Below are positions 1-64,000 of a stretch of 64,000 nucleotides of DNA, piece by piece. Position 1 is the first letter of the stretch; the number at the start of each line of letters is the position of its first letter. Origin of the DNA: an uncultured virus (IMG/VR IMGVR_UViG_3300028393_000047) (Duplodnaviria; Heunggongvirae; Uroviricota; Caudoviricetes); the IMG/VR virus record IMGVR_UViG_3300028393_000047; one strand, given 5' to 3'. A program made the translations under genes and the position numbers. The notes beneath the pieces were generated by a model, which saw only the letters and a program-made list of their open reading frames with translations, had not been told where the DNA came from and ran no database searches.

Positions 1-317
1 TAGGTGACGTATACACATTCGAAATGCGTTGTGATAGATTTGAATACTCTAGCGAAAAACTTGATACTGGTGTTGCAGAGATCGATGCAATCGAAGATCA
101 ATACAGTCTTTCTACTGATAATATTGAAAAACTATTAGATGAAGTAGATAACAGTATTTTTGCTTTAGAAGATGGCACTAGACTCCTTGCAGAAGGAGAT
201 ACAATCATACCATTTGAGGTGGCTGCGGACAACGAAATAATTGGACAGAAAATCATTGACGGTGATATTCTCGACTTCTCTGAACAAAATCCATTTGCAC
301 TTACAAGGACTTATTAA
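1..317 (+). CDS. gp14: Neck protein gp14, C-terminal part (5'-truncated)
   Basis: Frame is open back to the window start (GDVYTFEMRCDRFEYSSEKLDTG); ends DFSEQNPF; directly upstream of gp15. Confidence 0.8.
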   Translation, partial: GDVYTFEMRCDRFEYSSEKLDTGVAEIDAIEDQYSLSTDNIEKLLDEVDNSIFALEDGTRLLAEGDTIIPFEVAADNEIIGQKIIDGDILDFSEQNPFALTRTY

Positions 318-319
318 CT

Positions 320-1060
320 ATGATGTTCGGTCACGATTTTTATCACGGCACTTTAAGGCGCTATGTCGTTATGTTTGGAAACTTGTTTAATGAAATTCAA
401 GTCGAAAGATATGATAGCGATGGAAATAAACAACAAACAATCAGCGTTCCTATTGAATATTCGCCTAAACAAAAATTTGTTCAACGTGTTTTAGCCGATC
501 CAACATTGAATCGTCCACTTGCTGTTACTCTTCCTAGAATGGGGTTTGAGTTTACCAGCATCACATATGCACCACAAAGAAAATTAAATAGCGCACATAA
601 GACCGTAAAAGGACTCAATACTGGAGGTAATGATTTTAGTTATACTTACACACCAGTTCCATATGATATCAACTTTTCTTTATATGCATTGGTTCGATAT
701 GCAGAAGATGGTACGCAAATTGTAGAACAAATTATTCCATTTTTTACACCAGATTGGATTGTTACAATGAAACTTATTCCTGAATTAGGAATTAACATGG
801 ACGTACCAATTGAATTAACCAACGTAAGTGTCGATGATTCATATGAAGGCGATTTTGATGGACGTAGAGTCCTTTCGTGGCAGATGGACTTTACTGTCAA
901 AGGATATCTATTTGGACCTAGCATAAAGTTCAAATATATTTCGAATGCAGATGTTAACACTTCAGTAACAAATGGGATTAATTCTAACATCATAAATATA
1001 CAGTCATTTAGTGGTGATTCCGAATTTAACGTTAGTGAAACAATTACAAATAATACATGA
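320..1060 (+). CDS. gp15: Tail sheath stabilizer/completion protein gp15
   Basis: FYHGTLRRYVVMFGNLFN, LPRMGFE, PVPYD, QIVEQIIPFF motifs; synteny. Confidence 0.92.
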   Translation: MMFGHDFYHGTLRRYVVMFGNLFNEIQVERYDSDGNKQQTISVPIEYSPKQKFVQRVLADPTLNRPLAVTLPRMGFEFTSITYAPQRKLNSAHKTVKGLNTGGNDFSYTYTPVPYDINFSLYALVRYAEDGTQIVEQIIPFFTPDWIVTMKLIPELGINMDVPIELTNVSVDDSYEGDFDGRRVLSWQMDFTVKGYLFGPSIKFKYISNADVNTSVTNGINSNIINIQSFSGDSEFNVSETITNNT

Positions 1061-1482
1061 AAAAATCTGTTAATGATAAATTGAATGACATTTTTGATGT
1101 GCAAGGTAAGATTGTTGAACAAGCATCGGTACCTGTAGTAGTAGAACAACCAAAAGAAACTACTGGCGCACCAAATGATGAATCTATTGATGCTGACTAT
1201 GAATATGCGAGAGAGAATCTAAAGCTATTCATTGAGCAAGGCAAAGTTGCTATGGAAAACATTATCTTTTTAGCTAAAGAAGGCGAATCACCAAGAGCAT
1301 ATGAAGTTGTTGGACAATTGATTAAAACATTGTCAGACACTAACAAAGATTTGTTAGACTTAGGTAAAAAAGTAAAAGACTTGAAATCTAAAAAAGATGA
1401 CACACAACAACCACAGCATGTCACTAATGCATTGTTTGTTGGTAGCACAGCAGAATTACAAAAACTAATTGGTAAGAGATGA
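1057..1482 (+). CDS. gp16: Terminase small subunit gp16
   Basis: DYEYARENL, SPRAYEVVGQLIK, NALFVGSTAELQK; precedes gp17. Confidence 0.92.
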   Translation: MKKSVNDKLNDIFDVQGKIVEQASVPVVVEQPKETTGAPNDESIDADYEYARENLKLFIEQGKVAMENIIFLAKEGESPRAYEVVGQLIKTLSDTNKDLLDLGKKVKDLKSKKDDTQQPQHVTNALFVGSTAELQKLIGKR

Positions 1483-3107
1483 CAGCAAAATCCTATCTAG
1501 GAAATTCTCTTTTAAAAGCATCTGGTGTTCCATTAAATTTCACAAAAGACGAAATTGAAGAATACTTGAAATGCGCTGACGATCCGATATACTTCATAGA
1601 AAGTTATTGTAAGATTGTCACGCTAGATCACGGGCTTCAGCCATTCAAACTTTATGATTGTCAAAAGAATAAAGTAAAAATCATCCATGAGAATCGTAAA
1701 GTTATTCTTATGGAAGGGCGCCAACAAGGCAAAACAACAACTTCAGCCGCATATATTCTTTGGTACACATTGTTTCAAGGAAGCAAGACTGTAGCAATTC
1801 TAGCAAACAAAGCGACTGCCGCTAGAGAGGTTTTATATCGTTATCAAATCATGTATGAGAATCTTCCTACGTGGCTTCAGCAAGGTGTCACCACATGGAA
1901 CAAAGGTGACATTGCTTTAGAGAATGGGTCAATCGTATTCACAGCCGCAACAAGCGCATCAGGTATTCGTGGTAAATCAGTTAACTTATTGTATGTTGAC
2001 GAAGCCGCTATCATACCGAACAATGTAGCAGAACAATTCTTCACCTCAGTTTATCCTACGATTTCTGCTGGTGAAACAACAAAGATTTTGCTAAGTTCTA
2101 CCCCTCTAGGATACAATCATTTCTGGAAGTTTTGGAATGATGCAGAGAGCGACAGAAATGGATTTGTCAATTTGTTTATTCCCTATTGGGAGATTCCTGG
2201 ACGTGACGAAGCATGGGCGACTGAACAGCGAAGATTACTTGGTGAATTAAAGTTCAATCAAGAAGTGCTATGTAACTTCTTAGGTTCTAGTTTGACACTC
2301 ATTGCTTCAGACTCTATTGCACAAATGTCTGCTAAACCTATCATGTATCAAAAAGATGGGTTAGATATATATGAGAAGGTAGAAAAAGATCATGCGTATT
2401 GTATTGTTGCAGACACCGCTAAAGGTGTCGGTGGTGACTATTCAGCATTTCAGATTATTGACATAACTCAGATGCCATATAAAATTGTAGGCAAATACAG
2501 AAACAATCAAATCAGCCCACTTTTATATCCATCAGTACTTTACAGAATAGGTAAAGAATACAATGAAGCATACGTTCTAATTGAAATCAATTCTTCAGAA
2601 CAAGTTGCAGAGATTCTTTATGCGGAATACGAATATGAGAATATCATATCCGTTTCTAGAACACCTCAAGGGCAAGTTGTCAATGGGGGATTTGGTGGGG
2701 GTAAGACACAACTAGGTGTTATTACAGACAAGAAAGTTAAACGCATCGGATGTTCTAACTTTAAATCAATGGTTGAAGAAAAAAAACTTATCATTACAGA
2801 TGCTGACACTATAGCAGAAATTTCAACGTTCATTGAAAAAAGAAACAGTTACTCTGCTGATGAGGGATATCACGATGACTTAGTTATGCCTTTAGTGTTA
2901 TTTTCGTGGTTGACAACAAACTCTTATTTCAAAGAGTTAACTAACATTAATATACGAAAAGAATTGTACGAAGCAAGAATCAAAATGATTGAAGAGGAAA
3001 TTACTCCTTTTGGCTTCATAAATAATGGAGAAGAAGAGAATCAATTAGTTGATGTGAGTGGACAGGTTTGGCAGGTAGAGAATTATCACAAATCTGATTT
3101 TTTATAA
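1479..3107 (+). CDS. gp17: Terminase large subunit gp17
   Basis: Walker A GRQQGKTT, Walker B LLYVDEAA, nuclease motif HDDLVM. Confidence 0.97.
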   Translation: MTAKSYLGNSLLKASGVPLNFTKDEIEEYLKCADDPIYFIESYCKIVTLDHGLQPFKLYDCQKNKVKIIHENRKVILMEGRQQGKTTTSAAYILWYTLFQGSKTVAILANKATAAREVLYRYQIMYENLPTWLQQGVTTWNKGDIALENGSIVFTAATSASGIRGKSVNLLYVDEAAIIPNNVAEQFFTSVYPTISAGETTKILLSSTPLGYNHFWKFWNDAESDRNGFVNLFIPYWEIPGRDEAWATEQRRLLGELKFNQEVLCNFLGSSLTLIASDSIAQMSAKPIMYQKDGLDIYEKVEKDHAYCIVADTAKGVGGDYSAFQIIDITQMPYKIVGKYRNNQISPLLYPSVLYRIGKEYNEAYVLIEINSSEQVAEILYAEYEYENIISVSRTPQGQVVNGGFGGGKTQLGVITDKKVKRIGCSNFKSMVEEKKLIITDADTIAEISTFIEKRNSYSADEGYHDDLVMPLVLFSWLTTNSYFKELTNINIRKELYEARIKMIEEEITPFGFINNGEEENQLVDVSGQVWQVENYHKSDFL

Positions 3108-3110
3108 ATA
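3103..3110 (+). promoter_or_regulatory. T4-type late promoter TATAAATA
   Basis: Exact consensus upstream of gp18. Confidence 0.8.
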
Positions 3111-3158
3111 AATTAAACAAACCTAACAACAAAACATCATTATAACAAGGAGAATTCA

Positions 3159-5048
3159 ATGGCTATAAGTCTAATTTCACCAGGAATCAAGATCACCGAA
3201 ACAGATTTGGTGTCTTCCTCACAGTCGGTATCTACAACATCTGGCGCATTTGCTGGTCAATTCCGTTGGGGTCCTATCGATAAAGCAGTACAAGTTACAA
3301 ACGAAACCGATTTAGTTACTAGATTTGGTAAACCAAATGCAACTAACGTAGTTGACTTTTTAACAGCCGCTAACTTTTTAGGTTATTCTGGTTCATTGTA
3401 TATTGTTCGTAGTGCAAACACAGCGTTGAATGCTACAGCAGAAGCAACAACTGGTTCAGGCACAGCAGGTACTGGTACAGCTATTAAGAATGATGATGCA
3501 TACATTAATACAGCATCTTGGAACGTTGGTCCATGGGCGGCTCGCTATTCTGGTGCATTAGGAAACGCAGTTAAAGTTTCTGTTTGCCCAAGTTCAGCGG
3601 CTTATTCTAACACATTAACTGGAACATTTACTGTAACAGCAGGTTCTACAACAGTTACCGGTTCAGGAAGTCTTGCAAATACACAAATGCAAGTTGGTGA
3701 TTTTATTGTATTGTCTGGTCGTTCAACTAAAGTTGTTGCGATTGCTAATGCAACATCATTTACATTAGAGTCTGCACACTTAACTGGTGCTACTGCTGTT
3801 TCAGGAACACGCCGTTGGGAATTCTTTGGTGAATTTGATTCTGCACCAGGAACATCTACAGCCGGAACAGCCGCAGGCGCATCTGGCGATGAATTGCACG
3901 TTGTTGTTCAAGACAGAACAGGTGAAATTACTGGTACAGCAAATACAGTTTTAGAGAAATTTGGTTATCTCTCTAAAGGTTCTAATGCTAAAGCGGATAG
4001 TGGTGGTAGCAATTACTACAAAGATGTAGTTAATGATCGTTCTAACTACGTTTGGTGGACTGCACATGACAATGCTGGCTCTAATTGGGGTAACACATTG
4101 TCTGCCACAACTTACACAGCAGTAACGACACCTAAAGCATATTCTTTAGCTGGTGGTTCTGATGGTAACGCATTGACAGATGGCGACAGATCAACATCTT
4201 ATGTATTGCTTTCAAACAAACAAGAGGTTCCAACATCTATTATTGTAGCTGGTCAAGCAACTGCTACAGTAGTAAATAGAATTATAGCTGATGTTGCCGA
4301 AACTAGAAAAGATGCTGTTGTTTGTATCTCTCCATTGAGAGCAAACGTTGTTAGCAATGCTGGTTCTGAAGCATCTGCTATTAGCACATGGGCAGACACA
4401 GTTTCACGCTCAACATACGCAGTTGCGGACAGCGGTTGGAAATATCAGTACGACAAATACAATGACGTATATGTTTATGTTCCGTTGAATGCTGACACAG
4501 CAGGTTGTATGGCACGTAACGATTTGAATCGTGAACCATGGTTGTCTCCAGCTGGTTTCCAAAATGGTCGTATTCAAAACTTAGTTCGTTTAGCATACAA
4601 TCCAACACAAGCTGACAGAGACACATTGTACAAGGCAGCCATCAATCCAATTATCACACAAATTGGTCGTGGCACAGTATTGTTTGGTGACAAGACATTC
4701 ACATTGAAGAACACATCAATGAATCGTGTTAATGTTCGTAGATTGTTTATTGAATTGCAAAGAACAATTGGACAAGCCGCAGACAATGTATTGTTTGACC
4801 AAAACGATGCAATAACAAGAAGCGGTTTTGTAAGTCTAGTTGTTCCTTACTTGAGAAGCGTTCAGTCTAGAAGAGGTATTACAGCATTCAGAGTTGTTTG
4901 TGATGAAACAAATAATCCAGAAGATGTAGTAAATGCCAATGAATTTGTTTGCGATATTTTCGTACAACCAATTCGTTCTGTCAACTTCATTCAACTTAAC
5001 TTTGTCTCTGTAAGAGGTACCGCCACATTTGCTGAAATTGCCGCATAA
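3159..5048 (+). CDS. gp18: Tail sheath protein gp18
   Basis: ISPGIKITETD, FRWGP, PWLSPAG, NVRRLF, NFIQLNFV motifs. Confidence 0.96.
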   Translation: MAISLISPGIKITETDLVSSSQSVSTTSGAFAGQFRWGPIDKAVQVTNETDLVTRFGKPNATNVVDFLTAANFLGYSGSLYIVRSANTALNATAEATTGSGTAGTGTAIKNDDAYINTASWNVGPWAARYSGALGNAVKVSVCPSSAAYSNTLTGTFTVTAGSTTVTGSGSLANTQMQVGDFIVLSGRSTKVVAIANATSFTLESAHLTGATAVSGTRRWEFFGEFDSAPGTSTAGTAAGASGDELHVVVQDRTGEITGTANTVLEKFGYLSKGSNAKADSGGSNYYKDVVNDRSNYVWWTAHDNAGSNWGNTLSATTYTAVTTPKAYSLAGGSDGNALTDGDRSTSYVLLSNKQEVPTSIIVAGQATATVVNRIIADVAETRKDAVVCISPLRANVVSNAGSEASAISTWADTVSRSTYAVADSGWKYQYDKYNDVYVYVPLNADTAGCMARNDLNREPWLSPAGFQNGRIQNLVRLAYNPTQADRDTLYKAAINPIITQIGRGTVLFGDKTFTLKNTSMNRVNVRRLFIELQRTIGQAADNVLFDQNDAITRSGFVSLVVPYLRSVQSRRGITAFRVVCDETNNPEDVVNANEFVCDIFVQPIRSVNFIQLNFVSVRGTATFAEIAA

Positions 5049-5076
5049 ATACTAGAGAATAAACAAGGAGAATTAT

Positions 5077-5604
5077 ATGGCAATTACAACAATTCAAAAT
5101 TTGAAGGACGTTCTTAAAACGGGCGCCCGTTCAAATTTGTTTAGAGTTACTCTATCTGGACTATCTAATGATTTGAATGAAGATTTCACTTACTTGTGCA
5201 AAGCCGCTCAACTTCCAGGCTCCACAGTAGGTGTTATTGAAGTTCCATTTGCAGCCGGTAGACGATTCAAAGCGGCTGGAGACAGAACATTTGCTGACTG
5301 GACAACAACAGTTATCAATGATTCTAATCACAGAATCAGAGAAGCGTTAGAAGACTTACAAAAACAATATGGTACTACAGACTACAACTCAGAAACAGCT
5401 AAAACATTAACTGGAGGAGATGCAACAGATTTCTCATCTATTTTAGTTGAACAGCTTAATCAAGCAGGTGACGTAGTTTATTCATACACGCTAGTTAACT
5501 GCTGGCCTAGTGATGTTAGTACAATTGACTTATCGTATGACTCTACAGATACGCTTGAAGAGTTTACTGTAACTTGGTCTTATGACTACTTTACATTCGA
5601 ATAA
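5077..5604 (+). CDS. gp19: Tail tube protein gp19, copy 1
   Basis: GARSNLF, CKAAQLPGS, GDRTFADW, EEFTVTWSYDY. Confidence 0.9.
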   Translation: MAITTIQNLKDVLKTGARSNLFRVTLSGLSNDLNEDFTYLCKAAQLPGSTVGVIEVPFAAGRRFKAAGDRTFADWTTTVINDSNHRIREALEDLQKQYGTTDYNSETAKTLTGGDATDFSSILVEQLNQAGDVVYSYTLVNCWPSDVSTIDLSYDSTDTLEEFTVTWSYDYFTFE

Positions 5605-5614
5605 GGAATAAAAA

Positions 5615-6253
5615 ATGGCAAACGAATTTTTCAATATCAATACATTTAGATCAAAACTAAATGGCGGTTCAAAAGCAAATTTATTCCGAATTCAAATTGA
5701 ACCGGAAGAAAATATAGCTGGCGTTGACTTAAGCAATCTTTCCATCCTATGTAAGTCTGGTGCAATTCCAGCATTTACATTGGGTGTGATTGAAGTTCCA
5801 TTTAGAGGAAGACGAATTAAAGTTCCTGGAGATAGAACATATGCAGATTGGACAGCAACAATTGTTAACGATGACGCACAAAACGTTCGTAAATCTTTTG
5901 ATAATTGGTTAAACAGCATCATCGATGTTAATGGTGAGAATTCACTAAGAGACGGAACAAATTCATATCGTTGCAAGATTACCGTTCAGCAATTGAGACC
6001 AGACGGCACAGTTTCTAGAGTGTATGAATTGTACGATGCATTTCCAACTGATGTTTCTGCTATTGATTTGTCTTACGATACTACAGATGCAGTTCAAGAG
6101 TTTACTGTTACTTTCCAATATCACTATTTGGATGTTGGTGGCACTTCTGAATCCGGTACTAATGCCAGCGAACCTAGTGCTGGTGTTTCTAGTGCGGCTT
6201 CAGCGAGTAATGTAAAAGGCACAACGGCTGCCAAAACGCCAGCCAAAGTATAA
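5615..6253 (+). CDS. gp19: Tail tube protein gp19, copy 2 with low-complexity C-terminal tail
   Basis: PFRGRRIKVPGDRTYADW, IDLSYD, QEFTVTFQY; clear paralogue of the preceding ORF. Confidence 0.88.
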   Translation: MANEFFNINTFRSKLNGGSKANLFRIQIEPEENIAGVDLSNLSILCKSGAIPAFTLGVIEVPFRGRRIKVPGDRTYADWTATIVNDDAQNVRKSFDNWLNSIIDVNGENSLRDGTNSYRCKITVQQLRPDGTVSRVYELYDAFPTDVSAIDLSYDTTDAVQEFTVTFQYHYLDVGGTSESGTNASEPSAGVSSAASASNVKGTTAAKTPAKV

Positions 6254-6309
6254 AAAGACTTAAATAATGAATTTTACGCAACATAAATAATTGCGTAATA
6301 GTTGTCAAT

Positions 6310-6340
6310 AATGGGGGCTATTACGCCCCCATTTCTTTTT
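6310..6340 (+). terminator. Rho-independent terminator between tube genes and portal
   Basis: AATGGGGGC-tattac-GCCCCCATT followed by TCTTTTT. Confidence 0.8.
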
Positions 6341-6354
6341 AGAGAGACTCAAAT

Positions 6355-8016
6355 ATGGCGATAAAACTTTTTGGATATAAAATTGGTAAGGATGATGTTG
6401 AATCAGAACAGTTAAAATCGTTTGTCACACCTACCGATGATGATGCGGCAGTATCAATTTCTGGTGGTGGTGTATATGGAACATACATGGACCTTGAAGG
6501 TCAGATTAGAAGCGATGCCGATTTAATTAAAAAATATCGTGAGATGGCACTTCAACCAGAATGCGATGCCGCAATTGAAGACATTGTTAACGAAGCACTA
6601 GTCTTTGAAGATGGTGATTATCCAGTTCAAATTATTTTAGATAAACTCCAGCAACCCGAATCAATCAAGAAAAAGATTCGTGATGAGTTCTATTACATAA
6701 TGAAACTACTTGACTTCAACAATCAAGGCTACGATATTTTCCGTAGATGGTATGTTGATGGACGTTTGTACTATCACATGTTGATTGACGATAAAAATCC
6801 TAGAGCAGGATTAAAAGAAGTTCGTTACATTGACCCACGTAAAATTCGTAAAGTGCGTGAAGATAAGAAACAACCTAATAATCCAGGAATAGCAAACACG
6901 ACACAAAAATTCCATGAATATTTTATCTATTCAGATAAAGGTTTTTCTAGAGATGGCGCACAGGGCATTAAGATTGCAGTAGATGCAATTTGCTATGCAA
7001 ACTCTGGCATCTCAGACAAAGATGGTAAGATTATTGTTTCACATCTACACAAAGCAATCAAACCACTCAATCAATTACGTATGCTTGAAGATGCGACAGT
7101 TATCTATCGTATTTCAAGAGCACCAGAACGTAGAATCTTTTACATTGACGTAGGTAACTTGCCTAAGATGAAGGCAGAGCAATACTTACGTGAAATCATG
7201 CAGAAGTATAAAAACAAACTAGTGTATGATGCAAACACTGGTGAGATTCGTGACGATAGACGCTATCAGACAATGCTTGAAGACTTTTGGTTGCCACGTA
7301 GAGAAGGTGGTAAAGGTACAGAGATTACTACACTATCAGGTGGCCAGAATCTTGGAGAGATTGATGACGTATTGTACTTTCAAAAGAAAATGTTTAAGTC
7401 ATTGAATGTTCCAGTTTCACGTTTAGAGGCCGACACAGGATTCTCTTTAGGACGTGCTTCAGAAATTACTAGAGATGAATTGAAATTTGGTAAATTCATT
7501 TCACGTTTGCGTTTAAGATTCTCTATCCTATTTGATAAAATGCTTGAGACACAGCTTCTTCTTAAAGGCGTTTGTACCCGTAAAGAATGGGATCAAATGA
7601 AAGAAGAAATTAGTTATGACTATCAATCAGACGCACATTTTGCAGAACTAAAGAACGTTGAAATTATGAAAGAACGTTTAGGCATTCTTTCTGACATTGA
7701 TGGATATGTTGGTAAATACTTCTCTGTAAAATATATCAGAACAAACATTCTACATCAGAGTGAAGATGATATTAAGCAAATGGATGAAGAGATGGAAGAA
7801 GACAAGGCAAATATGGATGAAGATGGTATGTCTTCAGAAGAATTGCCACCTTCTCCACCACCTGCGCCGCCACCACAACAACTTGTTGTTAGCGTAAAAA
7901 AAGAAGAAGCCGCAAGAGAAATTGATGATGCGGATCAAAAAGAATTAGCTAAATCTATGACTGCATTTTTTGGCACATTAGTTGAAGAGGCTAAAGGTGA
8001 CAAAGAAGGAAACTAA
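6355..8016 (+). CDS. gp20: Portal protein gp20
   Basis: RRWYVDGR, YRISRAPERRIFYIDVGN, EDFWLPRREGGKGTEITTL; Pro-rich C-terminal extension. Confidence 0.97.
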   Translation: MAIKLFGYKIGKDDVESEQLKSFVTPTDDDAAVSISGGGVYGTYMDLEGQIRSDADLIKKYREMALQPECDAAIEDIVNEALVFEDGDYPVQIILDKLQQPESIKKKIRDEFYYIMKLLDFNNQGYDIFRRWYVDGRLYYHMLIDDKNPRAGLKEVRYIDPRKIRKVREDKKQPNNPGIANTTQKFHEYFIYSDKGFSRDGAQGIKIAVDAICYANSGISDKDGKIIVSHLHKAIKPLNQLRMLEDATVIYRISRAPERRIFYIDVGNLPKMKAEQYLREIMQKYKNKLVYDANTGEIRDDRRYQTMLEDFWLPRREGGKGTEITTLSGGQNLGEIDDVLYFQKKMFKSLNVPVSRLEADTGFSLGRASEITRDELKFGKFISRLRLRFSILFDKMLETQLLLKGVCTRKEWDQMKEEISYDYQSDAHFAELKNVEIMKERLGILSDIDGYVGKYFSVKYIRTNILHQSEDDIKQMDEEMEEDKANMDEDGMSSEELPPSPPPAPPPQQLVVSVKKEEAAREIDDADQKELAKSMTAFFGTLVEEAKGDKEGN

Positions 8017-9898
8017 TCTTAGCACTACTCTCAGCGAAGCGGTTTCTGTTGCAACGTCTGTAGCATATACAAGACAAGAGATACAAAAACTTAAAACAGA
8101 GTTAGTATCTCTTTTAGAAAAGAAAACAACAGAAGTAATCGTTGAACAAGTTCCTGGTCCTGTTGGTCCACGTGGATCTCTTGGCGCAACTGGCGCACAA
8201 GGTTCTAAGGGTGACAAAGGAGATAAGGGAGATGCGGGTGAGCGTGGTGATAAAGGCGAAGTTGGACCCCAAGGAAACATGGGGCATGATGGACCACGTG
8301 GATTAAAAGGTGATAAGGGAGACAAGGGCGAACAAGGTGATGTTGGTCTTCAAGGTGAACAAGGCATACAAGGTATTACTGGTGATCGTGGCGACAAAGG
8401 CGAGAAAGGTGATAGGGGCGCAGATGGAAAAAATGGTCTGGACGGAAGAGATGGACAAACAGGCGCAGTTGGTCCGATTGGACCAGTTGGTCCGCAAGGA
8501 ATTCAAGGTGAACGAGGACTTAAGGGCGACAAAGGCGAACGAGGAAAAGACGGACAACAAGGACTCGCAGGACCAACAGGATCACAAGGTGAAATTGGAC
8601 CACAGGGCGTTCAAGGCATTGCAGGTAAGGATGGTAAAGACGGAGACATAAAACCTGTTGAAGAGAAGTTTCAAAAGTTTATTGATAATGTTCAGAGAGA
8701 TGTTAACGCATTTAAAACAAGAGTCAATGCAGTAATTATTAAATCTGGTGGACAGCACGGAGGTTCAACTGGTTCTGGTGAAGTCAATTTAAGATACTTG
8801 GATGACGTTGATAGAGATAGTATCACAGATGGTTATGTTTTATCTTACAATCAAGCATCACAGAAGTTTGTATTCGTAGAACAATCTGGTGGCGGTGGAG
8901 GTACCGTAGATACCGTAGCAAGAACAAGATCAACATCCGCTTGGTACACAGCAAACTTAGCATATTCACAAGCCAACAGCGCATTCTCTACCTCAAATAA
9001 TTCATACACACAATCAAATTCTGCATTAAGTATTGCACAGTCAGCATTTGCAAAAGCCAATACTGGTGGTGCCGCTGGCACAGATAATCTTGCACGTTCT
9101 ATTGCAAATAGTTCATTTTCTACAGCAAACTCAGCACTTAGCATTGCACAATCTGCGTTTGCACAAGCAAATACTGGAGGTGGAGGAGTTGGATATGACC
9201 AAAATCTTAATACATCAAACACAGTTTCTTTTGTTGGATTAACTGTAGCAGGAAATACAATAGTTCAACATGTTATTCCTTCAGCAAACATCACATATGA
9301 TTTAGGAGCGCCAACTTCTAGATTCAGAGATTTATATTTAAGTGGAAGCAGTATTAATTTAGGTGGTGCTTCAATTAAAGCAGATGTTGTTACCGGAGCA
9401 ATTGCAATAATTCCGCAGCCAACTGTAGAAAATCCAAACCCAACAGGTGTTGTTGTGTCGCCTACAGGAACTATAGGTACGGTATCTACCACCGGTGGCA
9501 CCTTAACTGCAAATGCGATTAGCAATTCGTCTAATACAGCAGTTACAGCTGGAGGTGCAACAGAATCATTAAATGTTAAATTTAGCAATAGTACCGGTGA
9601 TGCGTATAAAGTTGTTGCTTTGAATTCTACAGCCAATACTGTTTTGGCTTCAGCATTAGATATAGCACAAGTAGATAAAGTTTTAGGAGTTTTGGACGTT
9701 TCAGGAGAGACAGTAACTTTTGGTTCAATAACTAATCCATCGTGGACTTGGACAGCAGAACAATCTTTATATCTTGGAAGTAATGGTAATATTGTGGCAA
9801 CATCAACAATCAATGGTGCATCATTTTCATTGAAACTTGGATACGCTATATCGGCAACAAAAGCATTTATAAAAATCGGAACACCAATCGTATTATAA
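7997..9898 (+). CDS. Collagen-like fibre protein
   Basis: 55 consecutive Gly-X-Y triplets, then ANSAF-type repeats and a beta-rich C-terminus; likely GTG start at 7997 after GAGG (ORF track starts at 7982). Confidence 0.85.
   Translation: MTKKETNLSTTLSEAVSVATSVAYTRQEIQKLKTELVSLLEKKTTEVIVEQVPGPVGPRGSLGATGAQGSKGDKGDKGDAGERGDKGEVGPQGNMGHDGPRGLKGDKGDKGEQGDVGLQGEQGIQGITGDRGDKGEKGDRGADGKNGLDGRDGQTGAVGPIGPVGPQGIQGERGLKGDKGERGKDGQQGLAGPTGSQGEIGPQGVQGIAGKDGKDGDIKPVEEKFQKFIDNVQRDVNAFKTRVNAVIIKSGGQHGGSTGSGEVNLRYLDDVDRDSITDGYVLSYNQASQKFVFVEQSGGGGGTVDTVARTRSTSAWYTANLAYSQANSAFSTSNNSYTQSNSALSIAQSAFAKANTGGAAGTDNLARSIANSSFSTANSALSIAQSAFAQANTGGGGVGYDQNLNTSNTVSFVGLTVAGNTIVQHVIPSANITYDLGAPTSRFRDLYLSGSSINLGGASIKADVVTGAIAIIPQPTVENPNPTGVVVSPTGTIGTVSTTGGTLTANAISNSSNTAVTAGGATESLNVKFSNSTGDAYKVVALNSTANTVLASALDIAQVDKVLGVLDVSGETVTFGSITNPSWTWTAEQSLYLGSNGNIVATSTINGASFSLKLGYAISATKAFIKIGTPIVL
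8156..8650 (+). repeat. Collagen Gly-X-Y repeat region
   Basis: GPV-GPR-GSL...GKD-GKD-GDI, uninterrupted. Confidence 0.95.
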
Positions 9899-9901
9899 AT
9901 A
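9894..9901 (+). promoter_or_regulatory. Late promoter TATAAATA
   Basis: Exact consensus upstream of the 9924 ORF, followed by an AAGGAG RBS. Confidence 0.75.
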
Positions 9902-9923
9902 AGTAAAAATTAAGGAGAATTTT

Positions 9924-10325
9924 ATGGCAAACGCATTGTACCCAAAAGCAAAAGAATCATTCATTAATGCTCATATCAACATGAGTGCAAATACAATTAC
10001 TATTGCGCTTGTTGACACTGGAGTATACACTTATAGCACATCACATCAATATCGTAGTGATGTTTCAAATAGTGCTGTAATATCAAGTACAACATTAGCT
10101 AATAAAACTGTTACCAACGGAGTTTTTGACGCAGATGACGCAACATTCACATCCGTTACTGGTGCAAATTGTGAAGCATTATTGATATTTCAAGATACTG
10201 GAGTACAATCTACTTCCAGATTGATTGCTTATATTGATAGCGCAACTGGTTTGCCAATTCTTCCTAACGGCGGTGATATTACAGTTGTATTCTCTTCTGG
10301 CGCAAGTAGAATATTTGCACTTTAA
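9924..10325 (+). CDS. Putative virion structural protein (minor-tail/fibre-associated type)
   Basis: Late promoter and strong RBS; MANALYPK...GVFDADD...PNGGDIT pattern resembles phage minor tail proteins. Confidence 0.6.
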   Translation: MANALYPKAKESFINAHINMSANTITIALVDTGVYTYSTSHQYRSDVSNSAVISSTTLANKTVTNGVFDADDATFTSVTGANCEALLIFQDTGVQSTSRLIAYIDSATGLPILPNGGDITVVFSSGASRIFAL

Positions 10326-10358
10326 AATAATTAATTAAAAAATAAAGAAACCTTGATT

Positions 10359-11315
10359 ATGGATCAAGTGATTGTCTTAGATGTTGCATTATCAGAATTT
10401 GCTAGTACATTTTTATCAGCACTTCAAGACACACCGATAATACAATTCATAGACACCAACGATAGAGCAATTGACTCTACGGTGGTGTTTCCAGACACGC
10501 ATTATGTATATGTAAATGTTAGACAGAATTTATATCTTTCTGATACTTTATTTGGTATTGAAAACGCAGAAATTCAAGTATATCAGTCAAATACAATTCA
10601 GCAATTAACTGATGCCTTTGACCGTTCTATTGCAAGTGGACTTTCTTTTGGCGTAAACAATCTATTTGTTCAGATACATCCAAATTCAGGCGAATCTACA
10701 CTTGCATTTGGTTCATCACAATTAAATACAATAATTTATGCACAAAGTGTAGTATCTACATTAGCATTTGGTTCTGAGAATTTAAACTTTACTGTAACTG
10801 TAAATTCTGTAAATTCTGCATTAAGTTTTGGCACCCCTTCTATTGTGCCATTGATTGCACCACAGTCTGTTACAATACAGAATAGTTTTGGAACATCAAA
10901 ATTAAATTATATATTATATCCTAATTCATATGAATCTGCGCTTGCATTTGGTACGTCAAAGATTAATATGGGAATTAAAGATGTTCCATTCCCATCAATT
11001 ACATCTACTTTAGTAATACCAAATCCAAGCGTTAAATTTATTATCAAGCCGTTGAGTATAGCAACAACTGTTAACTTTGGTACTGCTGGATTCATAGACA
11101 ATATTCATAGGTTGCTTGTCTTTAAAGATGATAATATTTCTAAGATTGGCGGAAACGATGCTACAGTTATTGCTGGAGGTATTAGGGTTAATCCATCAAG
11201 TACCCTTTCAGAAACTGCAACATCAGGAAGCGCAACTTTACCAAATAATCCGGCAGGATTTATGTCCATAAATATAGATGGAAGAGATTACTTGATGCCA
11301 TATTACAATGCTTAA
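10359..11315 (+). CDS. Putative fibre protein with ~21-aa S-x-x-S-x-L-x-FG repeats
   Basis: Repeats SGLSFG, STLAFG, STLAFG, SALSFG, QNSFG, SALAFG, TVNFG. Confidence 0.6.
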   Translation: MDQVIVLDVALSEFASTFLSALQDTPIIQFIDTNDRAIDSTVVFPDTHYVYVNVRQNLYLSDTLFGIENAEIQVYQSNTIQQLTDAFDRSIASGLSFGVNNLFVQIHPNSGESTLAFGSSQLNTIIYAQSVVSTLAFGSENLNFTVTVNSVNSALSFGTPSIVPLIAPQSVTIQNSFGTSKLNYILYPNSYESALAFGTSKINMGIKDVPFPSITSTLVIPNPSVKFIIKPLSIATTVNFGTAGFIDNIHRLLVFKDDNISKIGGNDATVIAGGIRVNPSSTLSETATSGSATLPNNPAGFMSINIDGRDYLMPYYNA

Positions 11316-11326
11316 AAACGGTATTG

Positions 11327-11334
11327 TATAAATA
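11327..11334 (+). promoter_or_regulatory. Late promoter TATAAATA
   Basis: Exact consensus upstream of the prohead core genes. Confidence 0.8.
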
Positions 11335-11361
11335 AGTTAACAGACAAAAAGGAAATATAAT

Positions 11362-11583
11362 ATGGAAAATGTACAGACAGCAATTCAACACGCATATGAT
11401 GCAAAACCGGCCGAGTTTAAAAACTCAATTCTTGACGCACTAAACGACAAGATACAGGATCATATTGAAGTTAAAAGAATGGAATTGGCAGGGTCTATTT
11501 TTAAAGATAGCGAAGAAGAAGTCGCATCTGGTGAAGAGGAATTTCAATCCAGTTCAGAAGGAAATGTAGATGAAGAACTTTAA
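11362..11583 (+). CDS. Small acidic prohead core protein (gp67-like)
   Basis: 73 aa, Glu-rich C-terminus, lies between portal and protease. Confidence 0.55.
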   Translation: MENVQTAIQHAYDAKPAEFKNSILDALNDKIQDHIEVKRMELAGSIFKDSEEEVASGEEEFQSSSEGNVDEEL

Positions 11584-12076
11584 AAGTTTTATCCAGTTGG
11601 ATGAAATAGAAAGAGTAAAGTACAAAGATGCTATTGCCAATAAAATGGCAGCCGTGTCATATCTTGCTCAAACTAAAGACCCTGGAGATTTAGAAAAAGT
11701 CGGACCTGAAGAAATCGGACCACACGACACTAAAAAAGGTTCTGGCAAACGTCCTGCTGATAGACTCGACAACAAGCAACCATTTGGTGAAGTTGATAGT
11801 CATCAGTCTAAGACTACAATGAAACACATTAGTAATCCAAATGCCGCTGAAAAGAAAGCCGCTAAAGATATCAAACCTGGTGTTGCTGGATACAAAGATA
11901 GAGTTGCAATGCTTAAAGCCGCACAGGCACGTGGTGCTTTGAAAAACGAAGATGTTGATTTACTCTCTAATCTTTACGATCAGTTAGACGAAAGCAATCA
12001 AGAAATCTTTTTGAATCAGTTGGAAGAAGATGCTGAAGTACTTTTAGCATTTGCAAAAACTATAGCGAAAGAATAA
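11570..12076 (+). CDS. Putative internal head/core protein
   Basis: N-terminus MKNFKSFIQLDE resembles the T4 capsid-targeting sequence; head gene cluster. Confidence 0.55.
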   Translation: MKNFKSFIQLDEIERVKYKDAIANKMAAVSYLAQTKDPGDLEKVGPEEIGPHDTKKGSGKRPADRLDNKQPFGEVDSHQSKTTMKHISNPNAAEKKAAKDIKPGVAGYKDRVAMLKAAQARGALKNEDVDLLSNLYDQLDESNQEIFLNQLEEDAEVLLAFAKTIAKE

Positions 12077-12077
12077 A

Positions 12078-12545
12078 ATGGCAGATACCGTAACCTCACA
12101 AACGCTAAAAGATCATGCATCAGCATGGGCGGTTAAGTTAACAAACATTTCTGATGGCACTGGTGAAACTAACATAACTAAAGTTAATGCAAATACTTTA
12201 ATTGCATCTAATGGTGATGGTAGCACACGGTTATCAATCACAAAATTATTTTGGAATGTATCAAAAGGAACGTCATCCACTATGGATCCTAGAGTTACTT
12301 TATTTTGGGCTAACTCAATTAATGGTGGCGCAAATACAACTATTGCAACTTTAAGTGGTTCTGGTATTGTAGATTTAACAGTAAACTTGCAAGCACCATT
12401 CACAAACAATGCGCCAAACACAGCAGGTAGCATTCTATTATCTACTACTGGATTTACTGCTAATGCCGCATATACATTAGTTCTTGAAGGTAAGAAAACT
12501 GCTGGATATTCTAGTCGTGAAACTACGGATGACGGTCAGACGTAA
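12078..12545 (+). CDS. Hypothetical virion protein
   Basis: Intact coupled ORF in the head cluster (MADTVTSQTL...). Confidence 0.6.
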   Translation: MADTVTSQTLKDHASAWAVKLTNISDGTGETNITKVNANTLIASNGDGSTRLSITKLFWNVSKGTSSTMDPRVTLFWANSINGGANTTIATLSGSGIVDLTVNLQAPFTNNAPNTAGSILLSTTGFTANAAYTLVLEGKKTAGYSSRETTDDGQT

Positions 12546-12835
12546 TGTTAAAATTTAAAGATTTTATATCTTTGTCTGACGAACAGGTAGACGAAGCTAG
12601 GCTTGTTAAAGTCAATAGAGTACGTGCTGGAATTGTTCAGCGCAGAAAAATTGTATCAGCAACACCTGGATATAAAGTCTTAGGAGGCAAACTTGTAAGA
12701 ATGTCTTCACAAGAAAAAATGCATCGTAAAATGGCACAACGCAAAGCGGCTAGAAAACGTGCACCAAAACTTGCTTTGATTCTACGCAAAAGAACAAGGT
12801 CACTTAGAAAAAGAACATCGGCAGGACTAAAATGA
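12545..12835 (+). CDS. Basic prohead core protein (gp68-like)
   Basis: Arg/Lys-rich, immediately before gp21; N-terminus MLKFKDFISLSDE. Confidence 0.6.
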   Translation: MLKFKDFISLSDEQVDEARLVKVNRVRAGIVQRRKIVSATPGYKVLGGKLVRMSSQEKMHRKMAQRKAARKRAPKLALILRKRTRSLRKRTSAGLK

Positions 12836-13482
12836 AACTAATCACAGAAATTAATGAGCAAGTAAATATCATTACTGAAGCAAACGAAGCTGGCGGTAGA
12901 AGTTTCTACATTGAAGGTATCTTCATGCAAGCAGAACAAAAGAATCGTAATGGAAGAATGTATCCATTAGCAGTTTTGCAAAAAGAAACAGATCGATATG
13001 TTACTGAAAGTGTAATGAAGAATCGTGCTTATGGTGAGTTAGGGCATCCAGATGGTCCAACTATCAATTTAGAACGTGTGTCACACATTACTAAGAGTTT
13101 GCGTCAAGATGGAAACAACTTCATCGGTAAAGCAAAGATTATGGAAACACCATACGGTAACATCGTAAAGAATTTAATGACTGAAGGCGCAACGCTAGGC
13201 GTATCTACAAGAGGCTTAGGTAGTCTCGTAGAAGGAAAAGATGGAACTAAAGTTGTTGGTAACGATTTTTATCTCGCAACATGTGCAGATATCGTAGCCG
13301 ATCCTTCAGCACCAGATGCATATGTACGTGGTATTATGGAAAATAAAGCATGGGTTTGGGATAACGGAATCATTAGAGAAGCCGACATTTCAACACAGAG
13401 ACAAGTCATTCAGAAGTCTTCTAAGAAAGACTTGGAAGAAAACATGATAAAAGTGTTTAAAGATTTCCTCTCCAAGCTATAA
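12832..13482 (+). CDS. gp21: Prohead core protease gp21
   Basis: MKLITE, NRNGRMYP, GELGHP, GVSTRGLGS, DIVADPSAPDA. Confidence 0.96.
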   Translation: MKLITEINEQVNIITEANEAGGRSFYIEGIFMQAEQKNRNGRMYPLAVLQKETDRYVTESVMKNRAYGELGHPDGPTINLERVSHITKSLRQDGNNFIGKAKIMETPYGNIVKNLMTEGATLGVSTRGLGSLVEGKDGTKVVGNDFYLATCADIVADPSAPDAYVRGIMENKAWVWDNGIIREADISTQRQVIQKSSKKDLEENMIKVFKDFLSKL

Positions 13483-13487
13483 TTTTG

Positions 13488-13495
13488 TATAAATA
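13488..13495 (+). promoter_or_regulatory. Late promoter TATAAATA
   Basis: Exact consensus upstream of gp22. Confidence 0.8.
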
Positions 13496-13537
13496 CATAT
13501 ACTAATAATTTTAAATATCGTATAAAGGAGACCTATT

Positions 13538-14446
13538 ATGACTGATGTAAATAACAAGGATGATGAATTGTTGGAAGGAGAACTTCCACCTGCGTTAAAA
13601 GCGGCCATCGAAAAGAAAAAAGCTAAAGAAATGAAAGATGATGATGCCGATGAACCAAAAGGAAAAGCGGCGGATGAAAAAGAAGACGAAAAAGAAAAAA
13701 TGATGAAAGAGAAAAAACAAGCAAAAGTAAAAGAAGACATTGATGCTATTTTCTCTGGTGAATCTCTTTCTGAAGAATTTAAAAATAATGCTAAAGCTAT
13801 TTTTGAAGCGGCTATTTTTGCTAAAGTAGAAGAAGCAACAACTGCATTAGAAGAAGAATATGCAGAAAAATTAGAAACAGAAGTTGCATCTATCAACGAA
13901 AATTTGGTTACAAAAGTTGACGAATACCTTGAGTATGTCGTTACTGAGTGGATGGAAGAAAACAAACTTGCTATCGAAAAGGGTATCAAGGCTGAATTAG
14001 CTGAAGATTTTATGATTGGTTTAAAGAACCTATTCACAGAGCATTATGTTGACATTCCAGAAGACAAAGTAAATGTTGTTGAGGAATTTGCAGAACAAGT
14101 TGAAACACTTGAATCTGAACTAGACAAAGCAGTTACTGAAGTTGCAAACTTGAATTCACAAATCAATATCTTCAAAAAAGAACACATTGTTAGCGAAGTT
14201 TCAGAAGGCCTTAGCGAAGTTCAATTTGCAAAATTAAAATCTCTTGCAGAAGGAATTGAATTCGTTTCAGAACAAGACTACAAAGAAAAACTTCTTTTAA
14301 CAAAAAAGAAATATTTTGATGAATCTTCACAAGATACAGTTAAAAAAGCGGCTCCAATGGACGATGATGTTTCTACTATTGAAGAATCATTCACTCCAGT
14401 AATGAACCACTATGTACAAAATATTTCTAGAACACTCAAGAAATAA
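13538..14446 (+). CDS. gp22: Prohead scaffold protein gp22
   Basis: LSEEFK...IFEAA, YLEYVVTEWMEENKLAIE; acidic coiled coil between gp21 and gp23. Confidence 0.93.
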   Translation: MTDVNNKDDELLEGELPPALKAAIEKKKAKEMKDDDADEPKGKAADEKEDEKEKMMKEKKQAKVKEDIDAIFSGESLSEEFKNNAKAIFEAAIFAKVEEATTALEEEYAEKLETEVASINENLVTKVDEYLEYVVTEWMEENKLAIEKGIKAELAEDFMIGLKNLFTEHYVDIPEDKVNVVEEFAEQVETLESELDKAVTEVANLNSQINIFKKEHIVSEVSEGLSEVQFAKLKSLAEGIEFVSEQDYKEKLLLTKKKYFDESSQDTVKKAAPMDDDVSTIEESFTPVMNHYVQNISRTLKK

Positions 14447-14451
14447 GTTTT

Positions 14452-14459
14452 TATAAATA
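14452..14459 (+). promoter_or_regulatory. Late promoter TATAAATA
   Basis: Exact consensus upstream of the major capsid gene. Confidence 0.85.
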
Positions 14460-14487
14460 AATTAAACAATACTCAAAGGAGAAAAAC

Positions 14488-15840
14488 ATGAGCGTAGAAA
14501 ATCTTTTAAAAAAATGGGCACCAGTTCTTGACCATGGCGCTTTAGCCTCAATCAAGGATTCCCATAAGCGTGCCGTAACAGCACAACTTCTTGAGAACCA
14601 AGAACGTGCTTGCCGTGAAGATGCACAGGGTTCTGGTGGTTATCGCAATCAAACATCGTTGTTGTCTGAAACTGCACCTGCTAACGCAATGGGCGCATCT
14701 TCATCTACAGCGGCCGATGGTGCAATCGACATTTATGATCCAGTTTTAATTAGCTTGGTTCGCCGTTCTGCACCTAACTTAATCGCATACGACATTTGCG
14801 GTGTTCAACCAATGACAGGTCCAACAGGCTTGATCTTTGCAATGCGTAGCCGTTACACCACACAAGGTGGAACTGAAGCATTGTTCAACGAAGCAAACAC
14901 TTCATTCTCTTCTGTTGCAGGTGGAACATCTCCAGTTGCCGCAGCCCACACAGGTGCATCTCCAGCTGACTTGTCAGGTGGTACAGAGTACACACGTGGT
15001 ACAGGTATGACAACAGCCAATGCTGAAGCATTAGGTGATGGTTCTGGTAATCAATTCCAAGAGATGGCATTCTCCATTGAAAAGATTGCTGTTACTGCAA
15101 AGAGCCGTGCTTTGAAAGCAGAATACACAATGGAACTTGCACAAGACTTGAAAGCAGTCCATGGTTTGGATGCTGAACAAGAATTAGCAAACATTCTTTC
15201 TACAGAAATCTTAGCTGAAATTAACCGTGAAGTTGTTCGTACTATCAACTTGACAGCTACTATTGGCGCACAAGAGAACGTTACAACTGCTGGCACATTC
15301 AACCTTGATGTTGACTCTAACGGTCGTTGGTCTGTTGAGAAGTTCAAAGGTTTGATGTTCCAATTAGAGCGTGAAGCCAATGCAATTGCTAAAGCAACTC
15401 GTAGAGGTAAAGGTAACGTGCTTATCTGTTCTTCAGACGTAGCATCTGCATTGCAAATGGCTGGTGTTCTTGATTACACTCCAGCACTTGCATCTAACAA
15501 CTTACAAGTTGATGACACAGGTAACACATTCGCTGGTGTATTGAATGGTCGTATCAAAGTTTATATTGATCCATATTTTGCCGCAACATCTGGTACACAC
15601 TATGCAACAATCGGCTACAAAGGCACTTCAGCTTTTGATGCTGGCTTGTTCTATTGCCCATACGTTCCATTGCAAATGGTTCGTGCAGTTGGTCAAGACA
15701 CATTCCAACCAAAGATTGGTTTCAAAACACGTTACGGTATGGTCGCAAACCCATTCGCAACATCGGCTGCTGATGGTACATTGACTTTCGCTAACAAGAA
15801 CATCTACTATCGTAGATTTTCAATTACGAACTTGATGTAA
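14488..15840 (+). CDS. gp23: Major capsid protein gp23
   Basis: GVQPMTGPTGLIFAMR, KSRALKAEYTMELAQDLKAVHGLDAE, FQPKIGFKTRYG. Confidence 0.98.
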   Translation: MSVENLLKKWAPVLDHGALASIKDSHKRAVTAQLLENQERACREDAQGSGGYRNQTSLLSETAPANAMGASSSTAADGAIDIYDPVLISLVRRSAPNLIAYDICGVQPMTGPTGLIFAMRSRYTTQGGTEALFNEANTSFSSVAGGTSPVAAAHTGASPADLSGGTEYTRGTGMTTANAEALGDGSGNQFQEMAFSIEKIAVTAKSRALKAEYTMELAQDLKAVHGLDAEQELANILSTEILAEINREVVRTINLTATIGAQENVTTAGTFNLDVDSNGRWSVEKFKGLMFQLEREANAIAKATRRGKGNVLICSSDVASALQMAGVLDYTPALASNNLQVDDTGNTFAGVLNGRIKVYIDPYFAATSGTHYATIGYKGTSAFDAGLFYCPYVPLQMVRAVGQDTFQPKIGFKTRYGMVANPFATSAADGTLTFANKNIYYRRFSITNLM

Positions 15841-15871
15841 TTGATTAAACCGAGAACACATCGGTATTAAG

Positions 15872-15898
15872 AAGAGGACCTTAGGGTCCTCTTTTTTT
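15872..15898 (+). terminator. Rho-independent terminator after gp23
   Basis: AAGAGGACC-ttag-GGTCCTCTT followed by a T run. Confidence 0.9.
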
Positions 15899-15930
15899 GT
15901 CTGCATAAATAGAAGACAAGAGGAGATAAC

Positions 15931-16446
15931 ATGGCTACACTATCAACAACACCAGCAAATAGAAGTTTTCTTTCTAATAATAAATTTGATTTTGTTCTTA
16001 GACGAATTCCCAACTTCACATATTTTGTGCAAGCTGTAAATTTACCAAGCATGTCGCTACAATCAACTAGCATTAACACACCATTTTCTGCATTGAGTGT
16101 ACCAGGAAATCAAATCAGCTTTGGCACATTAACATTGACGTTTATAGTCGATGAAGATATGCAATCATGGTATGAATTATATAATTGGATATTTAAACTA
16201 GGTAATCCAAAAGGCTATGATAAAAGAGGTGGGCTAAAAGATAATGATGAATTGCTTGACAGCGTAACTTCTGATGCAACACTATTCATTAAAACAAACG
16301 CAAACAATCCAAACTTTAAAATTGATTTCTATGGTGCATATCCTACCGAATTGGGAGACATGCAATTTTCAGCCGTGGACAATCAAGAGTTTATTACCTC
16401 TACAGTAACGTTTAACTACACCTACTACGAAGCAACAAACATTTGA
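15931..16446 (+). CDS. gp3: Tail completion protein gp3
   Basis: YFVQAVNLPS, FIVDEDMQSWYELYNW, SDATL; CATAAATA at 15904-15911. Confidence 0.85.
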   Translation: MATLSTTPANRSFLSNNKFDFVLRRIPNFTYFVQAVNLPSMSLQSTSINTPFSALSVPGNQISFGTLTLTFIVDEDMQSWYELYNWIFKLGNPKGYDKRGGLKDNDELLDSVTSDATLFIKTNANNPNFKIDFYGAYPTELGDMQFSAVDNQEFITSTVTFNYTYYEATNI

Positions 16447-16471
16447 CATTTGCCTTGGAATGTGTTATTAT
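16443..16471 (+). promoter_or_regulatory. Sigma70-like promoter for uvsY
   Basis: TTGACA-17 nt-TATTAT with TGn extension. Confidence 0.7.
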
Positions 16472-16506
16472 AATGATGAATACGAATATTGAATTGAAGG
16501 ATTATT

Positions 16507-16944
16507 ATGACGTTAGATCAAATGATGGAAGAGTGGAGACTTGACGCTACAGTTGACTCCACAGAGTTAGGTATCGCATCTTTGAAGATACCAGAACTGC
16601 ACAGCAAATATCTCAAAATTTATTTTGATGAAAGACGCAAACTCAAAGCACTTGAGTTTCAAAGCAAAGATTTATCTTTGAAGAAGTATGAGTATTACAA
16701 TGGAAAACTTTCACAAGAAGAACTTGACGAACTCAATTGGGAGCCTTTCGTTAAACGTTTGATGAAGAATGAAGTTGATATGTATCTTGACTCTGATAAA
16801 GATATTATACACAACAATGTTCGCATAATCAATCAAAAAGAAAAATTAGCGTTTCTGGAAGAAGTACTTAAGAACGTCAACCAACGCAATTTTCAGATTA
16901 AGAATGCTATAGAATGGAAGAAGTTTACGCAAGGTGTACAATAA
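16507..16944 (+). CDS. uvsY: Recombination mediator UvsY
   Basis: SLKIPELHSKY, YYNGK, RNFQIKNAIEWKKF. Confidence 0.9.
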   Translation: MTLDQMMEEWRLDATVDSTELGIASLKIPELHSKYLKIYFDERRKLKALEFQSKDLSLKKYEYYNGKLSQEELDELNWEPFVKRLMKNEVDMYLDSDKDIIHNNVRIINQKEKLAFLEEVLKNVNQRNFQIKNAIEWKKFTQGVQ

Positions 16945-18394
16945 ACTCTATATCTCAAAAGTAGATGAAGTCTACGCACACATCAAGTGTGAGAACTCCG
17001 ATGCAATGGAGTTGAATGAATACTTCACGTTCTACGTTCCCGGTTACAAATTCATGCCCGCATTCAGAAACAAAGTGTGGGATGGAAAGATACGTCTATT
17101 CAATTCTCAGAACAGACAAATTTATTATGGTTTGATTCCATACTTAGAAAAGTTTGCTAAAGAACGTGACTACGTAATTGAATTTGATGAATCAGTAGAA
17201 ACGTATGACGAATTTTCTGTAACAGAAGCAAAAGACTTTATTGATACGCTAGGTGTACCATTTGAAGTTAGAGACTATCAAATAGATGCATTCATTCATG
17301 CAGTACGTAGTAGAAGAAACTTATTAGTATCACCAACAGCATCTGGCAAGTCGCTTATCATATATCTCATTGCGAGATATTTAAATTGCAAAACTCTTAT
17401 CATTGTTCCTACGATATCACTTGTTGCACAGTTATACAAAGACTTTGCAGACTATGGATTCGAGAGTGATAAATACATACACCAGATTATGTCAGGTGCA
17501 AGCAAAGAAACTGATTGCCCCATTGTCATATCTACATGGCAATCAATTTACAAGATGCCAAAAGAATGGTTTGAAGAATTTGAATTAGTTGTTGGAGATG
17601 AAGCGCATTTGTTTAAAGCAAAGTCGTTGATATCAATTCTAACAAAACTAACAGAGTGCAAATATAGATTTGGATTGACAGGCACACTAGATGGCACACA
17701 GACACATAGATTAGTTTTAGAAGGATTGTTTGGTAAAGTCAAACAGATTACAACAACAAAAGAATTGATTGACTCTGGACGATTAGCTAAGTTTAGAATC
17801 AAAGCATTGGTGCTTAAGCATAACGAAGAATCATGTAAGCTAGGTAAGAATTTTAAATATCAAGATGAGATAAATTATATTATAGGTAAGCCGTCACGTA
17901 ATAGATTCATTAGAAATCTAACTATGGGTTTAGAAGGTAACACTCTGTTGCTGTATCAATTCGTTGAAAAGCACGGCAGAATACTGTATAATATGATTAA
18001 GGACGCAGTAGAAGAAAATAGACCTGTATTTTTTATTCATGGTGCTGTTGGAGTAGATGAACGAGAAGAAGTTCGTAGAATTACTGAAGAAGAAGAGAAT
18101 GCAATCATCGTAGCATCGTATGGAACATTCTCTACTGGTATCAATATTCGTAATCTACACAATGTTATTTTTGCTTCACCAAGCAAGAGTAAGATTAGAA
18201 CACTACAGTCTATTGGGCGAGGATTGCGTTTGGGTGACAATAAAAAAGAAGCTATTCTATATGACATATCTGATGACATGACTTATAAAAGTAGAAAGAA
18301 TTTTACGTTAGAACATTTTATTGAACGGATGAAAATCTACAACGATGAAAAGTTTGAATATAAAATCTATACGTTAAATTTAAAGGAAGAATAA
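16934..18394 (+). CDS. uvsW: SF2 helicase UvsW
   Basis: SPTASGKS, DEAH, GLTGT, QSIGRGLR. Confidence 0.95.
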   Translation: MYNKLYISKVDEVYAHIKCENSDAMELNEYFTFYVPGYKFMPAFRNKVWDGKIRLFNSQNRQIYYGLIPYLEKFAKERDYVIEFDESVETYDEFSVTEAKDFIDTLGVPFEVRDYQIDAFIHAVRSRRNLLVSPTASGKSLIIYLIARYLNCKTLIIVPTISLVAQLYKDFADYGFESDKYIHQIMSGASKETDCPIVISTWQSIYKMPKEWFEEFELVVGDEAHLFKAKSLISILTKLTECKYRFGLTGTLDGTQTHRLVLEGLFGKVKQITTTKELIDSGRLAKFRIKALVLKHNEESCKLGKNFKYQDEINYIIGKPSRNRFIRNLTMGLEGNTLLLYQFVEKHGRILYNMIKDAVEENRPVFFIHGAVGVDEREEVRRITEEEENAIIVASYGTFSTGINIRNLHNVIFASPSKSKIRTLQSIGRGLRLGDNKKEAILYDISDDMTYKSRKNFTLEHFIERMKIYNDEKFEYKIYTLNLKEE

Positions 18395-18792
18395 TGCTGT
18401 GCAAAGTACTAAAATTAACAAACGGTGATACTCTCATCGGAAATGTTGTTGAAGAAAGTAGAGGCTTCATTGAAGTGCATCGCCCTATGAGAGTTGTTGT
18501 TGTTCCTAGAGATGAACACATGTATAGTTTATCTCTTACAAAATGGGATCCACTTATGAATTTTAGCATTCCCGCTAGAATCTTTAAGCAAAGTATTGTT
18601 TCCGTATCAGAAGCTACTACAGAAATTGTTAGAGTTTATGGGGAAGCGTATAACGAATTTGATTCGGACAATGAACCTGATATTGAGATTGATGATGAAA
18701 ATCAATCGGAAGACAGGATGTCTGAAATTAAGGAAGAGATTGATAGGATGAGAATGGCAATGACTTCATCTAACAATCATATATTACATTAA
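18394..18792 (+). CDS. Conserved hypothetical protein (Sm-like fold suspected)
   Basis: KVLKLTNGDTLIG N-terminus; sits between uvsW and gp55. Confidence 0.6.
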   Translation: MLCKVLKLTNGDTLIGNVVEESRGFIEVHRPMRVVVVPRDEHMYSLSLTKWDPLMNFSIPARIFKQSIVSVSEATTEIVRVYGEAYNEFDSDNEPDIEIDDENQSEDRMSEIKEEIDRMRMAMTSSNNHILH

Positions 18793-18861
18793 GTCTTTAT
18801 CAAACAGGACACAGCAATAATAACTCATTGTCAAGTGTTTGTCAACTAACTGAGGTGAAAC

Positions 18862-19488
18862 ATGACTATTACTACCACTACCGTGAAAACAACAAAAGTG
18901 AAGCATTACGTAAACAACGAACATTTCCTACAAGAGATGGTTGTTTTTCGTGCGGCTGTTAAAGAAGCAAAAGAAATAAATGGAGAACGTCCAAGAGTAC
19001 CTGAGTACATTGGCGAATGCTTGTTTAAAATTGCAACGCACTTGGCACGTAAACCAAACTTTGCAAACTATACATTCAAAGAAGATATGGTATCTGATGG
19101 TATTGAAAACTGTCTACTGTACATTGATAACTTTGATCCTGAGAAGTCTAAAAATCCATTTGCATACTTTACTCAAATCATTTACTATGCATTCTTGCGA
19201 AGAATTCAAAAAGAGAAAAAACATTTATATATAAAATACAAGAGCATGGACAATCTTATCATTACTTCACTCATCGAAAACAATGGAGAAGACTATGTGA
19301 CTTCAGGACTCAATGGAGTATTACATGACGCATACAGCGAAGAATTCATTAGTGATTTCATTAATGCATTTGAAGCAAACAAAGAAAAAAAGATTGCCAA
19401 TGCAAAGCCTAGAAAGAAAAAGAAAGAAACTATATTTGATGAATTTCTGGAGAAAGATAATGCAGACACCCATTCCAGTCCAACTTGA
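18862..19488 (+). CDS. gp55: Late-transcription sigma factor gp55
   Basis: HYVNN, YIGECLFKIA, DMVSDGIENC, NPFAYFTQIIYYAFLRRI. Confidence 0.96.
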   Translation: MTITTTTVKTTKVKHYVNNEHFLQEMVVFRAAVKEAKEINGERPRVPEYIGECLFKIATHLARKPNFANYTFKEDMVSDGIENCLLYIDNFDPEKSKNPFAYFTQIIYYAFLRRIQKEKKHLYIKYKSMDNLIITSLIENNGEDYVTSGLNGVLHDAYSEEFISDFINAFEANKEKKIANAKPRKKKKETIFDEFLEKDNADTHSSPT

Positions 19489-19648
19489 AAACTGGCTAAA
19501 GATTGTGAATAATAAAAGATCGCCGCAAGATTTAAGAGATGCCGCTATCTTGCATTTGACTGCAATTCGTGCTATAATTGATAAATCTTTAGGTACAACA
19601 ATGAAGAAGCAAGGGCAACGGAAGTATGAGAATATGTCTATTAGGTGA
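19460..19648 (+). CDS. Small hypothetical protein
   Basis: ATG at 19460 after GGAG; overlaps both neighbours. Confidence 0.5.
   Translation: MQTPIPVQLENWLKIVNNKRSPQDLRDAAILHLTAIRAIIDKSLGTTMKKQGQRKYENMSIR
19550..19578 (+). promoter_or_regulatory. Sigma70-like promoter for gp47/gp46
   Basis: TTGCAT-17 nt-TATAAT with TGn. Confidence 0.6.
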
Positions 19649-20714
19649 TACGCACTTTGGTGTTAGAAATGACTCCAAAGCGTTTCATGCTTACTATGAA
19701 AAATTTTATGATGAAACATTCTTTCCAAAATTAGAAGAGCATGGCGTAAGAACAATCATTCAACTTGGTGATTTGTTTGACAGACGAAAGTATATTAACT
19801 TTCTTTCGCTGATGGAAAGTCGTAGATACTTTTTTGATAGATGCGTTGAAGAAGGCATTACTGTTCACGCATTGATTGGCAATCACGATATCTTCTGGAA
19901 AGAAAGTTTAGAAGTTAATTCACCAGACTTGTTGTTGAGAGACTATCACAATATTGTTCTATGGCAGAAACCAGGAACACTTGAAGTTGATGGAATCAAA
20001 ATTGATATGATACCATGGATTTGCAAAAGCAATGAAGCAGAAGTTTTTGAGTTTGTAAAGAACACATCTTCTCCATTGTGCATGGGACACTTTGAACTCG
20101 CTGGTTTTCCATTGTTCCGTGGTGTAGATAGCCATGAAGGACTTGACTATAAGTTTCTAAACAATTATAATCATGTATACAGCGGACACTATCATACGCC
20201 ATCACAGCACGACAACATCACATATGTTGGTGCACCATATGAATTGTTTTGGAATGACTACAAAGATAAAAAACAATTTGGCATCTTAGATACTGAAACA
20301 ATGAAGACAACATTCTTAGAGAATCCTCACAGAATGTTTTACAAAGTAAATTATGACGATAACAATAGCACAGACAAATTAAAAATTGAAGACTTAAAGA
20401 AACTTGATTTCAGTAAATATGCAAATGCTTATGTGAAAGTCATTGTTGCTAATAAACAAGACCCATATTTGTTTGAGAAACTTATAGATGAAATTTATAA
20501 AGTTGGTCCAGTTGATGTGACAATTGTTGAAGACTTTACAGAATTGAATGAAGAGACAACTGAAAAAGATATTATTGACCAAGCGCAAGATACTATGACA
20601 ATTCTTTCTACATTCATTGATGCACAAAGCCTAAATATTTCTGATACAAATAAACTTAAAACATTGATGCGTGAACTTTATGTTGAGGCACTATCCACAG
20701 AAAACATTGAATGA
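19626..20714 (+). CDS. gp47: Recombination endonuclease gp47 (Mre11/SbcD-like)
   Basis: GDTHFG, LGDLFD, GNHD, GHFE, SGHYH metallophosphoesterase motifs. Confidence 0.95.
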   Translation: MRICLLGDTHFGVRNDSKAFHAYYEKFYDETFFPKLEEHGVRTIIQLGDLFDRRKYINFLSLMESRRYFFDRCVEEGITVHALIGNHDIFWKESLEVNSPDLLLRDYHNIVLWQKPGTLEVDGIKIDMIPWICKSNEAEVFEFVKNTSSPLCMGHFELAGFPLFRGVDSHEGLDYKFLNNYNHVYSGHYHTPSQHDNITYVGAPYELFWNDYKDKKQFGILDTETMKTTFLENPHRMFYKVNYDDNNSTDKLKIEDLKKLDFSKYANAYVKVIVANKQDPYLFEKLIDEIYKVGPVDVTIVEDFTELNEETTEKDIIDQAQDTMTILSTFIDAQSLNISDTNKLKTLMRELYVEALSTENIE

Positions 20715-22423
20715 TAATTTTTCGTAATTTAAGATGGAAGAACCTTCTATCTACAGGTAACTTTTTTACTGAACTGAACTTAGATAGCAACAATACTACA
20801 TTGATTGTTGGCGCTAATGGTTCAGGTAAGTCTACGATGCTTGACGCATTGTGCTTTGTGCTGTTTGGTAAACCATTTCGCAATATTAACAAAGGGCAAC
20901 TTGTTAATACGATCAATCAAAAAGATTGCGTTGCCGAAATTGAATTTGACACAGGCAACAAGACATACAAAATTGTTCGTGGTATCAAACCAAATATCTT
21001 TGAGATTTATTGTAATGGGCATCTAGTCAATCAAGATGCCGCAGTCAAAGACTATCAGGAACATCTAGAGAAATTCATTCTCAAACTCAACTATAAATCA
21101 TTTACTCAAATCGTTCTATTGGGTTCAGCATCATTTACTCCATTCATGCAATTGTCTGCAAGCGATAGACGTTCTATCATTGAAGACTTGTTAGACATTC
21201 AAATCTTCTCTCGCATGAATAGCGCACTTAAAGATAAGTTTTTGTTGTTGAAAGAAAAACATTCTCAAACAAAATACGCAGTTGATTTGAAGAGTGAAAA
21301 GATACAATATCAAATTCAATTTATTGATTCGTTAAACAAAAGTAATGCCGCACAACTTTCATCTAAGCAACAAGACATTGCTAACACTCAACATTTAGTT
21401 ATAGAGAGTGAAACTAACTGTACAACGTTACGTCAAAGTTTGTCTGATTTGTGTACACAGATTTCAGACAAAGATAAAGTTGATGGAAAGATAACAAAAT
21501 TCTCAGGCATCAAACTCAATCTAGGTAAAACACTTAAGAAAGTTAATACTGACATTTCATTCTATCACGACAACAATGATTGCCCAACATGTAAGCAGAC
21601 AATCGGTGATGAATACAAATCACACATCATTGAAGAGCGATCTAAAAAACTTGAAGAAGTTGATATCGCATTGAAAAAAGTTGATGAAGAGATTGATACA
21701 CTTAATGTTAGATGTGATGAGATTGAAAAGATTGTAGGACAAATTCAAACGTTGAATTCACAATTGACATTTGAACAGAGCGAGATTAAAGCCAATCGTA
21801 GATACATTGAAAGTCTTGAAAAAGAAATTGAACGATTGTCGTTAGTCAAAGATGACCTGCAAACTGAACAAACAAAACTTGAAACATTGAATCAAGAACT
21901 TGCTGAATTGGAATCTGAGATTAAAGTTATTTCTGAAGAACGTTTGTATTATGAGATTGCAACGAACTTATTAAAAGATACCGGTATCAAAACGAAAATT
22001 ATTCGTCAATACATACCAGTCATCAACAAGTTAGTTAACAAGTATCTTGCATCATTAGATTTCTTTGTGAACTTTAATTTAGATGAGTCATTCAAAGAAA
22101 CAATCAAGTCTCGCCATCGTGATGATTTCACATATGCATCATTCAGCGAAGGTGAAAAGCAACGTATTGATATGGCATTGATGTTGACTTGGCGTGCTGT
22201 TGCCAAGTTGAAGAATTCAGCAAGTACAAACATATTGATACTTGACGAAATCTTTGATTCATCATTAGATACAAATGGTACAGAAGATTTGATGAAAATT
22301 CTAAACATGCTTGAAGGATCAAACCTGTTTGTCATATCACACAAAGGTGATATTCTGCAAGACAAGTTTGCCAACGTGATTAGATTTGAAAAAGTAAATA
22401 ATTTCTCAAGGATAACAAAATGA
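20711..22423 (+). CDS. gp46: Recombination ATPase gp46 (Rad50/SbcC-like)
   Basis: GANGSGKS, CPTC hook, SFSEGE signature, LILDE. Confidence 0.96.
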   Translation: MIIFRNLRWKNLLSTGNFFTELNLDSNNTTLIVGANGSGKSTMLDALCFVLFGKPFRNINKGQLVNTINQKDCVAEIEFDTGNKTYKIVRGIKPNIFEIYCNGHLVNQDAAVKDYQEHLEKFILKLNYKSFTQIVLLGSASFTPFMQLSASDRRSIIEDLLDIQIFSRMNSALKDKFLLLKEKHSQTKYAVDLKSEKIQYQIQFIDSLNKSNAAQLSSKQQDIANTQHLVIESETNCTTLRQSLSDLCTQISDKDKVDGKITKFSGIKLNLGKTLKKVNTDISFYHDNNDCPTCKQTIGDEYKSHIIEERSKKLEEVDIALKKVDEEIDTLNVRCDEIEKIVGQIQTLNSQLTFEQSEIKANRRYIESLEKEIERLSLVKDDLQTEQTKLETLNQELAELESEIKVISEERLYYEIATNLLKDTGIKTKIIRQYIPVINKLVNKYLASLDFFVNFNLDESFKETIKSRHRDDFTYASFSEGEKQRIDMALMLTWRAVAKLKNSASTNILILDEIFDSSLDTNGTEDLMKILNMLEGSNLFVISHKGDILQDKFANVIRFEKVNNFSRITK

Positions 22424-22926
22424 TTGAATTGAATTTAGTTTCGGAAACATCACCCGTTCTTTTGCAAGAATGTAAAGAGTTTGATTTTAATAACCCACCA
22501 TTTGATCCAAAAGAGTTTGCACAAGCATTGCATGATAAGATGATTAAGAATGATGGACTTGGATTGTCAGCTAATCAAGTTGGGCAACCATATCGTGTTT
22601 TTGTTATGAGAACTAGTGAGAAACCATATGCAGTATTTAATCCAAAAATAGTTGATGTATCAGATAAAGAACTGACAATGAAAGAAGGATGTTTAAGTTT
22701 TCCTCTATTGTATCTAAACGTTAAACGTCCAGACTCAATACGTATTCGTTTTCAAGATGAGACAGGTGAAACAAGAACTGAAAAGTTTATTGGCATGACT
22801 GCACGAATTGCATTGCACGAATTTGACCATATGCTTGGAAAAGTATATACTCAAAAGGCATCATCATTTGAAACACAACGTGCTATACGCAAACGCATGA
22901 TTTTAAAACGTAAGGTAAAAAAATGA
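22420..22926 (+). CDS. def: Peptide deformylase
   Basis: GLGLSANQVG, EGCLS, HEFDH. Confidence 0.93.
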   Translation: MIELNLVSETSPVLLQECKEFDFNNPPFDPKEFAQALHDKMIKNDGLGLSANQVGQPYRVFVMRTSEKPYAVFNPKIVDVSDKELTMKEGCLSFPLLYLNVKRPDSIRIRFQDETGETRTEKFIGMTARIALHEFDHMLGKVYTQKASSFETQRAIRKRMILKRKVKK

Positions 22927-24035
22927 AACCTTGGCAACATGGATATGACATAGATTATCTCAAAGGGCTTGAGGCACAGTATGCAGACTACAATGCATAT
23001 ACATTATCTCCTTTCGCAAAGTATAAGAAGAACAACATTGCAGAGTCTTTGAAAAAAGGTAATCTTATTTTTAGTGAATTTGGTCTTGAACCTTCAATGT
23101 TTGAAGTTACGAATAGTAAAGTTGCATCAGATATTACAATGCATGGAGACACAGTTATTGCAACAAAAGTAAAAGGTGATGTTTCAATCGGAAAACTTTC
23201 AGGCAATATTAATACGATTAAGCATCAAATTTCTTTATTGTCAGGAAACAATTTTTGGTTAACTGTATGGGCAGAAAACAAAGCACATTGTGACTTAGCT
23301 GAAGAGTTGGGTTTCTGTTATGTTGGTCCTAAGATTACAACATACGGAGAAGTACATGCAATTTACTTTAAGAGTAACAGTCCTATTCCACGTTCATTTC
23401 CTAAAGTTGAATCAACAGAATATCTAAGCATCAAAAAGATTGGTGCAATCACATCAGAATTTATTGAATCTGTTTCTGCTAAGTTAGCAACGTTACCAGC
23501 ATTCACAAATCATTATAGTAACTACAACAAAGATAAAGCATGGTCTGCATTGTCACTACGTGGCTATCGTCCAGAATCAGACTTCATTACAAAGCCTTCA
23601 GAGATGAGTGATGACTGGAAAGAAAAAAACAAAGACATAAAATTTGAATTGCAAGACACACCACTCTATGATATGTTTCCTGAAGTGCGTGAGTTGTTGA
23701 GTAAATATAAACAAGTGCATCGTGTTCGTTTCATGCAATTGAAACCTGGCGGTGGAGAACTTGAACGACATACCGATCAAGTAGATAAAGACTCTGGTGG
23801 TTCTAAAGGCAAACTTGCAAGACTACACATACCAATCATTACTAATCCAAACATGATTTTTACTGTGTGGGATCCAAAAGGCAATCCACAAAAGGTACAT
23901 ATGGATGTTGGAGACTTGTGGTTTCTAGATACACGTAAGCCACATCAAGCTATCAACAATGGAACTGAAAATAGAATTCACTTAGTCATAGATGCAATCT
24001 CGGAAGGAGACCTGTATGAGTCGCTTGTATCCTGA
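22923..24035 (+). CDS. GNAT-like N-domain fused to AspH-family 2OG-Fe(II) oxygenase
   Basis: WLTVWAENKAHCDLAEELGFCYVG resembles GNAT motif B; C-domain has HTD, RLHIPIITN, H(QAIN), RIHLVID. Confidence 0.75.
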   Translation: MKPWQHGYDIDYLKGLEAQYADYNAYTLSPFAKYKKNNIAESLKKGNLIFSEFGLEPSMFEVTNSKVASDITMHGDTVIATKVKGDVSIGKLSGNINTIKHQISLLSGNNFWLTVWAENKAHCDLAEELGFCYVGPKITTYGEVHAIYFKSNSPIPRSFPKVESTEYLSIKKIGAITSEFIESVSAKLATLPAFTNHYSNYNKDKAWSALSLRGYRPESDFITKPSEMSDDWKEKNKDIKFELQDTPLYDMFPEVRELLSKYKQVHRVRFMQLKPGGGELERHTDQVDKDSGGSKGKLARLHIPIITNPNMIFTVWDPKGNPQKVHMDVGDLWFLDTRKPHQAINNGTENRIHLVIDAISEGDLYESLVS

Positions 24036-24780
24036 AGAATCTTATGATATAATACAAGGATGGAAAGACCCAAACCCTGCACCAATAGTTGAAATGCACC
24101 ATGGCTTTCATGTTGTGCGTGATGACTTGTTAGAGTATGGAAGCAAAAGTAGATTCATTGACCATCTTGTGAAAACTACTCAATGTGATGAATGGGTCTT
24201 TGGTGGTGCAAACAAAGTTGGTTGGGGTCCTATATCTTTAACATATGTGTGCAATCTGTATGGAAAAAAAGCAACGTTCTTCATGGCTAAACGCAAAGAG
24301 CCTACATGGCATCAACAAAGAGTGTTGGACCTTGGCGGCACTATTCATTGGGTTGACAATGGTATGCTTACTGTGACAAAAGCAAGAGCAAGACGATATC
24401 AAGAAGAAGATACAAAACGCAGACAATGCTTGCCTTTAGGATTAGAACATCCGTCTGTGCTTGCATCAATTGTTAAAGTCGCAACAGATTTGAAAATTAA
24501 ACCAACAGAGATTTGGACTGTTGCATCAAGTGGAACATTGAATCGTGGATTGCAATTAGCATTTCCTGATGTGCCTGCATATGCAGTAGAGATTGGACAT
24601 AAGATGAGTGACTATGAAAAAGGTCGTGCTATTACTATGCGTTCACCATATAAGTATGACCAAGCAATAGAAGAGGATCAAGCACCTCCATATCCATCTG
24701 AGAAGTACTACGATGCTAAACTTTGGCAGTTCGTAGTGAGTAGTGGGAAACCAGGCGCACTAATCTGGAATGTAGCGTAA
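24016..24780 (+). CDS. Fold-type II PLP enzyme (ACC deaminase/D-cysteine desulfhydrase-like)
   Basis: VRDDLLEYGSKSR (Schiff-base Lys position), VASSGT phosphate loop, YDAK; ATG at 24016 after GGAG. Confidence 0.75.
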   Translation: MSRLYPEESYDIIQGWKDPNPAPIVEMHHGFHVVRDDLLEYGSKSRFIDHLVKTTQCDEWVFGGANKVGWGPISLTYVCNLYGKKATFFMAKRKEPTWHQQRVLDLGGTIHWVDNGMLTVTKARARRYQEEDTKRRQCLPLGLEHPSVLASIVKVATDLKIKPTEIWTVASSGTLNRGLQLAFPDVPAYAVEIGHKMSDYEKGRAITMRSPYKYDQAIEEDQAPPYPSEKYYDAKLWQFVVSSGKPGALIWNVA

Positions 24781-24802
24781 CAAATATTCAAAGGAAACGA
24801 AC

Positions 24803-25057
24803 ATGAGTAACGAAGAAGATAAATTCAAAAAATCTAAACGAATCCTTAAAGACGAAAATGCAATACGAAAACAATTAAAAATTGCTAAAGCATATAATAT
24901 ATCAGTTGAGTCTCCTCATCAATTAGCTAAACATCATGTACTAGATTGCGGAAATCCAAATTGTGTGATGTGTGCAAATCCTAGAAAAGTCTGGAAAGAA
25001 AAAACAATTCAAGAAAGACGTTTTGAACAAACTGAAAAATACGAAGACAATGATTAA
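24803..25057 (+). CDS. Small hypothetical protein with a possible Zn-binding motif
   Basis: HH...CGNPNCVMCANPR. Confidence 0.6.
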   Translation: MSNEEDKFKKSKRILKDENAIRKQLKIAKAYNISVESPHQLAKHHVLDCGNPNCVMCANPRKVWKEKTIQERRFEQTEKYEDND

Positions 25058-25514
25058 AGAAAAATATCTAGGCGCATACATGAAGACTGCAAAAGTCTTT
25101 GCCGAATTGAGTAGCGCAAAAAGAAAACATGTTGGTGCTGTCATTGTAAAAGATGACAGGATCATTTCAATCGGCTACAATGGTATGCCAAGCGGATGGG
25201 ATAATAATTGTGAGGACATGTTTATTACCCAAGAAGAAATTTCTCCTGGTGTTTTTTCTTTGACAAAAAAAACAGAACTCAAAACAAAATCCGAAGTTCT
25301 CCATGCAGAGTCTAACGCAATCGCAAAACTTGCTAAGTCTACCGAGAGTGGTGATGGTGCAAGTATGTTTATCACTTGCGCCCCATGCATGGACTGTGCT
25401 AAAATGATATTTCAAAGCGGAATTAAAGAAGTCTTCTATGGTGAAGATTATCGTGATGACACAGGAATCAGTTTCCTAAATAAATGCGGAATAACAGTAA
25501 AACAAATAATATGA
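25050..25514 (+). CDS. cd: dCMP deaminase
   Basis: VGAVIV, GYNG, HAESNA, PCMDC. Confidence 0.92.
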   Translation: MIKEKYLGAYMKTAKVFAELSSAKRKHVGAVIVKDDRIISIGYNGMPSGWDNNCEDMFITQEEISPGVFSLTKKTELKTKSEVLHAESNAIAKLAKSTESGDGASMFITCAPCMDCAKMIFQSGIKEVFYGEDYRDDTGISFLNKCGITVKQII

Positions 25515-27085
25515 CAAAACATTTTTATGAACGTAACGATTGGTTATTGAACCACGAAACAAACAAGACATTTGAAGAAGTGCAATGGATGACTGAAGAC
25601 GAATTTCGTCAATGGTTCATTGATTTGCGTAAAGCAGTTGTACACTCATGGGACACTATGGGTCAACCCCCTAGAGTTGGTTGGGATGAAGGTGCGATCA
25701 AAAAACAATTCAAAGAGATGTATGGATTCTCTGTGCATGAATTTGAACATGTTGATGAATTGACTGGTGAAAAAGATGTAATCAGAAATACTAGCGTAGT
25801 CGGCAATGCGGCTAATCAATGGTTCCCAACCATGATGAAAACACGCATTAACTACTCTAAGAATGACGATGGGCTTTCAATCTATGACCACTTTCTAAAA
25901 GATGAATTACTTGAGAAGACATTGAAGTATTCCAAACGACACTTCAAGCGTGATTCATTCTATGCATATTCAAATACAGTTAAAGTCAATGAGATTATTT
26001 CTGTTGGTTCTTATAATGTAAAATTTAAGAATGGCAATGACTTTGTTCGTTGGTTTGAAGACAATAACATTCGTCAATATGGTTATGACTATTGGGTAGA
26101 GAGTCGTGATGATGACGAAGAGTATAGTGGTTACAATGAACAACTCAAAGGCGTAAAGTATCTTGAAGTGACGCAAGATATTCTAGAGACAATTCCAACT
26201 AAGTCTACAATGAACATAAAGTCACATGACCAAAAGAAGTATCGTCTGCGTATGTACAAGTATGGACAAAAGATTTTTCCTGTCGGCTTGAAAGCATTCC
26301 GAGTATCGTGGTGCCAATATGCTGTTAACTTTCCACCATTGACTGCAAAACTTCTTTATGAAAAATTTACTAGACACGTTAAGAACCAAGATAGAATTGT
26401 TGTTTACGATCCCTCTTCTGGTTGGGGTGGGCGTATCTTGGGTGCTATGGCTTCTCGCACTTCTATTCCTTTACACTATGTGGGTACTGATCCTAATACC
26501 GATCACACTATTGGTGGGGATGGCGTCACTCCTAGTACTAAATATGCCGATTTGGCTGAGTTCTATAACTCCGCAAAGAACGAAGGAGTTTTGTTCGAAC
26601 AGTCCAATACTTATGAAATTTTTCAACTTGGTTCTGAAGTTGTCCGAGATGATAGTTCGTTCCAAAAGTACAAGGGCGAATTAGACATGGTGTTCACTAG
26701 CCCTCCTTACTTTGCTAAGGAAGCGTATAGCGAAGACCCAACGCAATCGTATAAAAAGTTTACTGGCTATGATGCATGGCGTGAAGGTTTCTTGCGACCA
26801 ACGTTAGAAACTGCTGTTGAGTATTTGCGTAATGACAGATACTTACTTTGGAATATTGCTGACGCTAAATTTGGTGCTGACATGTTGCCACTTGAAAAAG
26901 ATAGCAAAGACATTTTGGAATCACTCGGTATGCAATTCAAAGGTGTAGTCAAAATGGCACTAGCACAAATGCCAGGTGGCAATCGTATTGATCCTGACAC
27001 TGGTTTGCCGAAAGCAAAGAATTTTTGCAAGGTGAACGGGATGTGGTTGAAGTATGAACCGATTTTTGTTTTTTACAAGCCGTAA
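25511..27085 (+). CDS. Large SAM-dependent amino-(N4C/N6A)-methyltransferase-fold protein
   Basis: YDPSSGWGGR (motif I-like), GTDPN, FTSPPYF (motif IV); about 290-aa N-terminal region of unknown function. Confidence 0.75.
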   Translation: MTKHFYERNDWLLNHETNKTFEEVQWMTEDEFRQWFIDLRKAVVHSWDTMGQPPRVGWDEGAIKKQFKEMYGFSVHEFEHVDELTGEKDVIRNTSVVGNAANQWFPTMMKTRINYSKNDDGLSIYDHFLKDELLEKTLKYSKRHFKRDSFYAYSNTVKVNEIISVGSYNVKFKNGNDFVRWFEDNNIRQYGYDYWVESRDDDEEYSGYNEQLKGVKYLEVTQDILETIPTKSTMNIKSHDQKKYRLRMYKYGQKIFPVGLKAFRVSWCQYAVNFPPLTAKLLYEKFTRHVKNQDRIVVYDPSSGWGGRILGAMASRTSIPLHYVGTDPNTDHTIGGDGVTPSTKYADLAEFYNSAKNEGVLFEQSNTYEIFQLGSEVVRDDSSFQKYKGELDMVFTSPPYFAKEAYSEDPTQSYKKFTGYDAWREGFLRPTLETAVEYLRNDRYLLWNIADAKFGADMLPLEKDSKDILESLGMQFKGVVKMALAQMPGGNRIDPDTGLPKAKNFCKVNGMWLKYEPIFVFYKP

Positions 27086-27097
27086 CTTGTTGATTCT

Positions 27098-27140
27098 AAA
27101 GGGTTTTTTCCTGTTCTTTTAAGGAAAAGCCCTTTATTTT
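27098..27140 (+). terminator. Probable terminator after the MTase-fold gene
   Basis: AAAGGGTTTTTTCCT...AGGAAAAGCCCTTT imperfect stem followed by ATTTT. Confidence 0.55.
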
Positions 27141-27183
27141 ACACAAATGTGTTGTTTTAGTGCTACACTACGTAAAATAGTTG

Positions 27184-27211
27184 TTGACTTCTGTTCCTAC
27201 TGTGCTATACT
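27184..27211 (+). promoter_or_regulatory. Sigma70-like early promoter
   Basis: TTGACT-16 nt-TATACT with TGn. Confidence 0.65.
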
Positions 27212-27242
27212 CTATATATAGATTGAGATTACAGAGGAATTT

Positions 27243-27845
27243 ATGTCACACATTGAACACCCTTGCGCTTATAATGCCGCCATCAAGCGGAACATCATAA
27301 ACAATGCCACCAAAACGTTCTATAAAACGTATTCCGATGCTGGCGATATCGTCCAGTTCCTTATTTCTAATTCTGAGAAGAATTCGTTCTACTCAAACCT
27401 TCTTGGTTCGTTGAACAGTTATGGCAAGTTGACAGAAAAACAAGTCCTTGCTGTACGTAAGTCTATCGCAACCTTTGCCGAACGCAAAGCACAATGGACT
27501 GCACAAGCGGCTACCAAAAACGCAACCCGTACATTCATTGGCACCGAAAAGAAAAAGATTACTGTTACTCTAACAGTTAAAAAAGCAATTGTAGTTGACC
27601 GCCCCAAATTCTACTGGGCTGATTCTGGCAGAAGTCTTCTCCGTATCTGTGAAGATACCGATGGCAATGTACTTGTCTTCAGCGGCAATGCAGATTTCCC
27701 TGCCGAAGGTGAAACTGCAACAATTACCGCTACTGTAAAAATGCACCGCTACTATAAACAAAACGACATTGAAGTTCCACAGACAGTTATCATCCGTCCA
27801 AAGATTGTTGCAATAATACAACAACCTGTGGCAGAAACAGCTTGA
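27243..27845 (+). CDS. Hypothetical early protein, probable C-terminal OB fold
   Basis: GAGG RBS; GKLTEKQ helical part and beta-rich C-domain ending QTVIIRPK. Confidence 0.6.
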   Translation: MSHIEHPCAYNAAIKRNIINNATKTFYKTYSDAGDIVQFLISNSEKNSFYSNLLGSLNSYGKLTEKQVLAVRKSIATFAERKAQWTAQAATKNATRTFIGTEKKKITVTLTVKKAIVVDRPKFYWADSGRSLLRICEDTDGNVLVFSGNADFPAEGETATITATVKMHRYYKQNDIEVPQTVIIRPKIVAIIQQPVAETA

Positions 27846-27870
27846 CATTTCAATCCACTTGAGTTAAGAT
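27842..27870 (+). promoter_or_regulatory. Sigma70-like promoter
   Basis: TTGACA-17 nt-TAAGAT, ending 6 nt before the ATG. Confidence 0.65.
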
Positions 27871-27876
27871 ACATAC

Positions 27877-30069
27877 ATGCTTAATACACAACTTTCAAAA
27901 TCCACTCTAGCAAAGTTACTTGCTACAGAAAATATTTCGGTAGAATATCGCAAGGTGCAAACTGCATCATTTGATATCGTCAATCGCCGTCTTACTCTTC
28001 CCATTATGAACGACACCACACCTGAAATGACAGACCTTTTGGTCGGGCATGAAGTGGGTCACGCATTAGACACACCACAATCATATGTTGATGCCGCTAA
28101 GGCTGGTGGTTCTGCATTTTCTACATTCTTGAATGTGATTGAAGATGCACGTATTGAACGTAGAATGAAAGACAGATATCCAGGTTTGCGTAAACCAATG
28201 GCTATTGCTTATCGTCAATTTACTGAACGTGACTTCTTTGGCATCAAAGGTCAAGATGTAAACGCAATGATGTTGATTGATAGAATCAATTTACATTTTA
28301 AACTTGGTGCTATTGCAGGCATTAAATTCAATGCTGAAGAAATGCTGTATGTTAAAGAAGTTGAAACGGCAGATTCGTTTGAGCAAGTGAAAGATATCAC
28401 CGAACGTTTGTATGAATTTTGCAAAGCAGAGTTAGAACAAAAACGTCAAGAGGCTAAAGAAGAATTTCAAAAACGCAAAGAAAATGGCGAATTTGATGAT
28501 GAAGAGTTTGATACTGAAGATGGCTTTGGTGATGATACCGAAGACTATGAAGACAAAAATCCAAACAGTTCTGGCTCCGATGACGGTGAAGATGATGACG
28601 ATTATGAATCCGAAGACCGCTTTGACAATGGGTATTCTAACGAACCCACGTTTGAAAATACTATGCCTAATGAGTTAAAGGTGTATGGTGATGAAGTTAA
28701 ATCTGTAACAGATGAAAAATTTCAACAAGCATTGAAAGGTCTTGCAGAAACAAAAGAAATTTATGTTGGCAAGATTGCAAGTCAAAAGAAAATTGATTTG
28801 AAAAATTATATTGTTCCTTTTAAAGAATTGAAGTTCTTTGAAGATAACTTTTACGATGATCCTGAGTTGGAAGTGCATGAGCGTTATGATGCTACTCTAT
28901 TGACTAAATTTGAATCCAAGAATAAGAATGCTATTGCATATCTTATAAAAGAATTTGAAATGAAAAAGAAAGCGGCTGAGTTGCGCCGTGTAACAGTCTC
29001 CGATACTGGTACACTTGACACTAACAAATTGCATACTTACAAATTCAATGACGATATCTTCCGTAAGATTGGTGCCGTTGCTGATGGTAAGAATCATGGT
29101 ATTGTAATGTTCATTGATTGGTCTGGTTCAATGGCTGACAATATGTCTGGTACGATTGAACAGTTAATTACAATGTCAACGTTCTGCCGCAAAGTGAATA
29201 TTCCGTTTGATGTTTATGCTTTCAGTACTCAGTATCCAAAGAAACTAAAAGATATGCCAGTTGATTCTCCTGTAGATATTGAAGAAAATCAATTAGACAT
29301 TGACTATTTTTCTTTGTTGAACATTTTGTCCAGCAGTATGAAAAACCAAACATATCGTAAATTTGCAAATGATTTGTTGCAAGTGGCTGAGGCATATCAA
29401 CCTTATGTACAGCACCGCAGAAATTACAAGTCCAATTATATCCGTAATGATATGGGTCTTGGTGGCACTCCGTTGAATGCGACAATTCAAGTAGCATCTA
29501 ATGTTGTGAATGATTTCCGTAAACGTACTCGCTCTGAAATTGTGAATGTTATCTTTTTGACAGACGGAGAAGACAGTACTACATTGTGGACTTCATCCGC
29601 CGATTGCCGTGGTACTAGAATCGGACCTTCTGACTTCCGTTCAGTATCTTATGTTGAAGATAAAGATTCTGCAAAAACTTATCGTGTGAGTGACAAAGGT
29701 GTGACGCCAACGTTATTGCAAATTCTAAAAGATCGTACTGGTTGCAATTTGATTGGATTCTACATCCTGCCAAAAAGCAAACGTTATTTTCAAAATGCAA
29801 TGTCACGTTTCAACATGATAATGACGGATGATGGATACAAGCAATTCCGTAACGAAAAGTTTTTCTCTGTCAACGGATATGGATACTCTGAGTACTTCTT
29901 AATCCCTGGTGGTAATGATTTGACTACCGATGATGATTCGTTAGATGATATTCTTGGTGATACCAAAGATGTTTCTGCACGTAAGTTGAAAGGTGCATTC
30001 TTAAAGATGAACCAAAACCGTTTGACTAATCGTGTTCTTCTCTCTAAGGTAATCAAGGAAATTGCTTGA
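27877..30069 (+). CDS. Metallopeptidase-like plus VWA protein (phage CobT-like)
   Basis: HEVGH, NVIEDARIE, acidic linker, MIDAS DWSGS, TPLN, LTDGE. Confidence 0.85.
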   Translation: MLNTQLSKSTLAKLLATENISVEYRKVQTASFDIVNRRLTLPIMNDTTPEMTDLLVGHEVGHALDTPQSYVDAAKAGGSAFSTFLNVIEDARIERRMKDRYPGLRKPMAIAYRQFTERDFFGIKGQDVNAMMLIDRINLHFKLGAIAGIKFNAEEMLYVKEVETADSFEQVKDITERLYEFCKAELEQKRQEAKEEFQKRKENGEFDDEEFDTEDGFGDDTEDYEDKNPNSSGSDDGEDDDDYESEDRFDNGYSNEPTFENTMPNELKVYGDEVKSVTDEKFQQALKGLAETKEIYVGKIASQKKIDLKNYIVPFKELKFFEDNFYDDPELEVHERYDATLLTKFESKNKNAIAYLIKEFEMKKKAAELRRVTVSDTGTLDTNKLHTYKFNDDIFRKIGAVADGKNHGIVMFIDWSGSMADNMSGTIEQLITMSTFCRKVNIPFDVYAFSTQYPKKLKDMPVDSPVDIEENQLDIDYFSLLNILSSSMKNQTYRKFANDLLQVAEAYQPYVQHRRNYKSNYIRNDMGLGGTPLNATIQVASNVVNDFRKRTRSEIVNVIFLTDGEDSTTLWTSSADCRGTRIGPSDFRSVSYVEDKDSAKTYRVSDKGVTPTLLQILKDRTGCNLIGFYILPKSKRYFQNAMSRFNMIMTDDGYKQFRNEKFFSVNGYGYSEYFLIPGGNDLTTDDDSLDDILGDTKDVSARKLKGAFLKMNQNRLTNRVLLSKVIKEIA

Positions 30070-30100
30070 TGTTGTATAAAAACAACAGTCAAAGTAACCC

Positions 30101-30129
30101 TTGACTTGCCATAAATATTCTGTTATACT
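30101..30129 (+). promoter_or_regulatory. Sigma70-like promoter
   Basis: TTGACT-17 nt-TATACT with TGn; CATAAATA inside the spacer. Confidence 0.7.
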
Positions 30130-30172
30130 ACTAGTATTGAAATTGATTTTTAACTGAAAGGCAAATTATATT

Positions 30173-31360
30173 ATGATTACGCAAAGTGAAAAAGTTGCAT
30201 TTGTTACCGAAGCCGCAAAACGTTTTGGTGAAGTTGTAACCCGTCAGCAATTGGTAACACTTTCTGAAGAAACTGGCACCAAACGCCAGTTCTGGCTTGA
30301 AGCCGATCAGTACCGAGTTGGACGTGGCAAGTATCAATTGCCTCTCCAAGAATTTAATGTTAACATGGCTGGTCTTGCACTAGTCAAATCCAATCCAGTT
30401 TCTTCCATGCCAATCTCTGAACCCATTATGGCTCCTGTTGCAAAAGCGGTAGCAAAAATGTCTTCCGTTGCACGTATGCAAGAAGGCGCAATTATTCCCA
30501 AAGTGAATTCATTATATGTTCCTTTTGGATTCTTTGACAACATGAAACGTATTGTTGCATCAAAGAAATTTTATCCAGTATTCGTTTCTGGTCTCTCTGG
30601 CAACGGCAAGACTTTCATGGTTGAACAAGCATGTGCCCAATTGAAAGTTGAATGTCTCCGTGTAAATATTTCACCTGAGACTGATGAAGATGATTTGATT
30701 GGTGGCTTCCGTTTGATTGACGGAGAGACAAAGTGGTTTGATGGTCCAGTTGTTCAAGCAATGAAGTCTGGTGCCGTTTTGATTCTTGATGAAATTGATC
30801 GTGGTTCAAATAAACTAATGTGCTTGCAAGGTGTACTTGAAGGCAAAGGTTTGTTCGTTAAGAAAACTGGTGAATTTGTTGAACCAATTACAGGTTTCAA
30901 TATTATCGCTACTGCAAACACCAAAGGTAAAGGTGATGAGACTGGTCGCTACATGGCGGCAACAATTCTTGATGATGCGTTCCTTGAGCGTTTCCCAATT
31001 ACAGTTGAACAGGAATATCCTGACACTAAAGTTGAAACTAAGATTTTGACTAAACTGTTTGACAGTCTTGGTATCAACGATAAAGCATTCGCAGAAAATC
31101 TTGTGAAGTGGGCTGATATCATTCGTAAGACATTTGAAGAAGGTGCAATTGATGAATTGATTTCCACTCGCCGTTTGTCTCACATTGCCGAGGCATACAC
31201 TATCTTCAATGATAAAATGGATGCAATCAAATATTGTATCAATCGTTTTGATGGCGAAACAAAGACTGCATTTCTTGACTTGTACAGCAAAATTGATGCT
31301 GGTATTGATCCAACTGCGGAAGTGAAGTCTGAATCAAATAAGGATGAAGTTCCTTTCTAA
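30173..31360 (+). CDS. MoxR-type AAA+ ATPase (phage CobS-like)
   Basis: GLSGNGKT, LILDEID, ATANTKGKG, AFLERF, ISTRRL. Confidence 0.9.
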   Translation: MITQSEKVAFVTEAAKRFGEVVTRQQLVTLSEETGTKRQFWLEADQYRVGRGKYQLPLQEFNVNMAGLALVKSNPVSSMPISEPIMAPVAKAVAKMSSVARMQEGAIIPKVNSLYVPFGFFDNMKRIVASKKFYPVFVSGLSGNGKTFMVEQACAQLKVECLRVNISPETDEDDLIGGFRLIDGETKWFDGPVVQAMKSGAVLILDEIDRGSNKLMCLQGVLEGKGLFVKKTGEFVEPITGFNIIATANTKGKGDETGRYMAATILDDAFLERFPITVEQEYPDTKVETKILTKLFDSLGINDKAFAENLVKWADIIRKTFEEGAIDELISTRRLSHIAEAYTIFNDKMDAIKYCINRFDGETKTAFLDLYSKIDAGIDPTAEVKSESNKDEVPF

Positions 31361-31382
31361 ATCTCCTTGGCAGTAATGCCTT

Positions 31383-31411
31383 AGAGGCTACTTGACGTAG
31401 CCTCTTTTTTT
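31383..31411 (+). terminator. Rho-independent terminator overlapping a sigma70 promoter
   Basis: AGAGGCTAC-ttgac-GTAGCCTCT plus T run; TTGACG(31392)-17 nt-TATAAT(31415). Confidence 0.85.
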
Positions 31412-31452
31412 ATATATAATAGTGAGATAATTTTATTAAACATGGAGAGATT

Positions 31453-32310
31453 ATGCAATTTGAAATTGATATTCAAAAACTAAGAACCAAAAAACTTTTT
31501 GTCGCAACCCCAATGTATGGTGGGCAATGTCATGGTTCGTATACTAAGGCAATCACAGACCTTATGATTCTTTGTACCAAATATGGTATTGAAGCAAAAC
31601 TATTTTTTATCTTTAATGAATCACTAGTGCAACGTGCTAGAAATTATCTAACAGATGAATTTGTCCGAAGTGGTATGGACTACATGATTTTTATTGATAG
31701 TGATATTCATTTTGAGGCGCAGGATGTTTTGGTTATGATGCACTTTGCGGCAACCCGTGATGACATGGATGTTGTTTGTGGTCCATATCCAAAGAAAGCA
31801 ATTTCTTGGGAGAAGATTAAAGTTGCAGTTGACAAAGGCTATGCAGATCAGAATCCAAATAATTTGGAAGAATTTGTTGGCGACTTTGTTTTCAATCCAG
31901 CAGATGGTGTAACTAAATTCAGAGTTGACGAACCAGTTGAAGTGAAAGAAAGCGGTACTGGCTTCATGCTCATTACCCGTGACGGACTTGAAAAATACGA
32001 CAAAGCGTTTCCAGCACAAAGTTATAAACCAGATCATGTGCGTACCGCAAACTTTGATGGTAGCAGAGAAATCATGGCTTACTTTGATTGCGTTATTTGT
32101 CCAGACACAAAACGCTATCTATCAGAAGATTACATGTTCTGCCAATGGATGCGTAAGGCTGGTGGTAAGGTATGGTTGCTTCCATGGTTGCGTTTGAAAC
32201 ACGCTGGTAGTTATATCTTTGGTGGTTCTTTGCAAGCACTTGCATCTATTAATGTTTCACCTACTGCTGGTGATGATGTTATGAAGCGTGGTGATTCGGA
32301 TTTAAAATGA
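31453..32310 (+). CDS. GT-A fold glycosyltransferase-like protein
   Basis: LFVATPMYGG, ESLVQRARN, FIDSD (DxD), GTGFMLI, LSEDYMFC. Confidence 0.75.
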   Translation: MQFEIDIQKLRTKKLFVATPMYGGQCHGSYTKAITDLMILCTKYGIEAKLFFIFNESLVQRARNYLTDEFVRSGMDYMIFIDSDIHFEAQDVLVMMHFAATRDDMDVVCGPYPKKAISWEKIKVAVDKGYADQNPNNLEEFVGDFVFNPADGVTKFRVDEPVEVKESGTGFMLITRDGLEKYDKAFPAQSYKPDHVRTANFDGSREIMAYFDCVICPDTKRYLSEDYMFCQWMRKAGGKVWLLPWLRLKHAGSYIFGGSLQALASINVSPTAGDDVMKRGDSDLK

Positions 32311-32606
32311 CGGATTATCGATACAATGAAGATAAGACTTTAACAGAATTGAAGTCTTACATTGACTCAACATACGGGCAACATTATTCCCGTGACAAAT
32401 TTCAAGCAACAGAATTCATCATTGATGGTGGACATGGTGAAGGATTCTGTATTGGGAATGTGCTGAAATATGCACAAAGATATGGCAAGAAAGACGGACG
32501 AAATCGTAAAGACTTGCTAAAAATTTTACACTATGCTATAATCATGCTACACGTACACGACTTGAATGAAGGAAAACAAAATGAAATTAAGCGAATCAAC
32601 AATTAA
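32307..32606 (+). CDS. DUF3310-like (T7 gp1.7-like) protein
   Basis: QHY, GFCIGNVLKYAQRYGKK, DLLKILHY. Confidence 0.7.
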   Translation: MTDYRYNEDKTLTELKSYIDSTYGQHYSRDKFQATEFIIDGGHGEGFCIGNVLKYAQRYGKKDGRNRKDLLKILHYAIIMLHVHDLNEGKQNEIKRINN

Positions 32607-33252
32607 CGTTCTCAAAAACTTTGCAACCATTAATGCTGGTATGCAATTCAAAGAAGGCTCTGTAGTGCGAACTATCTCCAAAGGACAGAACGTACTAGGC
32701 AAAGCAACTGTAACAGAAACATTTGAAAAAGATTTTGTCATTTATGACTTGAATCGATTCCTTTCTCTTTGCAGTTCTTTAACTGATCCAGAAATTGTTA
32801 TCAATACTGATGCAAATAATCTTACAGTTAAATCTGGCACATCTAAAACTACATACGGACTTGCTGATGAATCTATGATTGTTGCACCACCAGCAAAAGA
32901 GATCAAGGTTGAAAACTCCGAAGTGAATTTCAAACTGACAAAAGACGATATGAATCAAGTATTGAAGTTGTCTGGTATCTTGGGTCTTCCAAACATTGCT
33001 GTTGTTGGTGATGGTACTGAAATCTCTATCTCTGCACTAGATGTTAAGAATGATGAGTCTGACAACTTCTCAATTAAAGTTGGTGAGACTACATCTAATT
33101 TCAAAATGATTTTCAATACAGAAAATCTTAAGATGGTTCCAGGTACATATGATGTATCTATTTCATCTAAAGGCATTTCGCATTTCAAACATGCGACTGA
33201 CCAAATTGAATATTGGATTGCTACTGAAGCTGGCTCTAAGTACGAAGGTTAA
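32581..33252 (+). CDS. gp45: Sliding clamp gp45
   Basis: MKLSESTINVLKNFATIN, IYDLNRFL, YWIATE. Confidence 0.95.
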   Translation: MKLSESTINVLKNFATINAGMQFKEGSVVRTISKGQNVLGKATVTETFEKDFVIYDLNRFLSLCSSLTDPEIVINTDANNLTVKSGTSKTTYGLADESMIVAPPAKEIKVENSEVNFKLTKDDMNQVLKLSGILGLPNIAVVGDGTEISISALDVKNDESDNFSIKVGETTSNFKMIFNTENLKMVPGTYDVSISSKGISHFKHATDQIEYWIATEAGSKYEG

Positions 33253-33256
33253 TATA

Positions 33257-33520
33257 ATGAGTAGTAACGTAATTGTTCCGTCTTCTCCAGAGGATCGTAA
33301 AAAGATTCTGGATGCACTTGTTGAAATTTCAAACTCACTTACTCGCATTGAAGCAGAACGTGATTTGATTAAAGACATTCTTACTAGCGTGGAAGATAAA
33401 TTTGAGTTGCCTAAAAAGTATACTCGCAAACTTGCAAAGATTTATCACAAACAAAACTTCACCGAGGTCCAACAAGAACAAGATGATGTTGAGACCCTCT
33501 ATGAGAGTGTGGCTAAGTAA
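33257..33520 (+). CDS. dsbA: T4 DsbA-like dsDNA-binding protein
   Basis: DLIKDI...KLAKIYHKQN...ETLYE pattern; 87 aa. Confidence 0.7.
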   Translation: MSSNVIVPSSPEDRKKILDALVEISNSLTRIEAERDLIKDILTSVEDKFELPKKYTRKLAKIYHKQNFTEVQQEQDDVETLYESVAK

Positions 33521-33527
33521 CACTCGC

Positions 33528-33556
33528 TTGCATTCTAACATGCAATGTGTTAGAAT
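33528..33556 (+). promoter_or_regulatory. Sigma70-like promoter with overlapping inverted repeat
   Basis: TTGCAT-17 nt-TAGAAT; ATTCTAACA/TGTTAGAAT inverted repeat. Confidence 0.6.
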
Positions 33557-33585
33557 ATATTTTTATGTTATGATAAGGTGAACAC

Positions 33586-34524
33586 ATGCTACAAGATTTT
33601 TTGTGGGTCGAGAAGTATCGACCAAAAACTGTTGAAGACACAATTCTTCCAGCAGACTTAAAGGCTACGTTCCAACAATTCGTTGAGCAAAAGAACGTAC
33701 CCAATCTAATTCTTACAGGCGGTCCTGGTGTAGGTAAAACTACTATCGCAAAGGCTATGCTTGAAGAACTTGGATGTAATTATATTGTTATCAATGGATC
33801 AATGAACGGCAACATTGATACGCTACGCAATGAAATTAAAAACTTTGCATCAACTGTATCATTCTCTGGTGGAAGAAAATATGTCATACTTGATGAGGCT
33901 GATTACCTTAACCCTCAATCTACTCAACCCGCACTCAGGAACTTCATGGAAGAGTTTTCTGCTAACTGTGGTTTTATCCTTACTTGCAACTTTCTTAATC
34001 GTATCATCGCCCCACTTCATAGCCGGTGCTCTGTTGTACAATTTAAGATAAACGCCGCAGACAAGCCAAAACTTGCTGGTCGTTTTATGAAACGCATGAC
34101 TGGCATTCTGCAAAAAGAAAATGTAGAGTTTGAAGAAAAAGTTGTTGCTGAACTTATTATGAAACACTTTCCTGATTGGAGGCGTGTTCTCAATGAACTG
34201 CAACGTTACTCTGCTACGGGTAAGATTGATACTGGAATTCTTGCAAATATCTCAAGTGACAATTTCAAGACATTGGTTGAAAGATTGAAAGCAAAAGACT
34301 TCACGGGTATGCGTAAGTGGGTTGCAGAAAATCTAGACAATGAACCATCAGTATTATTCAAACGAATCTTTGACAATAGCAACGAATGTTTGAAACCCGA
34401 TTCTATTCCACGTATGGTTCTATTGCTTGCTGACTATCAATACAAGTCTGCATTTGTCGTTGACCAAGAAATCAACTTTGTCGCTTTCTTAACCGAAGTA
34501 ATGGTTGACTGTGAATTCAAATGA
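33586..34524 (+). CDS. gp44: Clamp loader large subunit gp44
   Basis: LWVEKYRP, GPGVGKTT, ILDEAD, SRC. Confidence 0.96.
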   Translation: MLQDFLWVEKYRPKTVEDTILPADLKATFQQFVEQKNVPNLILTGGPGVGKTTIAKAMLEELGCNYIVINGSMNGNIDTLRNEIKNFASTVSFSGGRKYVILDEADYLNPQSTQPALRNFMEEFSANCGFILTCNFLNRIIAPLHSRCSVVQFKINAADKPKLAGRFMKRMTGILQKENVEFEEKVVAELIMKHFPDWRRVLNELQRYSATGKIDTGILANISSDNFKTLVERLKAKDFTGMRKWVAENLDNEPSVLFKRIFDNSNECLKPDSIPRMVLLLADYQYKSAFVVDQEINFVAFLTEVMVDCEFK

Positions 34525-34940
34525 CACCATTTGACTATTTAAACGCTATCAACCAATCAAAAGAAAACATGATGGTTGGTACTGACAATGATGACTTATC
34601 CGAAAAATCGTACAATGCGTACATCGTTAATAAAGGACTATCTTACTTTTCAGACACAATCTTATATGCAAATGAGATGAACAGCCGTCATCTCTTAGAC
34701 AACAAACCTCAGTTTCTCTATTTACTAAATACCATCAGACCACGAAAAAGGTTCAGCAAATGGTTTAAGAATGAAATAGTTGAGGACATTAATGTGATTT
34801 CAGAATATTTTGGCTATAGTTATGCTAAAGCTAAACAAGTACAGAATCTCATAACCTCCGATCAACTTAAAATCATGCGACAAAAACTAGAAAAAGGTGG
34901 ATTGAAGTCTAAGGAGAAAAAGAATGGCGGTGAACATTGA
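34521..34940 (+). CDS. gp62: Clamp loader small subunit gp62
   Basis: PFDYLNAIN, ANEMN, RKRFSKW, YFGYS. Confidence 0.92.
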   Translation: MTPFDYLNAINQSKENMMVGTDNDDLSEKSYNAYIVNKGLSYFSDTILYANEMNSRHLLDNKPQFLYLLNTIRPRKRFSKWFKNEIVEDINVISEYFGYSYAKAKQVQNLITSDQLKIMRQKLEKGGLKSKEKKNGGEH

Positions 34941-35337
34941 AGACTTACTTGAAGTAAGATTAAAGCAAGATGATGATTTTCTTAAGGTAAAAGAAACATT
35001 GACAAGAATAGGTGTAGCATCTAGAAAAGATAAAACTCTATATCAATCGTGTCATATTTTACATAAAAAAGGAAAATATTATATTGTACATTTTAAAGAG
35101 TTATTTGCATTAGATGGCAAACCAACTGACTTTGAAGAAAACGATTTAGCAAGACGTAATACGATAGGTAAACTATTAGCTGAATGGGGACTGATTGAAA
35201 TTGTTCCTAAAGCAACAGATACCGAACAACCAATTGCACCTTTATCACAGATTAAAATTATTTCATATAAAGAAAAAGATGAATGGTTATTAACAGCAAA
35301 GTATAACATCGGAAGCAAAAAGAGGGAAGAAAATTAA
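34924..35337 (+). CDS. regA: Translational repressor RegA
   Basis: DDFLKVKETLTRIGVAS, LYQSCHILHK, YYIVHFKELFALDG. Confidence 0.96.
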   Translation: MAVNIEDLLEVRLKQDDDFLKVKETLTRIGVASRKDKTLYQSCHILHKKGKYYIVHFKELFALDGKPTDFEENDLARRNTIGKLLAEWGLIEIVPKATDTEQPIAPLSQIKIISYKEKDEWLLTAKYNIGSKKREEN

Positions 35338-35775
35338 ATGGAAGAACTAGTACAATCATTAAAAGTAGTTTTGGCAAATCATTACGCATTTTATTTGAAG
35401 GCACATTACTATCATTGGAACATAACTGGTCCTAACTTTCCTCAGTATCACGAATTCTTAGAAAACATTTATACTGAAGTTTACGGCGTTGTGGATAAAA
35501 TTGCAGAAGAAATTCGTTCATTGGATTCATATGCACCAGGAAGTTTTAATCGATTTATTCAGTTATCACAAATTCAAGGTGATGAAACTGTGTCACCAGC
35601 AGAAGTAATGTTACAAAGATTATCAGAAGACATTCCAGTAATGTTAGCAAGCATTGAACGTGCATACGAACTTGCCGAACAAAATCATGCACACAACATA
35701 AGTAATTTTATGGCTGATCGCCAAGATGCATTTGGTAAACACGCATGGATGATTAGGTCAACCTTAAAGGCTTGA
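35338..35775 (+). CDS. dps: Dps ferritin-like protein
   Basis: KAHYYHWNITGPNFPQYHEFL, DKIAEEIR, KHAWM. Confidence 0.92.
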   Translation: MEELVQSLKVVLANHYAFYLKAHYYHWNITGPNFPQYHEFLENIYTEVYGVVDKIAEEIRSLDSYAPGSFNRFIQLSQIQGDETVSPAEVMLQRLSEDIPVMLASIERAYELAEQNHAHNISNFMADRQDAFGKHAWMIRSTLKA

Positions 35776-35828
35776 CAAACGTTATATATTATGAGATAAT
35801 GTTATCTCAAAACAAATTAGGAGATTCT

Positions 35829-36053
35829 ATGAAATCCATTAAAGTATTGACAGCAGTAGCACTTACTACTCTCTCCCTAGTTGCCGTTGCGGCAGACAAA
35901 CCAGCAGAAACAAAACCTGCTGACAAACCTGCAACAACAGCATCAGCACCTGCCGCTAAAGCAGACTCTAAAGAGAAACCACATCCTAAAGTGATTACTC
36001 CAAAAGAGAAAGCCGCAAAAAAAACAGAGGCTGAAACACCTGCTAAGAAATAA
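35829..36053 (+). CDS. Small secreted Lys/Ala/Pro-rich protein
   Basis: AGGAG RBS; signal peptide ending AVA-A; low-complexity mature part. Confidence 0.7.
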   Translation: MKSIKVLTAVALTTLSLVAVAADKPAETKPADKPATTASAPAAKADSKEKPHPKVITPKEKAAKKTEAETPAKK

Positions 36054-36096
36054 TTCTTAGCATTCTTTTTTATCATTAATTGATGAGGTATTTAAA

Positions 36097-36324
36097 ATGG
36101 CATTTGTAAATTCTAGCAAAACACAGACAGAACTCTTGGTATCGTACTTGCGTGGTACAGGTCGTGGAATCTCTGCACCCCAAGCAAGGTCTTTGTTTGG
36201 CATTAAAAACCTTCGTGCCCGTATCAGCGACTTGCGCCAAAGCGGCTACAAGGTTCGTAAAGATATGAACACAGAAGGTAACACAACATATTTTGTTTCA
36301 CGCAGAATGGTTGGACAGGCTTAA
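36097..36324 (+). CDS. Small winged-HTH DNA-binding protein
   Basis: ISAPQARSLFGIKNLRARISDLRQSGY. Confidence 0.7.
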   Translation: MAFVNSSKTQTELLVSYLRGTGRGISAPQARSLFGIKNLRARISDLRQSGYKVRKDMNTEGNTTYFVSRRMVGQA

Positions 36325-36329
36325 TCTGT

Positions 36330-36337
36330 TATAAATA
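36330..36337 (+). promoter_or_regulatory. Late promoter TATAAATA
   Basis: Exact consensus opening the structured hsp20 leader. Confidence 0.7.
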
Positions 36338-36440
36338 AACGTATCTCAGGGATGGGAACGTTAATGGCTCTTCTACCTTAGGAGCGTCTAACGCTGGTAC
36401 AACGTTATGGTACCCCTGTATTCAGTAAGCAGGATTTTAA

Positions 36441-36494
36441 TGATATGCCTTCGGGGTATCAAATTTTTTAAACTCGCTTAATAGGAGAAAAACT
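36441..36494 (+). promoter_or_regulatory. ROSE-like RNA thermometer in the hsp20 5' UTR
   Basis: cUUCGg hairpin 36441-36461; CUCGCU(36473-78) pairs with the AGGAG SD (36483-87), leaving a bulged G. Confidence 0.65.
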
Positions 36495-36998
36495 ATGGGA
36501 CACACACCATTACCCACTATCTTTGGTGGAACAGGTTTTAAAGATTTTGACAAATTCTTTGTCGGCTTTGATGACCAATTTAATCGCATGGCAAAGATGC
36601 ATGACGATTTAACTAAAAACATTCCAAACTACCCACCTTACAACATTCGCAAGACTGGTGACAACACTTATGTCATTGAAATTGCTGTTGCTGGTTTTGG
36701 TAAACAAGAAATCGATATCACATTAGAAGCCAATAAACTTATTGTTTCTGGTAATACACAAGACGATAACGATAATTTCTTGTTCAAAGGAATCGCCAAT
36801 CGTGCATTCACTCGCACATTTGCACTTGATGACCAAATCGAAATTCAAGATGCCGCTTTGATTAATGGCATGTTGAAGATTGCTTTGGAACGAATCATTC
36901 CAGAACACAAGAAGCCAAAGAAGATTGAAGTTAAGGATGCTGAATCTAAAACTAAAAAAACTTCTAAAGAATATTTAACTGAGGATGATGTATTATGA
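36495..36998 (+). CDS. hsp20: Small heat-shock protein Hsp20 (IbpA-like)
   Basis: NYPPYNI, EIAVAGF, KGIANRAFTRTF, NGMLKIALERIIPE. Confidence 0.95.
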   Translation: MGHTPLPTIFGGTGFKDFDKFFVGFDDQFNRMAKMHDDLTKNIPNYPPYNIRKTGDNTYVIEIAVAGFGKQEIDITLEANKLIVSGNTQDDNDNFLFKGIANRAFTRTFALDDQIEIQDAALINGMLKIALERIIPEHKKPKKIEVKDAESKTKKTSKEYLTEDDVL

Positions 36999-37156
36999 AA
37001 TCAGTAAAAAAATTCTTCATGGCAATTCTTGAAGGTATTCAAGAAGCAAAATCTTATAAAGCAAAAGGTTTTGCTGAATACTATCTATCGCAATCTGTAG
37101 ACCATAAAGATTTGGAAAACAAACAGCAAGAATTAGTACGCAAAGGTATGCTATGA
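36995..37156 (+). CDS. 53-aa DUF3563-like protein
   Basis: Not in the ORF track; ATGA overlap with the hsp20 stop; YLSQSVDHKDLENK motif. Confidence 0.55.
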   Translation: MKSVKKFFMAILEGIQEAKSYKAKGFAEYYLSQSVDHKDLENKQQELVRKGML

Positions 37157-37239
37157 TTGATGCGCTACTAATGCTTCTAAGATGGAAGAGAGATGGTTGG
37201 GAAGTACATCCAATTATTGATCTAAAAGGTTGGATATGA
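37153..37239 (+). CDS. 28-aa micropeptide
   Basis: ATGA-coupled; MIDALLMLLRWKRDGWEVHPIIDLKGWI. Confidence 0.4.
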   Translation: MIDALLMLLRWKRDGWEVHPIIDLKGWI

Positions 37240-37301
37240 ACTGGTGGCCAGTATCCGATGAAGAGTGGGAACGTTTAAACTTCCCAGAGCGTTTTAAATA
37301 A
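37236..37301 (+). CDS. 21-aa micropeptide
   Basis: ATGA-coupled; MNWWPVSDEEWERLNFPERFK; stops just before a terminator. Confidence 0.4.
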   Translation: MNWWPVSDEEWERLNFPERFK

Positions 37302-37305
37302 CACC

Positions 37306-37332
37306 ATGGGTGCCGCAATGGCACCCATTTTT
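37306..37332 (+). terminator. Rho-independent terminator
   Basis: ATGGGTGCC-gcaat-GGCACCCAT plus TTTT. Confidence 0.85.
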
Positions 37333-37349
37333 AATTATGGAGATATATT

Positions 37350-37655
37350 ATGCAAAATGAACTTAGAATTTTAAAATTAAGCACTGGTGAAGAAATTGTT
37401 GGTAACATTACAGAACGTAATGGTGCTATATTTTCAATTGAAAACCCATGCTTACTTGCAATTGCAATGGGACCAAATGGCAAAGCAAGTCTTCAAATGC
37501 AACCTATGCTTATCTTCTCTGAACAAAAGAAGGTAGATATCAATCGTGCCAACGTAATCTATGATGTAACAGTTGCGCCCGAGATTGAAAACAAGTATAA
37601 TGAGATATACGGCTCAGGTATAGTTATGCCTAAGACACAATCTATTATTATTTAA
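37350..37655 (+). CDS. Conserved hypothetical protein (Sm-like)
   Basis: ILKLSTGEEIVG...YGSGIV; directly upstream of gp43. Confidence 0.65.
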   Translation: MQNELRILKLSTGEEIVGNITERNGAIFSIENPCLLAIAMGPNGKASLQMQPMLIFSEQKKVDINRANVIYDVTVAPEIENKYNEIYGSGIVMPKTQSIII

Positions 37656-40153
37656 TGAAATTTTACACACACTTCTCTAAACTCGGAAATCATATTCTTG
37701 TTCGTGGTTATAACAATGGCAAGAGATTCAATGATAAGATAGAATACAATCCAGTATTGTACGTATCTGCTAGTGGTAAAGACTCTGATTATAAAACACT
37801 AGACGGGCAAGCGGTTGCGCCTGTATCACAAGGCACCATGCGTGATGCTACTGAGTTTATGAAACGATATGAAGACGTTGACAACTTCAAAGTGTATGGC
37901 TCAACAAATTTCCCTTACGTTTATATCAATGAGGCGTATCCTGGTAAAGTAGATTATGATCCAGAACAAATTAAGATTGCAAATATTGACATTGAGGTTG
38001 GTTCTGAAAATGGTTTTCCTGAACCTGCGTCTGCGACTGAGCCAATTACAGCAATCACGTTTAAGATAGCTGGACACTTCTATGTGTTTGGCTGTGGTGA
38101 CTTTGAAACCAATCGTGATGACGTAACGTACATGAAGTGTCGTGATGAGAATAATCTTATCATGCGCTTCCTTGACATGTGGGAAGAAACATCTCCAGAC
38201 ATTGTAACTGGTTGGAACATTCAATTCTTTGATATTCCATATCTGAACAATCGTATCACAAAACTCATGGGCGACAATACTGCAAAACGTCTATCACCAT
38301 TTCGTAGAATCGGTGAACGTACAACTACGATCCATAACAAACAGCAAGTAGCATTTGACTTGGTGGGTATTGCTATTCTTGATTACATTGAACTATACAA
38401 GAAGTTTACATACTCACAACAAGAAAGTTTTAGTCTTAATCACATTGCGTATCTTGAACTTGGTGAAAAGAAATTAGACTACTCTGAAGTTGAAAGTCTG
38501 CATCAGTTGTACCGAACAAACTTTCAAAAGTTTATTGAGTATAACATCCATGACGTTGAACTTGTGGATCGTATTGATGCTAAGATGCAATTGATTGACA
38601 TGGCACTTGCACTTGCATATGATGCTAAAGTTAATTACACCGATGTGTTCACGCAAGTACGCATGTGGGATACTTTGATTCATAATGAATTGATTGAACA
38701 GAAGATTGTTGTTCCGCAGAATGTTCGTACACCAAAAGATGAACAGTATGCTGGCGCTTATGTAAAAGATCCAATTGTTGGTATGCATGAATGGGTTGTG
38801 TCGTTTGACTTGAACTCATTGTATCCACACTTGATTATGCAGTACAATGTTTCACCTGAAACAATTATTGAAGGTCGCCACACAAGTATCTCTATTGATA
38901 ATTTGCTGAACAGCGAATATCAAGCACAGGGTGAATATTGCATGGCAGCCAATGGGCATTACTTCAAGCGTGACAAGCAAGGCTTTCTGCCTGCTATGAT
39001 GCAACGCATGTATGATGATCGGTCATTGTACAAAAAGAAAATGATTGAGGCTCAAAAGGCTTACGAAAAAGAAACAGACAAAGAACGTAAACGTGAAATA
39101 ACAAATCAGATTTCAAAGTACAAGAACTTACAACTCGCAAAGAAAGTACAATTGAACTCCGCTTATGGCGCACTTGGTAATCAATACTTTAGGTTCTTTG
39201 ACATTCGCCAAGCAGAGGCAATTACTCTGTCTGGTCAACTAGCCATTCGATGGATTGAAATGAAGTTGAATGGTTATCTAAACAAACTATTGAAGACTAA
39301 GGATATTGATTATGTTATTGCGTCAGATACAGACTCGGTGTACGTCAATCTTGGTCCGCTGGTACATATGGTCTATGGATCGAAGAGTGAAACGAAAGTT
39401 GAAACGATTGTCGATTTCGTCAACAAAGCATGTACAGAAAAATTCGAACCATTCATCGACAAGTCGTACCAAGAACTAGCAGACTACATGAATGCATTCG
39501 ACCAGAAGATGCAGATGAAACGTGAAGTGATTGCCAACAAAGGCATCTGGACTGCAAAGAAGCGTTACATTCTAAACGTGTATGATTCTGAAGGTGTTCG
39601 ATTCGCAGAGCCAAAGCTAAAGATGATGGGCATCGAAGCTGTCAAGTCTTCCACACCAATGTCATGTAGAGATAAGATTAAAGAGTCTCTGAAGATTGTG
39701 ATGAATGGTAATGAAACAGACTTTCAATCTTTCGTTGAAGCATTCAAACAAGAATTCAAAACTCTTCCATTCGAAGACATTGCATTCCCACGTGGTGTTA
39801 GTGATCTATCTAAATACATGAGCAGTTCGGAACTATATTCAAAAGGCACACCTATGCATGTGCGTGGTGCGATAATGTTTAATACGTTTCTGAAAAAGTA
39901 TAAACTGACTAAGAAGTATCAGCTTATTCAGGATGGCGATAAGACTAAATTCTGTTACATGAAAGTTCCAAATCCCGTTCAAGAAAATGTATTTTCTATT
40001 CTGACAGTCTTACCAAAAGAGTTTGGCGTAGAAAAATATATCGACTACGATACGCAGTTTGATAAAGCATATCTTGAGCCATTAAAAACAATCGTAAACA
40101 CAATTGGTTGGAAGACAGAACGTGTTTCTTCATTGGAGAACTTTTTCACATGA
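37655..40153 (+). CDS. gp43: Family B DNA polymerase gp43
   Basis: DIEV exonuclease motif, SFDLNSLYP, KVQLNSAYG, SDTDS; single uninterrupted ORF. Confidence 0.98.
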   Translation: MKFYTHFSKLGNHILVRGYNNGKRFNDKIEYNPVLYVSASGKDSDYKTLDGQAVAPVSQGTMRDATEFMKRYEDVDNFKVYGSTNFPYVYINEAYPGKVDYDPEQIKIANIDIEVGSENGFPEPASATEPITAITFKIAGHFYVFGCGDFETNRDDVTYMKCRDENNLIMRFLDMWEETSPDIVTGWNIQFFDIPYLNNRITKLMGDNTAKRLSPFRRIGERTTTIHNKQQVAFDLVGIAILDYIELYKKFTYSQQESFSLNHIAYLELGEKKLDYSEVESLHQLYRTNFQKFIEYNIHDVELVDRIDAKMQLIDMALALAYDAKVNYTDVFTQVRMWDTLIHNELIEQKIVVPQNVRTPKDEQYAGAYVKDPIVGMHEWVVSFDLNSLYPHLIMQYNVSPETIIEGRHTSISIDNLLNSEYQAQGEYCMAANGHYFKRDKQGFLPAMMQRMYDDRSLYKKKMIEAQKAYEKETDKERKREITNQISKYKNLQLAKKVQLNSAYGALGNQYFRFFDIRQAEAITLSGQLAIRWIEMKLNGYLNKLLKTKDIDYVIASDTDSVYVNLGPLVHMVYGSKSETKVETIVDFVNKACTEKFEPFIDKSYQELADYMNAFDQKMQMKREVIANKGIWTAKKRYILNVYDSEGVRFAEPKLKMMGIEAVKSSTPMSCRDKIKESLKIVMNGNETDFQSFVEAFKQEFKTLPFEDIAFPRGVSDLSKYMSSSELYSKGTPMHVRGAIMFNTFLKKYKLTKKYQLIQDGDKTKFCYMKVPNPVQENVFSILTVLPKEFGVEKYIDYDTQFDKAYLEPLKTIVNTIGWKTERVSSLENFFT

Positions 40154-40557
40154 GTACAAAAATACCATCAGAGTACCTAGCGTTTAGAAAAGAAGATGAT
40201 TTTGGATTTAGTGCAGTTGACGAATCAACGTTAACTAGACTCACAGATCCAAATACATTAGAAGATACGGTTACTGTTAAACAAACGGTAGCACAATCTT
40301 CAGAATCTCTACAACGTGTAGAAGAAAAATTAGATTCGATGTTATCACTATACAATCAAGGTAAACTTGGACTTGATGCAGAACGTCAGAACATGATAGT
40401 AGATGTAAAAAAGAATCTAAAAGAATTAGAACAACTCATTATGCCTTTGCTTGTTAACCTGATGAAGAATCCAGAGAAAGAATATATCTATTGGCCGAAT
40501 CGTACTGCAAAGATTCAAGAACAGATTGATAAGGTGTTGTTGTTAACTAGAGGATAA
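40150..40557 (+). CDS. Conserved hypothetical protein
   Basis: DDFGFSAVDE...PLLVNLMKNPEKEYIYWPNR; ATGA-coupled to gp43. Confidence 0.65.
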   Translation: MSTKIPSEYLAFRKEDDFGFSAVDESTLTRLTDPNTLEDTVTVKQTVAQSSESLQRVEEKLDSMLSLYNQGKLGLDAERQNMIVDVKKNLKELEQLIMPLLVNLMKNPEKEYIYWPNRTAKIQEQIDKVLLLTRG

Positions 40558-40559
40558 TT

Positions 40560-41546
40560 ATGCTATTTGCTTTGATTACATTATTGAGTGCAATATCTCT
40601 TTCTGCTATTGCCGCATACTATTCTGTTATTGGTCTAATGGCTATCTTTGCGGCTAGCCCCATTCCAATTGCAATCATGGGTGGTGCGCTTGAATTTTCT
40701 AAACTCATTGCCGCATCATGGGCATATAAGAATTGGACAATTGCACCAAGATTTTTGAAGTACTATTTTACAATAGCAGTTATAATTTTAATGTTCATTA
40801 CATCATTGGGAATCTTTGGATATCTTTCTAAAGCACACAACGATCAAAATTTAGTAAGTGGTGATGTACAAGCACAGATTGCACTTATCGATGAGAAGAT
40901 TAAAGTTGAAAAGGATAATATAGATGTTAATCGCAAAACTCTCAAACAGATGGATGAAGCTGTGGACCAAGTTATGGTTCGTTCAACAAACGAAAAGGGT
41001 GCAGAAAAAGCGGCAAGTCTACGCAAAGCCCAACAGGCTGAACGTGGTCGCTTACTTAAAGAAATCGAAACATATAACAAGCGGGTTTCGACTCTTAATG
41101 AAGAAAGAGCACCTATCGCCACCGAAATTCGTAAAGTGGAAGCAGAAGTTGGTCCGATTAAATATATTGCGGCGCTAATCTACGGCGACAGCGTTGATTC
41201 CAGTTTACTAGATAAGTCTGTACGATTCGTTATTATTCTTTTGGTTCTTGTGTTTGACCCAATGGCAGTCTTGCTTGTTATCGCTGGTAACTTTTCTCTG
41301 AGGCAAATAGCAAGAAAAAAAGAAGAAAAGTCTGGTGGATATCAGATTGATATTCCATCTGCTGAAGTTGCACCAAAACAAAAAAGAAAACAAAAAACAC
41401 AAACGGCACAACAATCTACTGGTGATGAAAATTTGAATGCATCACTCATGGAACCCATACCCATGACAAAAGAAGAACTGGAAGATTTTAAACGCAAATA
41501 CACCAGAGATGGTAGATCAAAATTTGCAAAGTACGCAGACACTTGA
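40560..41546 (+). CDS. Membrane protein with central coiled coil
   Basis: Three N-terminal hydrophobic segments, coiled coil, EVGPIKY, further TM segment. Confidence 0.7.
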   Translation: MLFALITLLSAISLSAIAAYYSVIGLMAIFAASPIPIAIMGGALEFSKLIAASWAYKNWTIAPRFLKYYFTIAVIILMFITSLGIFGYLSKAHNDQNLVSGDVQAQIALIDEKIKVEKDNIDVNRKTLKQMDEAVDQVMVRSTNEKGAEKAASLRKAQQAERGRLLKEIETYNKRVSTLNEERAPIATEIRKVEAEVGPIKYIAALIYGDSVDSSLLDKSVRFVIILLVLVFDPMAVLLVIAGNFSLRQIARKKEEKSGGYQIDIPSAEVAPKQKRKQKTQTAQQSTGDENLNASLMEPIPMTKEELEDFKRKYTRDGRSKFAKYADT

Positions 41547-41571
41547 TTTTTCGTTCGATTAATGTTATAAT
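41543..41571 (+). promoter_or_regulatory. Sigma70-like promoter for uvsX
   Basis: TTGATT-17 nt-TATAAT with TGn. Confidence 0.65.
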
Positions 41572-41605
41572 AATTTATTGTGTAATAATATAAAAGGTGA
41601 TTGAT

Positions 41606-42679
41606 ATGAGTAATTTTTTTACAGATTTAGTTGAGCAATTGAAAGATGATGACACAAAGATTCTTTCTGATGGTGGCGCATCGGCAGAGTTTAGTGGTAG
41701 CATTGACACTGGCTCTTATGCACTTAATGCACTACTGAGTGGTAGCATCTATGGTGGTGTACCAAACAACAAAGTGACAGCATTTGCTGGCGAGTCTTCA
41801 ACGGGTAAGACTTTCTTTGTGCTTGGTGTTATCAAACAATTTCTTGATGCAAATCCTGATGGCGGTGTTATCTACTTTGACACCGAAGCGGCAGTCACAA
41901 AGTCTATGATGGACAGTCGTGGTGTAGACACTAAACGAGTTGTTATCTCTGAACCAGATACGATTCAAAAGTTTCGTCATACTGCATTGCAAATCATTGA
42001 AAAGTATCAAGCACAAAAAGAATCAGCACGTAAGCCAATGATGATGGTTCTCGATTCTCTTGGTCAGTTATCTTCTACAAAAGAAATGGAAGATACTGCT
42101 GAAGGCAAAGAAACAAAAGACATGACTAAGAGTGCAATTCTCAAAGCGACATTTCGTGTGTTAAATTTGAAACTTGCTAAGATTGGTGTGCCTTTGATCG
42201 TAACAAATCACGTTTATGATGTTGTTGGTTCATATGTGCCAATGAAAGAAATGTCTGGTGGTTCTGGTTTGAAGTACACAGCATCTACAATCGTATATCT
42301 GTCTAAGAAGAAAGACAAAGATGGTACTGAAGTTATCGGTAACATTGTTAAAGCAAAATTGCACAAGAGCCGTTTAACAAAAGAAAATAAATTTGTTGAA
42401 ATCAAAATCACATACAGCAAAGGCTTAGATCGTTATTACGGATTGCTTGACATTGCAGAAAAGTATGGCATTATTAAGAAAGTGTCTACGCAATACGTAT
42501 TGTCGAATGGTGTGAAAGTCTTTGGTAAGAACATTAATGCTGAACCAGAAAAGTATTTCACTAAAGAAATTCTAGACTTGATCGATGAAGCATGTAAAAA
42601 AGAATTCATGTACGGACAAGATGCAGTTGAGGGTGTTGTTGATGATGAAGTAGAATTGGAGTTAGCAAATGAAGATTGA
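41606..42679 (+). CDS. uvsX: RecA-like recombinase UvsX
   Basis: [28 protein letters not shown]. Confidence 0.95.
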
Positions 42680-43013
42680 TGAAGATTATGAAATCACACA
42701 GCGTGATATCAAATATAAAGACAAAGATACAGTCGCATCTATTAAAATTAATTCTGGTAAATATAAAGATGTTGAATTTACTTTTGGTGAAATTAATTTC
42801 TCCGAAGAAGAAAATCCTGACGGAACGTATTCAATTGGCTTCAACTATGATATAATAGATGAAGAACACAAAGCGTTACATGGTAACAATGACTTTGAAG
42901 CGCACCTCGGTGAAATTTTAAATGATCTTCTAAGACACTCATTAGACGAAGCAGAAAAAAGGTATAAGAATGAACTTGGAACAAAAAATACTGAAACACC
43001 TGATATTGGATGA
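42669..43013 (+). CDS. Hypothetical protein at the T4 gp40 position
   Basis: Between uvsX and gp41; acidic, 114 aa. Confidence 0.5.
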
Positions 43014-44385
43014 AGAGTATACACGAAAGACTTTACCATTCATTAGAGGAGAGTATTTTCAAGATTCTTCAGAAAAATTATTGTTTTCTGAAATTGAAAG
43101 TTATGTAAATAAGTATAACACAATGCCAACGCAAGAAGCATTGGCTATTGAGATTGACAAGAGAGTTAATCTAACAGATGACCAACACAAGAAAACTATT
43201 GCGTTAGTCAAACAAATCACAATTGATCCTGAGGTGTCCGACACCAAATGGTTGATTGACGCCACAGAAGATTTCTGCCAAGAGAAAGCTATCTATAATG
43301 GCATCATGCAAAGCATTCAGATTCTTGATGACAAGAATAAGAACAATACAGAAAAACTTGATAAAGGTTCAATCCCTAAAATCCTAGCAGATGCGCTTTC
43401 GGTTTCTTTTGACAATCACATTGGGCACGATTTTATTGATGACGCAGAAACACGATATGATTTCTATCATAAAGTTGAAAGACGAATCCCATTCGATCTC
43501 GACTATTTGAATAGAATCACTAAAGGTGGGCTTGCAGAAAAATCTCTGAACATCGTTCTTGCTGGTACTGGTGTTGGTAAATCTTTGTTCATGTGTCATT
43601 GTGCGGCAGCCAATCTGACAATGGGCAAGAACGTTCTCTACATCACAATGGAAATGGCTGAAGAACGTATTGCAGAACGTATTGATGCTAACTTGATGAA
43701 TGTTGAACTTGACAGATTGATTGGTATGCCTAAAGACGTATACTTGAAGAAAGTTGAAACTCTACGTGAGAAGACTAAAGGTAAGTTAATCATCAAAGAA
43801 TATCCAACCGCTAGTGCAAACGTAAATCACTTTGCACATTTGTTGAATGAGTTGAAATTGAAACGTCAATTTGTTCCTGATATCATTTACATTGACTATC
43901 TAAACATCTGTTCTTCCGCACGTATGAAGATGGGCTCTTCTATAAACTCTTACACATATATTAAAGCAATTGCAGAAGAATTGCGTGGACTTGCAGTTGA
44001 GCATAAAGTGCCTGTCGTATCAGCTACACAAACAACAAGAAGTGGTTTCACAAACTCTGACGTTGGGCTTGAAGATACTTCAGAATCGTTTGGTCTGCCA
44101 GCTACAGCAGATTTGATGTTTGCTTTGATTTCAACCGAAGAACTTGCAGACTTAAATCAGATCATGGTCAAGCAGTTGAAGAATCGTTACAGCGATCCAA
44201 CAACAAACAAACGTTTTGTGATTGGTGTTGACAGAGCAAAAATGAAACTCTATGATGCAGAAGAGTCAGCACAAACTAACATTTCCGATAGTGGACAAAT
44301 TGAAGATGACAAACCCGCATTTGATAAGTCTGGATTCGGCAAACGAATGCAAAAAAACCGAGACTTTGGCAATCTAAAGGTATAA
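42970..44385 (+). CDS. gp41: Replicative helicase gp41
   Basis: AGTGVGKS, EMAEE, IDYLN, SATQTTR, SESFGLPATAD, QLKNRY. Confidence 0.97.
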   Translation: MNLEQKILKHLILDEEYTRKTLPFIRGEYFQDSSEKLLFSEIESYVNKYNTMPTQEALAIEIDKRVNLTDDQHKKTIALVKQITIDPEVSDTKWLIDATEDFCQEKAIYNGIMQSIQILDDKNKNNTEKLDKGSIPKILADALSVSFDNHIGHDFIDDAETRYDFYHKVERRIPFDLDYLNRITKGGLAEKSLNIVLAGTGVGKSLFMCHCAAANLTMGKNVLYITMEMAEERIAERIDANLMNVELDRLIGMPKDVYLKKVETLREKTKGKLIIKEYPTASANVNHFAHLLNELKLKRQFVPDIIYIDYLNICSSARMKMGSSINSYTYIKAIAEELRGLAVEHKVPVVSATQTTRSGFTNSDVGLEDTSESFGLPATADLMFALISTEELADLNQIMVKQLKNRYSDPTTNKRFVIGVDRAKMKLYDAEESAQTNISDSGQIEDDKPAFDKSGFGKRMQKNRDFGNLKV

Positions 44386-44424
44386 TTTCATAATGTGAAA
44401 TATACTCCTTTCCCTAAATATCCC

Positions 44425-44453
44425 TTGACAAGATGCCGTAACTGCATTACAAT
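44425..44453 (+). promoter_or_regulatory. Sigma70-like promoter
   Basis: TTGACA-17 nt-TACAAT. Confidence 0.7.
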
Positions 44454-44479
44454 AGATATGCTAGGAAAGGAACTCAAAA

Positions 44480-44959
44480 ATGAAACTCATTCTCAGGACA
44501 AAAGGGGTAACCTTGACGCCAAGGGATAGAAAGATTTTAAAGATGGCTACGCATTTTTATGCAAGCCGTTTGATGAGCGAGCGATTGTCGGATTCTTTAG
44601 AAATCAACGTAAACGTCATAAAAGATTTTTATACAAAAAACAAAATACTTGGTGAAGCGTTTCCTAAAGATGATGTTCTAGGACTACCAAGCAATAAACA
44701 ATTTGTAATAAATTTGGAATGGAATAAAATGGGCAAGCGTGTTTTACAATGTCTTGCACATGAAATGGTTCACATAAAGCAATATGCAAAAGGTGAATTA
44801 AAATTCCATGAAAAAAGGAACTTGGTAACGTTTCAACGAGAACAATATCAAGGTGATGAATATTGGGAATCATTATGGGAGATTGAAGCATATGGACGTG
44901 AAATTGGCCTTTATCAAAAATTTAAACCTACTCTTAGATTACTTAAGAAAGACATTTGA
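44480..44959 (+). CDS. HExxH zinc metallopeptidase-like protein
   Basis: LAHEMVHIKQY...WEIEAY. Confidence 0.75.
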   Translation: MKLILRTKGVTLTPRDRKILKMATHFYASRLMSERLSDSLEINVNVIKDFYTKNKILGEAFPKDDVLGLPSNKQFVINLEWNKMGKRVLQCLAHEMVHIKQYAKGELKFHEKRNLVTFQREQYQGDEYWESLWEIEAYGREIGLYQKFKPTLRLLKKDI

Positions 44960-44960
44960 A

Positions 44961-45248
44961 ATGATTAAAATTACAGAATGGTATAACTGGGTTGTACTTC
45001 AATTTGGTGAGATTTGTGGTTGGATTGGATTGATTCTAATTCATGGCTCTACAGTACCAGTAACATACTTAGCAATTCAAGGTGAACCAACAGTATTGCC
45101 CCCATTAAGTATGGTTATATTAATCTGGAGTGGTTTACTGTTATTCTTTATTCGTTCAGCAATTACAAAAGATAAACTCTATATGCTATCAAACGGTATT
45201 GGGTTTTTCTTGCAAAGTATTATGTTAGCATTCTTGGTGTTAAAATGA
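44961..45248 (+). CDS. Small three-TM membrane protein (PQ-loop/SemiSWEET-like)
   Basis: GWIGLILIHGSTVP, SMVILIWSGLLL, D...N pattern of a triple-helix bundle. Confidence 0.5.
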   Translation: MIKITEWYNWVVLQFGEICGWIGLILIHGSTVPVTYLAIQGEPTVLPPLSMVILIWSGLLLFFIRSAITKDKLYMLSNGIGFFLQSIMLAFLVLK

Positions 45249-45445
45249 CAACTATCAATAGAATTGCAGAATACAATGCTGAGATATATCGTAACATGCA
45301 GATTAAAAATGCAGAACGCAGGCTTGACGAGTTACGACTAGAAGAACGCAGAACTAAACAAATACGTGAAGTGGCAGAACAAGCACGAATTGAAAATAAT
45401 CGTATGATGAATCGTAATGGACAGAATGTAGACAGAATGGCATAG
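45245..45445 (+). CDS. Hypothetical protein
   Basis: Coupled 66-aa ORF ending GQNVDRMA. Confidence 0.55.
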   Translation: MTTINRIAEYNAEIYRNMQIKNAERRLDELRLEERRTKQIREVAEQARIENNRMMNRNGQNVDRMA

Positions 45446-45446
45446 A

Positions 45447-46094
45447 GTGAAATCTATATCATTGTTTGTTAATCATCCAGAATGCTCTACGGATTGTTGT
45501 GATGGAATGATTAAAGCATTATCGTCAAATTACAAGATTAATTTATTCAATACAGATAGTGATTTACTGACAGTTTTGAACAATACAGATATTGTTGCAT
45601 TTCCTGGAGGTATCGGAGATGCAGATTCTTATGATAAATTCTTTAGACGCAAACGTGCTAATATGATAGCAGATTTTGTTGAATCTAAAGGATATTATCT
45701 CGGAATATGTATGGGTGCATATTGGGCTGGCAGTCACTATTTTGATATACTAGATGATATTGAACCTGTTCAGTATATTAAACAAAATACAGCAGATATT
45801 CGTAGATCATATTCTACTGTAGCAAATGTTACTTGGAACGGCAAACCTGAAACGTTGTTTTTTTACGATGGATGTGCATTGACAGGCAATCTAGAACGTG
45901 CTAAAATAGTATCTACTTATGCGAATGGTGACGCTATGGCAATCATTCAAAATCGTGTGGGTGTGATTGGTTGTCATCCTGAGAGTCAGAAGTATTGGTA
46001 TGAAAAGCCTAGAGGGTATATATCAAAACATTGGCACGAAGAACGAAACCATAAATTATTGTTAAACTTTGTTGACGAACTTACATCATGTTAA
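45447..46094 (+). CDS. BPL_N / class I glutamine-amidotransferase-like protein
   Basis: FPGG, YLGICMGAY nucleophile elbow, GCHPE. Confidence 0.8.
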   Translation: MKSISLFVNHPECSTDCCDGMIKALSSNYKINLFNTDSDLLTVLNNTDIVAFPGGIGDADSYDKFFRRKRANMIADFVESKGYYLGICMGAYWAGSHYFDILDDIEPVQYIKQNTADIRRSYSTVANVTWNGKPETLFFYDGCALTGNLERAKIVSTYANGDAMAIIQNRVGVIGCHPESQKYWYEKPRGYISKHWHEERNHKLLLNFVDELTSC

Positions 46095-46426
46095 TTTACA
46101 CATATCAAAAATCAAAGAAGAAAAAAACTCCTGCAAAGAAAGTTGCAGAGTATGAAACTTGGCTAAAGAATCTTCCGACAACTTCATTTTCTAAAGGTTT
46201 CAAAAAGCCTAAGATAGTAGAAGCATACAAACCCCCAAAAGCAAACATTCGTGAAACTCCCAACTATCCCAGTTTAGCTACAGTTGGCGACAATTGCACT
46301 AAGCCTGTTTATGGAAAAGTTTACACTGGTGACAAGATGATTGGCATCGGCACGTTGCACAAAAGCAATGCAGTTCCTATTTTTTCTAATGATGACGCAA
46401 AAGATCAAGCATTGATGCGAAGATAA
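46088..46426 (+). CDS. Conserved hypothetical protein
   Basis: YTG...IGTLHKSNAVPIF. Confidence 0.65.
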   Translation: MLIYTYQKSKKKKTPAKKVAEYETWLKNLPTTSFSKGFKKPKIVEAYKPPKANIRETPNYPSLATVGDNCTKPVYGKVYTGDKMIGIGTLHKSNAVPIFSNDDAKDQALMRR

Positions 46427-46427
46427 T

Positions 46428-46435
46428 TATAAATA
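46428..46435 (+). promoter_or_regulatory. Late promoter TATAAATA
   Basis: Exact consensus 25 nt before the 46461 ATG. Confidence 0.75.
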
Positions 46436-46460
46436 GGTCTATTGCAACGACAGACCTATT

Positions 46461-47687
46461 ATGTTTAAATTTAAAGAATACCTTATTGAAAAGAAAAACA
46501 CTCACATGGAACATGCGGAAGACGATGTTCTCAATGGTGGTGTTGAAGGTACTAGAGATAGCATAAACGCACTCAGAGCGGTGCGTGATATGCTTGCTGG
46601 ACATTCCAAAAGCAAAGTTGACATTTCAGTCAAGTGGGATGGTGCGCCAGCAGTCTTTGCAGGACAAGACCCAACAGACGGCAAATTCTTTGTTGCGAAA
46701 AAAGGCGTCTTCAATAAAAATCCCAAAGTGTATAAAACTCCAGCAGAAGTTGATGCAGACACATCTGGCGACTTAGCAGACAAACTCAAAGCATGTTTGA
46801 TGTATTTGCCTAAGATCAACATCAAAGGTGTCATTCAAGGCGACTTGCTATTCACACAAGCAGACTTAAAGACAGAAACAATTGAAGGTGAATCGTATGT
46901 TACGTTTCATCCAAATACTTTAGTCTATGCAGTACCGACAGAAACTGAACTTGCTAAAGAGATACAAAAAGCAAAGATTGGTATCGTTTGGCATACAATT
47001 TACGAAGGTGATTCGTTTGAGACACTATCAGCAGTCTTTGGTAAAGACATTCTAAGCACACTTACAAAAAATTCAAACGTTTGGATGACAAGTGCAGTCT
47101 ATCACGATGTGTCTGGTAAAGCTACGTTGACACAAGCAGAGAGTGACGAAGTGACAGCAATTCTATCTGATGCTGGAAAGATATTCCAAAAATTAGATGC
47201 CGCTACTCTAAACTACATTAATACAGATGAAGATTTGATTGAACGCATTAAGACATTCAACAATTCAAAAGTACGTCAACAGTTGAAAATCACAAACGTC
47301 AAAGCGCACGTTAAAGAATTGATTACATACATTGAAGATTACTACGAGAAACAGGCTGAAGGTAAAGGTGAACGTGGTCGTGCTACTCAGATGCTAAAGA
47401 AAAGCAAAGTACTTAAATTCTTCTCGCCAAAAAACAAATCACATTTAGAAGACATTTTCACAATGATGAATCTATTAGCAGAAGCGAAGTTGATTTTGAT
47501 TAAGAAAATGGATGAAGTTAAGACGTTGAATACTTTCTTGTTGACTAAAAAAGGTTACGAAGTAACTGGTGTTGAGGGGTATGTTGCTATTGACAAGATC
47601 AAAGGCAATGCAGTCAAGTTAGTTGACAGAATGCAATTCAGCTATGCAAACTTCTCACCTGATATCATTAAAGGTTGGCAGAGGTAA
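46461..47687 (+). CDS. DUF6267-like protein with ligase-type nucleotidyltransferase motifs
   Basis: KNTHMEH, SVKWDGAPA (KxDG), QGDLLF, EGYV, KLVDR; N-terminus MFKFKEYLIE. Confidence 0.65.
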   Translation: MFKFKEYLIEKKNTHMEHAEDDVLNGGVEGTRDSINALRAVRDMLAGHSKSKVDISVKWDGAPAVFAGQDPTDGKFFVAKKGVFNKNPKVYKTPAEVDADTSGDLADKLKACLMYLPKINIKGVIQGDLLFTQADLKTETIEGESYVTFHPNTLVYAVPTETELAKEIQKAKIGIVWHTIYEGDSFETLSAVFGKDILSTLTKNSNVWMTSAVYHDVSGKATLTQAESDEVTAILSDAGKIFQKLDAATLNYINTDEDLIERIKTFNNSKVRQQLKITNVKAHVKELITYIEDYYEKQAEGKGERGRATQMLKKSKVLKFFSPKNKSHLEDIFTMMNLLAEAKLILIKKMDEVKTLNTFLLTKKGYEVTGVEGYVAIDKIKGNAVKLVDRMQFSYANFSPDIIKGWQR

Positions 47688-47751
47688 TAAGGTTTAAATT
47701 GAAACCGGACACCTTTATGTATACATCGGGTAACTATTTTTAACGGCAAAT

Positions 47752-48135
47752 ATGTCATATTCTCAAAAAGTTTTAGATCATTACGAAAATCCACGAAATG
47801 TGGGATCATTTGATAAAGATGCTGATAACATAGGCACTGGTATGGTGGGTGCGCCAGCATGTGGCGATGTTATGAAACTTCAAATTAAAGTAGAAGAAGG
47901 AATAATTACAGATGCAAAATTCAAAACATACGGCTGTGGAAGTGCAATTGCATCCAGCAGTCTTGTCACAGAGTGGGTCAAGGGCAGAACACTTGACGAA
48001 GCAGGAAAGATATCTAATTCACAAATTGCTGAAGAACTTGCCTTACCACCGGTTAAAATTCATTGTTCAATACTTGCAGAAGATGCTATAAAGGCGGCCA
48101 TAAATGATTACAATAACAGATGTTGCAAAGTCTAA
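47752..48135 (+). CDS. iscU: Fe-S cluster scaffold IscU
   Basis: YSQKVLDHYENPRNVG, APACGD, GCGSA, LPPVKIHCS. Confidence 0.97.
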   Translation: MSYSQKVLDHYENPRNVGSFDKDADNIGTGMVGAPACGDVMKLQIKVEEGIITDAKFKTYGCGSAIASSSLVTEWVKGRTLDEAGKISNSQIAEELALPPVKIHCSILAEDAIKAAINDYNNRCCKV

Positions 48136-48427
48136 GATCATAGACTTGTTACGAGAAGAAAACAATCCAAACATTTCACTACGAACGTTTGTTGTGGGTG
48201 GTGGATGTTCTGGATTCAATTACGGATTTACAATGGACGAAGTTAAGAATGATGATGATTTTGAATTTCCTCTAGACGAATTTAGAGTTTTAATTGATGC
48301 AATGAGTATGCAATATTTACAAGATGCAAACATAGACTACAAAGATGAGTTTATGCGAAAAGAATTTGTAATTACTAATCCAAATGCAAAACACACTTGC
48401 GGTTGTGGCAGTAGTTTTAGTGTATAA
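48104..48427 (+). CDS. erpA: A-type Fe-S carrier (ErpA/IscA family)
   Basis: GGGCSGFNYGF...NPNA...CGCGSSF. Confidence 0.88.
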   Translation: MITITDVAKSKIIDLLREENNPNISLRTFVVGGGCSGFNYGFTMDEVKNDDDFEFPLDEFRVLIDAMSMQYLQDANIDYKDEFMRKEFVITNPNAKHTCGCGSSFSV

Positions 48428-48449
48428 TAATTAAAAGAAGGAGAGTAAT

Positions 48450-49508
48450 GTGGCTAAATTAAATGAAGGTGATGTTATTGAGGGAATTTTTACTATTGCC
48501 TTGTCTCTATATCTTGCATATGGAAAAGTTGATAAGAATGAATTGAATAAAATTCGTACTAAAATTGACACCAAAATATTTAGTACTGGAAGATTTAAAT
48601 ATTCCGTAGTTGAAAATCACATGAGGCAGAAGGGCCAAAACCCTCCAGACTTTTTTAATGTTGGATTTGAAATGCGTTTGAAGCCAGAGTCCGTTGTTGG
48701 AGCATTCGACAAAGAATATGAAGTCCTGTATAAATCATCTAAAGACATTGGTAATATTAATAAAAAAATTGACAAACTTATCGAAGCCACAACTACAGCA
48801 AACTTTGTTAAAAGAGCCGCTGGTGCTGTAAATTACTTTTTAGATAATAATTATGGAGAAGTGGTTACATTTATGGTAATATCAGATGGTATTGCTGGAG
48901 AGGCTAGCGGAGGAGAACTTAAGGGCGATGTTACATTAGAAGTACATGCAGTTAGAAAAGGTTCCACTAAAAAACTAATTGCTGGATCATTACCATTTTC
49001 ATTAAAATCAGAAAGTGTTACTGTAGCAAATTTATCTCCGTATAACGGCATGTTAGACATAGCAGACGCATTGGGTATAAAATGGACAGCCAAAGAAGAT
49101 TACGTTAGATTATCAAAACCATTTTTCGGTCCCGTAGAACAAAAAGCAAAGTTTGAATTGATAACATCTCTGTATAATGATTTAAAAACAGAAATCATAA
49201 AAGAATCTAATAAACCTCAGTTCACAAAAAATGCCTTGGACTTTTTATCTAAGAGTATTTTTGGTTCTGATTTGTCTGACGTAGTTGATGTTAATTCCTC
49301 AGGGTTGAAAGAAATTACCGTAGAGTATTTTAATAATTTAAGAAAAACGGTTCAGCTAACCGCAGTATCAAATGGAAATAATTTAGTATTTAAAGACAAA
49401 AAAACTGATGTTCCTATATTTCAAATTCGAACGAAATTGAGACCACCTCCAGCAAATGAAGCTAAATTTTATTTGGAAGTCGGCAAAGGCATTTATGCAC
49501 CACATTAA
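48450..49508 (+). CDS. Hypothetical protein, possible PD-(D/E)xK nuclease fold
   Basis: GGAG RBS; NEGDVIEG...KGDV...FSLK pattern (weak). Confidence 0.45.
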   Translation: MAKLNEGDVIEGIFTIALSLYLAYGKVDKNELNKIRTKIDTKIFSTGRFKYSVVENHMRQKGQNPPDFFNVGFEMRLKPESVVGAFDKEYEVLYKSSKDIGNINKKIDKLIEATTTANFVKRAAGAVNYFLDNNYGEVVTFMVISDGIAGEASGGELKGDVTLEVHAVRKGSTKKLIAGSLPFSLKSESVTVANLSPYNGMLDIADALGIKWTAKEDYVRLSKPFFGPVEQKAKFELITSLYNDLKTEIIKESNKPQFTKNALDFLSKSIFGSDLSDVVDVNSSGLKEITVEYFNNLRKTVQLTAVSNGNNLVFKDKKTDVPIFQIRTKLRPPPANEAKFYLEVGKGIYAPH

Positions 49509-49526
49509 AATGTAATTTGATATTAT

Positions 49527-49534
49527 TATAAATA
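49527..49534 (+). promoter_or_regulatory. Late promoter TATAAATA
   Basis: Exact consensus upstream of the 960-aa ORF. Confidence 0.8.
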
Positions 49535-49543
49535 AACTATAAC

Positions 49544-49591
49544 GCAGTTAGGCTAAGGCAAACCTGTACAGATAAGTCTACGGAAAACTCT
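49544..49591 (+). ncRNA. Candidate tandem-hairpin cis-regulatory RNA
   Basis: Two units 25 nt apart with identical architecture and compensatory changes. Confidence 0.5.
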
Positions 49592-49598
49592 ATTACAC

Positions 49599-52481
49599 AT
49601 GAAATCGTTTAAAGAATCAATATTGCTTGATGAAGCAAAAGCCAAGGGCAAAGTAATTGTCGTATACGGTGGTGGCTTTCAGCCATTTCACGCCGGTCAT
49701 TTGAGTAGTTACACTCAAGCCAAACAAAAATTCCACACTCCAGACTTTTATGTTGCATCTAGCAATGACACAAAAGTCCGCCCAATCCCATTCAAAGACA
49801 AAGAATTCCTAGCACAACAAGCAGGAGTTACAGACGATTTCGTTCAAACAGTTTCGCCTATTAATCCAGAAGAGATTATGAAGAAGTATGACGAAAAGAA
49901 AGATGTTCTCATTCTTATTCGTTCTGAACGTGATCCCATGAAGTACACAAAGAAAGATGGTTCACCAGCATACTATCAACCATTTGTCAGCATTGATAAG
50001 TGTGAATCATTTGAGACACACGCATATATTTTTGTGACTAAGAAACATGACTTTAAAGTTAATGGCAAAGAAGCATTCTCTGGTAGTCAAGTTAGAAAAA
50101 TGTATTCAGACGCAGACTCAGAAGGTAGAGATAAAATCATTGATGATTTATATCCAAAAGCTAAAAACAAAGCTAAGGTGAAAAAACTTTTAGACAAATA
50201 CATAGGCGGTGGCATGAACGAAGAAATAGAACAACAAGACGAAGCGGTATTAAGTTTCTCTGCACGTAGACAGAGAGCGCAACAGTTACGTAGAATGTCA
50301 AAACGCATTCAACGTGCTAGAGCATTGCAAATGAAAAGATTTGCAGATACAAAACATTTAAAAGGTCGTGCCACTAAAATGGCATACAAGTTCTTTAGAT
50401 CAAGACTTGCTGGTGGTAAAAACTATGCAGACTTAAGTACTGGAGAGAAAATTGCAGTTGATAAGAGATTACAAAAATCTTTACCTGCTATTAAAAAACT
50501 TGCAGTTCGTTTATTTCCAAAAGCAAGATCCGCTGAAGTTGTACGTAAAGCAACCATGATGATGAACAAAGAAGATATCAATCATATCTTTGCAGAATTC
50601 ATTATCGAAAAACCAATTCTACCACAAGACAAAGATGTTGCAAAGAAAGACGGAACACAACCTAAGAAGTATTATGTTGGTTTAGACAAAGATACAAAAG
50701 ACGCTAGAGCATCACACTTTGCGACAAATGGACCGAAATCGGATTCAGATAAGAGCGCATACAAAGATGCACCTGGAGATAAAGAGGCTAGAGAAAAAGG
50801 TTTACCACAATCTAAATTTACAAAAAAATTCAAACAGATGTATGGTGAAGGCGTAAAAACTCCAGAGCAAAGAAAAGAAGTTTCTAGATTAGACCAATTG
50901 GTTCGTTTGGGATTAGCAGACACTAAATCTCTTGCAGTTATCAAACGTTCTGTTGATAAATTAAAATCTGGTGACATGTTAAGTCCCTCAGAGCGCAATG
51001 TCACAAATGATTTGTTGACAACGCTACTTGATATGGTAACTTCAAGCGATGCATTGTTTAGAATGACAAAGACACAGTTGCAAAAAGAGGCTGTGGACGA
51101 TAGATTTAAAAAGTACATTATTCCTGCAACAAAAACAACACCAAAAATAGAAAAGATTTCAATGCCTGCTGGAAGAACGACAGACCACATTGAGTGGAAA
51201 GTAACTGGTTCTGTTGCAAGTCAGACTAAGACATTTAAAAGCAAAAGAGAAGCAGAAGCATATTTCAATACTGTAAAAGAGTCTATTGATGAAGCCGCAT
51301 ACAAAGGCAACATTGGCATGATGGAAATGATGAAGTTCTTTGAAGTTGCAACAAAAGAAGAAAAAGAAAAACTTAAAAAACTTATTGCAGATAAAAATCA
51401 ATCTGCCGCTTGGAAATTAATTCAAGACGTTACTGGCATGAAACTTGTCGGTATGAATGAAGACAATGAATATGATGATGAATATGATGATTCCGCAGAG
51501 ATGGATGGAATCTCTATGGCACAAATTCAATTGTCTAACATTATTGATGATGCAGAAGATTTAATCCAACAGTTAGATGACATGGATGAAGAGCCTGATG
51601 AGTGGGTTTTATCTAAGATTACTAAAGCAGAAGATTACATTGCTACAGTTCGTGACTATCTAGAATTTGATGATAATTTTGAGATTGATGATAATGGTGA
51701 AGAAGATGATGGCGAGTTTTCTGGTGCAGAAATGGATATGCATCTAAGTCAAATGCAACCAGATGAGTTTGGTGATGCATACGAAGAATTCAAACCAATC
51801 TTAGAAGAAATCGAAGGATTGAAAAAGAAAGCAGAAAAATCTGGTATACCATATAGCATTCTAAAAGCAGTATATAATCGTGGCATGGCGGCATGGCAAG
51901 GTGGCCATCGTCCTGGAACAACATCACAACAATGGGCATTCGCTAGAGTGAATTCTTTTATCACAAAAGGTAAAGGAACATGGGGTGGTGCGGATAGTGA
52001 TCTAGCATCTAAGGTTAACAAGAATGAAGCGTTTTCTAAATTTGCTGAAGCATTAGAATGGGGTACAGATGCGATGCGTAAAGCATATGCCTCAGATACT
52101 CCAGGTCAACCTACAGAAATTCAAACAGCAGATCATCAATCTTGTTGCGGTGATTGCGAAAAAGATTCAATTGGAGAAGAAGTTGATTGGGAACAAGTTG
52201 TCAATGAAGCAGAATATCAAGGTAAATCTGTTAAGTTAAATGATCCATTCAGAACACCTGATGGTCCAAAGAAGTTTGGTGTATACACTATGGGACCAAA
52301 TGGTAAAGTTGTTGTCGTTCGTTTTGGTGATCCTAATATGGAAATCAAACGTGACGATCCTGAAAGATTAAAAAGTTATCGTGCTAGACACGGTTGCGAC
52401 AATCCTGGACCAAAGTGGAAAGCAAACTACTGGTCTTGCCAAATGTGGCGTTCAGACAAAAGCGTAAGCGAATTAGATTAA
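49599..52481 (+). CDS. Multi-module late protein with N-terminal HIGH-family nucleotidyltransferase (cytidyltransferase-like) domain
   Basis: GGGFQPFHAGH and SGSQVR motifs; later modules (VYNRGMAAW...QQWAFARVNSF; RFGDPNM...RARHGC...YWSC) separated by Glu-rich linkers. Confidence 0.75.
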   Translation: MKSFKESILLDEAKAKGKVIVVYGGGFQPFHAGHLSSYTQAKQKFHTPDFYVASSNDTKVRPIPFKDKEFLAQQAGVTDDFVQTVSPINPEEIMKKYDEKKDVLILIRSERDPMKYTKKDGSPAYYQPFVSIDKCESFETHAYIFVTKKHDFKVNGKEAFSGSQVRKMYSDADSEGRDKIIDDLYPKAKNKAKVKKLLDKYIGGGMNEEIEQQDEAVLSFSARRQRAQQLRRMSKRIQRARALQMKRFADTKHLKGRATKMAYKFFRSRLAGGKNYADLSTGEKIAVDKRLQKSLPAIKKLAVRLFPKARSAEVVRKATMMMNKEDINHIFAEFIIEKPILPQDKDVAKKDGTQPKKYYVGLDKDTKDARASHFATNGPKSDSDKSAYKDAPGDKEAREKGLPQSKFTKKFKQMYGEGVKTPEQRKEVSRLDQLVRLGLADTKSLAVIKRSVDKLKSGDMLSPSERNVTNDLLTTLLDMVTSSDALFRMTKTQLQKEAVDDRFKKYIIPATKTTPKIEKISMPAGRTTDHIEWKVTGSVASQTKTFKSKREAEAYFNTVKESIDEAAYKGNIGMMEMMKFFEVATKEEKEKLKKLIADKNQSAAWKLIQDVTGMKLVGMNEDNEYDDEYDDSAEMDGISMAQIQLSNIIDDAEDLIQQLDDMDEEPDEWVLSKITKAEDYIATVRDYLEFDDNFEIDDNGEEDDGEFSGAEMDMHLSQMQPDEFGDAYEEFKPILEEIEGLKKKAEKSGIPYSILKAVYNRGMAAWQGGHRPGTTSQQWAFARVNSFITKGKGTWGGADSDLASKVNKNEAFSKFAEALEWGTDAMRKAYASDTPGQPTEIQTADHQSCCGDCEKDSIGEEVDWEQVVNEAEYQGKSVKLNDPFRTPDGPKKFGVYTMGPNGKVVVVRFGDPNMEIKRDDPERLKSYRARHGCDNPGPKWKANYWSCQMWRSDKSVSELD

Positions 52482-52494
52482 AGTGGAGATACGC

Positions 52495-54330
52495 ATGAAA
52501 AATATAGAAGAAGCAAAAGTTGGATCAGGTACAGCGATTGCAGATAAAACTGCTGAAAAACGTGCCCAATTATCATTGAAAATGATTCAGTTACGTATGA
52601 AACAAGATAAAGAACGTCAAGCACTTTCAGCACAAAAAAAATCTTTACAGAAGGAAGAAACAATGACAGAATCATTTAGCGCATCTCAAATTGCCGCTTT
52701 GAAAGCAGAGTACTCTAAGATTAATACAATCGATCCGGATAGCGACACATACAAGAAATTAATTGCTATGCTTGATAAATTAGATTTAAAATCTTTAAAA
52801 TCTCTTGCTGATGCAAATGTAAAATTTGTATCTAAACTTGCACAGAATCGTGTTATGAGAAAGAGCATGAAAAAAGAAGAAGTGCAAATTGATGAGTTGT
52901 CAACCGACAAACTAGCAGACTACAAAAAGAAAGCTGGCGCTGATGCATCAGCCGCAGACAAAGCAGGCGATATCAAAAAAGGTAACAAGCGTTTCTCTGG
53001 CATTATCAAAGCAACTAGAAAGCAATTTGACAATGATGCTAAGAAAACAAATGAAGAATTAGATATTGAATTGGCTGAAGTTCTTGCTAAAGATGCAACC
53101 GCCGGTGATTTTATTCACGATTTTGTACACTCTGATAATCCTAAGTTTGCTGGTAAGTCTAAAGAGATGAGAAAGAAAATGGCTCTTGCCGCATACTATG
53201 CAAAACGAAAGAATGAAGAGTTGTCACCAAAACAAAAAGCATTAGATAAAAATAAGAACGGCAAGATTGATGGTTCTGATTTAGCAAAGTTGCGTGGTGA
53301 AGAATTATCACCAAAACAAAAAGCACTTGACAAGAACAAGAACGGCAAGATTGATGGCTTTGACTTAGCCGCAATTCGCAATAAAAAGAAACCACAAGGT
53401 GCTGACTTTGCCGCACAAAGACGTAAAGAAAGACTTGCATCTAATGGGCGTATGGATGAAGCAAAATCTGACTACGAAGTTTATCATAAAGATTATTCCA
53501 CAGCAGTACAGACAGCAATCAAACAAGCAGAGAAGCGTGGCTTTGAAGTAGACATGGACGATTGGCACGATAAAGTTGCTACTGGTCCTAAGAAACCATC
53601 TGCTGGTAAAACAAATTCATTCTCTGTCAATCTAATGAAAGATGGCAAAGAATCTAAAAAGAAATTACACCTTCAAGTGTACAATATGGACAATCACAAG
53701 TATGAGTTGAACATGTACATCGAAGAGATTCAGTTAGACGAATTGAACAAAGACACATTGCACTCTTATGCTAAGAAATCTGAAAAAGATCAGGGCGATC
53801 AGTTCAACAAGATTGGTAAAGGAATTAGAGACAACGATCCAAAGTCTGCAAATAAAGCGGGACACAAATTTTCAATGAGAAGCATTGGACAAGACAGAGC
53901 AGAAAAGCGTTTGGCTAAAGAAGCGGCATCACCAGCACAGCAAGCGGCTATCGCTATCGCAATGAAGAAGGCTGGTAAGAAACCAAAAATGTCTGAAAGC
54001 ATCATAGCCACTATTAAAGACAAACTTAATAAACTCAAACGTGGTAATGAAGCACAACAAAAAGCAGACGATCATTTTGACAAAGCAGGTGATCCAAAGA
54101 ATGCAAACGCAAGCAAAGACTTGAAGAAAGCAGTTCGCTATCACAATCTTCTAAACAAAGAACAAACTGAAATTGTAACTGAAGCTAAAAAGAAGTCATG
54201 GAAAGACATGAGAAAAAAAACAAAGAATGAAGAAGCACCTAACAAGGCTACAGTTCAAAAAGGCGATCAATTGACAGGTAAAAGAGAACCAATTGAAATC
54301 AATCCTGAATTGAAAGATACGGCAAAATAA
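52495..54330 (+). CDS. Multi-module Lys/Glu-rich putative internal head protein
   Basis: Basic modules delimited by IDE/NEE/LDE/TE sites; two EF-hand-like repeats; GGAG RBS. Confidence 0.65.
   Translation: MKNIEEAKVGSGTAIADKTAEKRAQLSLKMIQLRMKQDKERQALSAQKKSLQKEETMTESFSASQIAALKAEYSKINTIDPDSDTYKKLIAMLDKLDLKSLKSLADANVKFVSKLAQNRVMRKSMKKEEVQIDELSTDKLADYKKKAGADASAADKAGDIKKGNKRFSGIIKATRKQFDNDAKKTNEELDIELAEVLAKDATAGDFIHDFVHSDNPKFAGKSKEMRKKMALAAYYAKRKNEELSPKQKALDKNKNGKIDGSDLAKLRGEELSPKQKALDKNKNGKIDGFDLAAIRNKKKPQGADFAAQRRKERLASNGRMDEAKSDYEVYHKDYSTAVQTAIKQAEKRGFEVDMDDWHDKVATGPKKPSAGKTNSFSVNLMKDGKESKKKLHLQVYNMDNHKYELNMYIEEIQLDELNKDTLHSYAKKSEKDQGDQFNKIGKGIRDNDPKSANKAGHKFSMRSIGQDRAEKRLAKEAASPAQQAAIAIAMKKAGKKPKMSESIIATIKDKLNKLKRGNEAQQKADDHFDKAGDPKNANASKDLKKAVRYHNLLNKEQTEIVTEAKKKSWKDMRKKTKNEEAPNKATVQKGDQLTGKREPIEINPELKDTAK
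53215..53379 (+). repeat. 84-bp tandem duplication (EELSPKQKALDKNKNGKIDGxDLA x2)
   Basis: Direct repeat with synonymous divergence. Confidence 0.9.
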
Positions 54331-54331
54331 A

Positions 54332-54826
54332 ATGAATAACGAATTGCCACAAATTTATTGTGACATGGACCAAGTGCTAGTCAACTTTATGGGCGGCGCA
54401 AATAAAGTATTAATGGCAAAAGGTCTACAGCCTTTTCAGCAAGGAGAAAAAGATGTCAAATGGGAAGCACTACGTTCAGTACCAAAGTTTTGGGCTAACT
54501 TAGAGCCTATGTCTGACGCTATGATGTTATGGAGATACATCAAGCCTCATCAGCCTTACATATTGTCTACGCCTTCTAAGCGTATGGCTACTTGTAAACC
54601 AGAAAAACTTGAATGGATTAGAAAACATTTAGGTAATGTAGAGCATGTTTATCTTGTTCCAAGAGAAGAAAAACAAAAATTCGCTGTAACTAGCGATGGA
54701 ACCCCTAATCTTTTAATAGATGACTATGAAAAAAACATAAAAGAGTGGGTTGCGAAGGGCGGAATAGGAATAAGACATATAAATAGTATTAACACTATTT
54801 CACAATTACGAAAAATCGGATATTAA
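54332..54826 (+). CDS. HAD-family 5'(3')-deoxyribonucleotidase-like protein
   Basis: IYCDMDQVLVNF, ILST, KLEW, LLIDD. Confidence 0.8.
   Translation: MNNELPQIYCDMDQVLVNFMGGANKVLMAKGLQPFQQGEKDVKWEALRSVPKFWANLEPMSDAMMLWRYIKPHQPYILSTPSKRMATCKPEKLEWIRKHLGNVEHVYLVPREEKQKFAVTSDGTPNLLIDDYEKNIKEWVAKGGIGIRHINSINTISQLRKIGY
54778..54785 (+). promoter_or_regulatory. Late promoter TATAAATA
   Basis: Exact consensus upstream of the 54842 ORF. Confidence 0.7.
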
Positions 54827-54841
54827 TTAAAGGAGAACACC

Positions 54842-55642
54842 ATGGCACTATGGGGAAGCAGAGATACATTCGCAGTAACAGGAACTGCATTTGCAAACAG
54901 TACTGTTAACACTACAATATTAACAGGCACATCAACCGTGTTTACAACAGAACTAGATGTTGGTGACACATTTGTTCTTGCTGGAACAAGACGCAAAATT
55001 GTTGGAATCACAAGCAATACAGTATTGACTTTTGAACCAGCATGGACTGCGGCTAACGTTGCAGGCACAGTTACTGGACAAGACACACCAAAGTGGTTAG
55101 CCGCTAACAGCGCAACTGTTCAAAGTTCACAAGTTTCAAATACCGCATACACATTTGGTGTTGACACAAACGAAGCAACAGCTTACAACGAAATACCAGG
55201 TTGGAAGTTTACAAACACGTATACTGACATGCATGGTAACAGCCGTAGAAAAACTGAAACTCTAGTTTCAATGGGATCCATTACTGGTGACGCAGAAGAT
55301 GCAATATTCGGTGATAGCTTTATCACAATCACCACACAACCAAGTGCTAATAGCGCCGCTAATAACTCAGCCGCTACATTCACAATTGTTGCAAGCATTC
55401 GTCCAGTTGGCAATACGATCAACTATCGTTGGCAACGTGCCGCAAATTCAAATGCGGCATTCGTGGACTTGACAAACGCTGGTACATACAGCAATACAAC
55501 AAATACAACATTGACGATTGCAAACAATACAATTGCGGCTGGTGGTGGTGGACTTTCAAATTCACTCTACCGTGTCACAATGTCTTCTACTGGAATTTCA
55601 GCGAATGTCGTGTCTGCAAACGCAACATTGACAACAGTTTAA
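54842..55642 (+). CDS. Virion structural protein with C-terminal Ig-like domain
   Basis: MALWG start; ITITTQP...YRWQ...TLTI...YRV...SANATLT Ig pattern. Confidence 0.7.
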   Translation: MALWGSRDTFAVTGTAFANSTVNTTILTGTSTVFTTELDVGDTFVLAGTRRKIVGITSNTVLTFEPAWTAANVAGTVTGQDTPKWLAANSATVQSSQVSNTAYTFGVDTNEATAYNEIPGWKFTNTYTDMHGNSRRKTETLVSMGSITGDAEDAIFGDSFITITTQPSANSAANNSAATFTIVASIRPVGNTINYRWQRAANSNAAFVDLTNAGTYSNTTNTTLTIANNTIAAGGGGLSNSLYRVTMSSTGISANVVSANATLTTV

Positions 55643-55650
55643 TCTTATAT

Positions 55651-55680
55651 GGGGTGATGGGTAAAACCATTGCCCCTTTT
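55651..55680 (+). terminator. Rho-independent terminator
   Basis: GGGGTGATGG-gtaaaa-CCATTGCCCC-TTTT. Confidence 0.75.
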
Positions 55681-55737
55681 GGTCCGAGTCCCGGAAGTAG
55701 CATTCCCATTCAATTGGGTTTACATTAAGGAAGAAAA

Positions 55738-56274
55738 ATGGCAGATAAAAAAGTAACGCAGTTAACAGCATTAACTGTAGCAACAAAAGAAGATTTATTA
55801 TTAGTTATTGATGATCCATTGGGTTCACCAGTAAGCAAAAAAATTACTGTAGACAATTTCTTTGGCGCAACTTCAACAGTCAGCGTCAACGCAATTAGCA
55901 TTAGCGCATCAGGCACAAGCACACTCTCAGCTAATACATTTGCAATCAATTCAGTAAACGGACTTACAGTCAATACTGGTATCACTATCAATAGTAGTGG
56001 TTCTGCATCCGATACACGAATTTCATCTGACAATCAGGCAAACATGTTTTATGTTAATGCTACTACAGATAAAATTGGTCTCTTAACAAATGCACCAACA
56101 GAAGTATTCGACATTAATTCTGATGCAGTCCGTTTGCGTACCGCTAGAACACCAGCAAGTTCAAACAATACAGCAGTTGGTTGGGGAGTAGGTACAATTG
56201 CTTGGGATGCAAATTATCTTTACATTGCGGCAAATACGACACATATTAAGCGAGTGGCACTAAGCACGTTCTAA
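55738..56274 (+). CDS. Putative fibre/structural protein
   Basis: [13 protein letters not shown]-terminus; C-terminal [12 protein letters not shown]...KRVALSTF fibre-tip-like motif. Confidence 0.65.
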
Positions 56275-56630
56275 TGTCTACATTAAATGATGATAACTTT
56301 GATGAGTACGCAGTAAGCAACTACTTTAATCCTAATTGCATATCAGTTTTAGAGTTTTTAGATGATCTGAAAATTATCAAGTATATCAAAAGACTTATAA
56401 ACAAATATGTAGATAAGAGTGAGTTGAAAGAGAGATTGATTTTGAATCACATAATTTCTCTTTCAAATGTGTTTGGTGCTGAAGCGGCTGTCAATATGTT
56501 ACGGTTCAAGATAGATATAAAAAACCATGATGTATTGAATGCATTTTTAGTTTATCTTGAGTATGTTAAATTAGAAGACGTAAGAGTTTTAGATTTAGCA
56601 TTGTACAACAAATTAAAGAAGAGTATATAA
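56274..56630 (+). CDS. Conserved hypothetical protein
   Basis: EFLDDLK...KYIKRL...ERLILNHII...NVFG. Confidence 0.7.
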   Translation: MSTLNDDNFDEYAVSNYFNPNCISVLEFLDDLKIIKYIKRLINKYVDKSELKERLILNHIISLSNVFGAEAAVNMLRFKIDIKNHDVLNAFLVYLEYVKLEDVRVLDLALYNKLKKSI

Positions 56631-57671
56631 GTGGCAAATTTAGTAGACTTATACTTAGTGTATAGAATTTTAAGATTGTTTACTACTCCGTTCGGAGAGT
56701 GGGAAGCATACAAAACTGGTGTTATTGATGACGAAGGAAACATTGTCGTACCTTCAGATAAAAGAACAATAGCACAAGATGATTCATTCACTAAGTTTGA
56801 CTTATTGATTCTAAAACTTAAAAAAGTTTTGGAAAAATTGCCATTTGGTAAAACCAAACTTGCGTCCTATGCGGCCGCATTGTTCCTTCTCAAAGAAGAA
56901 AAGAACATTAAAGAAGAAACGTTAGAAGAACAATTCTTAGACTATTACAATGGCAAGACATATTTGTCTGAAGGCGTAGAAGAAGATGTTGCAAATGGAA
57001 CTAGTGGCATTGCAGGCTTAGATGGTAATCCTCCAGCAAGCAGAACATTCTTACGTAGATTCGCAAAGAATGATGTATTTGTTGTTGACACAGAGCGTTT
57101 TAACAAAGCACGTACAGGTAAAAAGAAATATCTTAAGTATGAAAAGTATGTTGGTAGTGATGAAGTTGGAAATGCAATACGAACCTACGGCAGAAAGTAT
57201 CCTAAGAAGCCAATCATTCTACAAGATGAAAAGACTGGCTCAATGATTTTCTTACGACATGGGCGTAGTGGAATGTTTACAGAACAATTTGAAAAAGAGC
57301 AATTAATTGAAGAAGTTTCTCAGGCGCAATTAAATGAATTAGAAAAATACCTAGATCAATTGTTCAAAGTGTTAAATGTTGATGTTGCATTCACTAAACA
57401 TTTTTTAGATAGAGTTAACGATTCACGCAATGGTAAACCTATCACAGTAGATGAATTGCAGTTGTTATTTAAAAAGACGATTCAAAAGTATGGTAAAAAG
57501 ATTCCCGCATTGGGACCTGATGCTGAAGCAGTATTGAATGACATGAAGACGCAAATCAATTTGCCATTTGTATTGAAGTGGGATAGAGATGCGGAAGAGT
57601 TAGATTTAGTAGCAAAGACAGTTATGCGTAAGAAAAACTTTATGACGCATAATCAGAAATTCACAGTATAA
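56631..57671 (+). CDS. Multi-module hypothetical protein
   Basis: YRILRLFTTPF...AYKTGVID N-module; C-module FTKHFLDRVND...AKTVMRK. Confidence 0.65.
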   Translation: MANLVDLYLVYRILRLFTTPFGEWEAYKTGVIDDEGNIVVPSDKRTIAQDDSFTKFDLLILKLKKVLEKLPFGKTKLASYAAALFLLKEEKNIKEETLEEQFLDYYNGKTYLSEGVEEDVANGTSGIAGLDGNPPASRTFLRRFAKNDVFVVDTERFNKARTGKKKYLKYEKYVGSDEVGNAIRTYGRKYPKKPIILQDEKTGSMIFLRHGRSGMFTEQFEKEQLIEEVSQAQLNELEKYLDQLFKVLNVDVAFTKHFLDRVNDSRNGKPITVDELQLLFKKTIQKYGKKIPALGPDAEAVLNDMKTQINLPFVLKWDRDAEELDLVAKTVMRKKNFMTHNQKFTV

Positions 57672-57680
57672 GGAAACAAT

Positions 57681-57800
57681 ATGTTAGAAACAATTTTTTG
57701 GATTTTAATCGGTGCATTTGTTGGTTGGCACTTTCCGCAACCTTCATGGGCGAAAACAATAGAAGCTAAAGTGCGTTCAGCATTTGCAAGTAAAGAGTAA
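57681..57800 (+). CDS. 39-aa single-TM protein
   Basis: Not in the ORF track; AAGGA RBS; MLETIFWILIGAFVGWHFPQPSWAK... Confidence 0.6.
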   Translation: MLETIFWILIGAFVGWHFPQPSWAKTIEAKVRSAFASKE

Positions 57801-57805
57801 TTGTT

Positions 57806-58252
57806 ATGTGGATTTTGGAATGGCTTCCCAATTGGATATTCTATGCAATTTTCTTTGCAGGAATATTAGGAGTTATTGCAACATACGTACTAGGATTCAT
57901 TCCTTTTCTTTCTGCATATAAAATTCCTATTCAAGTAATATCTATTATTGCTATTGTTGTTGGCACATACATGGCTGGAGCAATATCAAATGAAGAGTCA
58001 TGGCTTGCTAAAGTAAAAGATGTTGAAGCAAAAGTAGCAGAAGTTCAAGTACAGTCTGCTAAAGAAAATATAAAGATAGTAGAAAAAGTTGTCAAGAAAC
58101 TTGAAATTGTTAGAGTGCAAGGCAACGAAGTCATAAAATATGTTGACAGAGAAGTTGTCAAGTATGACATTAAATTTGCGCCAGGTGGTATATGTGAGAT
58201 ACCTAAAGAATTTTTCATAGCACATAATGATTCGGCTAAGGATTCAAGATGA
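57806..58252 (+). CDS. Putative i-spanin (Rz-like)
   Basis: N-terminal TM segments, coiled coil, C-terminal Cys; followed by a lipoprotein gene. Confidence 0.6.
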   Translation: MWILEWLPNWIFYAIFFAGILGVIATYVLGFIPFLSAYKIPIQVISIIAIVVGTYMAGAISNEESWLAKVKDVEAKVAEVQVQSAKENIKIVEKVVKKLEIVRVQGNEVIKYVDREVVKYDIKFAPGGICEIPKEFFIAHNDSAKDSR

Positions 58253-58518
58253 TTAAATACCTTGCACCTTTATTGCTTATATTAATAGCAGGCTGTTCAA
58301 CTGTCGTTCCAGTGACAGTCAAGTTTCCTGATGCACCAGATAGAATAAAAATCAGATGCCCTCAGTTAAAAACTCTAAGCGAAGAGGCTAAGTTATCTGA
58401 CATAGCCAAAACAATAACCGAAAACTATACAACGTATTACGAATGTGCAGTTAAACACGATGCTTGGACGGAATGGTACGAGACCCAAAAAATAATTTTC
58501 GAGAAGTTAAACAAATGA
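58249..58518 (+). CDS. Putative o-spanin lipoprotein (Rz1-like)
   Basis: Lipobox LIAG-C, Pro-rich, CPQL...NY..YYEC. Confidence 0.7.
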   Translation: MIKYLAPLLLILIAGCSTVVPVTVKFPDAPDRIKIRCPQLKTLSEEAKLSDIAKTITENYTTYYECAVKHDAWTEWYETQKIIFEKLNK

Positions 58519-58946
58519 GTGATGCTACGGTAGAATTAAAAGTTGATGTGGAAGTCTTAAAGAATCAAGTATTGACTATCACACAGCTTTGTGGTAAAAT
58601 GGACTCAGTTATTGAGAAGCTGGTGGACAACCACGACCGCATGGTTAATCAAATCTATAACGATATGGAAAAAAGAAAAAACGATACCAATACAGATATC
58701 AAGGAATTACATTCCAGAATTACTACAATTAGTCGTGAGGTATCGGATAAAGTTGAATTGACGGAACGTAGAATTATGGATGAGATTAAAGCACTCCGTG
58801 AAGAAATTCAAGAACATAATAAAAAAGAAGAAAATGATTTGCAAAAAATTCTTCAATGGAAATGGATGGTAGCTGGTGGTATGGTTGTTCTTGCTTGGGT
58901 AATCTCTAACGTAAACTTAACCGCACTATCAAAAATATTTAACTAA
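58515..58946 (+). CDS. Coiled-coil protein with C-terminal TM segment
   Basis: ELHSRITT; WKWMVAGGMVVLAWVI. Confidence 0.6.
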   Translation: MSDATVELKVDVEVLKNQVLTITQLCGKMDSVIEKLVDNHDRMVNQIYNDMEKRKNDTNTDIKELHSRITTISREVSDKVELTERRIMDEIKALREEIQEHNKKEENDLQKILQWKWMVAGGMVVLAWVISNVNLTALSKIFN

Positions 58947-58975
58947 TTGACTTCCGTCTGAATGTCTGATATAAT
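58947..58975 (+). promoter_or_regulatory. Sigma70-like promoter for primase
   Basis: TTGACT-17 nt-TATAAT with TGn. Confidence 0.75.
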
Positions 58976-59013
58976 AGACATTCAATTGACATTGTATATT
59001 ATGAGAAACATTT

Positions 59014-60036
59014 ATGAGTATTTGGATAGACCAAAAGTATATTGGTACACTTTCAGTTCGCTTGGACAAATTTGTTCGCAAAGGCGACTACACCTATAAC
59101 TTCAGATGCCCTATCTGTGGTGATTCCCAAACAAATAGAAACAAGGCACGTGGATACATCTTTGCACAAAAAGGTGGGCTATTCTACAAGTGCCACAATT
59201 GTGCTGTCAGCATTTCGCTTGGCAGTCTAATCAAAGCAGTTGATCCCAATCTCTACAAAGAGTATTGCTTAGAGCGATACAAAGAAGGTGAGACTGGTCG
59301 TAAAGCACACAAAGAACACGGATTCGTTTTTAAGCCTGTTGTATTCGGTAGCAACAAAACGGACAATCTAAAAGGTGTTCTAACTCCCCTATCTAAACTC
59401 AGCGATACGCATGAAGCGATTGTATATGCACGTTTACGAAAGATTCCTGAGGATAGATTAAAGTCGTTATACTATGTTGACAATGTTCAAAAGTTAAAAG
59501 TTTTCTCGCCAGAGTATGAAGAGAAGATTGTAACTGACGAGCCTAGAATTGTATTGCCGTTCTATGATAGCGATGATGAATTGGTTGGACTAACGGCACG
59601 TGGTATTCGTGGTGAGAAGTTGCGATACATCGTGATGAAAATAAAAGATGATTCGCCTATGATTTTCAACATGAACGGGATAGATATAACACAGACTATT
59701 TTTGTGACTGAAGGACCAATTGACAGTCTATTCTTACCCAATGCAGTTGCAGTTGGAAATTCAAATCTGAAGTATGCACTCAATCACTTACCGAAAGATA
59801 AGTTGGTATTGATCTATGATAATGAACCACGTAATAAAGAAATCGTAAGAGAGATAGGTGACGCAATTAGTGCAGGTGCAAATGTAGCAATCTGGCCTAA
59901 ATCATATCAAGAAAAAGATATAAATGATATGATACTAGCCGGAAAAGCGCAGAATGAAATCTTGGATACAATAAATAAATTTACCTTTCGTGGTCCTAAA
60001 GCACTACTTGAATTCAACATATGGAAGATGAGATGA
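59014..60036 (+). CDS. gp61: DNA primase gp61
   Basis: CPICGDS...CHNC Zn ribbon, TEGPIDS, YDNEPRN, KDINDM. Confidence 0.96.
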   Translation: MSIWIDQKYIGTLSVRLDKFVRKGDYTYNFRCPICGDSQTNRNKARGYIFAQKGGLFYKCHNCAVSISLGSLIKAVDPNLYKEYCLERYKEGETGRKAHKEHGFVFKPVVFGSNKTDNLKGVLTPLSKLSDTHEAIVYARLRKIPEDRLKSLYYVDNVQKLKVFSPEYEEKIVTDEPRIVLPFYDSDDELVGLTARGIRGEKLRYIVMKIKDDSPMIFNMNGIDITQTIFVTEGPIDSLFLPNAVAVGNSNLKYALNHLPKDKLVLIYDNEPRNKEIVREIGDAISAGANVAIWPKSYQEKDINDMILAGKAQNEILDTINKFTFRGPKALLEFNIWKMR

Positions 60037-60063
60037 ACGTAAAATTAATAAGAAGGAATTTGA

Positions 60064-61863
60064 ATGTCAACTGATATTGTAATTGACTACAGTAGAGACT
60101 CATTATTTGATGAGTTAGGTATTAAAAGATTGAAAGAAAGTTATATGAAGGAGGATGAAACCTCTCCACAAGAAAGGTTTGCTCATGTCTCAAAAGCATT
60201 TGGTTCCAATCCAGAACACGCACAGCGATTATACGAATACAGCAGTAAACATTGGTTGTCTTATTCTACTCCCATTCTTTCTTTTGGTCGCAGTAGCCGT
60301 GGGCTGCCTATTTCATGTTTTCTTCCATATCTACACGATAGCGCAGAAGGGCTTGTTAACTGTCTTGCGGAAGTAAATTGGTTGTCTATGTTGGGAGGTG
60401 GTGTCGGTATTGGTGTCAGCATTCGCAGTTCGGATGATAAGTCGGTTGGAGTCATGCCCCACCTTCGCACATATGACGCATCAAGTCTTGCATATCGTCA
60501 AGGGCGCACCCGCCGTGGTTCTTATGCTACATATCTTGATATCTCTCATCCTGATATTCTTCTATTTCTTGAAATGAGAAAGCCTACGGGCGATCCTAAT
60601 CTGCGTACACTCAATCTACATCATGGCATCAACATTCCAGATTCATTTATGCAAATCGTTGAACGATGTATGCAAGACAAAGATGCAGATGATTCTTGGG
60701 AATTAAAAGACCCACATAGTAATGAAGTGCGAGAAGTGGTTTCTGCAAAAGACTTGTGGCAACGTATACTTGACATCCGTATGCAGACTGGTGAGCCATA
60801 TCTACATTTCATTGACGCAAGCAATCGTGCTATGCCACAGTTTCAAAAAGATTTGGGACTAAGTATTAAGCAGAGTAATCTTTGCTCTGAAATTATTTTA
60901 CCTACAGATAAAGATAGAACAGCAGTATGTTGTTTGTCTTCAGTTAACTTGGAGTACTTTGATGATTGGAAAACTGATCCTTTATTTCTTGCTGATATTG
61001 CTGAAATGCTCGACAATGTTCTTCAGTATTTTATTGATAATGCTCCTGCCGCCGTTGAACGTGCAAGGTTCTCTGCCATACGTGAGCGCAGTATTGGCAT
61101 CGGTGCTTTGGGGTTTCATGCTTATCTACAACGAAATAACGTCCCATTTGAATCCGCACTTGCAGTCGGAAGAAACAAACAAATCTTCTCACACATAAGG
61201 GAACAACTCAATGATGCGAATCTTAAATTGGGTAAAGAGCGAGGTGAAGCTATTGATGCTGTTGGCACTGGCCAACGTTTTAGTCATCTTATGGCTATTG
61301 CTCCAAATGCTTCTTCGTCTATCATCATGGGAAATACTAGCCCTAGTATCGAACCTTATCGTGCTAATGCTTATCGTCAGGACACTTTATCAGGGTCATC
61401 GTTAGCCAAAAACAAATGGTTAGATAGAGTTATTCAAAAATATCTTTCAGGTGATGGAGATACAGTATCACAAAATGATTACAATGATATTTGGTCTTCA
61501 ATCATTGCAAACGATGGTTCTGTACAACATCTAACATGGATGGACGATTGGACAAAAGATGTATTCAAGACTTCTATGGAGATTGACCAACGTTGGTTAG
61601 TTAATCATGCCGCAGATAGACAAGTGTATATTGACCAAGCACAATCATTGAATCTATTTTTTCGACCTGATGTGAACATTATGTATCTACATGCAGTACA
61701 CTTTCAAGCATGGAAGCAAGGACTCAAAACATTGTACTATTGTCGTTCAGAAAAGATTGGTAAAGCAGATAAAGTATCTAAACGTATTGAACGTGAAGTA
61801 ATTAAAGAACTAGATATGAAAGCACTTATTGATGGTGATGCATGTCTTGCATGTGAAGGATAA
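60064..61863 (+). CDS. nrdA: Class I ribonucleotide reductase alpha subunit (no ATP cone)
   Basis: PISCF, SNLCSEI, APNASSS, KTLYY, C-terminal CLACEG. Confidence 0.95.
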   Translation: MSTDIVIDYSRDSLFDELGIKRLKESYMKEDETSPQERFAHVSKAFGSNPEHAQRLYEYSSKHWLSYSTPILSFGRSSRGLPISCFLPYLHDSAEGLVNCLAEVNWLSMLGGGVGIGVSIRSSDDKSVGVMPHLRTYDASSLAYRQGRTRRGSYATYLDISHPDILLFLEMRKPTGDPNLRTLNLHHGINIPDSFMQIVERCMQDKDADDSWELKDPHSNEVREVVSAKDLWQRILDIRMQTGEPYLHFIDASNRAMPQFQKDLGLSIKQSNLCSEIILPTDKDRTAVCCLSSVNLEYFDDWKTDPLFLADIAEMLDNVLQYFIDNAPAAVERARFSAIRERSIGIGALGFHAYLQRNNVPFESALAVGRNKQIFSHIREQLNDANLKLGKERGEAIDAVGTGQRFSHLMAIAPNASSSIIMGNTSPSIEPYRANAYRQDTLSGSSLAKNKWLDRVIQKYLSGDGDTVSQNDYNDIWSSIIANDGSVQHLTWMDDWTKDVFKTSMEIDQRWLVNHAADRQVYIDQAQSLNLFFRPDVNIMYLHAVHFQAWKQGLKTLYYCRSEKIGKADKVSKRIEREVIKELDMKALIDGDACLACEG

Positions 61864-61866
61864 AAA

Positions 61867-62109
61867 ATGAAAGTACTTAGATTTACAGCATCATGGTGTC
61901 AGCCATGTAAGATGTTAGCAAAAACATTAGAAGATGTTGATACTCAAATTCCAATTGAAGTTATTGACATTGATGAGAATCAACAACTCGCAGTAGACTA
62001 TGGCATTCGTGGTGTTCCCACTTTAGTCATGTTAGATGGTGACATTGAAGTTAAAAGATTTTCTGGCATGAAAATGAAAAATGAATTAACAGAATGGTTG
62101 GGTGCTTAA
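61867..62109 (+). CDS. trx: Thioredoxin
   Basis: WCQPC, GIRGVPT. Confidence 0.92.
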   Translation: MKVLRFTASWCQPCKMLAKTLEDVDTQIPIEVIDIDENQQLAVDYGIRGVPTLVMLDGDIEVKRFSGMKMKNELTEWLGA

Positions 62110-62409
62110 ATGGATTGGAATTTTGGTGTAATGGAATTAATTTTTCTTGTTAGTTGCATAATCATTTTCATTAGAAACAGAATGCATAAAGCAGAAAATG
62201 AAATTGACAGAGTGATGAGAGAAGCTGAACAAGTCAAATATAAAAACATGGATATATTAATTTGTAAAACTGAAGTGCATGATAACCAAATCTTTATTTA
62301 CGAAAGAAAAACAAATGTGTTCATCACACAACAACCAACCATCGAAAGTACATTCACGTACTTTATGAATAACTATCCTGGCCAAAGAATACATTTCGGA
62401 GAAGAATAA
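62110..62409 (+). CDS. Hypothetical membrane-anchored protein
   Basis: N-terminal hydrophobic helix; fills the trx-nrdB gap. Confidence 0.55.
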   Translation: MDWNFGVMELIFLVSCIIIFIRNRMHKAENEIDRVMREAEQVKYKNMDILICKTEVHDNQIFIYERKTNVFITQQPTIESTFTYFMNNYPGQRIHFGEE

Positions 62410-62412
62410 CAA

Positions 62413-63408
62413 ATGAGTATAACAAAAATAAAAAGTAATTTAATGGATAGCAGAGATGCATTCAAGCCATTCAACTATCCGTGGGCATATGATGCATGGT
62501 TAAAGCATGAACAGAGTCATTGGTTACATACAGAAGTTCCAATGGCTGAAGATGTAAAAGATTGGAAGAAAAAGTTAACAGCAGAAGAGAAACATTTTCT
62601 CACAAACATTTTTCGTTTCTTCACACAGGGTGACATTGACGTTGCTGGTGGTTATGTAAAGAACTATCTGCCATACTTCAAGCAACCAGAAGTGCGTATG
62701 ATGTTGCTTGGCTTTGCCGCTAGAGAAGCGTTGCACGTTGCCGCATATTCGCATCTGATTGAAACATTAGGTCTACCAGATACAACATACAATGAGTTCT
62801 TAGCATATCAAGAAATGAAAGACAAACACGATTATGTGTTAGACATTTCAAATGCAAATGGTGACTTGCAATCTACTGCTACACACATTGCAGTATTCTC
62901 CGCATTCACAGAAGGTATGCAGTTGTTCTCTTCATTCATCATGCTTTTGAACTTTCCACGCATGGGTAAAATGAGAGGCATGGGACAGATCGTTACTTGG
63001 TCTATTGTAGATGAGACACAACATTGTGAATCTATGATTAAACTATTCAGATCATTCATTCAAGAAAACAATGAGATTTGGAATGATGAATTGAAATCAC
63101 GCATATATACTATAGCAGAACGAATGGTTGAACTTGAAGACAAGTTTATTGACTTAGCATTCGGCATCAATGAGATGGAAGGACTTACTTCAGAAGAAGT
63201 TAAGAAATACATTCGTTATATTGCAGACAGGCGCCTTATCAGTCTTGGATTGAAAGGTATTTTTAAAGTAAAAAGAAATCCATTACCTTGGGTTGAAGAA
63301 ATGATTAATGCACCAACGCATACTAATTTCTTTGAGAACAGAGCAACCGACTATGCAAAGGGTGCTACAAAAGGTGATTGGGCAGATGTATGGGGGAAAG
63401 CGGCATGA
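62413..63408 (+). CDS. nrdB: Ribonucleotide reductase beta subunit
   Basis: FFTQGD, EALHVAAY (radical Tyr), EGMQLF, DETQH, NFFE. Confidence 0.96.
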   Translation: MSITKIKSNLMDSRDAFKPFNYPWAYDAWLKHEQSHWLHTEVPMAEDVKDWKKKLTAEEKHFLTNIFRFFTQGDIDVAGGYVKNYLPYFKQPEVRMMLLGFAAREALHVAAYSHLIETLGLPDTTYNEFLAYQEMKDKHDYVLDISNANGDLQSTATHIAVFSAFTEGMQLFSSFIMLLNFPRMGKMRGMGQIVTWSIVDETQHCESMIKLFRSFIQENNEIWNDELKSRIYTIAERMVELEDKFIDLAFGINEMEGLTSEEVKKYIRYIADRRLISLGLKGIFKVKRNPLPWVEEMINAPTHTNFFENRATDYAKGATKGDWADVWGKAA

Positions 63409-64000
63409 AAAAAATATTAGTATCGTTATTCATCTTATTATCATTTAATGCATTTGCATGGACTCAACGTGCGCCTTTATCACCTCAAGCATGTGCGGTT
63501 CATGCGCCTTATGGATTCCCTGTTGTGCAAAATGTTCAGCCAATTTGCAGAGAAGCATATCTTGTTGGATATGATGAACAAGCAAAGATTCCAAAGTTTG
63601 TAACATACGAATTAACTCCTCCGAATGCATTGGGTTGTGTAGCACGTACTAATGCATTTGTTGCAGATCAATCAGTACCTAATGGTCCACGTCCAGATGA
63701 TTATGTTGGCACGGGTTACGACAAAGGTCATGCGGCACCAGATGGTGATTTGTCTTGGGATGTTCAAGTTGAATATGAATCTTTCCTAATGACAAACATG
63801 TATCCACAAGCAGGTTCACTAAATCGTGGTGTTTGGAAATTACTCGAAACTTCTGTTCGTGGTTGGGCAGTTCAGCTAAATCAACCTTTTACTATATACG
63901 TTGGTGCATTTTATGGTGCTGGTGATAAAACAATTGGGAATGGTGTTGTTGTTCCACATGGTTATTATAAAATTGTAATCAATAATACAACACATGAGGT
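63405..64000 (+). CDS. Secreted DNA/RNA non-specific endonuclease (NucA-type), 3'-truncated
   Basis: Not in the ORF track; MKKILVSLFILLSFNAFA signal peptide; YDKGH, SFLMTNMYPQ, LNRGVWKLLE, VPHGYYK. Confidence 0.88.
   Translation, partial: MKKILVSLFILLSFNAFAWTQRAPLSPQACAVHAPYGFPVVQNVQPICREAYLVGYDEQAKIPKFVTYELTPPNALGCVARTNAFVADQSVPNGPRPDDYVGTGYDKGHAAPDGDLSWDVQVEYESFLMTNMYPQAGSLNRGVWKLLETSVRGWAVQLNQPFTIYVGAFYGAGDKTIGNGVVVPHGYYKIVINNTTHE

Follow-up and report, generated by a model that had tools for sequence, protein, structure and literature searches.

A candidate DNA base-tailoring module centred on an SPPY amino-methyltransferase-fold enzyme in a T4-like phage

The genes behind gp46 in the uncultured T4-like phage IMGVR_UViG_3300028393_000047 raise the question of what an SPPY amino-methyltransferase-like protein, a PLP enzyme and an oxygenase might make together, and on which substrate. 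The window analysed here is a stretch of 64,000 nucleotides of this phage, whose complete genome measures 150 kb. An initial annotation had described a run of five genes at 22923-27085 and proposed it as an undescribed operon for DNA base hypermodification. All five ORFs (5/5) were found in that place on the + strand (Table 1). The start of the upstream peptide deformylase gene (PDF) overlaps the gp46 stop, the OXY start overlaps the PDF stop (ATGA), and the likely MT start, M10, overlaps the DCD stop, again as ATGA.

Table 1. Positions of the genes and predicted domains discussed in the text.
Feature	Position	Strand	Length	Description
PDF	22420..22926	+		Peptide deformylase, upstream neighbour
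OXY	22923..24035	+	370 aa	GNAT-fold + AspH-type Fe(II)/2OG oxygenase
OXY, GNAT-fold domain	about 22947-23387	+	aa 9-155	Predicted model
OXY, C-terminal oxygenase domain	about 23409-24026	+	aa 163-368	Predicted model
PLP	23992..24780	+	262 aa	Short fold-type-II PLP protein; likely start M9 = 24016
CYS	24803..25057	+	84 aa	Cys-rich protein
DCD	25050..25514 (ORF start 24972/25050)	+		dCMP deaminase
MT	25484..27085	+	533 aa	SPPY amino-methyltransferase-like; likely start M10 = 25511
gp43	37655-40153			
UvsX	41606-42679			

Fusions gave the most direct indication of which genes belong together. Among 24 long homologues of PLP, 11 were single polypeptides of the form MT-OXY-PLP and 10 of the form MT-PLP, the domains following the order MT, OXY, PLP without exception; one fusion is the RefSeq protein WP_281721641.1 of Nitrosomonas nitrosa. 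Erythrobacter phage R6L gp1 combines ParB, MT motif I, a PALP domain and an SCPPY motif IV, its PLP domain being inserted inside the ParB-fused methyltransferase, while in Mae-JY30 ParB, MT and PALP are adjacent genes. Gene neighbourhoods pointed the same way: 80 PLP-anchored viral loci were fetched, of which 7 were too short, and MT lay <=2.6 kb from PLP in 71 of the 73 informative loci. Unrelated phages and mobile elements of bacteria preserve the linkage. These comparisons support the proposal that MT, OXY and PLP form one functional unit, with MT as its anchor. On the other hand, the idea of an obligate trio did not hold, as MT alone, MT+OXY, MT+PLP and MT+OXY+PLP were all seen among the loci. 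In 23 dereplicated phage lineages MT occurred without either partner in 4 and with OXY as only partner in another 4 (4/23 each), it was also found without partners in bacterial genomes, and no column of the MT alignment separated the 11 lineages having PLP from the 11 lacking it. MT is the constant member and OXY and PLP are gained and lost across its tree, as tailoring enzymes do. We found no description of an MT-PLP-OXY module in the literature, in line with the view that it is undescribed.

The remaining genes of the run behaved differently. Of 58 loci from relatives, 22 had CYS, a match to a family of unknown function (phrog_4499, E 1.9e-8), in the interval from gp46 to MT, and these 22 all came from close relatives. 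DCD (Pfam dCMP_cyt_deam_1, E 6.6e-22; phrog_174, E 1e-50) occupied this interval in 30 of the 58 and was placed several kb off in others, e.g. L032 and L036. Both had been taken for operon members and turn out to be variable neighbours, DCD being an ordinary neighbour from nucleotide metabolism. PDF (Pfam Pep_deformylase, E 4.9e-37) was missing from several relatives' loci that retain OXY-PLP-MT, and is context outside the module. The whole interval from gp46 to cobT/cobS is variable, PDF, CYS, DCD and further inserts coming and going.

OXY matched Pfam Asp_Arg_Hydrox (PF05118) with E 9.4e-13 and 48.7 bits, above the cut-off of 22.6, and its structure was predicted with a pLDDT of 90.6. In VIA-align comparisons the N-terminal domain resembled the GNAT acetyltransferase 2pc1 (Z 12.9, rmsd 3.4, 141 aligned), followed by 2fia (Z 11.4) and NAA60 (Z 10.9), whereas the C-terminal domain resembled L-proline cis-4-hydroxylase 4p7x (Z 15.6) and AspH (Z 15.0). 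Residues H283, D285, H341 and R351 were invariant in 19 sequences, and the oxygenase site, with its H283-x-D285...H341 triad and R351 kept, is intact. G85 and D86 of the GNAT-like domain were invariant in the same number of sequences (n=19); no Pfam or NCBIfam GNAT model matched this domain, and inspection by eye revealed no usual acetyl-CoA loop motif. The fusion of a GNAT-like domain to an AspH-type hydroxylase, as first annotated, is nevertheless confirmed at the level of fold by the confident model. A second PF05118 gene is present elsewhere in the same genome, and 2OG oxygenases are numerous in T4-like aquatic phages.

PLP matched Pfam PALP weakly (E 0.009), and phrog_7093 with E 4.9e-30 across aa 35-262, the same family that M6 gp52 matches with 2.2e-159; its profile also matched fold-II PLP enzymes in the PDB, which bears out its earlier assignment to this fold. 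BLASTP aligned PLP with M6 gp52 at 23% identity (E 4e-9), K52 falling on K36 of gp52, the putative aldimine lysine, and S180, G181, Y240, D241, K243, W259 and N260 being invariant. Judged from these alignments, PLP is homologous to the DNA-side-chain decarboxylases of the M6 gp52 class, and because the identity is just 23% its reaction may differ from that of gp52. Both purified enzymes, M6 gp52 and ViI gp226, act as decarboxylases on base-linked amino acids in DNA, and this decarboxylation requires a free alpha-amine (PMC8989533).

The motifs reported for a protein of ~525 aa were located in MT, DPSSGWGGR as motif I at residues 309-317 and SPPY as motif IV at 406-409. Ahead of the Rossmann catalytic domain, which carries D336, MT has a conserved region of unknown fold at its N-terminus (aa about 10-285). 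Across 34 diverse homologues D309, G313, G316, R317, S406 and Y409 were invariant. E413, Y415 and Q421 after motif IV are invariant too, and the active site (D309, G313, G316, D336, S406-P-P-Y409) is intact. MT itself matched Pfam N6_N4_Mtase (PF01555) weakly (E 0.0013, 19.2 bits, under the cut-off of 26.7); 30 of the 34 family members matched this model, with a best E of 2.8e-10, and none of the 34 matched any RNA-MTase family. The PADLOC type II MTase model was matched with E 1.4e-6. The predicted structure (pLDDT 90.7) found its best fold matches in Trm11, TrmN, Trm14 and METTL5 (Z 14-16), the scores being 15.9 for aTrm11, 15.4 for TrmN, 14.3 for METTL5, 13.4 for PrmC and about 13 for generic methyltransferases. 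Homologues fell into 3232 representative clusters at E<=1e-3, and those from bacteria are neighbours of type III and type IIG R-M genes in islands that carry an integrase. Profile comparison by hhalign related MT to the Mae-JY30 MTase with Prob 96% and to R6L gp1 with Prob 93%, and all three carry the extended motif IV PPYxxxExYSxDP, which marks the two ParB-associated methyltransferases as specific relatives of MT. No known acp transferase was detectably related to MT.

A route through 5-hydroxymethyl-pyrimidines is lacking. The interval between gp43 and UvsX, where no T4-type gp42 had been noticed, gave no Pfam match at all, and the absence of the T4 hmC route extends to the whole genome together with that of the 5-hmU route: the complete 150-kb sequence contained no ThyA/hydroxymethylase-family (PF00303) or ThyX match, no homologue of M6 gp51 or gp54, and no dUMP hydroxymethylase, 5-hmdU kinase or amino-acid:DNA transferase.

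Taken together, these results suggest that MT, PLP and OXY are a post-replicative modification module that probably equips DNA bases with a side chain not described so far. DNA as the target of MT is favoured by the PF01555 and PADLOC matches, the ParB links and the R-M-bearing islands; ParB recurs in phage DNA-hypermodification clusters (PMC13229309). As to the chemistry, our reading is tentative and its chance falls somewhat short of even: MT would transfer SAM's amino-acid portion to an exocyclic amine of the base, and the product would be tailored by PLP and OXY. In this scheme MT would bind SAM and a flipped-out base and alkylate its exocyclic amine; the Ser of motif IV makes cytosine N4 a likelier site than adenine N6. 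The group transferred would be 3-amino-3-carboxypropyl (acp) rather than methyl, with release of methylthioadenosine. We propose acp as the donated group because MT+PLP pairs and fusions occur without any other amino-acid donor; to our knowledge, it is the only amino-acid-bearing group of SAM that an MTase-fold enzyme can donate, and its transfer is established for TYW2-type enzymes. PLP would then link to the substituent's free alpha-amine through a Schiff base and decarboxylate the substituent to a 3-aminopropyl side chain, whereupon the oxygenase of OXY would hydroxylate a side-chain carbon and its GNAT-fold domain bind or acylate the amine. The scheme would end in a base that is both bulky and charged and may block host nucleases.

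Several other explanations have to be weighed. That unrelated auxiliary metabolic genes merely met by chance between gp46 and cobT/cobS would agree with the variability of this interval and with the abundance of 2OG oxygenases in such phages, the second PF05118 gene included, but it is close to refuted by the triple and double fusions, the insertion of the PLP domain within R6L gp1, the nearness of MT in 71/73 loci and the linkage across unrelated phages and mobile elements. A more serious objection is that MT could be an ordinary N4-cytosine/N6-adenine DNA methyltransferase. PLP and OXY would then receive their amino-acid substrate from another source, and the fusions would reflect co-targeting to DNA rather than a common substrate. 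Such methyltransferases are recognised by SPPY together with standard SAM-binding motifs, and where MT stands alone, in phages and bacteria, plain methylation is the simplest reading and counts against the acp proposal. The amino acid might then be installed from aminoacyl-tRNA or acyl-CoA by the GNAT-fold domain of OXY in the manner of Mom, a GNAT-fold enzyme which places glycine from Gly-tRNA on adenine N6 of dsDNA (PMC13219725). However, the GNAT-like domain showed no sequence relation to Mom (hhalign Prob 0.2%), and the MT-PLP fusions, R6L, Mae-JY30 and loci L163-L166 have no GNAT-OXY protein and no other candidate amino-acid-installing enzyme, therefore PLP would be left there without a substrate donor. 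PLP might instead clear the inhibitory by-product SAH; we know of no fold-II PLP enzyme that degrades SAH. We regard an ordinary methyltransferase as unlikely.

Because the best folds of MT are those of tRNA, rRNA and protein amino-methyltransferases, the module could also act on tRNA, rRNA or a protein amide (cf. Trm11, METTL5, PrmC), or turn SAM or an amino acid into a small molecule; we give this a low probability. It follows the translation-linked PDF gene, AspH and proline-hydroxylase relatives have proteins or free amino acids as substrates, and acp and its hydroxylation are known from wybutosine synthesis in tRNA. Against it, ParB domains are fused or adjacent, the Pfam and PADLOC matches of MT are to DNA methylases only, several loci retain the module without PDF, and PLP relatives act on DNA (PMC8989533). 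Generic methyltransferases score not far below the best match (Z about 13 vs 15.9), and the ranking may be biased because the common PF01555 DNA N4/N6 methylases are circularly permuted. Improbable, finally, is the acp scheme with its steps reversed, in which PLP would make decarboxylated SAM and MT, like a spermidine synthase, would move aminopropyl to the base amine, giving the same end product. Aminopropyl transferases do have the class I MTase fold, PLP sits in a decarboxylase family, SAM carries the free alpha-amine needed for PLP chemistry, and SpeD (PF02675) was not found in the genome; phages with MT only could use host decarboxylated SAM, and this would account for MT being unchanged with or without PLP. 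On the other hand, a cofactor with a carboxylate would fit the invariant motif I residue R317, OXY-only partners (4/23 lineages) are easier to explain with a carboxylated side chain, and for the proven PLP relatives the substrate is attached to DNA and is not a free amino acid (PMC8989533).

The acp proposal can be set beside known systems. In wybutosine synthesis TYW2, of MTase fold, transfers acp, TYW5 performs a 2OG-dependent hydroxylation and the amine is then modified, an order that the proposed scheme would share. The likeness would be one of pathway logic. In the phage, DNA would be modified instead of tRNA, and we know of no PLP decarboxylation step in wybutosine synthesis. With Mom of phage Mu the module would share a GNAT-fold protein in exocyclic base amine modification of phage DNA and an amino acid placed on the base (PMC13219725). 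The GNAT-fold domain here differs in being fused to an oxygenase, dispensable in MT+PLP forms and encoded beside an MTase-fold enzyme. To the ParB-fused and orphan phage N4/N6 MTases, the R6L and Mae-JY30 enzymes in particular, MT is close in its motif I, acidic motif II residue, (S/C)PPY motif IV and PF01555 and PADLOC MTase_II matches. It departs from them in its conserved N-terminal 280-aa region, in E413, Y415 and Q421, and in its linkage or fusion to PLP and oxygenase domains that methyl transfer would not need; unlike the PF01555 model, it is unpermuted, motif I preceding IV. The thymidine hypermodification pathways of M6 and ViI use a 5-hmdU DNA kinase, an amino-acid:DNA transferase and the PLP decarboxylase gp52/gp226 (Lee et al., NAR 2021/22, PMC8989533), and, as described there, have no AspH-type Fe(II)/2OG oxygenase partner. 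In the window phage, which lacks their hydroxymethylase, kinase and transferase, the proposed installing enzyme is of SPPY type, therefore attachment would be to the exocyclic amine of C or A, not to pyrimidine C5, and the side chain would derive from SAM instead of a free amino acid. The PLP enzymes of both belong to phrog_7093, with the putative aldimine lysine and C-terminal motifs conserved. The logic would likewise be common to both: an amino-acid-bearing side chain on a DNA base is tailored after replication, by tailoring enzymes, acetyltransferases among them, that are shuffled combinatorially between phages.

The window forms part of a complete IMG/VR virus record of 150,107 bp with direct terminal repeats and carries the gene set of a T4-like myovirus, namely the gp15-gp23 structural genes, UvsY, UvsW, gp47/gp46, gp45, gp44/62, RegA, gp43, UvsX, gp41 and RNR. 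The open reading frames downstream of gp46, all on the + strand, overlap or almost abut one another, with ATGA-type overlaps at the gp46/PDF, PDF/OXY and DCD/MT junctions and a gap of 158 nt 3' of MT. The run at 22923-27085 that the initial annotation had read as a candidate five-gene hypermodification operon is confirmed as a set of ORFs, whose coordinates are collected in the table. M10 of MT is also the start in relatives and in the ESM Atlas record. A scan for promoters and terminators across the region showed no excess over chance (19 promoter-like sites where 19.1 were expected, and 3 terminator-like sites where 3.9 were expected), and at the nucleotide level none of 50,697 phage records gave a match to the region. 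By profile matches DCD is a standard dCMP deaminase and CYS, an 84-aa Cys-rich protein, belongs to a PHROG without an assigned function.

Positions in the window of gp46 and the ORFs that follow it
Feature	Position	Strand	Remark
gp46	20711-22423	+	upstream of gene run
Peptide deformylase (PDF)	22420-22926	+	first ORF after gp46
OXY	22923-24035	+	ORF
PLP	23992-24780	+	ORF
CYS	24803-25057	+	ORF
dCMP deaminase (DCD)	ends at 25514	+	ORF
MT	25484-27085	+	ORF; start at M10 = 25511 gives the DCD/MT ATGA junction

Elsewhere in the window, the gene at 8279-9898, flanked by those for the portal and the prohead protease, encodes 539 aa with collagen triple-helix repeats (E 3e-20). At 49599-52481 lies the gene of a 960-aa protein that is cytidylyltransferase-like at its N-terminus and also has a DUF5824 domain; after it come a 611-aa protein for which Pfam gave no match and, at 54332-54826, a 5' nucleotidase of NT5C type. 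The stretch 45507-47687, 18 kb away from the module, encodes 195 aa resembling class I glutamine amidotransferases and then a protein of 408 aa that matches DUF6267 (E 1.8e-105); PMC13229309 names amidotransferases as part of the thymidine-hypermodification machinery.

PLP, the 262-aa fold-II PLP protein, matched phrog_7093 with E 4.9e-30 (aa 35-262 over profile positions 14-278 of 279), and M6 gp52 matched the same profile with E 2.2e-159, so both belong to one family; the match of PLP to Pfam PALP was weak (E 0.009). The two proteins have C-terminal motifs in common and an overall identity of 23%. According to PMC8989533, M6 gp52 and ViI gp226 are PLP-dependent decarboxylases as purified proteins, act on amino acids already present on bases in DNA and require a free alpha-amine, and the predicted aldimine lysine of gp52 is K36. 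K52 of PLP aligns with this lysine and is invariant in 10 sequences; the PLP profile also matched fold-II PLP enzymes, K52 coinciding with the lysine in SFKIRG of serine dehydratase 1pwe. Single-sequence searches of the PDB with PLP and MT returned nothing useful.

OXY (370 aa) scored 48.7 bits against PF05118 (Asp_Arg_Hydrox; cut-off 22.6), and its predicted model (pLDDT 90.6) has two domains. In the model, residues 163-368 have a double-stranded beta-helix fold and resemble L-proline cis-4-hydroxylase 4p7x (Z 15.6, 177 aligned), AspH (Z 15.0) and proline 3-hydroxylase 1e5r (Z 14.6). H283, D285, H341 and R351 do not vary across 19 sequences; with roles taken from the 4p7x alignment, the first three would form the HxD...H iron triad and R351 would be the 2OG-binding arginine. 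The GNAT-like domain that had been proposed for OXY is borne out as a fold by the model, in which residues 9-155 are matched by 2pc1 (Z 12.9, rmsd 3.4, 141 aligned), 2fia (11.4), NAA60 (10.9) and SbzI (10.8), though neither Pfam nor NCBIfam gave a GNAT profile match. GNATs bind the acyl-CoA pyrophosphate through a loop with the motif Q/R-x-x-G-x-G/A, and inspection of the conserved sequence of OXY by eye did not find this loop. The NCBIfam search gave no meaningful matches, and PADLOC had no match for OXY, PLP, CYS or orf200. The same genome encodes, outside the window, a second AspH-type oxygenase as a short 179-aa frame (G000:C1:38708-38998, L168; PF05118 E 1e-13). Two proteins for the assembly of iron-sulfur clusters, one NifU-like (E 1.5e-52) and one of IscA type (E 1.1e-15), are encoded at window 47752-48427 and a ferritin-like protein at 35338-35775; they make up an iron-handling gene set, and the phage has no fewer than two Fe(II)/2OG oxygenases. 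An Hsp20 gene lies at 36495-36998.

MT is a 533-aa SPPY amino-methyltransferase-like protein of a large family (3232 representative clusters at E<=1e-3). Among 34 diverse homologues D309, G313, G316 and R317 of the predicted SAM-binding motif I (DPSSGWGGR, residues 309-317, of the D/E-x-F-x-G-x-G-like kind) and D336, the putative acidic ribose-binding residue, are invariant, as are S406 and Y409 of the predicted catalytic motif IV (SPPY, 406-409, of the form (S/D/N)PP(Y/F)), in which P407 and P408 are kept in at least 90%; E413, Y415 and Q421, directly after motif IV, are likewise invariant. MT itself scored 19.2 bits against PF01555 (DNA methylase), under the Pfam gathering cut-off of 26.7, and 30 of the 34 family members matched this family at E<=0.01 (best 2.8e-10), with no match to an RNA-methyltransferase family among the 34. 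The predicted model (pLDDT 90.7) has a Rossmann methyltransferase domain with Trm11, TrmN, Trm14, METTL5 and PrmC as best fold matches (Z 13-16), a ranking which may disfavour PF01555 enzymes because these are permuted, has a small margin over generic methyltransferases and, as a whole-protein search, scarcely probes aa 10-285. Foldseek against the PDB gave generic class I methyltransferases only, with low TM, and aa 10-285 matched only unnamed viral clusters in the ESM Atlas (scores <=0.85), with no structure there. TYW2, Tsr3 and DTW-domain families were absent among the matches of every search run; MT is proposed to work like a SAM acp transferase, by analogy, and not to be a member of such a family (acp being the 3-amino-3-carboxypropyl part of SAM).

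In 80 viral loci with MT at 58-100% identity, MT always lies between gp46/PDF and cobT/cobS. Among the 58 loci that include gp46, and hence show the whole gp46-MT interval, 34 have full OXY, PLP and MT, 10 have full OXY and MT, nine have only a short oxygenase with MT and five have MT alone. After four T4-like loci with PLP directly 5' of MT and without OXY, and four phage contigs from MAGs, had been added, dereplication at 90% MT identity reduced 66 loci to 23 lineages, of which ten carry OXY and PLP, four OXY only, four a short oxygenase only, four neither partner and one PLP only. The partners are scattered across the MT tree, and no column of the MT alignment separates the 11 lineages with PLP from the 11 without it. 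That PLP never occurs without OXY is true in the 58 loci and was ruled out by PLP and MT without OXY in L163-L166 and L221-L223. When 80 loci were anchored on PLP instead, MT was found within 2.6 kb downstream in 71, and seven were too short to tell; the viral loci L217 and L252 bear PLP without MT within 6 kb downstream, which may reflect a cassette inserted between the two genes.

Searching for longer PLP homologues gave 24 proteins, which HMMs built from our own alignments resolved into 11 MT-OXY-PLP and 10 MT-PLP single polypeptides, two OXY-PLP proteins (one probably a fragment) and one ParB type matching the PLP profile only. The order of domains is always MT, OXY, PLP, and the fused proteins are 1,080-1,190 aa long, with a triple fusion of 1,084 aa among them. 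One triple fusion is a RefSeq protein of Nitrosomonas nitrosa (WP_281721641.1); none was present in 101 sampled genomes from the family of one Nitrosomonas genome, and the triple fusion appears to be only sporadic in bacterial genomes. Unrelated phages show the link too. In Erythrobacter phage vB_EliS_R6L, gp1 carries a ParB domain, MT motif I, a PALP domain and an SCPPY motif IV, in that order, which places the PLP domain inside the methyltransferase. Microcystis phage Mae-JY30 encodes ParB, a 294-aa MT and a 236-aa PALP protein as consecutive genes. The MTs of these two phages are specifically related to the window MT (hhalign Prob 93% for R6L and 96% for Mae-JY30), and all three have the extended motif PPYxxxExYSxDP in common. 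Some longer MT homologues are of other kinds: the PALP domain of P0065 (829 aa) is closer to the canonical form (Pfam 2e-15) and was missed by the gp52-type HMM, P0102 (796 aa) has PALP at its N-terminus, and P0030, P0034, P0035, P0040 and P0047 (725-771 aa) have C-terminal extensions of ~200-240 aa with no family match, in which our own HMM found no gp52-type PLP domain.

Thus, combined together, the fusions and the co-location in relatives link MT, PLP and OXY, and we consider it very likely that a three-gene module exists. The proposed five-gene operon does not stand as such, since CYS and DCD, which occur in the gp46-MT interval of 22 and 30 of the 58 loci, respectively, with DCD several kb off in others, are neighbours only.

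The module probably acts on DNA. This is argued by its ParB fusions and ParB neighbours, by the Pfam and PADLOC DNA-methylase matches of MT, and by bacterial MT homologues in integrase-bearing islands near R-M or resolvase/ParB genes: the Limnohabitans homologue has a type III R-M system alongside, that of Devosia a type IIG-like methylase, and that of a Flavobacteriaceae genome resolvase/ParB genes and an adjacent PLP gene. Against a DNA target stands the predicted structure of MT, which by fold is best matched by amino-methyltransferases of RNA and protein. N4-cytosine enzymes typically have a serine in motif IV, as MT does, and therefore cytosine is the favoured base. A role of ParB is moreover documented for phage DNA-hypermodification clusters in PMC13229309, which again points to DNA. 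Directly 5' of the MT homologue, Devosia and Limnohabitans have a conserved ~345-aa ORF (L091 6959-7990; L099 6940-7992), a DUF3102 protein in Devosia and without Pfam match in Limnohabitans, near the R-M genes and integrase. In the Flavobacteriaceae MAG (L145 7728-9286) the PLP-adjacent MT, with integrase, resolvase and ParB nearby, is split into ORFs of 388 and 113 aa, a break that a frameshift, a stop or faulty assembly might explain.

The usual upstream machinery is missing. The initial annotation had noted that no gp42 lies between gp43 and uvsX; nothing was recognised there, and PF00303 (the ThyA family, including dCMP hydroxymethylase gp42) was not detected anywhere in the complete genome, control genomes being positive. 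ThyX was not found in the complete genome either, nor were homologues of M6 gp51 and gp54 with single-sequence queries. The MT and PLP fusions and pairs offer no other candidate amino-acid donor, and of the groups that SAM-dependent enzymes of the MTase fold can transfer, acp is to our knowledge the only one bearing an amino acid; TYW2 transfers it in tRNA. We therefore propose an acp pathway, in which MT would place acp on an exocyclic base amine, PLP would decarboxylate it to aminopropyl, the AspH-type oxygenase would hydroxylate the side chain and the GNAT-fold domain would bind or acylate the amine. Acp transfer is the best available inference for the mechanism, albeit a tentative one. The interpretation put forward initially is partly supported, as to the three-enzyme module and, with less assurance, its DNA target, and not as to the five-gene operon.

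The default alternative is that a lone SPPY enzyme is a plain methyltransferase, which agrees with the occurrence of MT alone in phages and bacteria and with the lack of any sequence difference tracking the partners. The order of reactions could also be reversed, PLP first making decarboxylated SAM and MT then acting as an aminopropyl transferase; this fits several of the facts equally well, SpeD being absent from the genome, and we nevertheless regard it as improbable. Finally, the GNAT-fold domain could be the installer of an amino acid, for which Mom is the precedent (PMC13219725); hhalign detected no sequence relation between Mu Mom and OXY (Prob 0.2%), though the two may still be kin at the fold level within the GNATs. 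The acp pathway as a whole, with acp set by the SPPY MT-fold enzyme on a C or A amine, trimmed to aminopropyl by PLP and hydroxylated or acylated by the GNAT-AspH protein, would be the first natural DNA modification drawn from the amino-acid half of SAM, a reading that is plausible, though less likely than not. A search of openly accessible full texts found no paper on a methyltransferase-PLP-oxygenase module or on acp or aminopropyl DNA bases in phages.

If true, the acp pathway would amount to a class of N-linked DNA hypermodifications not described before, carried by T4-like aquatic phages, by siphophages and by mobile elements of bacteria, and given the size of the MT family many "DNA methylases" annotated in phages and mobile elements may do something else. 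There would be consequences for restriction evasion, for methylomes called from sequencing data and for enzymes that label DNA at specific sites, and the fused proteins would give a single-gene handle on the pathway. The phage DNA hypermodifications known to us start from 5-hydroxymethyl-pyrimidines, 7-deazaguanines, 5-methylcytosine/carboxymethylcytosine or the glycyl transfer of Mom; an amino-methyltransferase-fold first step would add a new attachment point, the exocyclic amines, and a new donor, the SAM side chain. Decarboxylases of the M6 gp52/ViI gp226 type usually keep company with a 5-hmdU DNA kinase, an amino-acid:DNA transferase and a dUMP hydroxymethylase; none of these was found in the complete genome, where M6 gp51 and gp54 served as single-sequence queries. 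On the other hand, as in the thymidine pathways, where tailoring enzymes come and go, OXY and PLP come and go around a constant MT.
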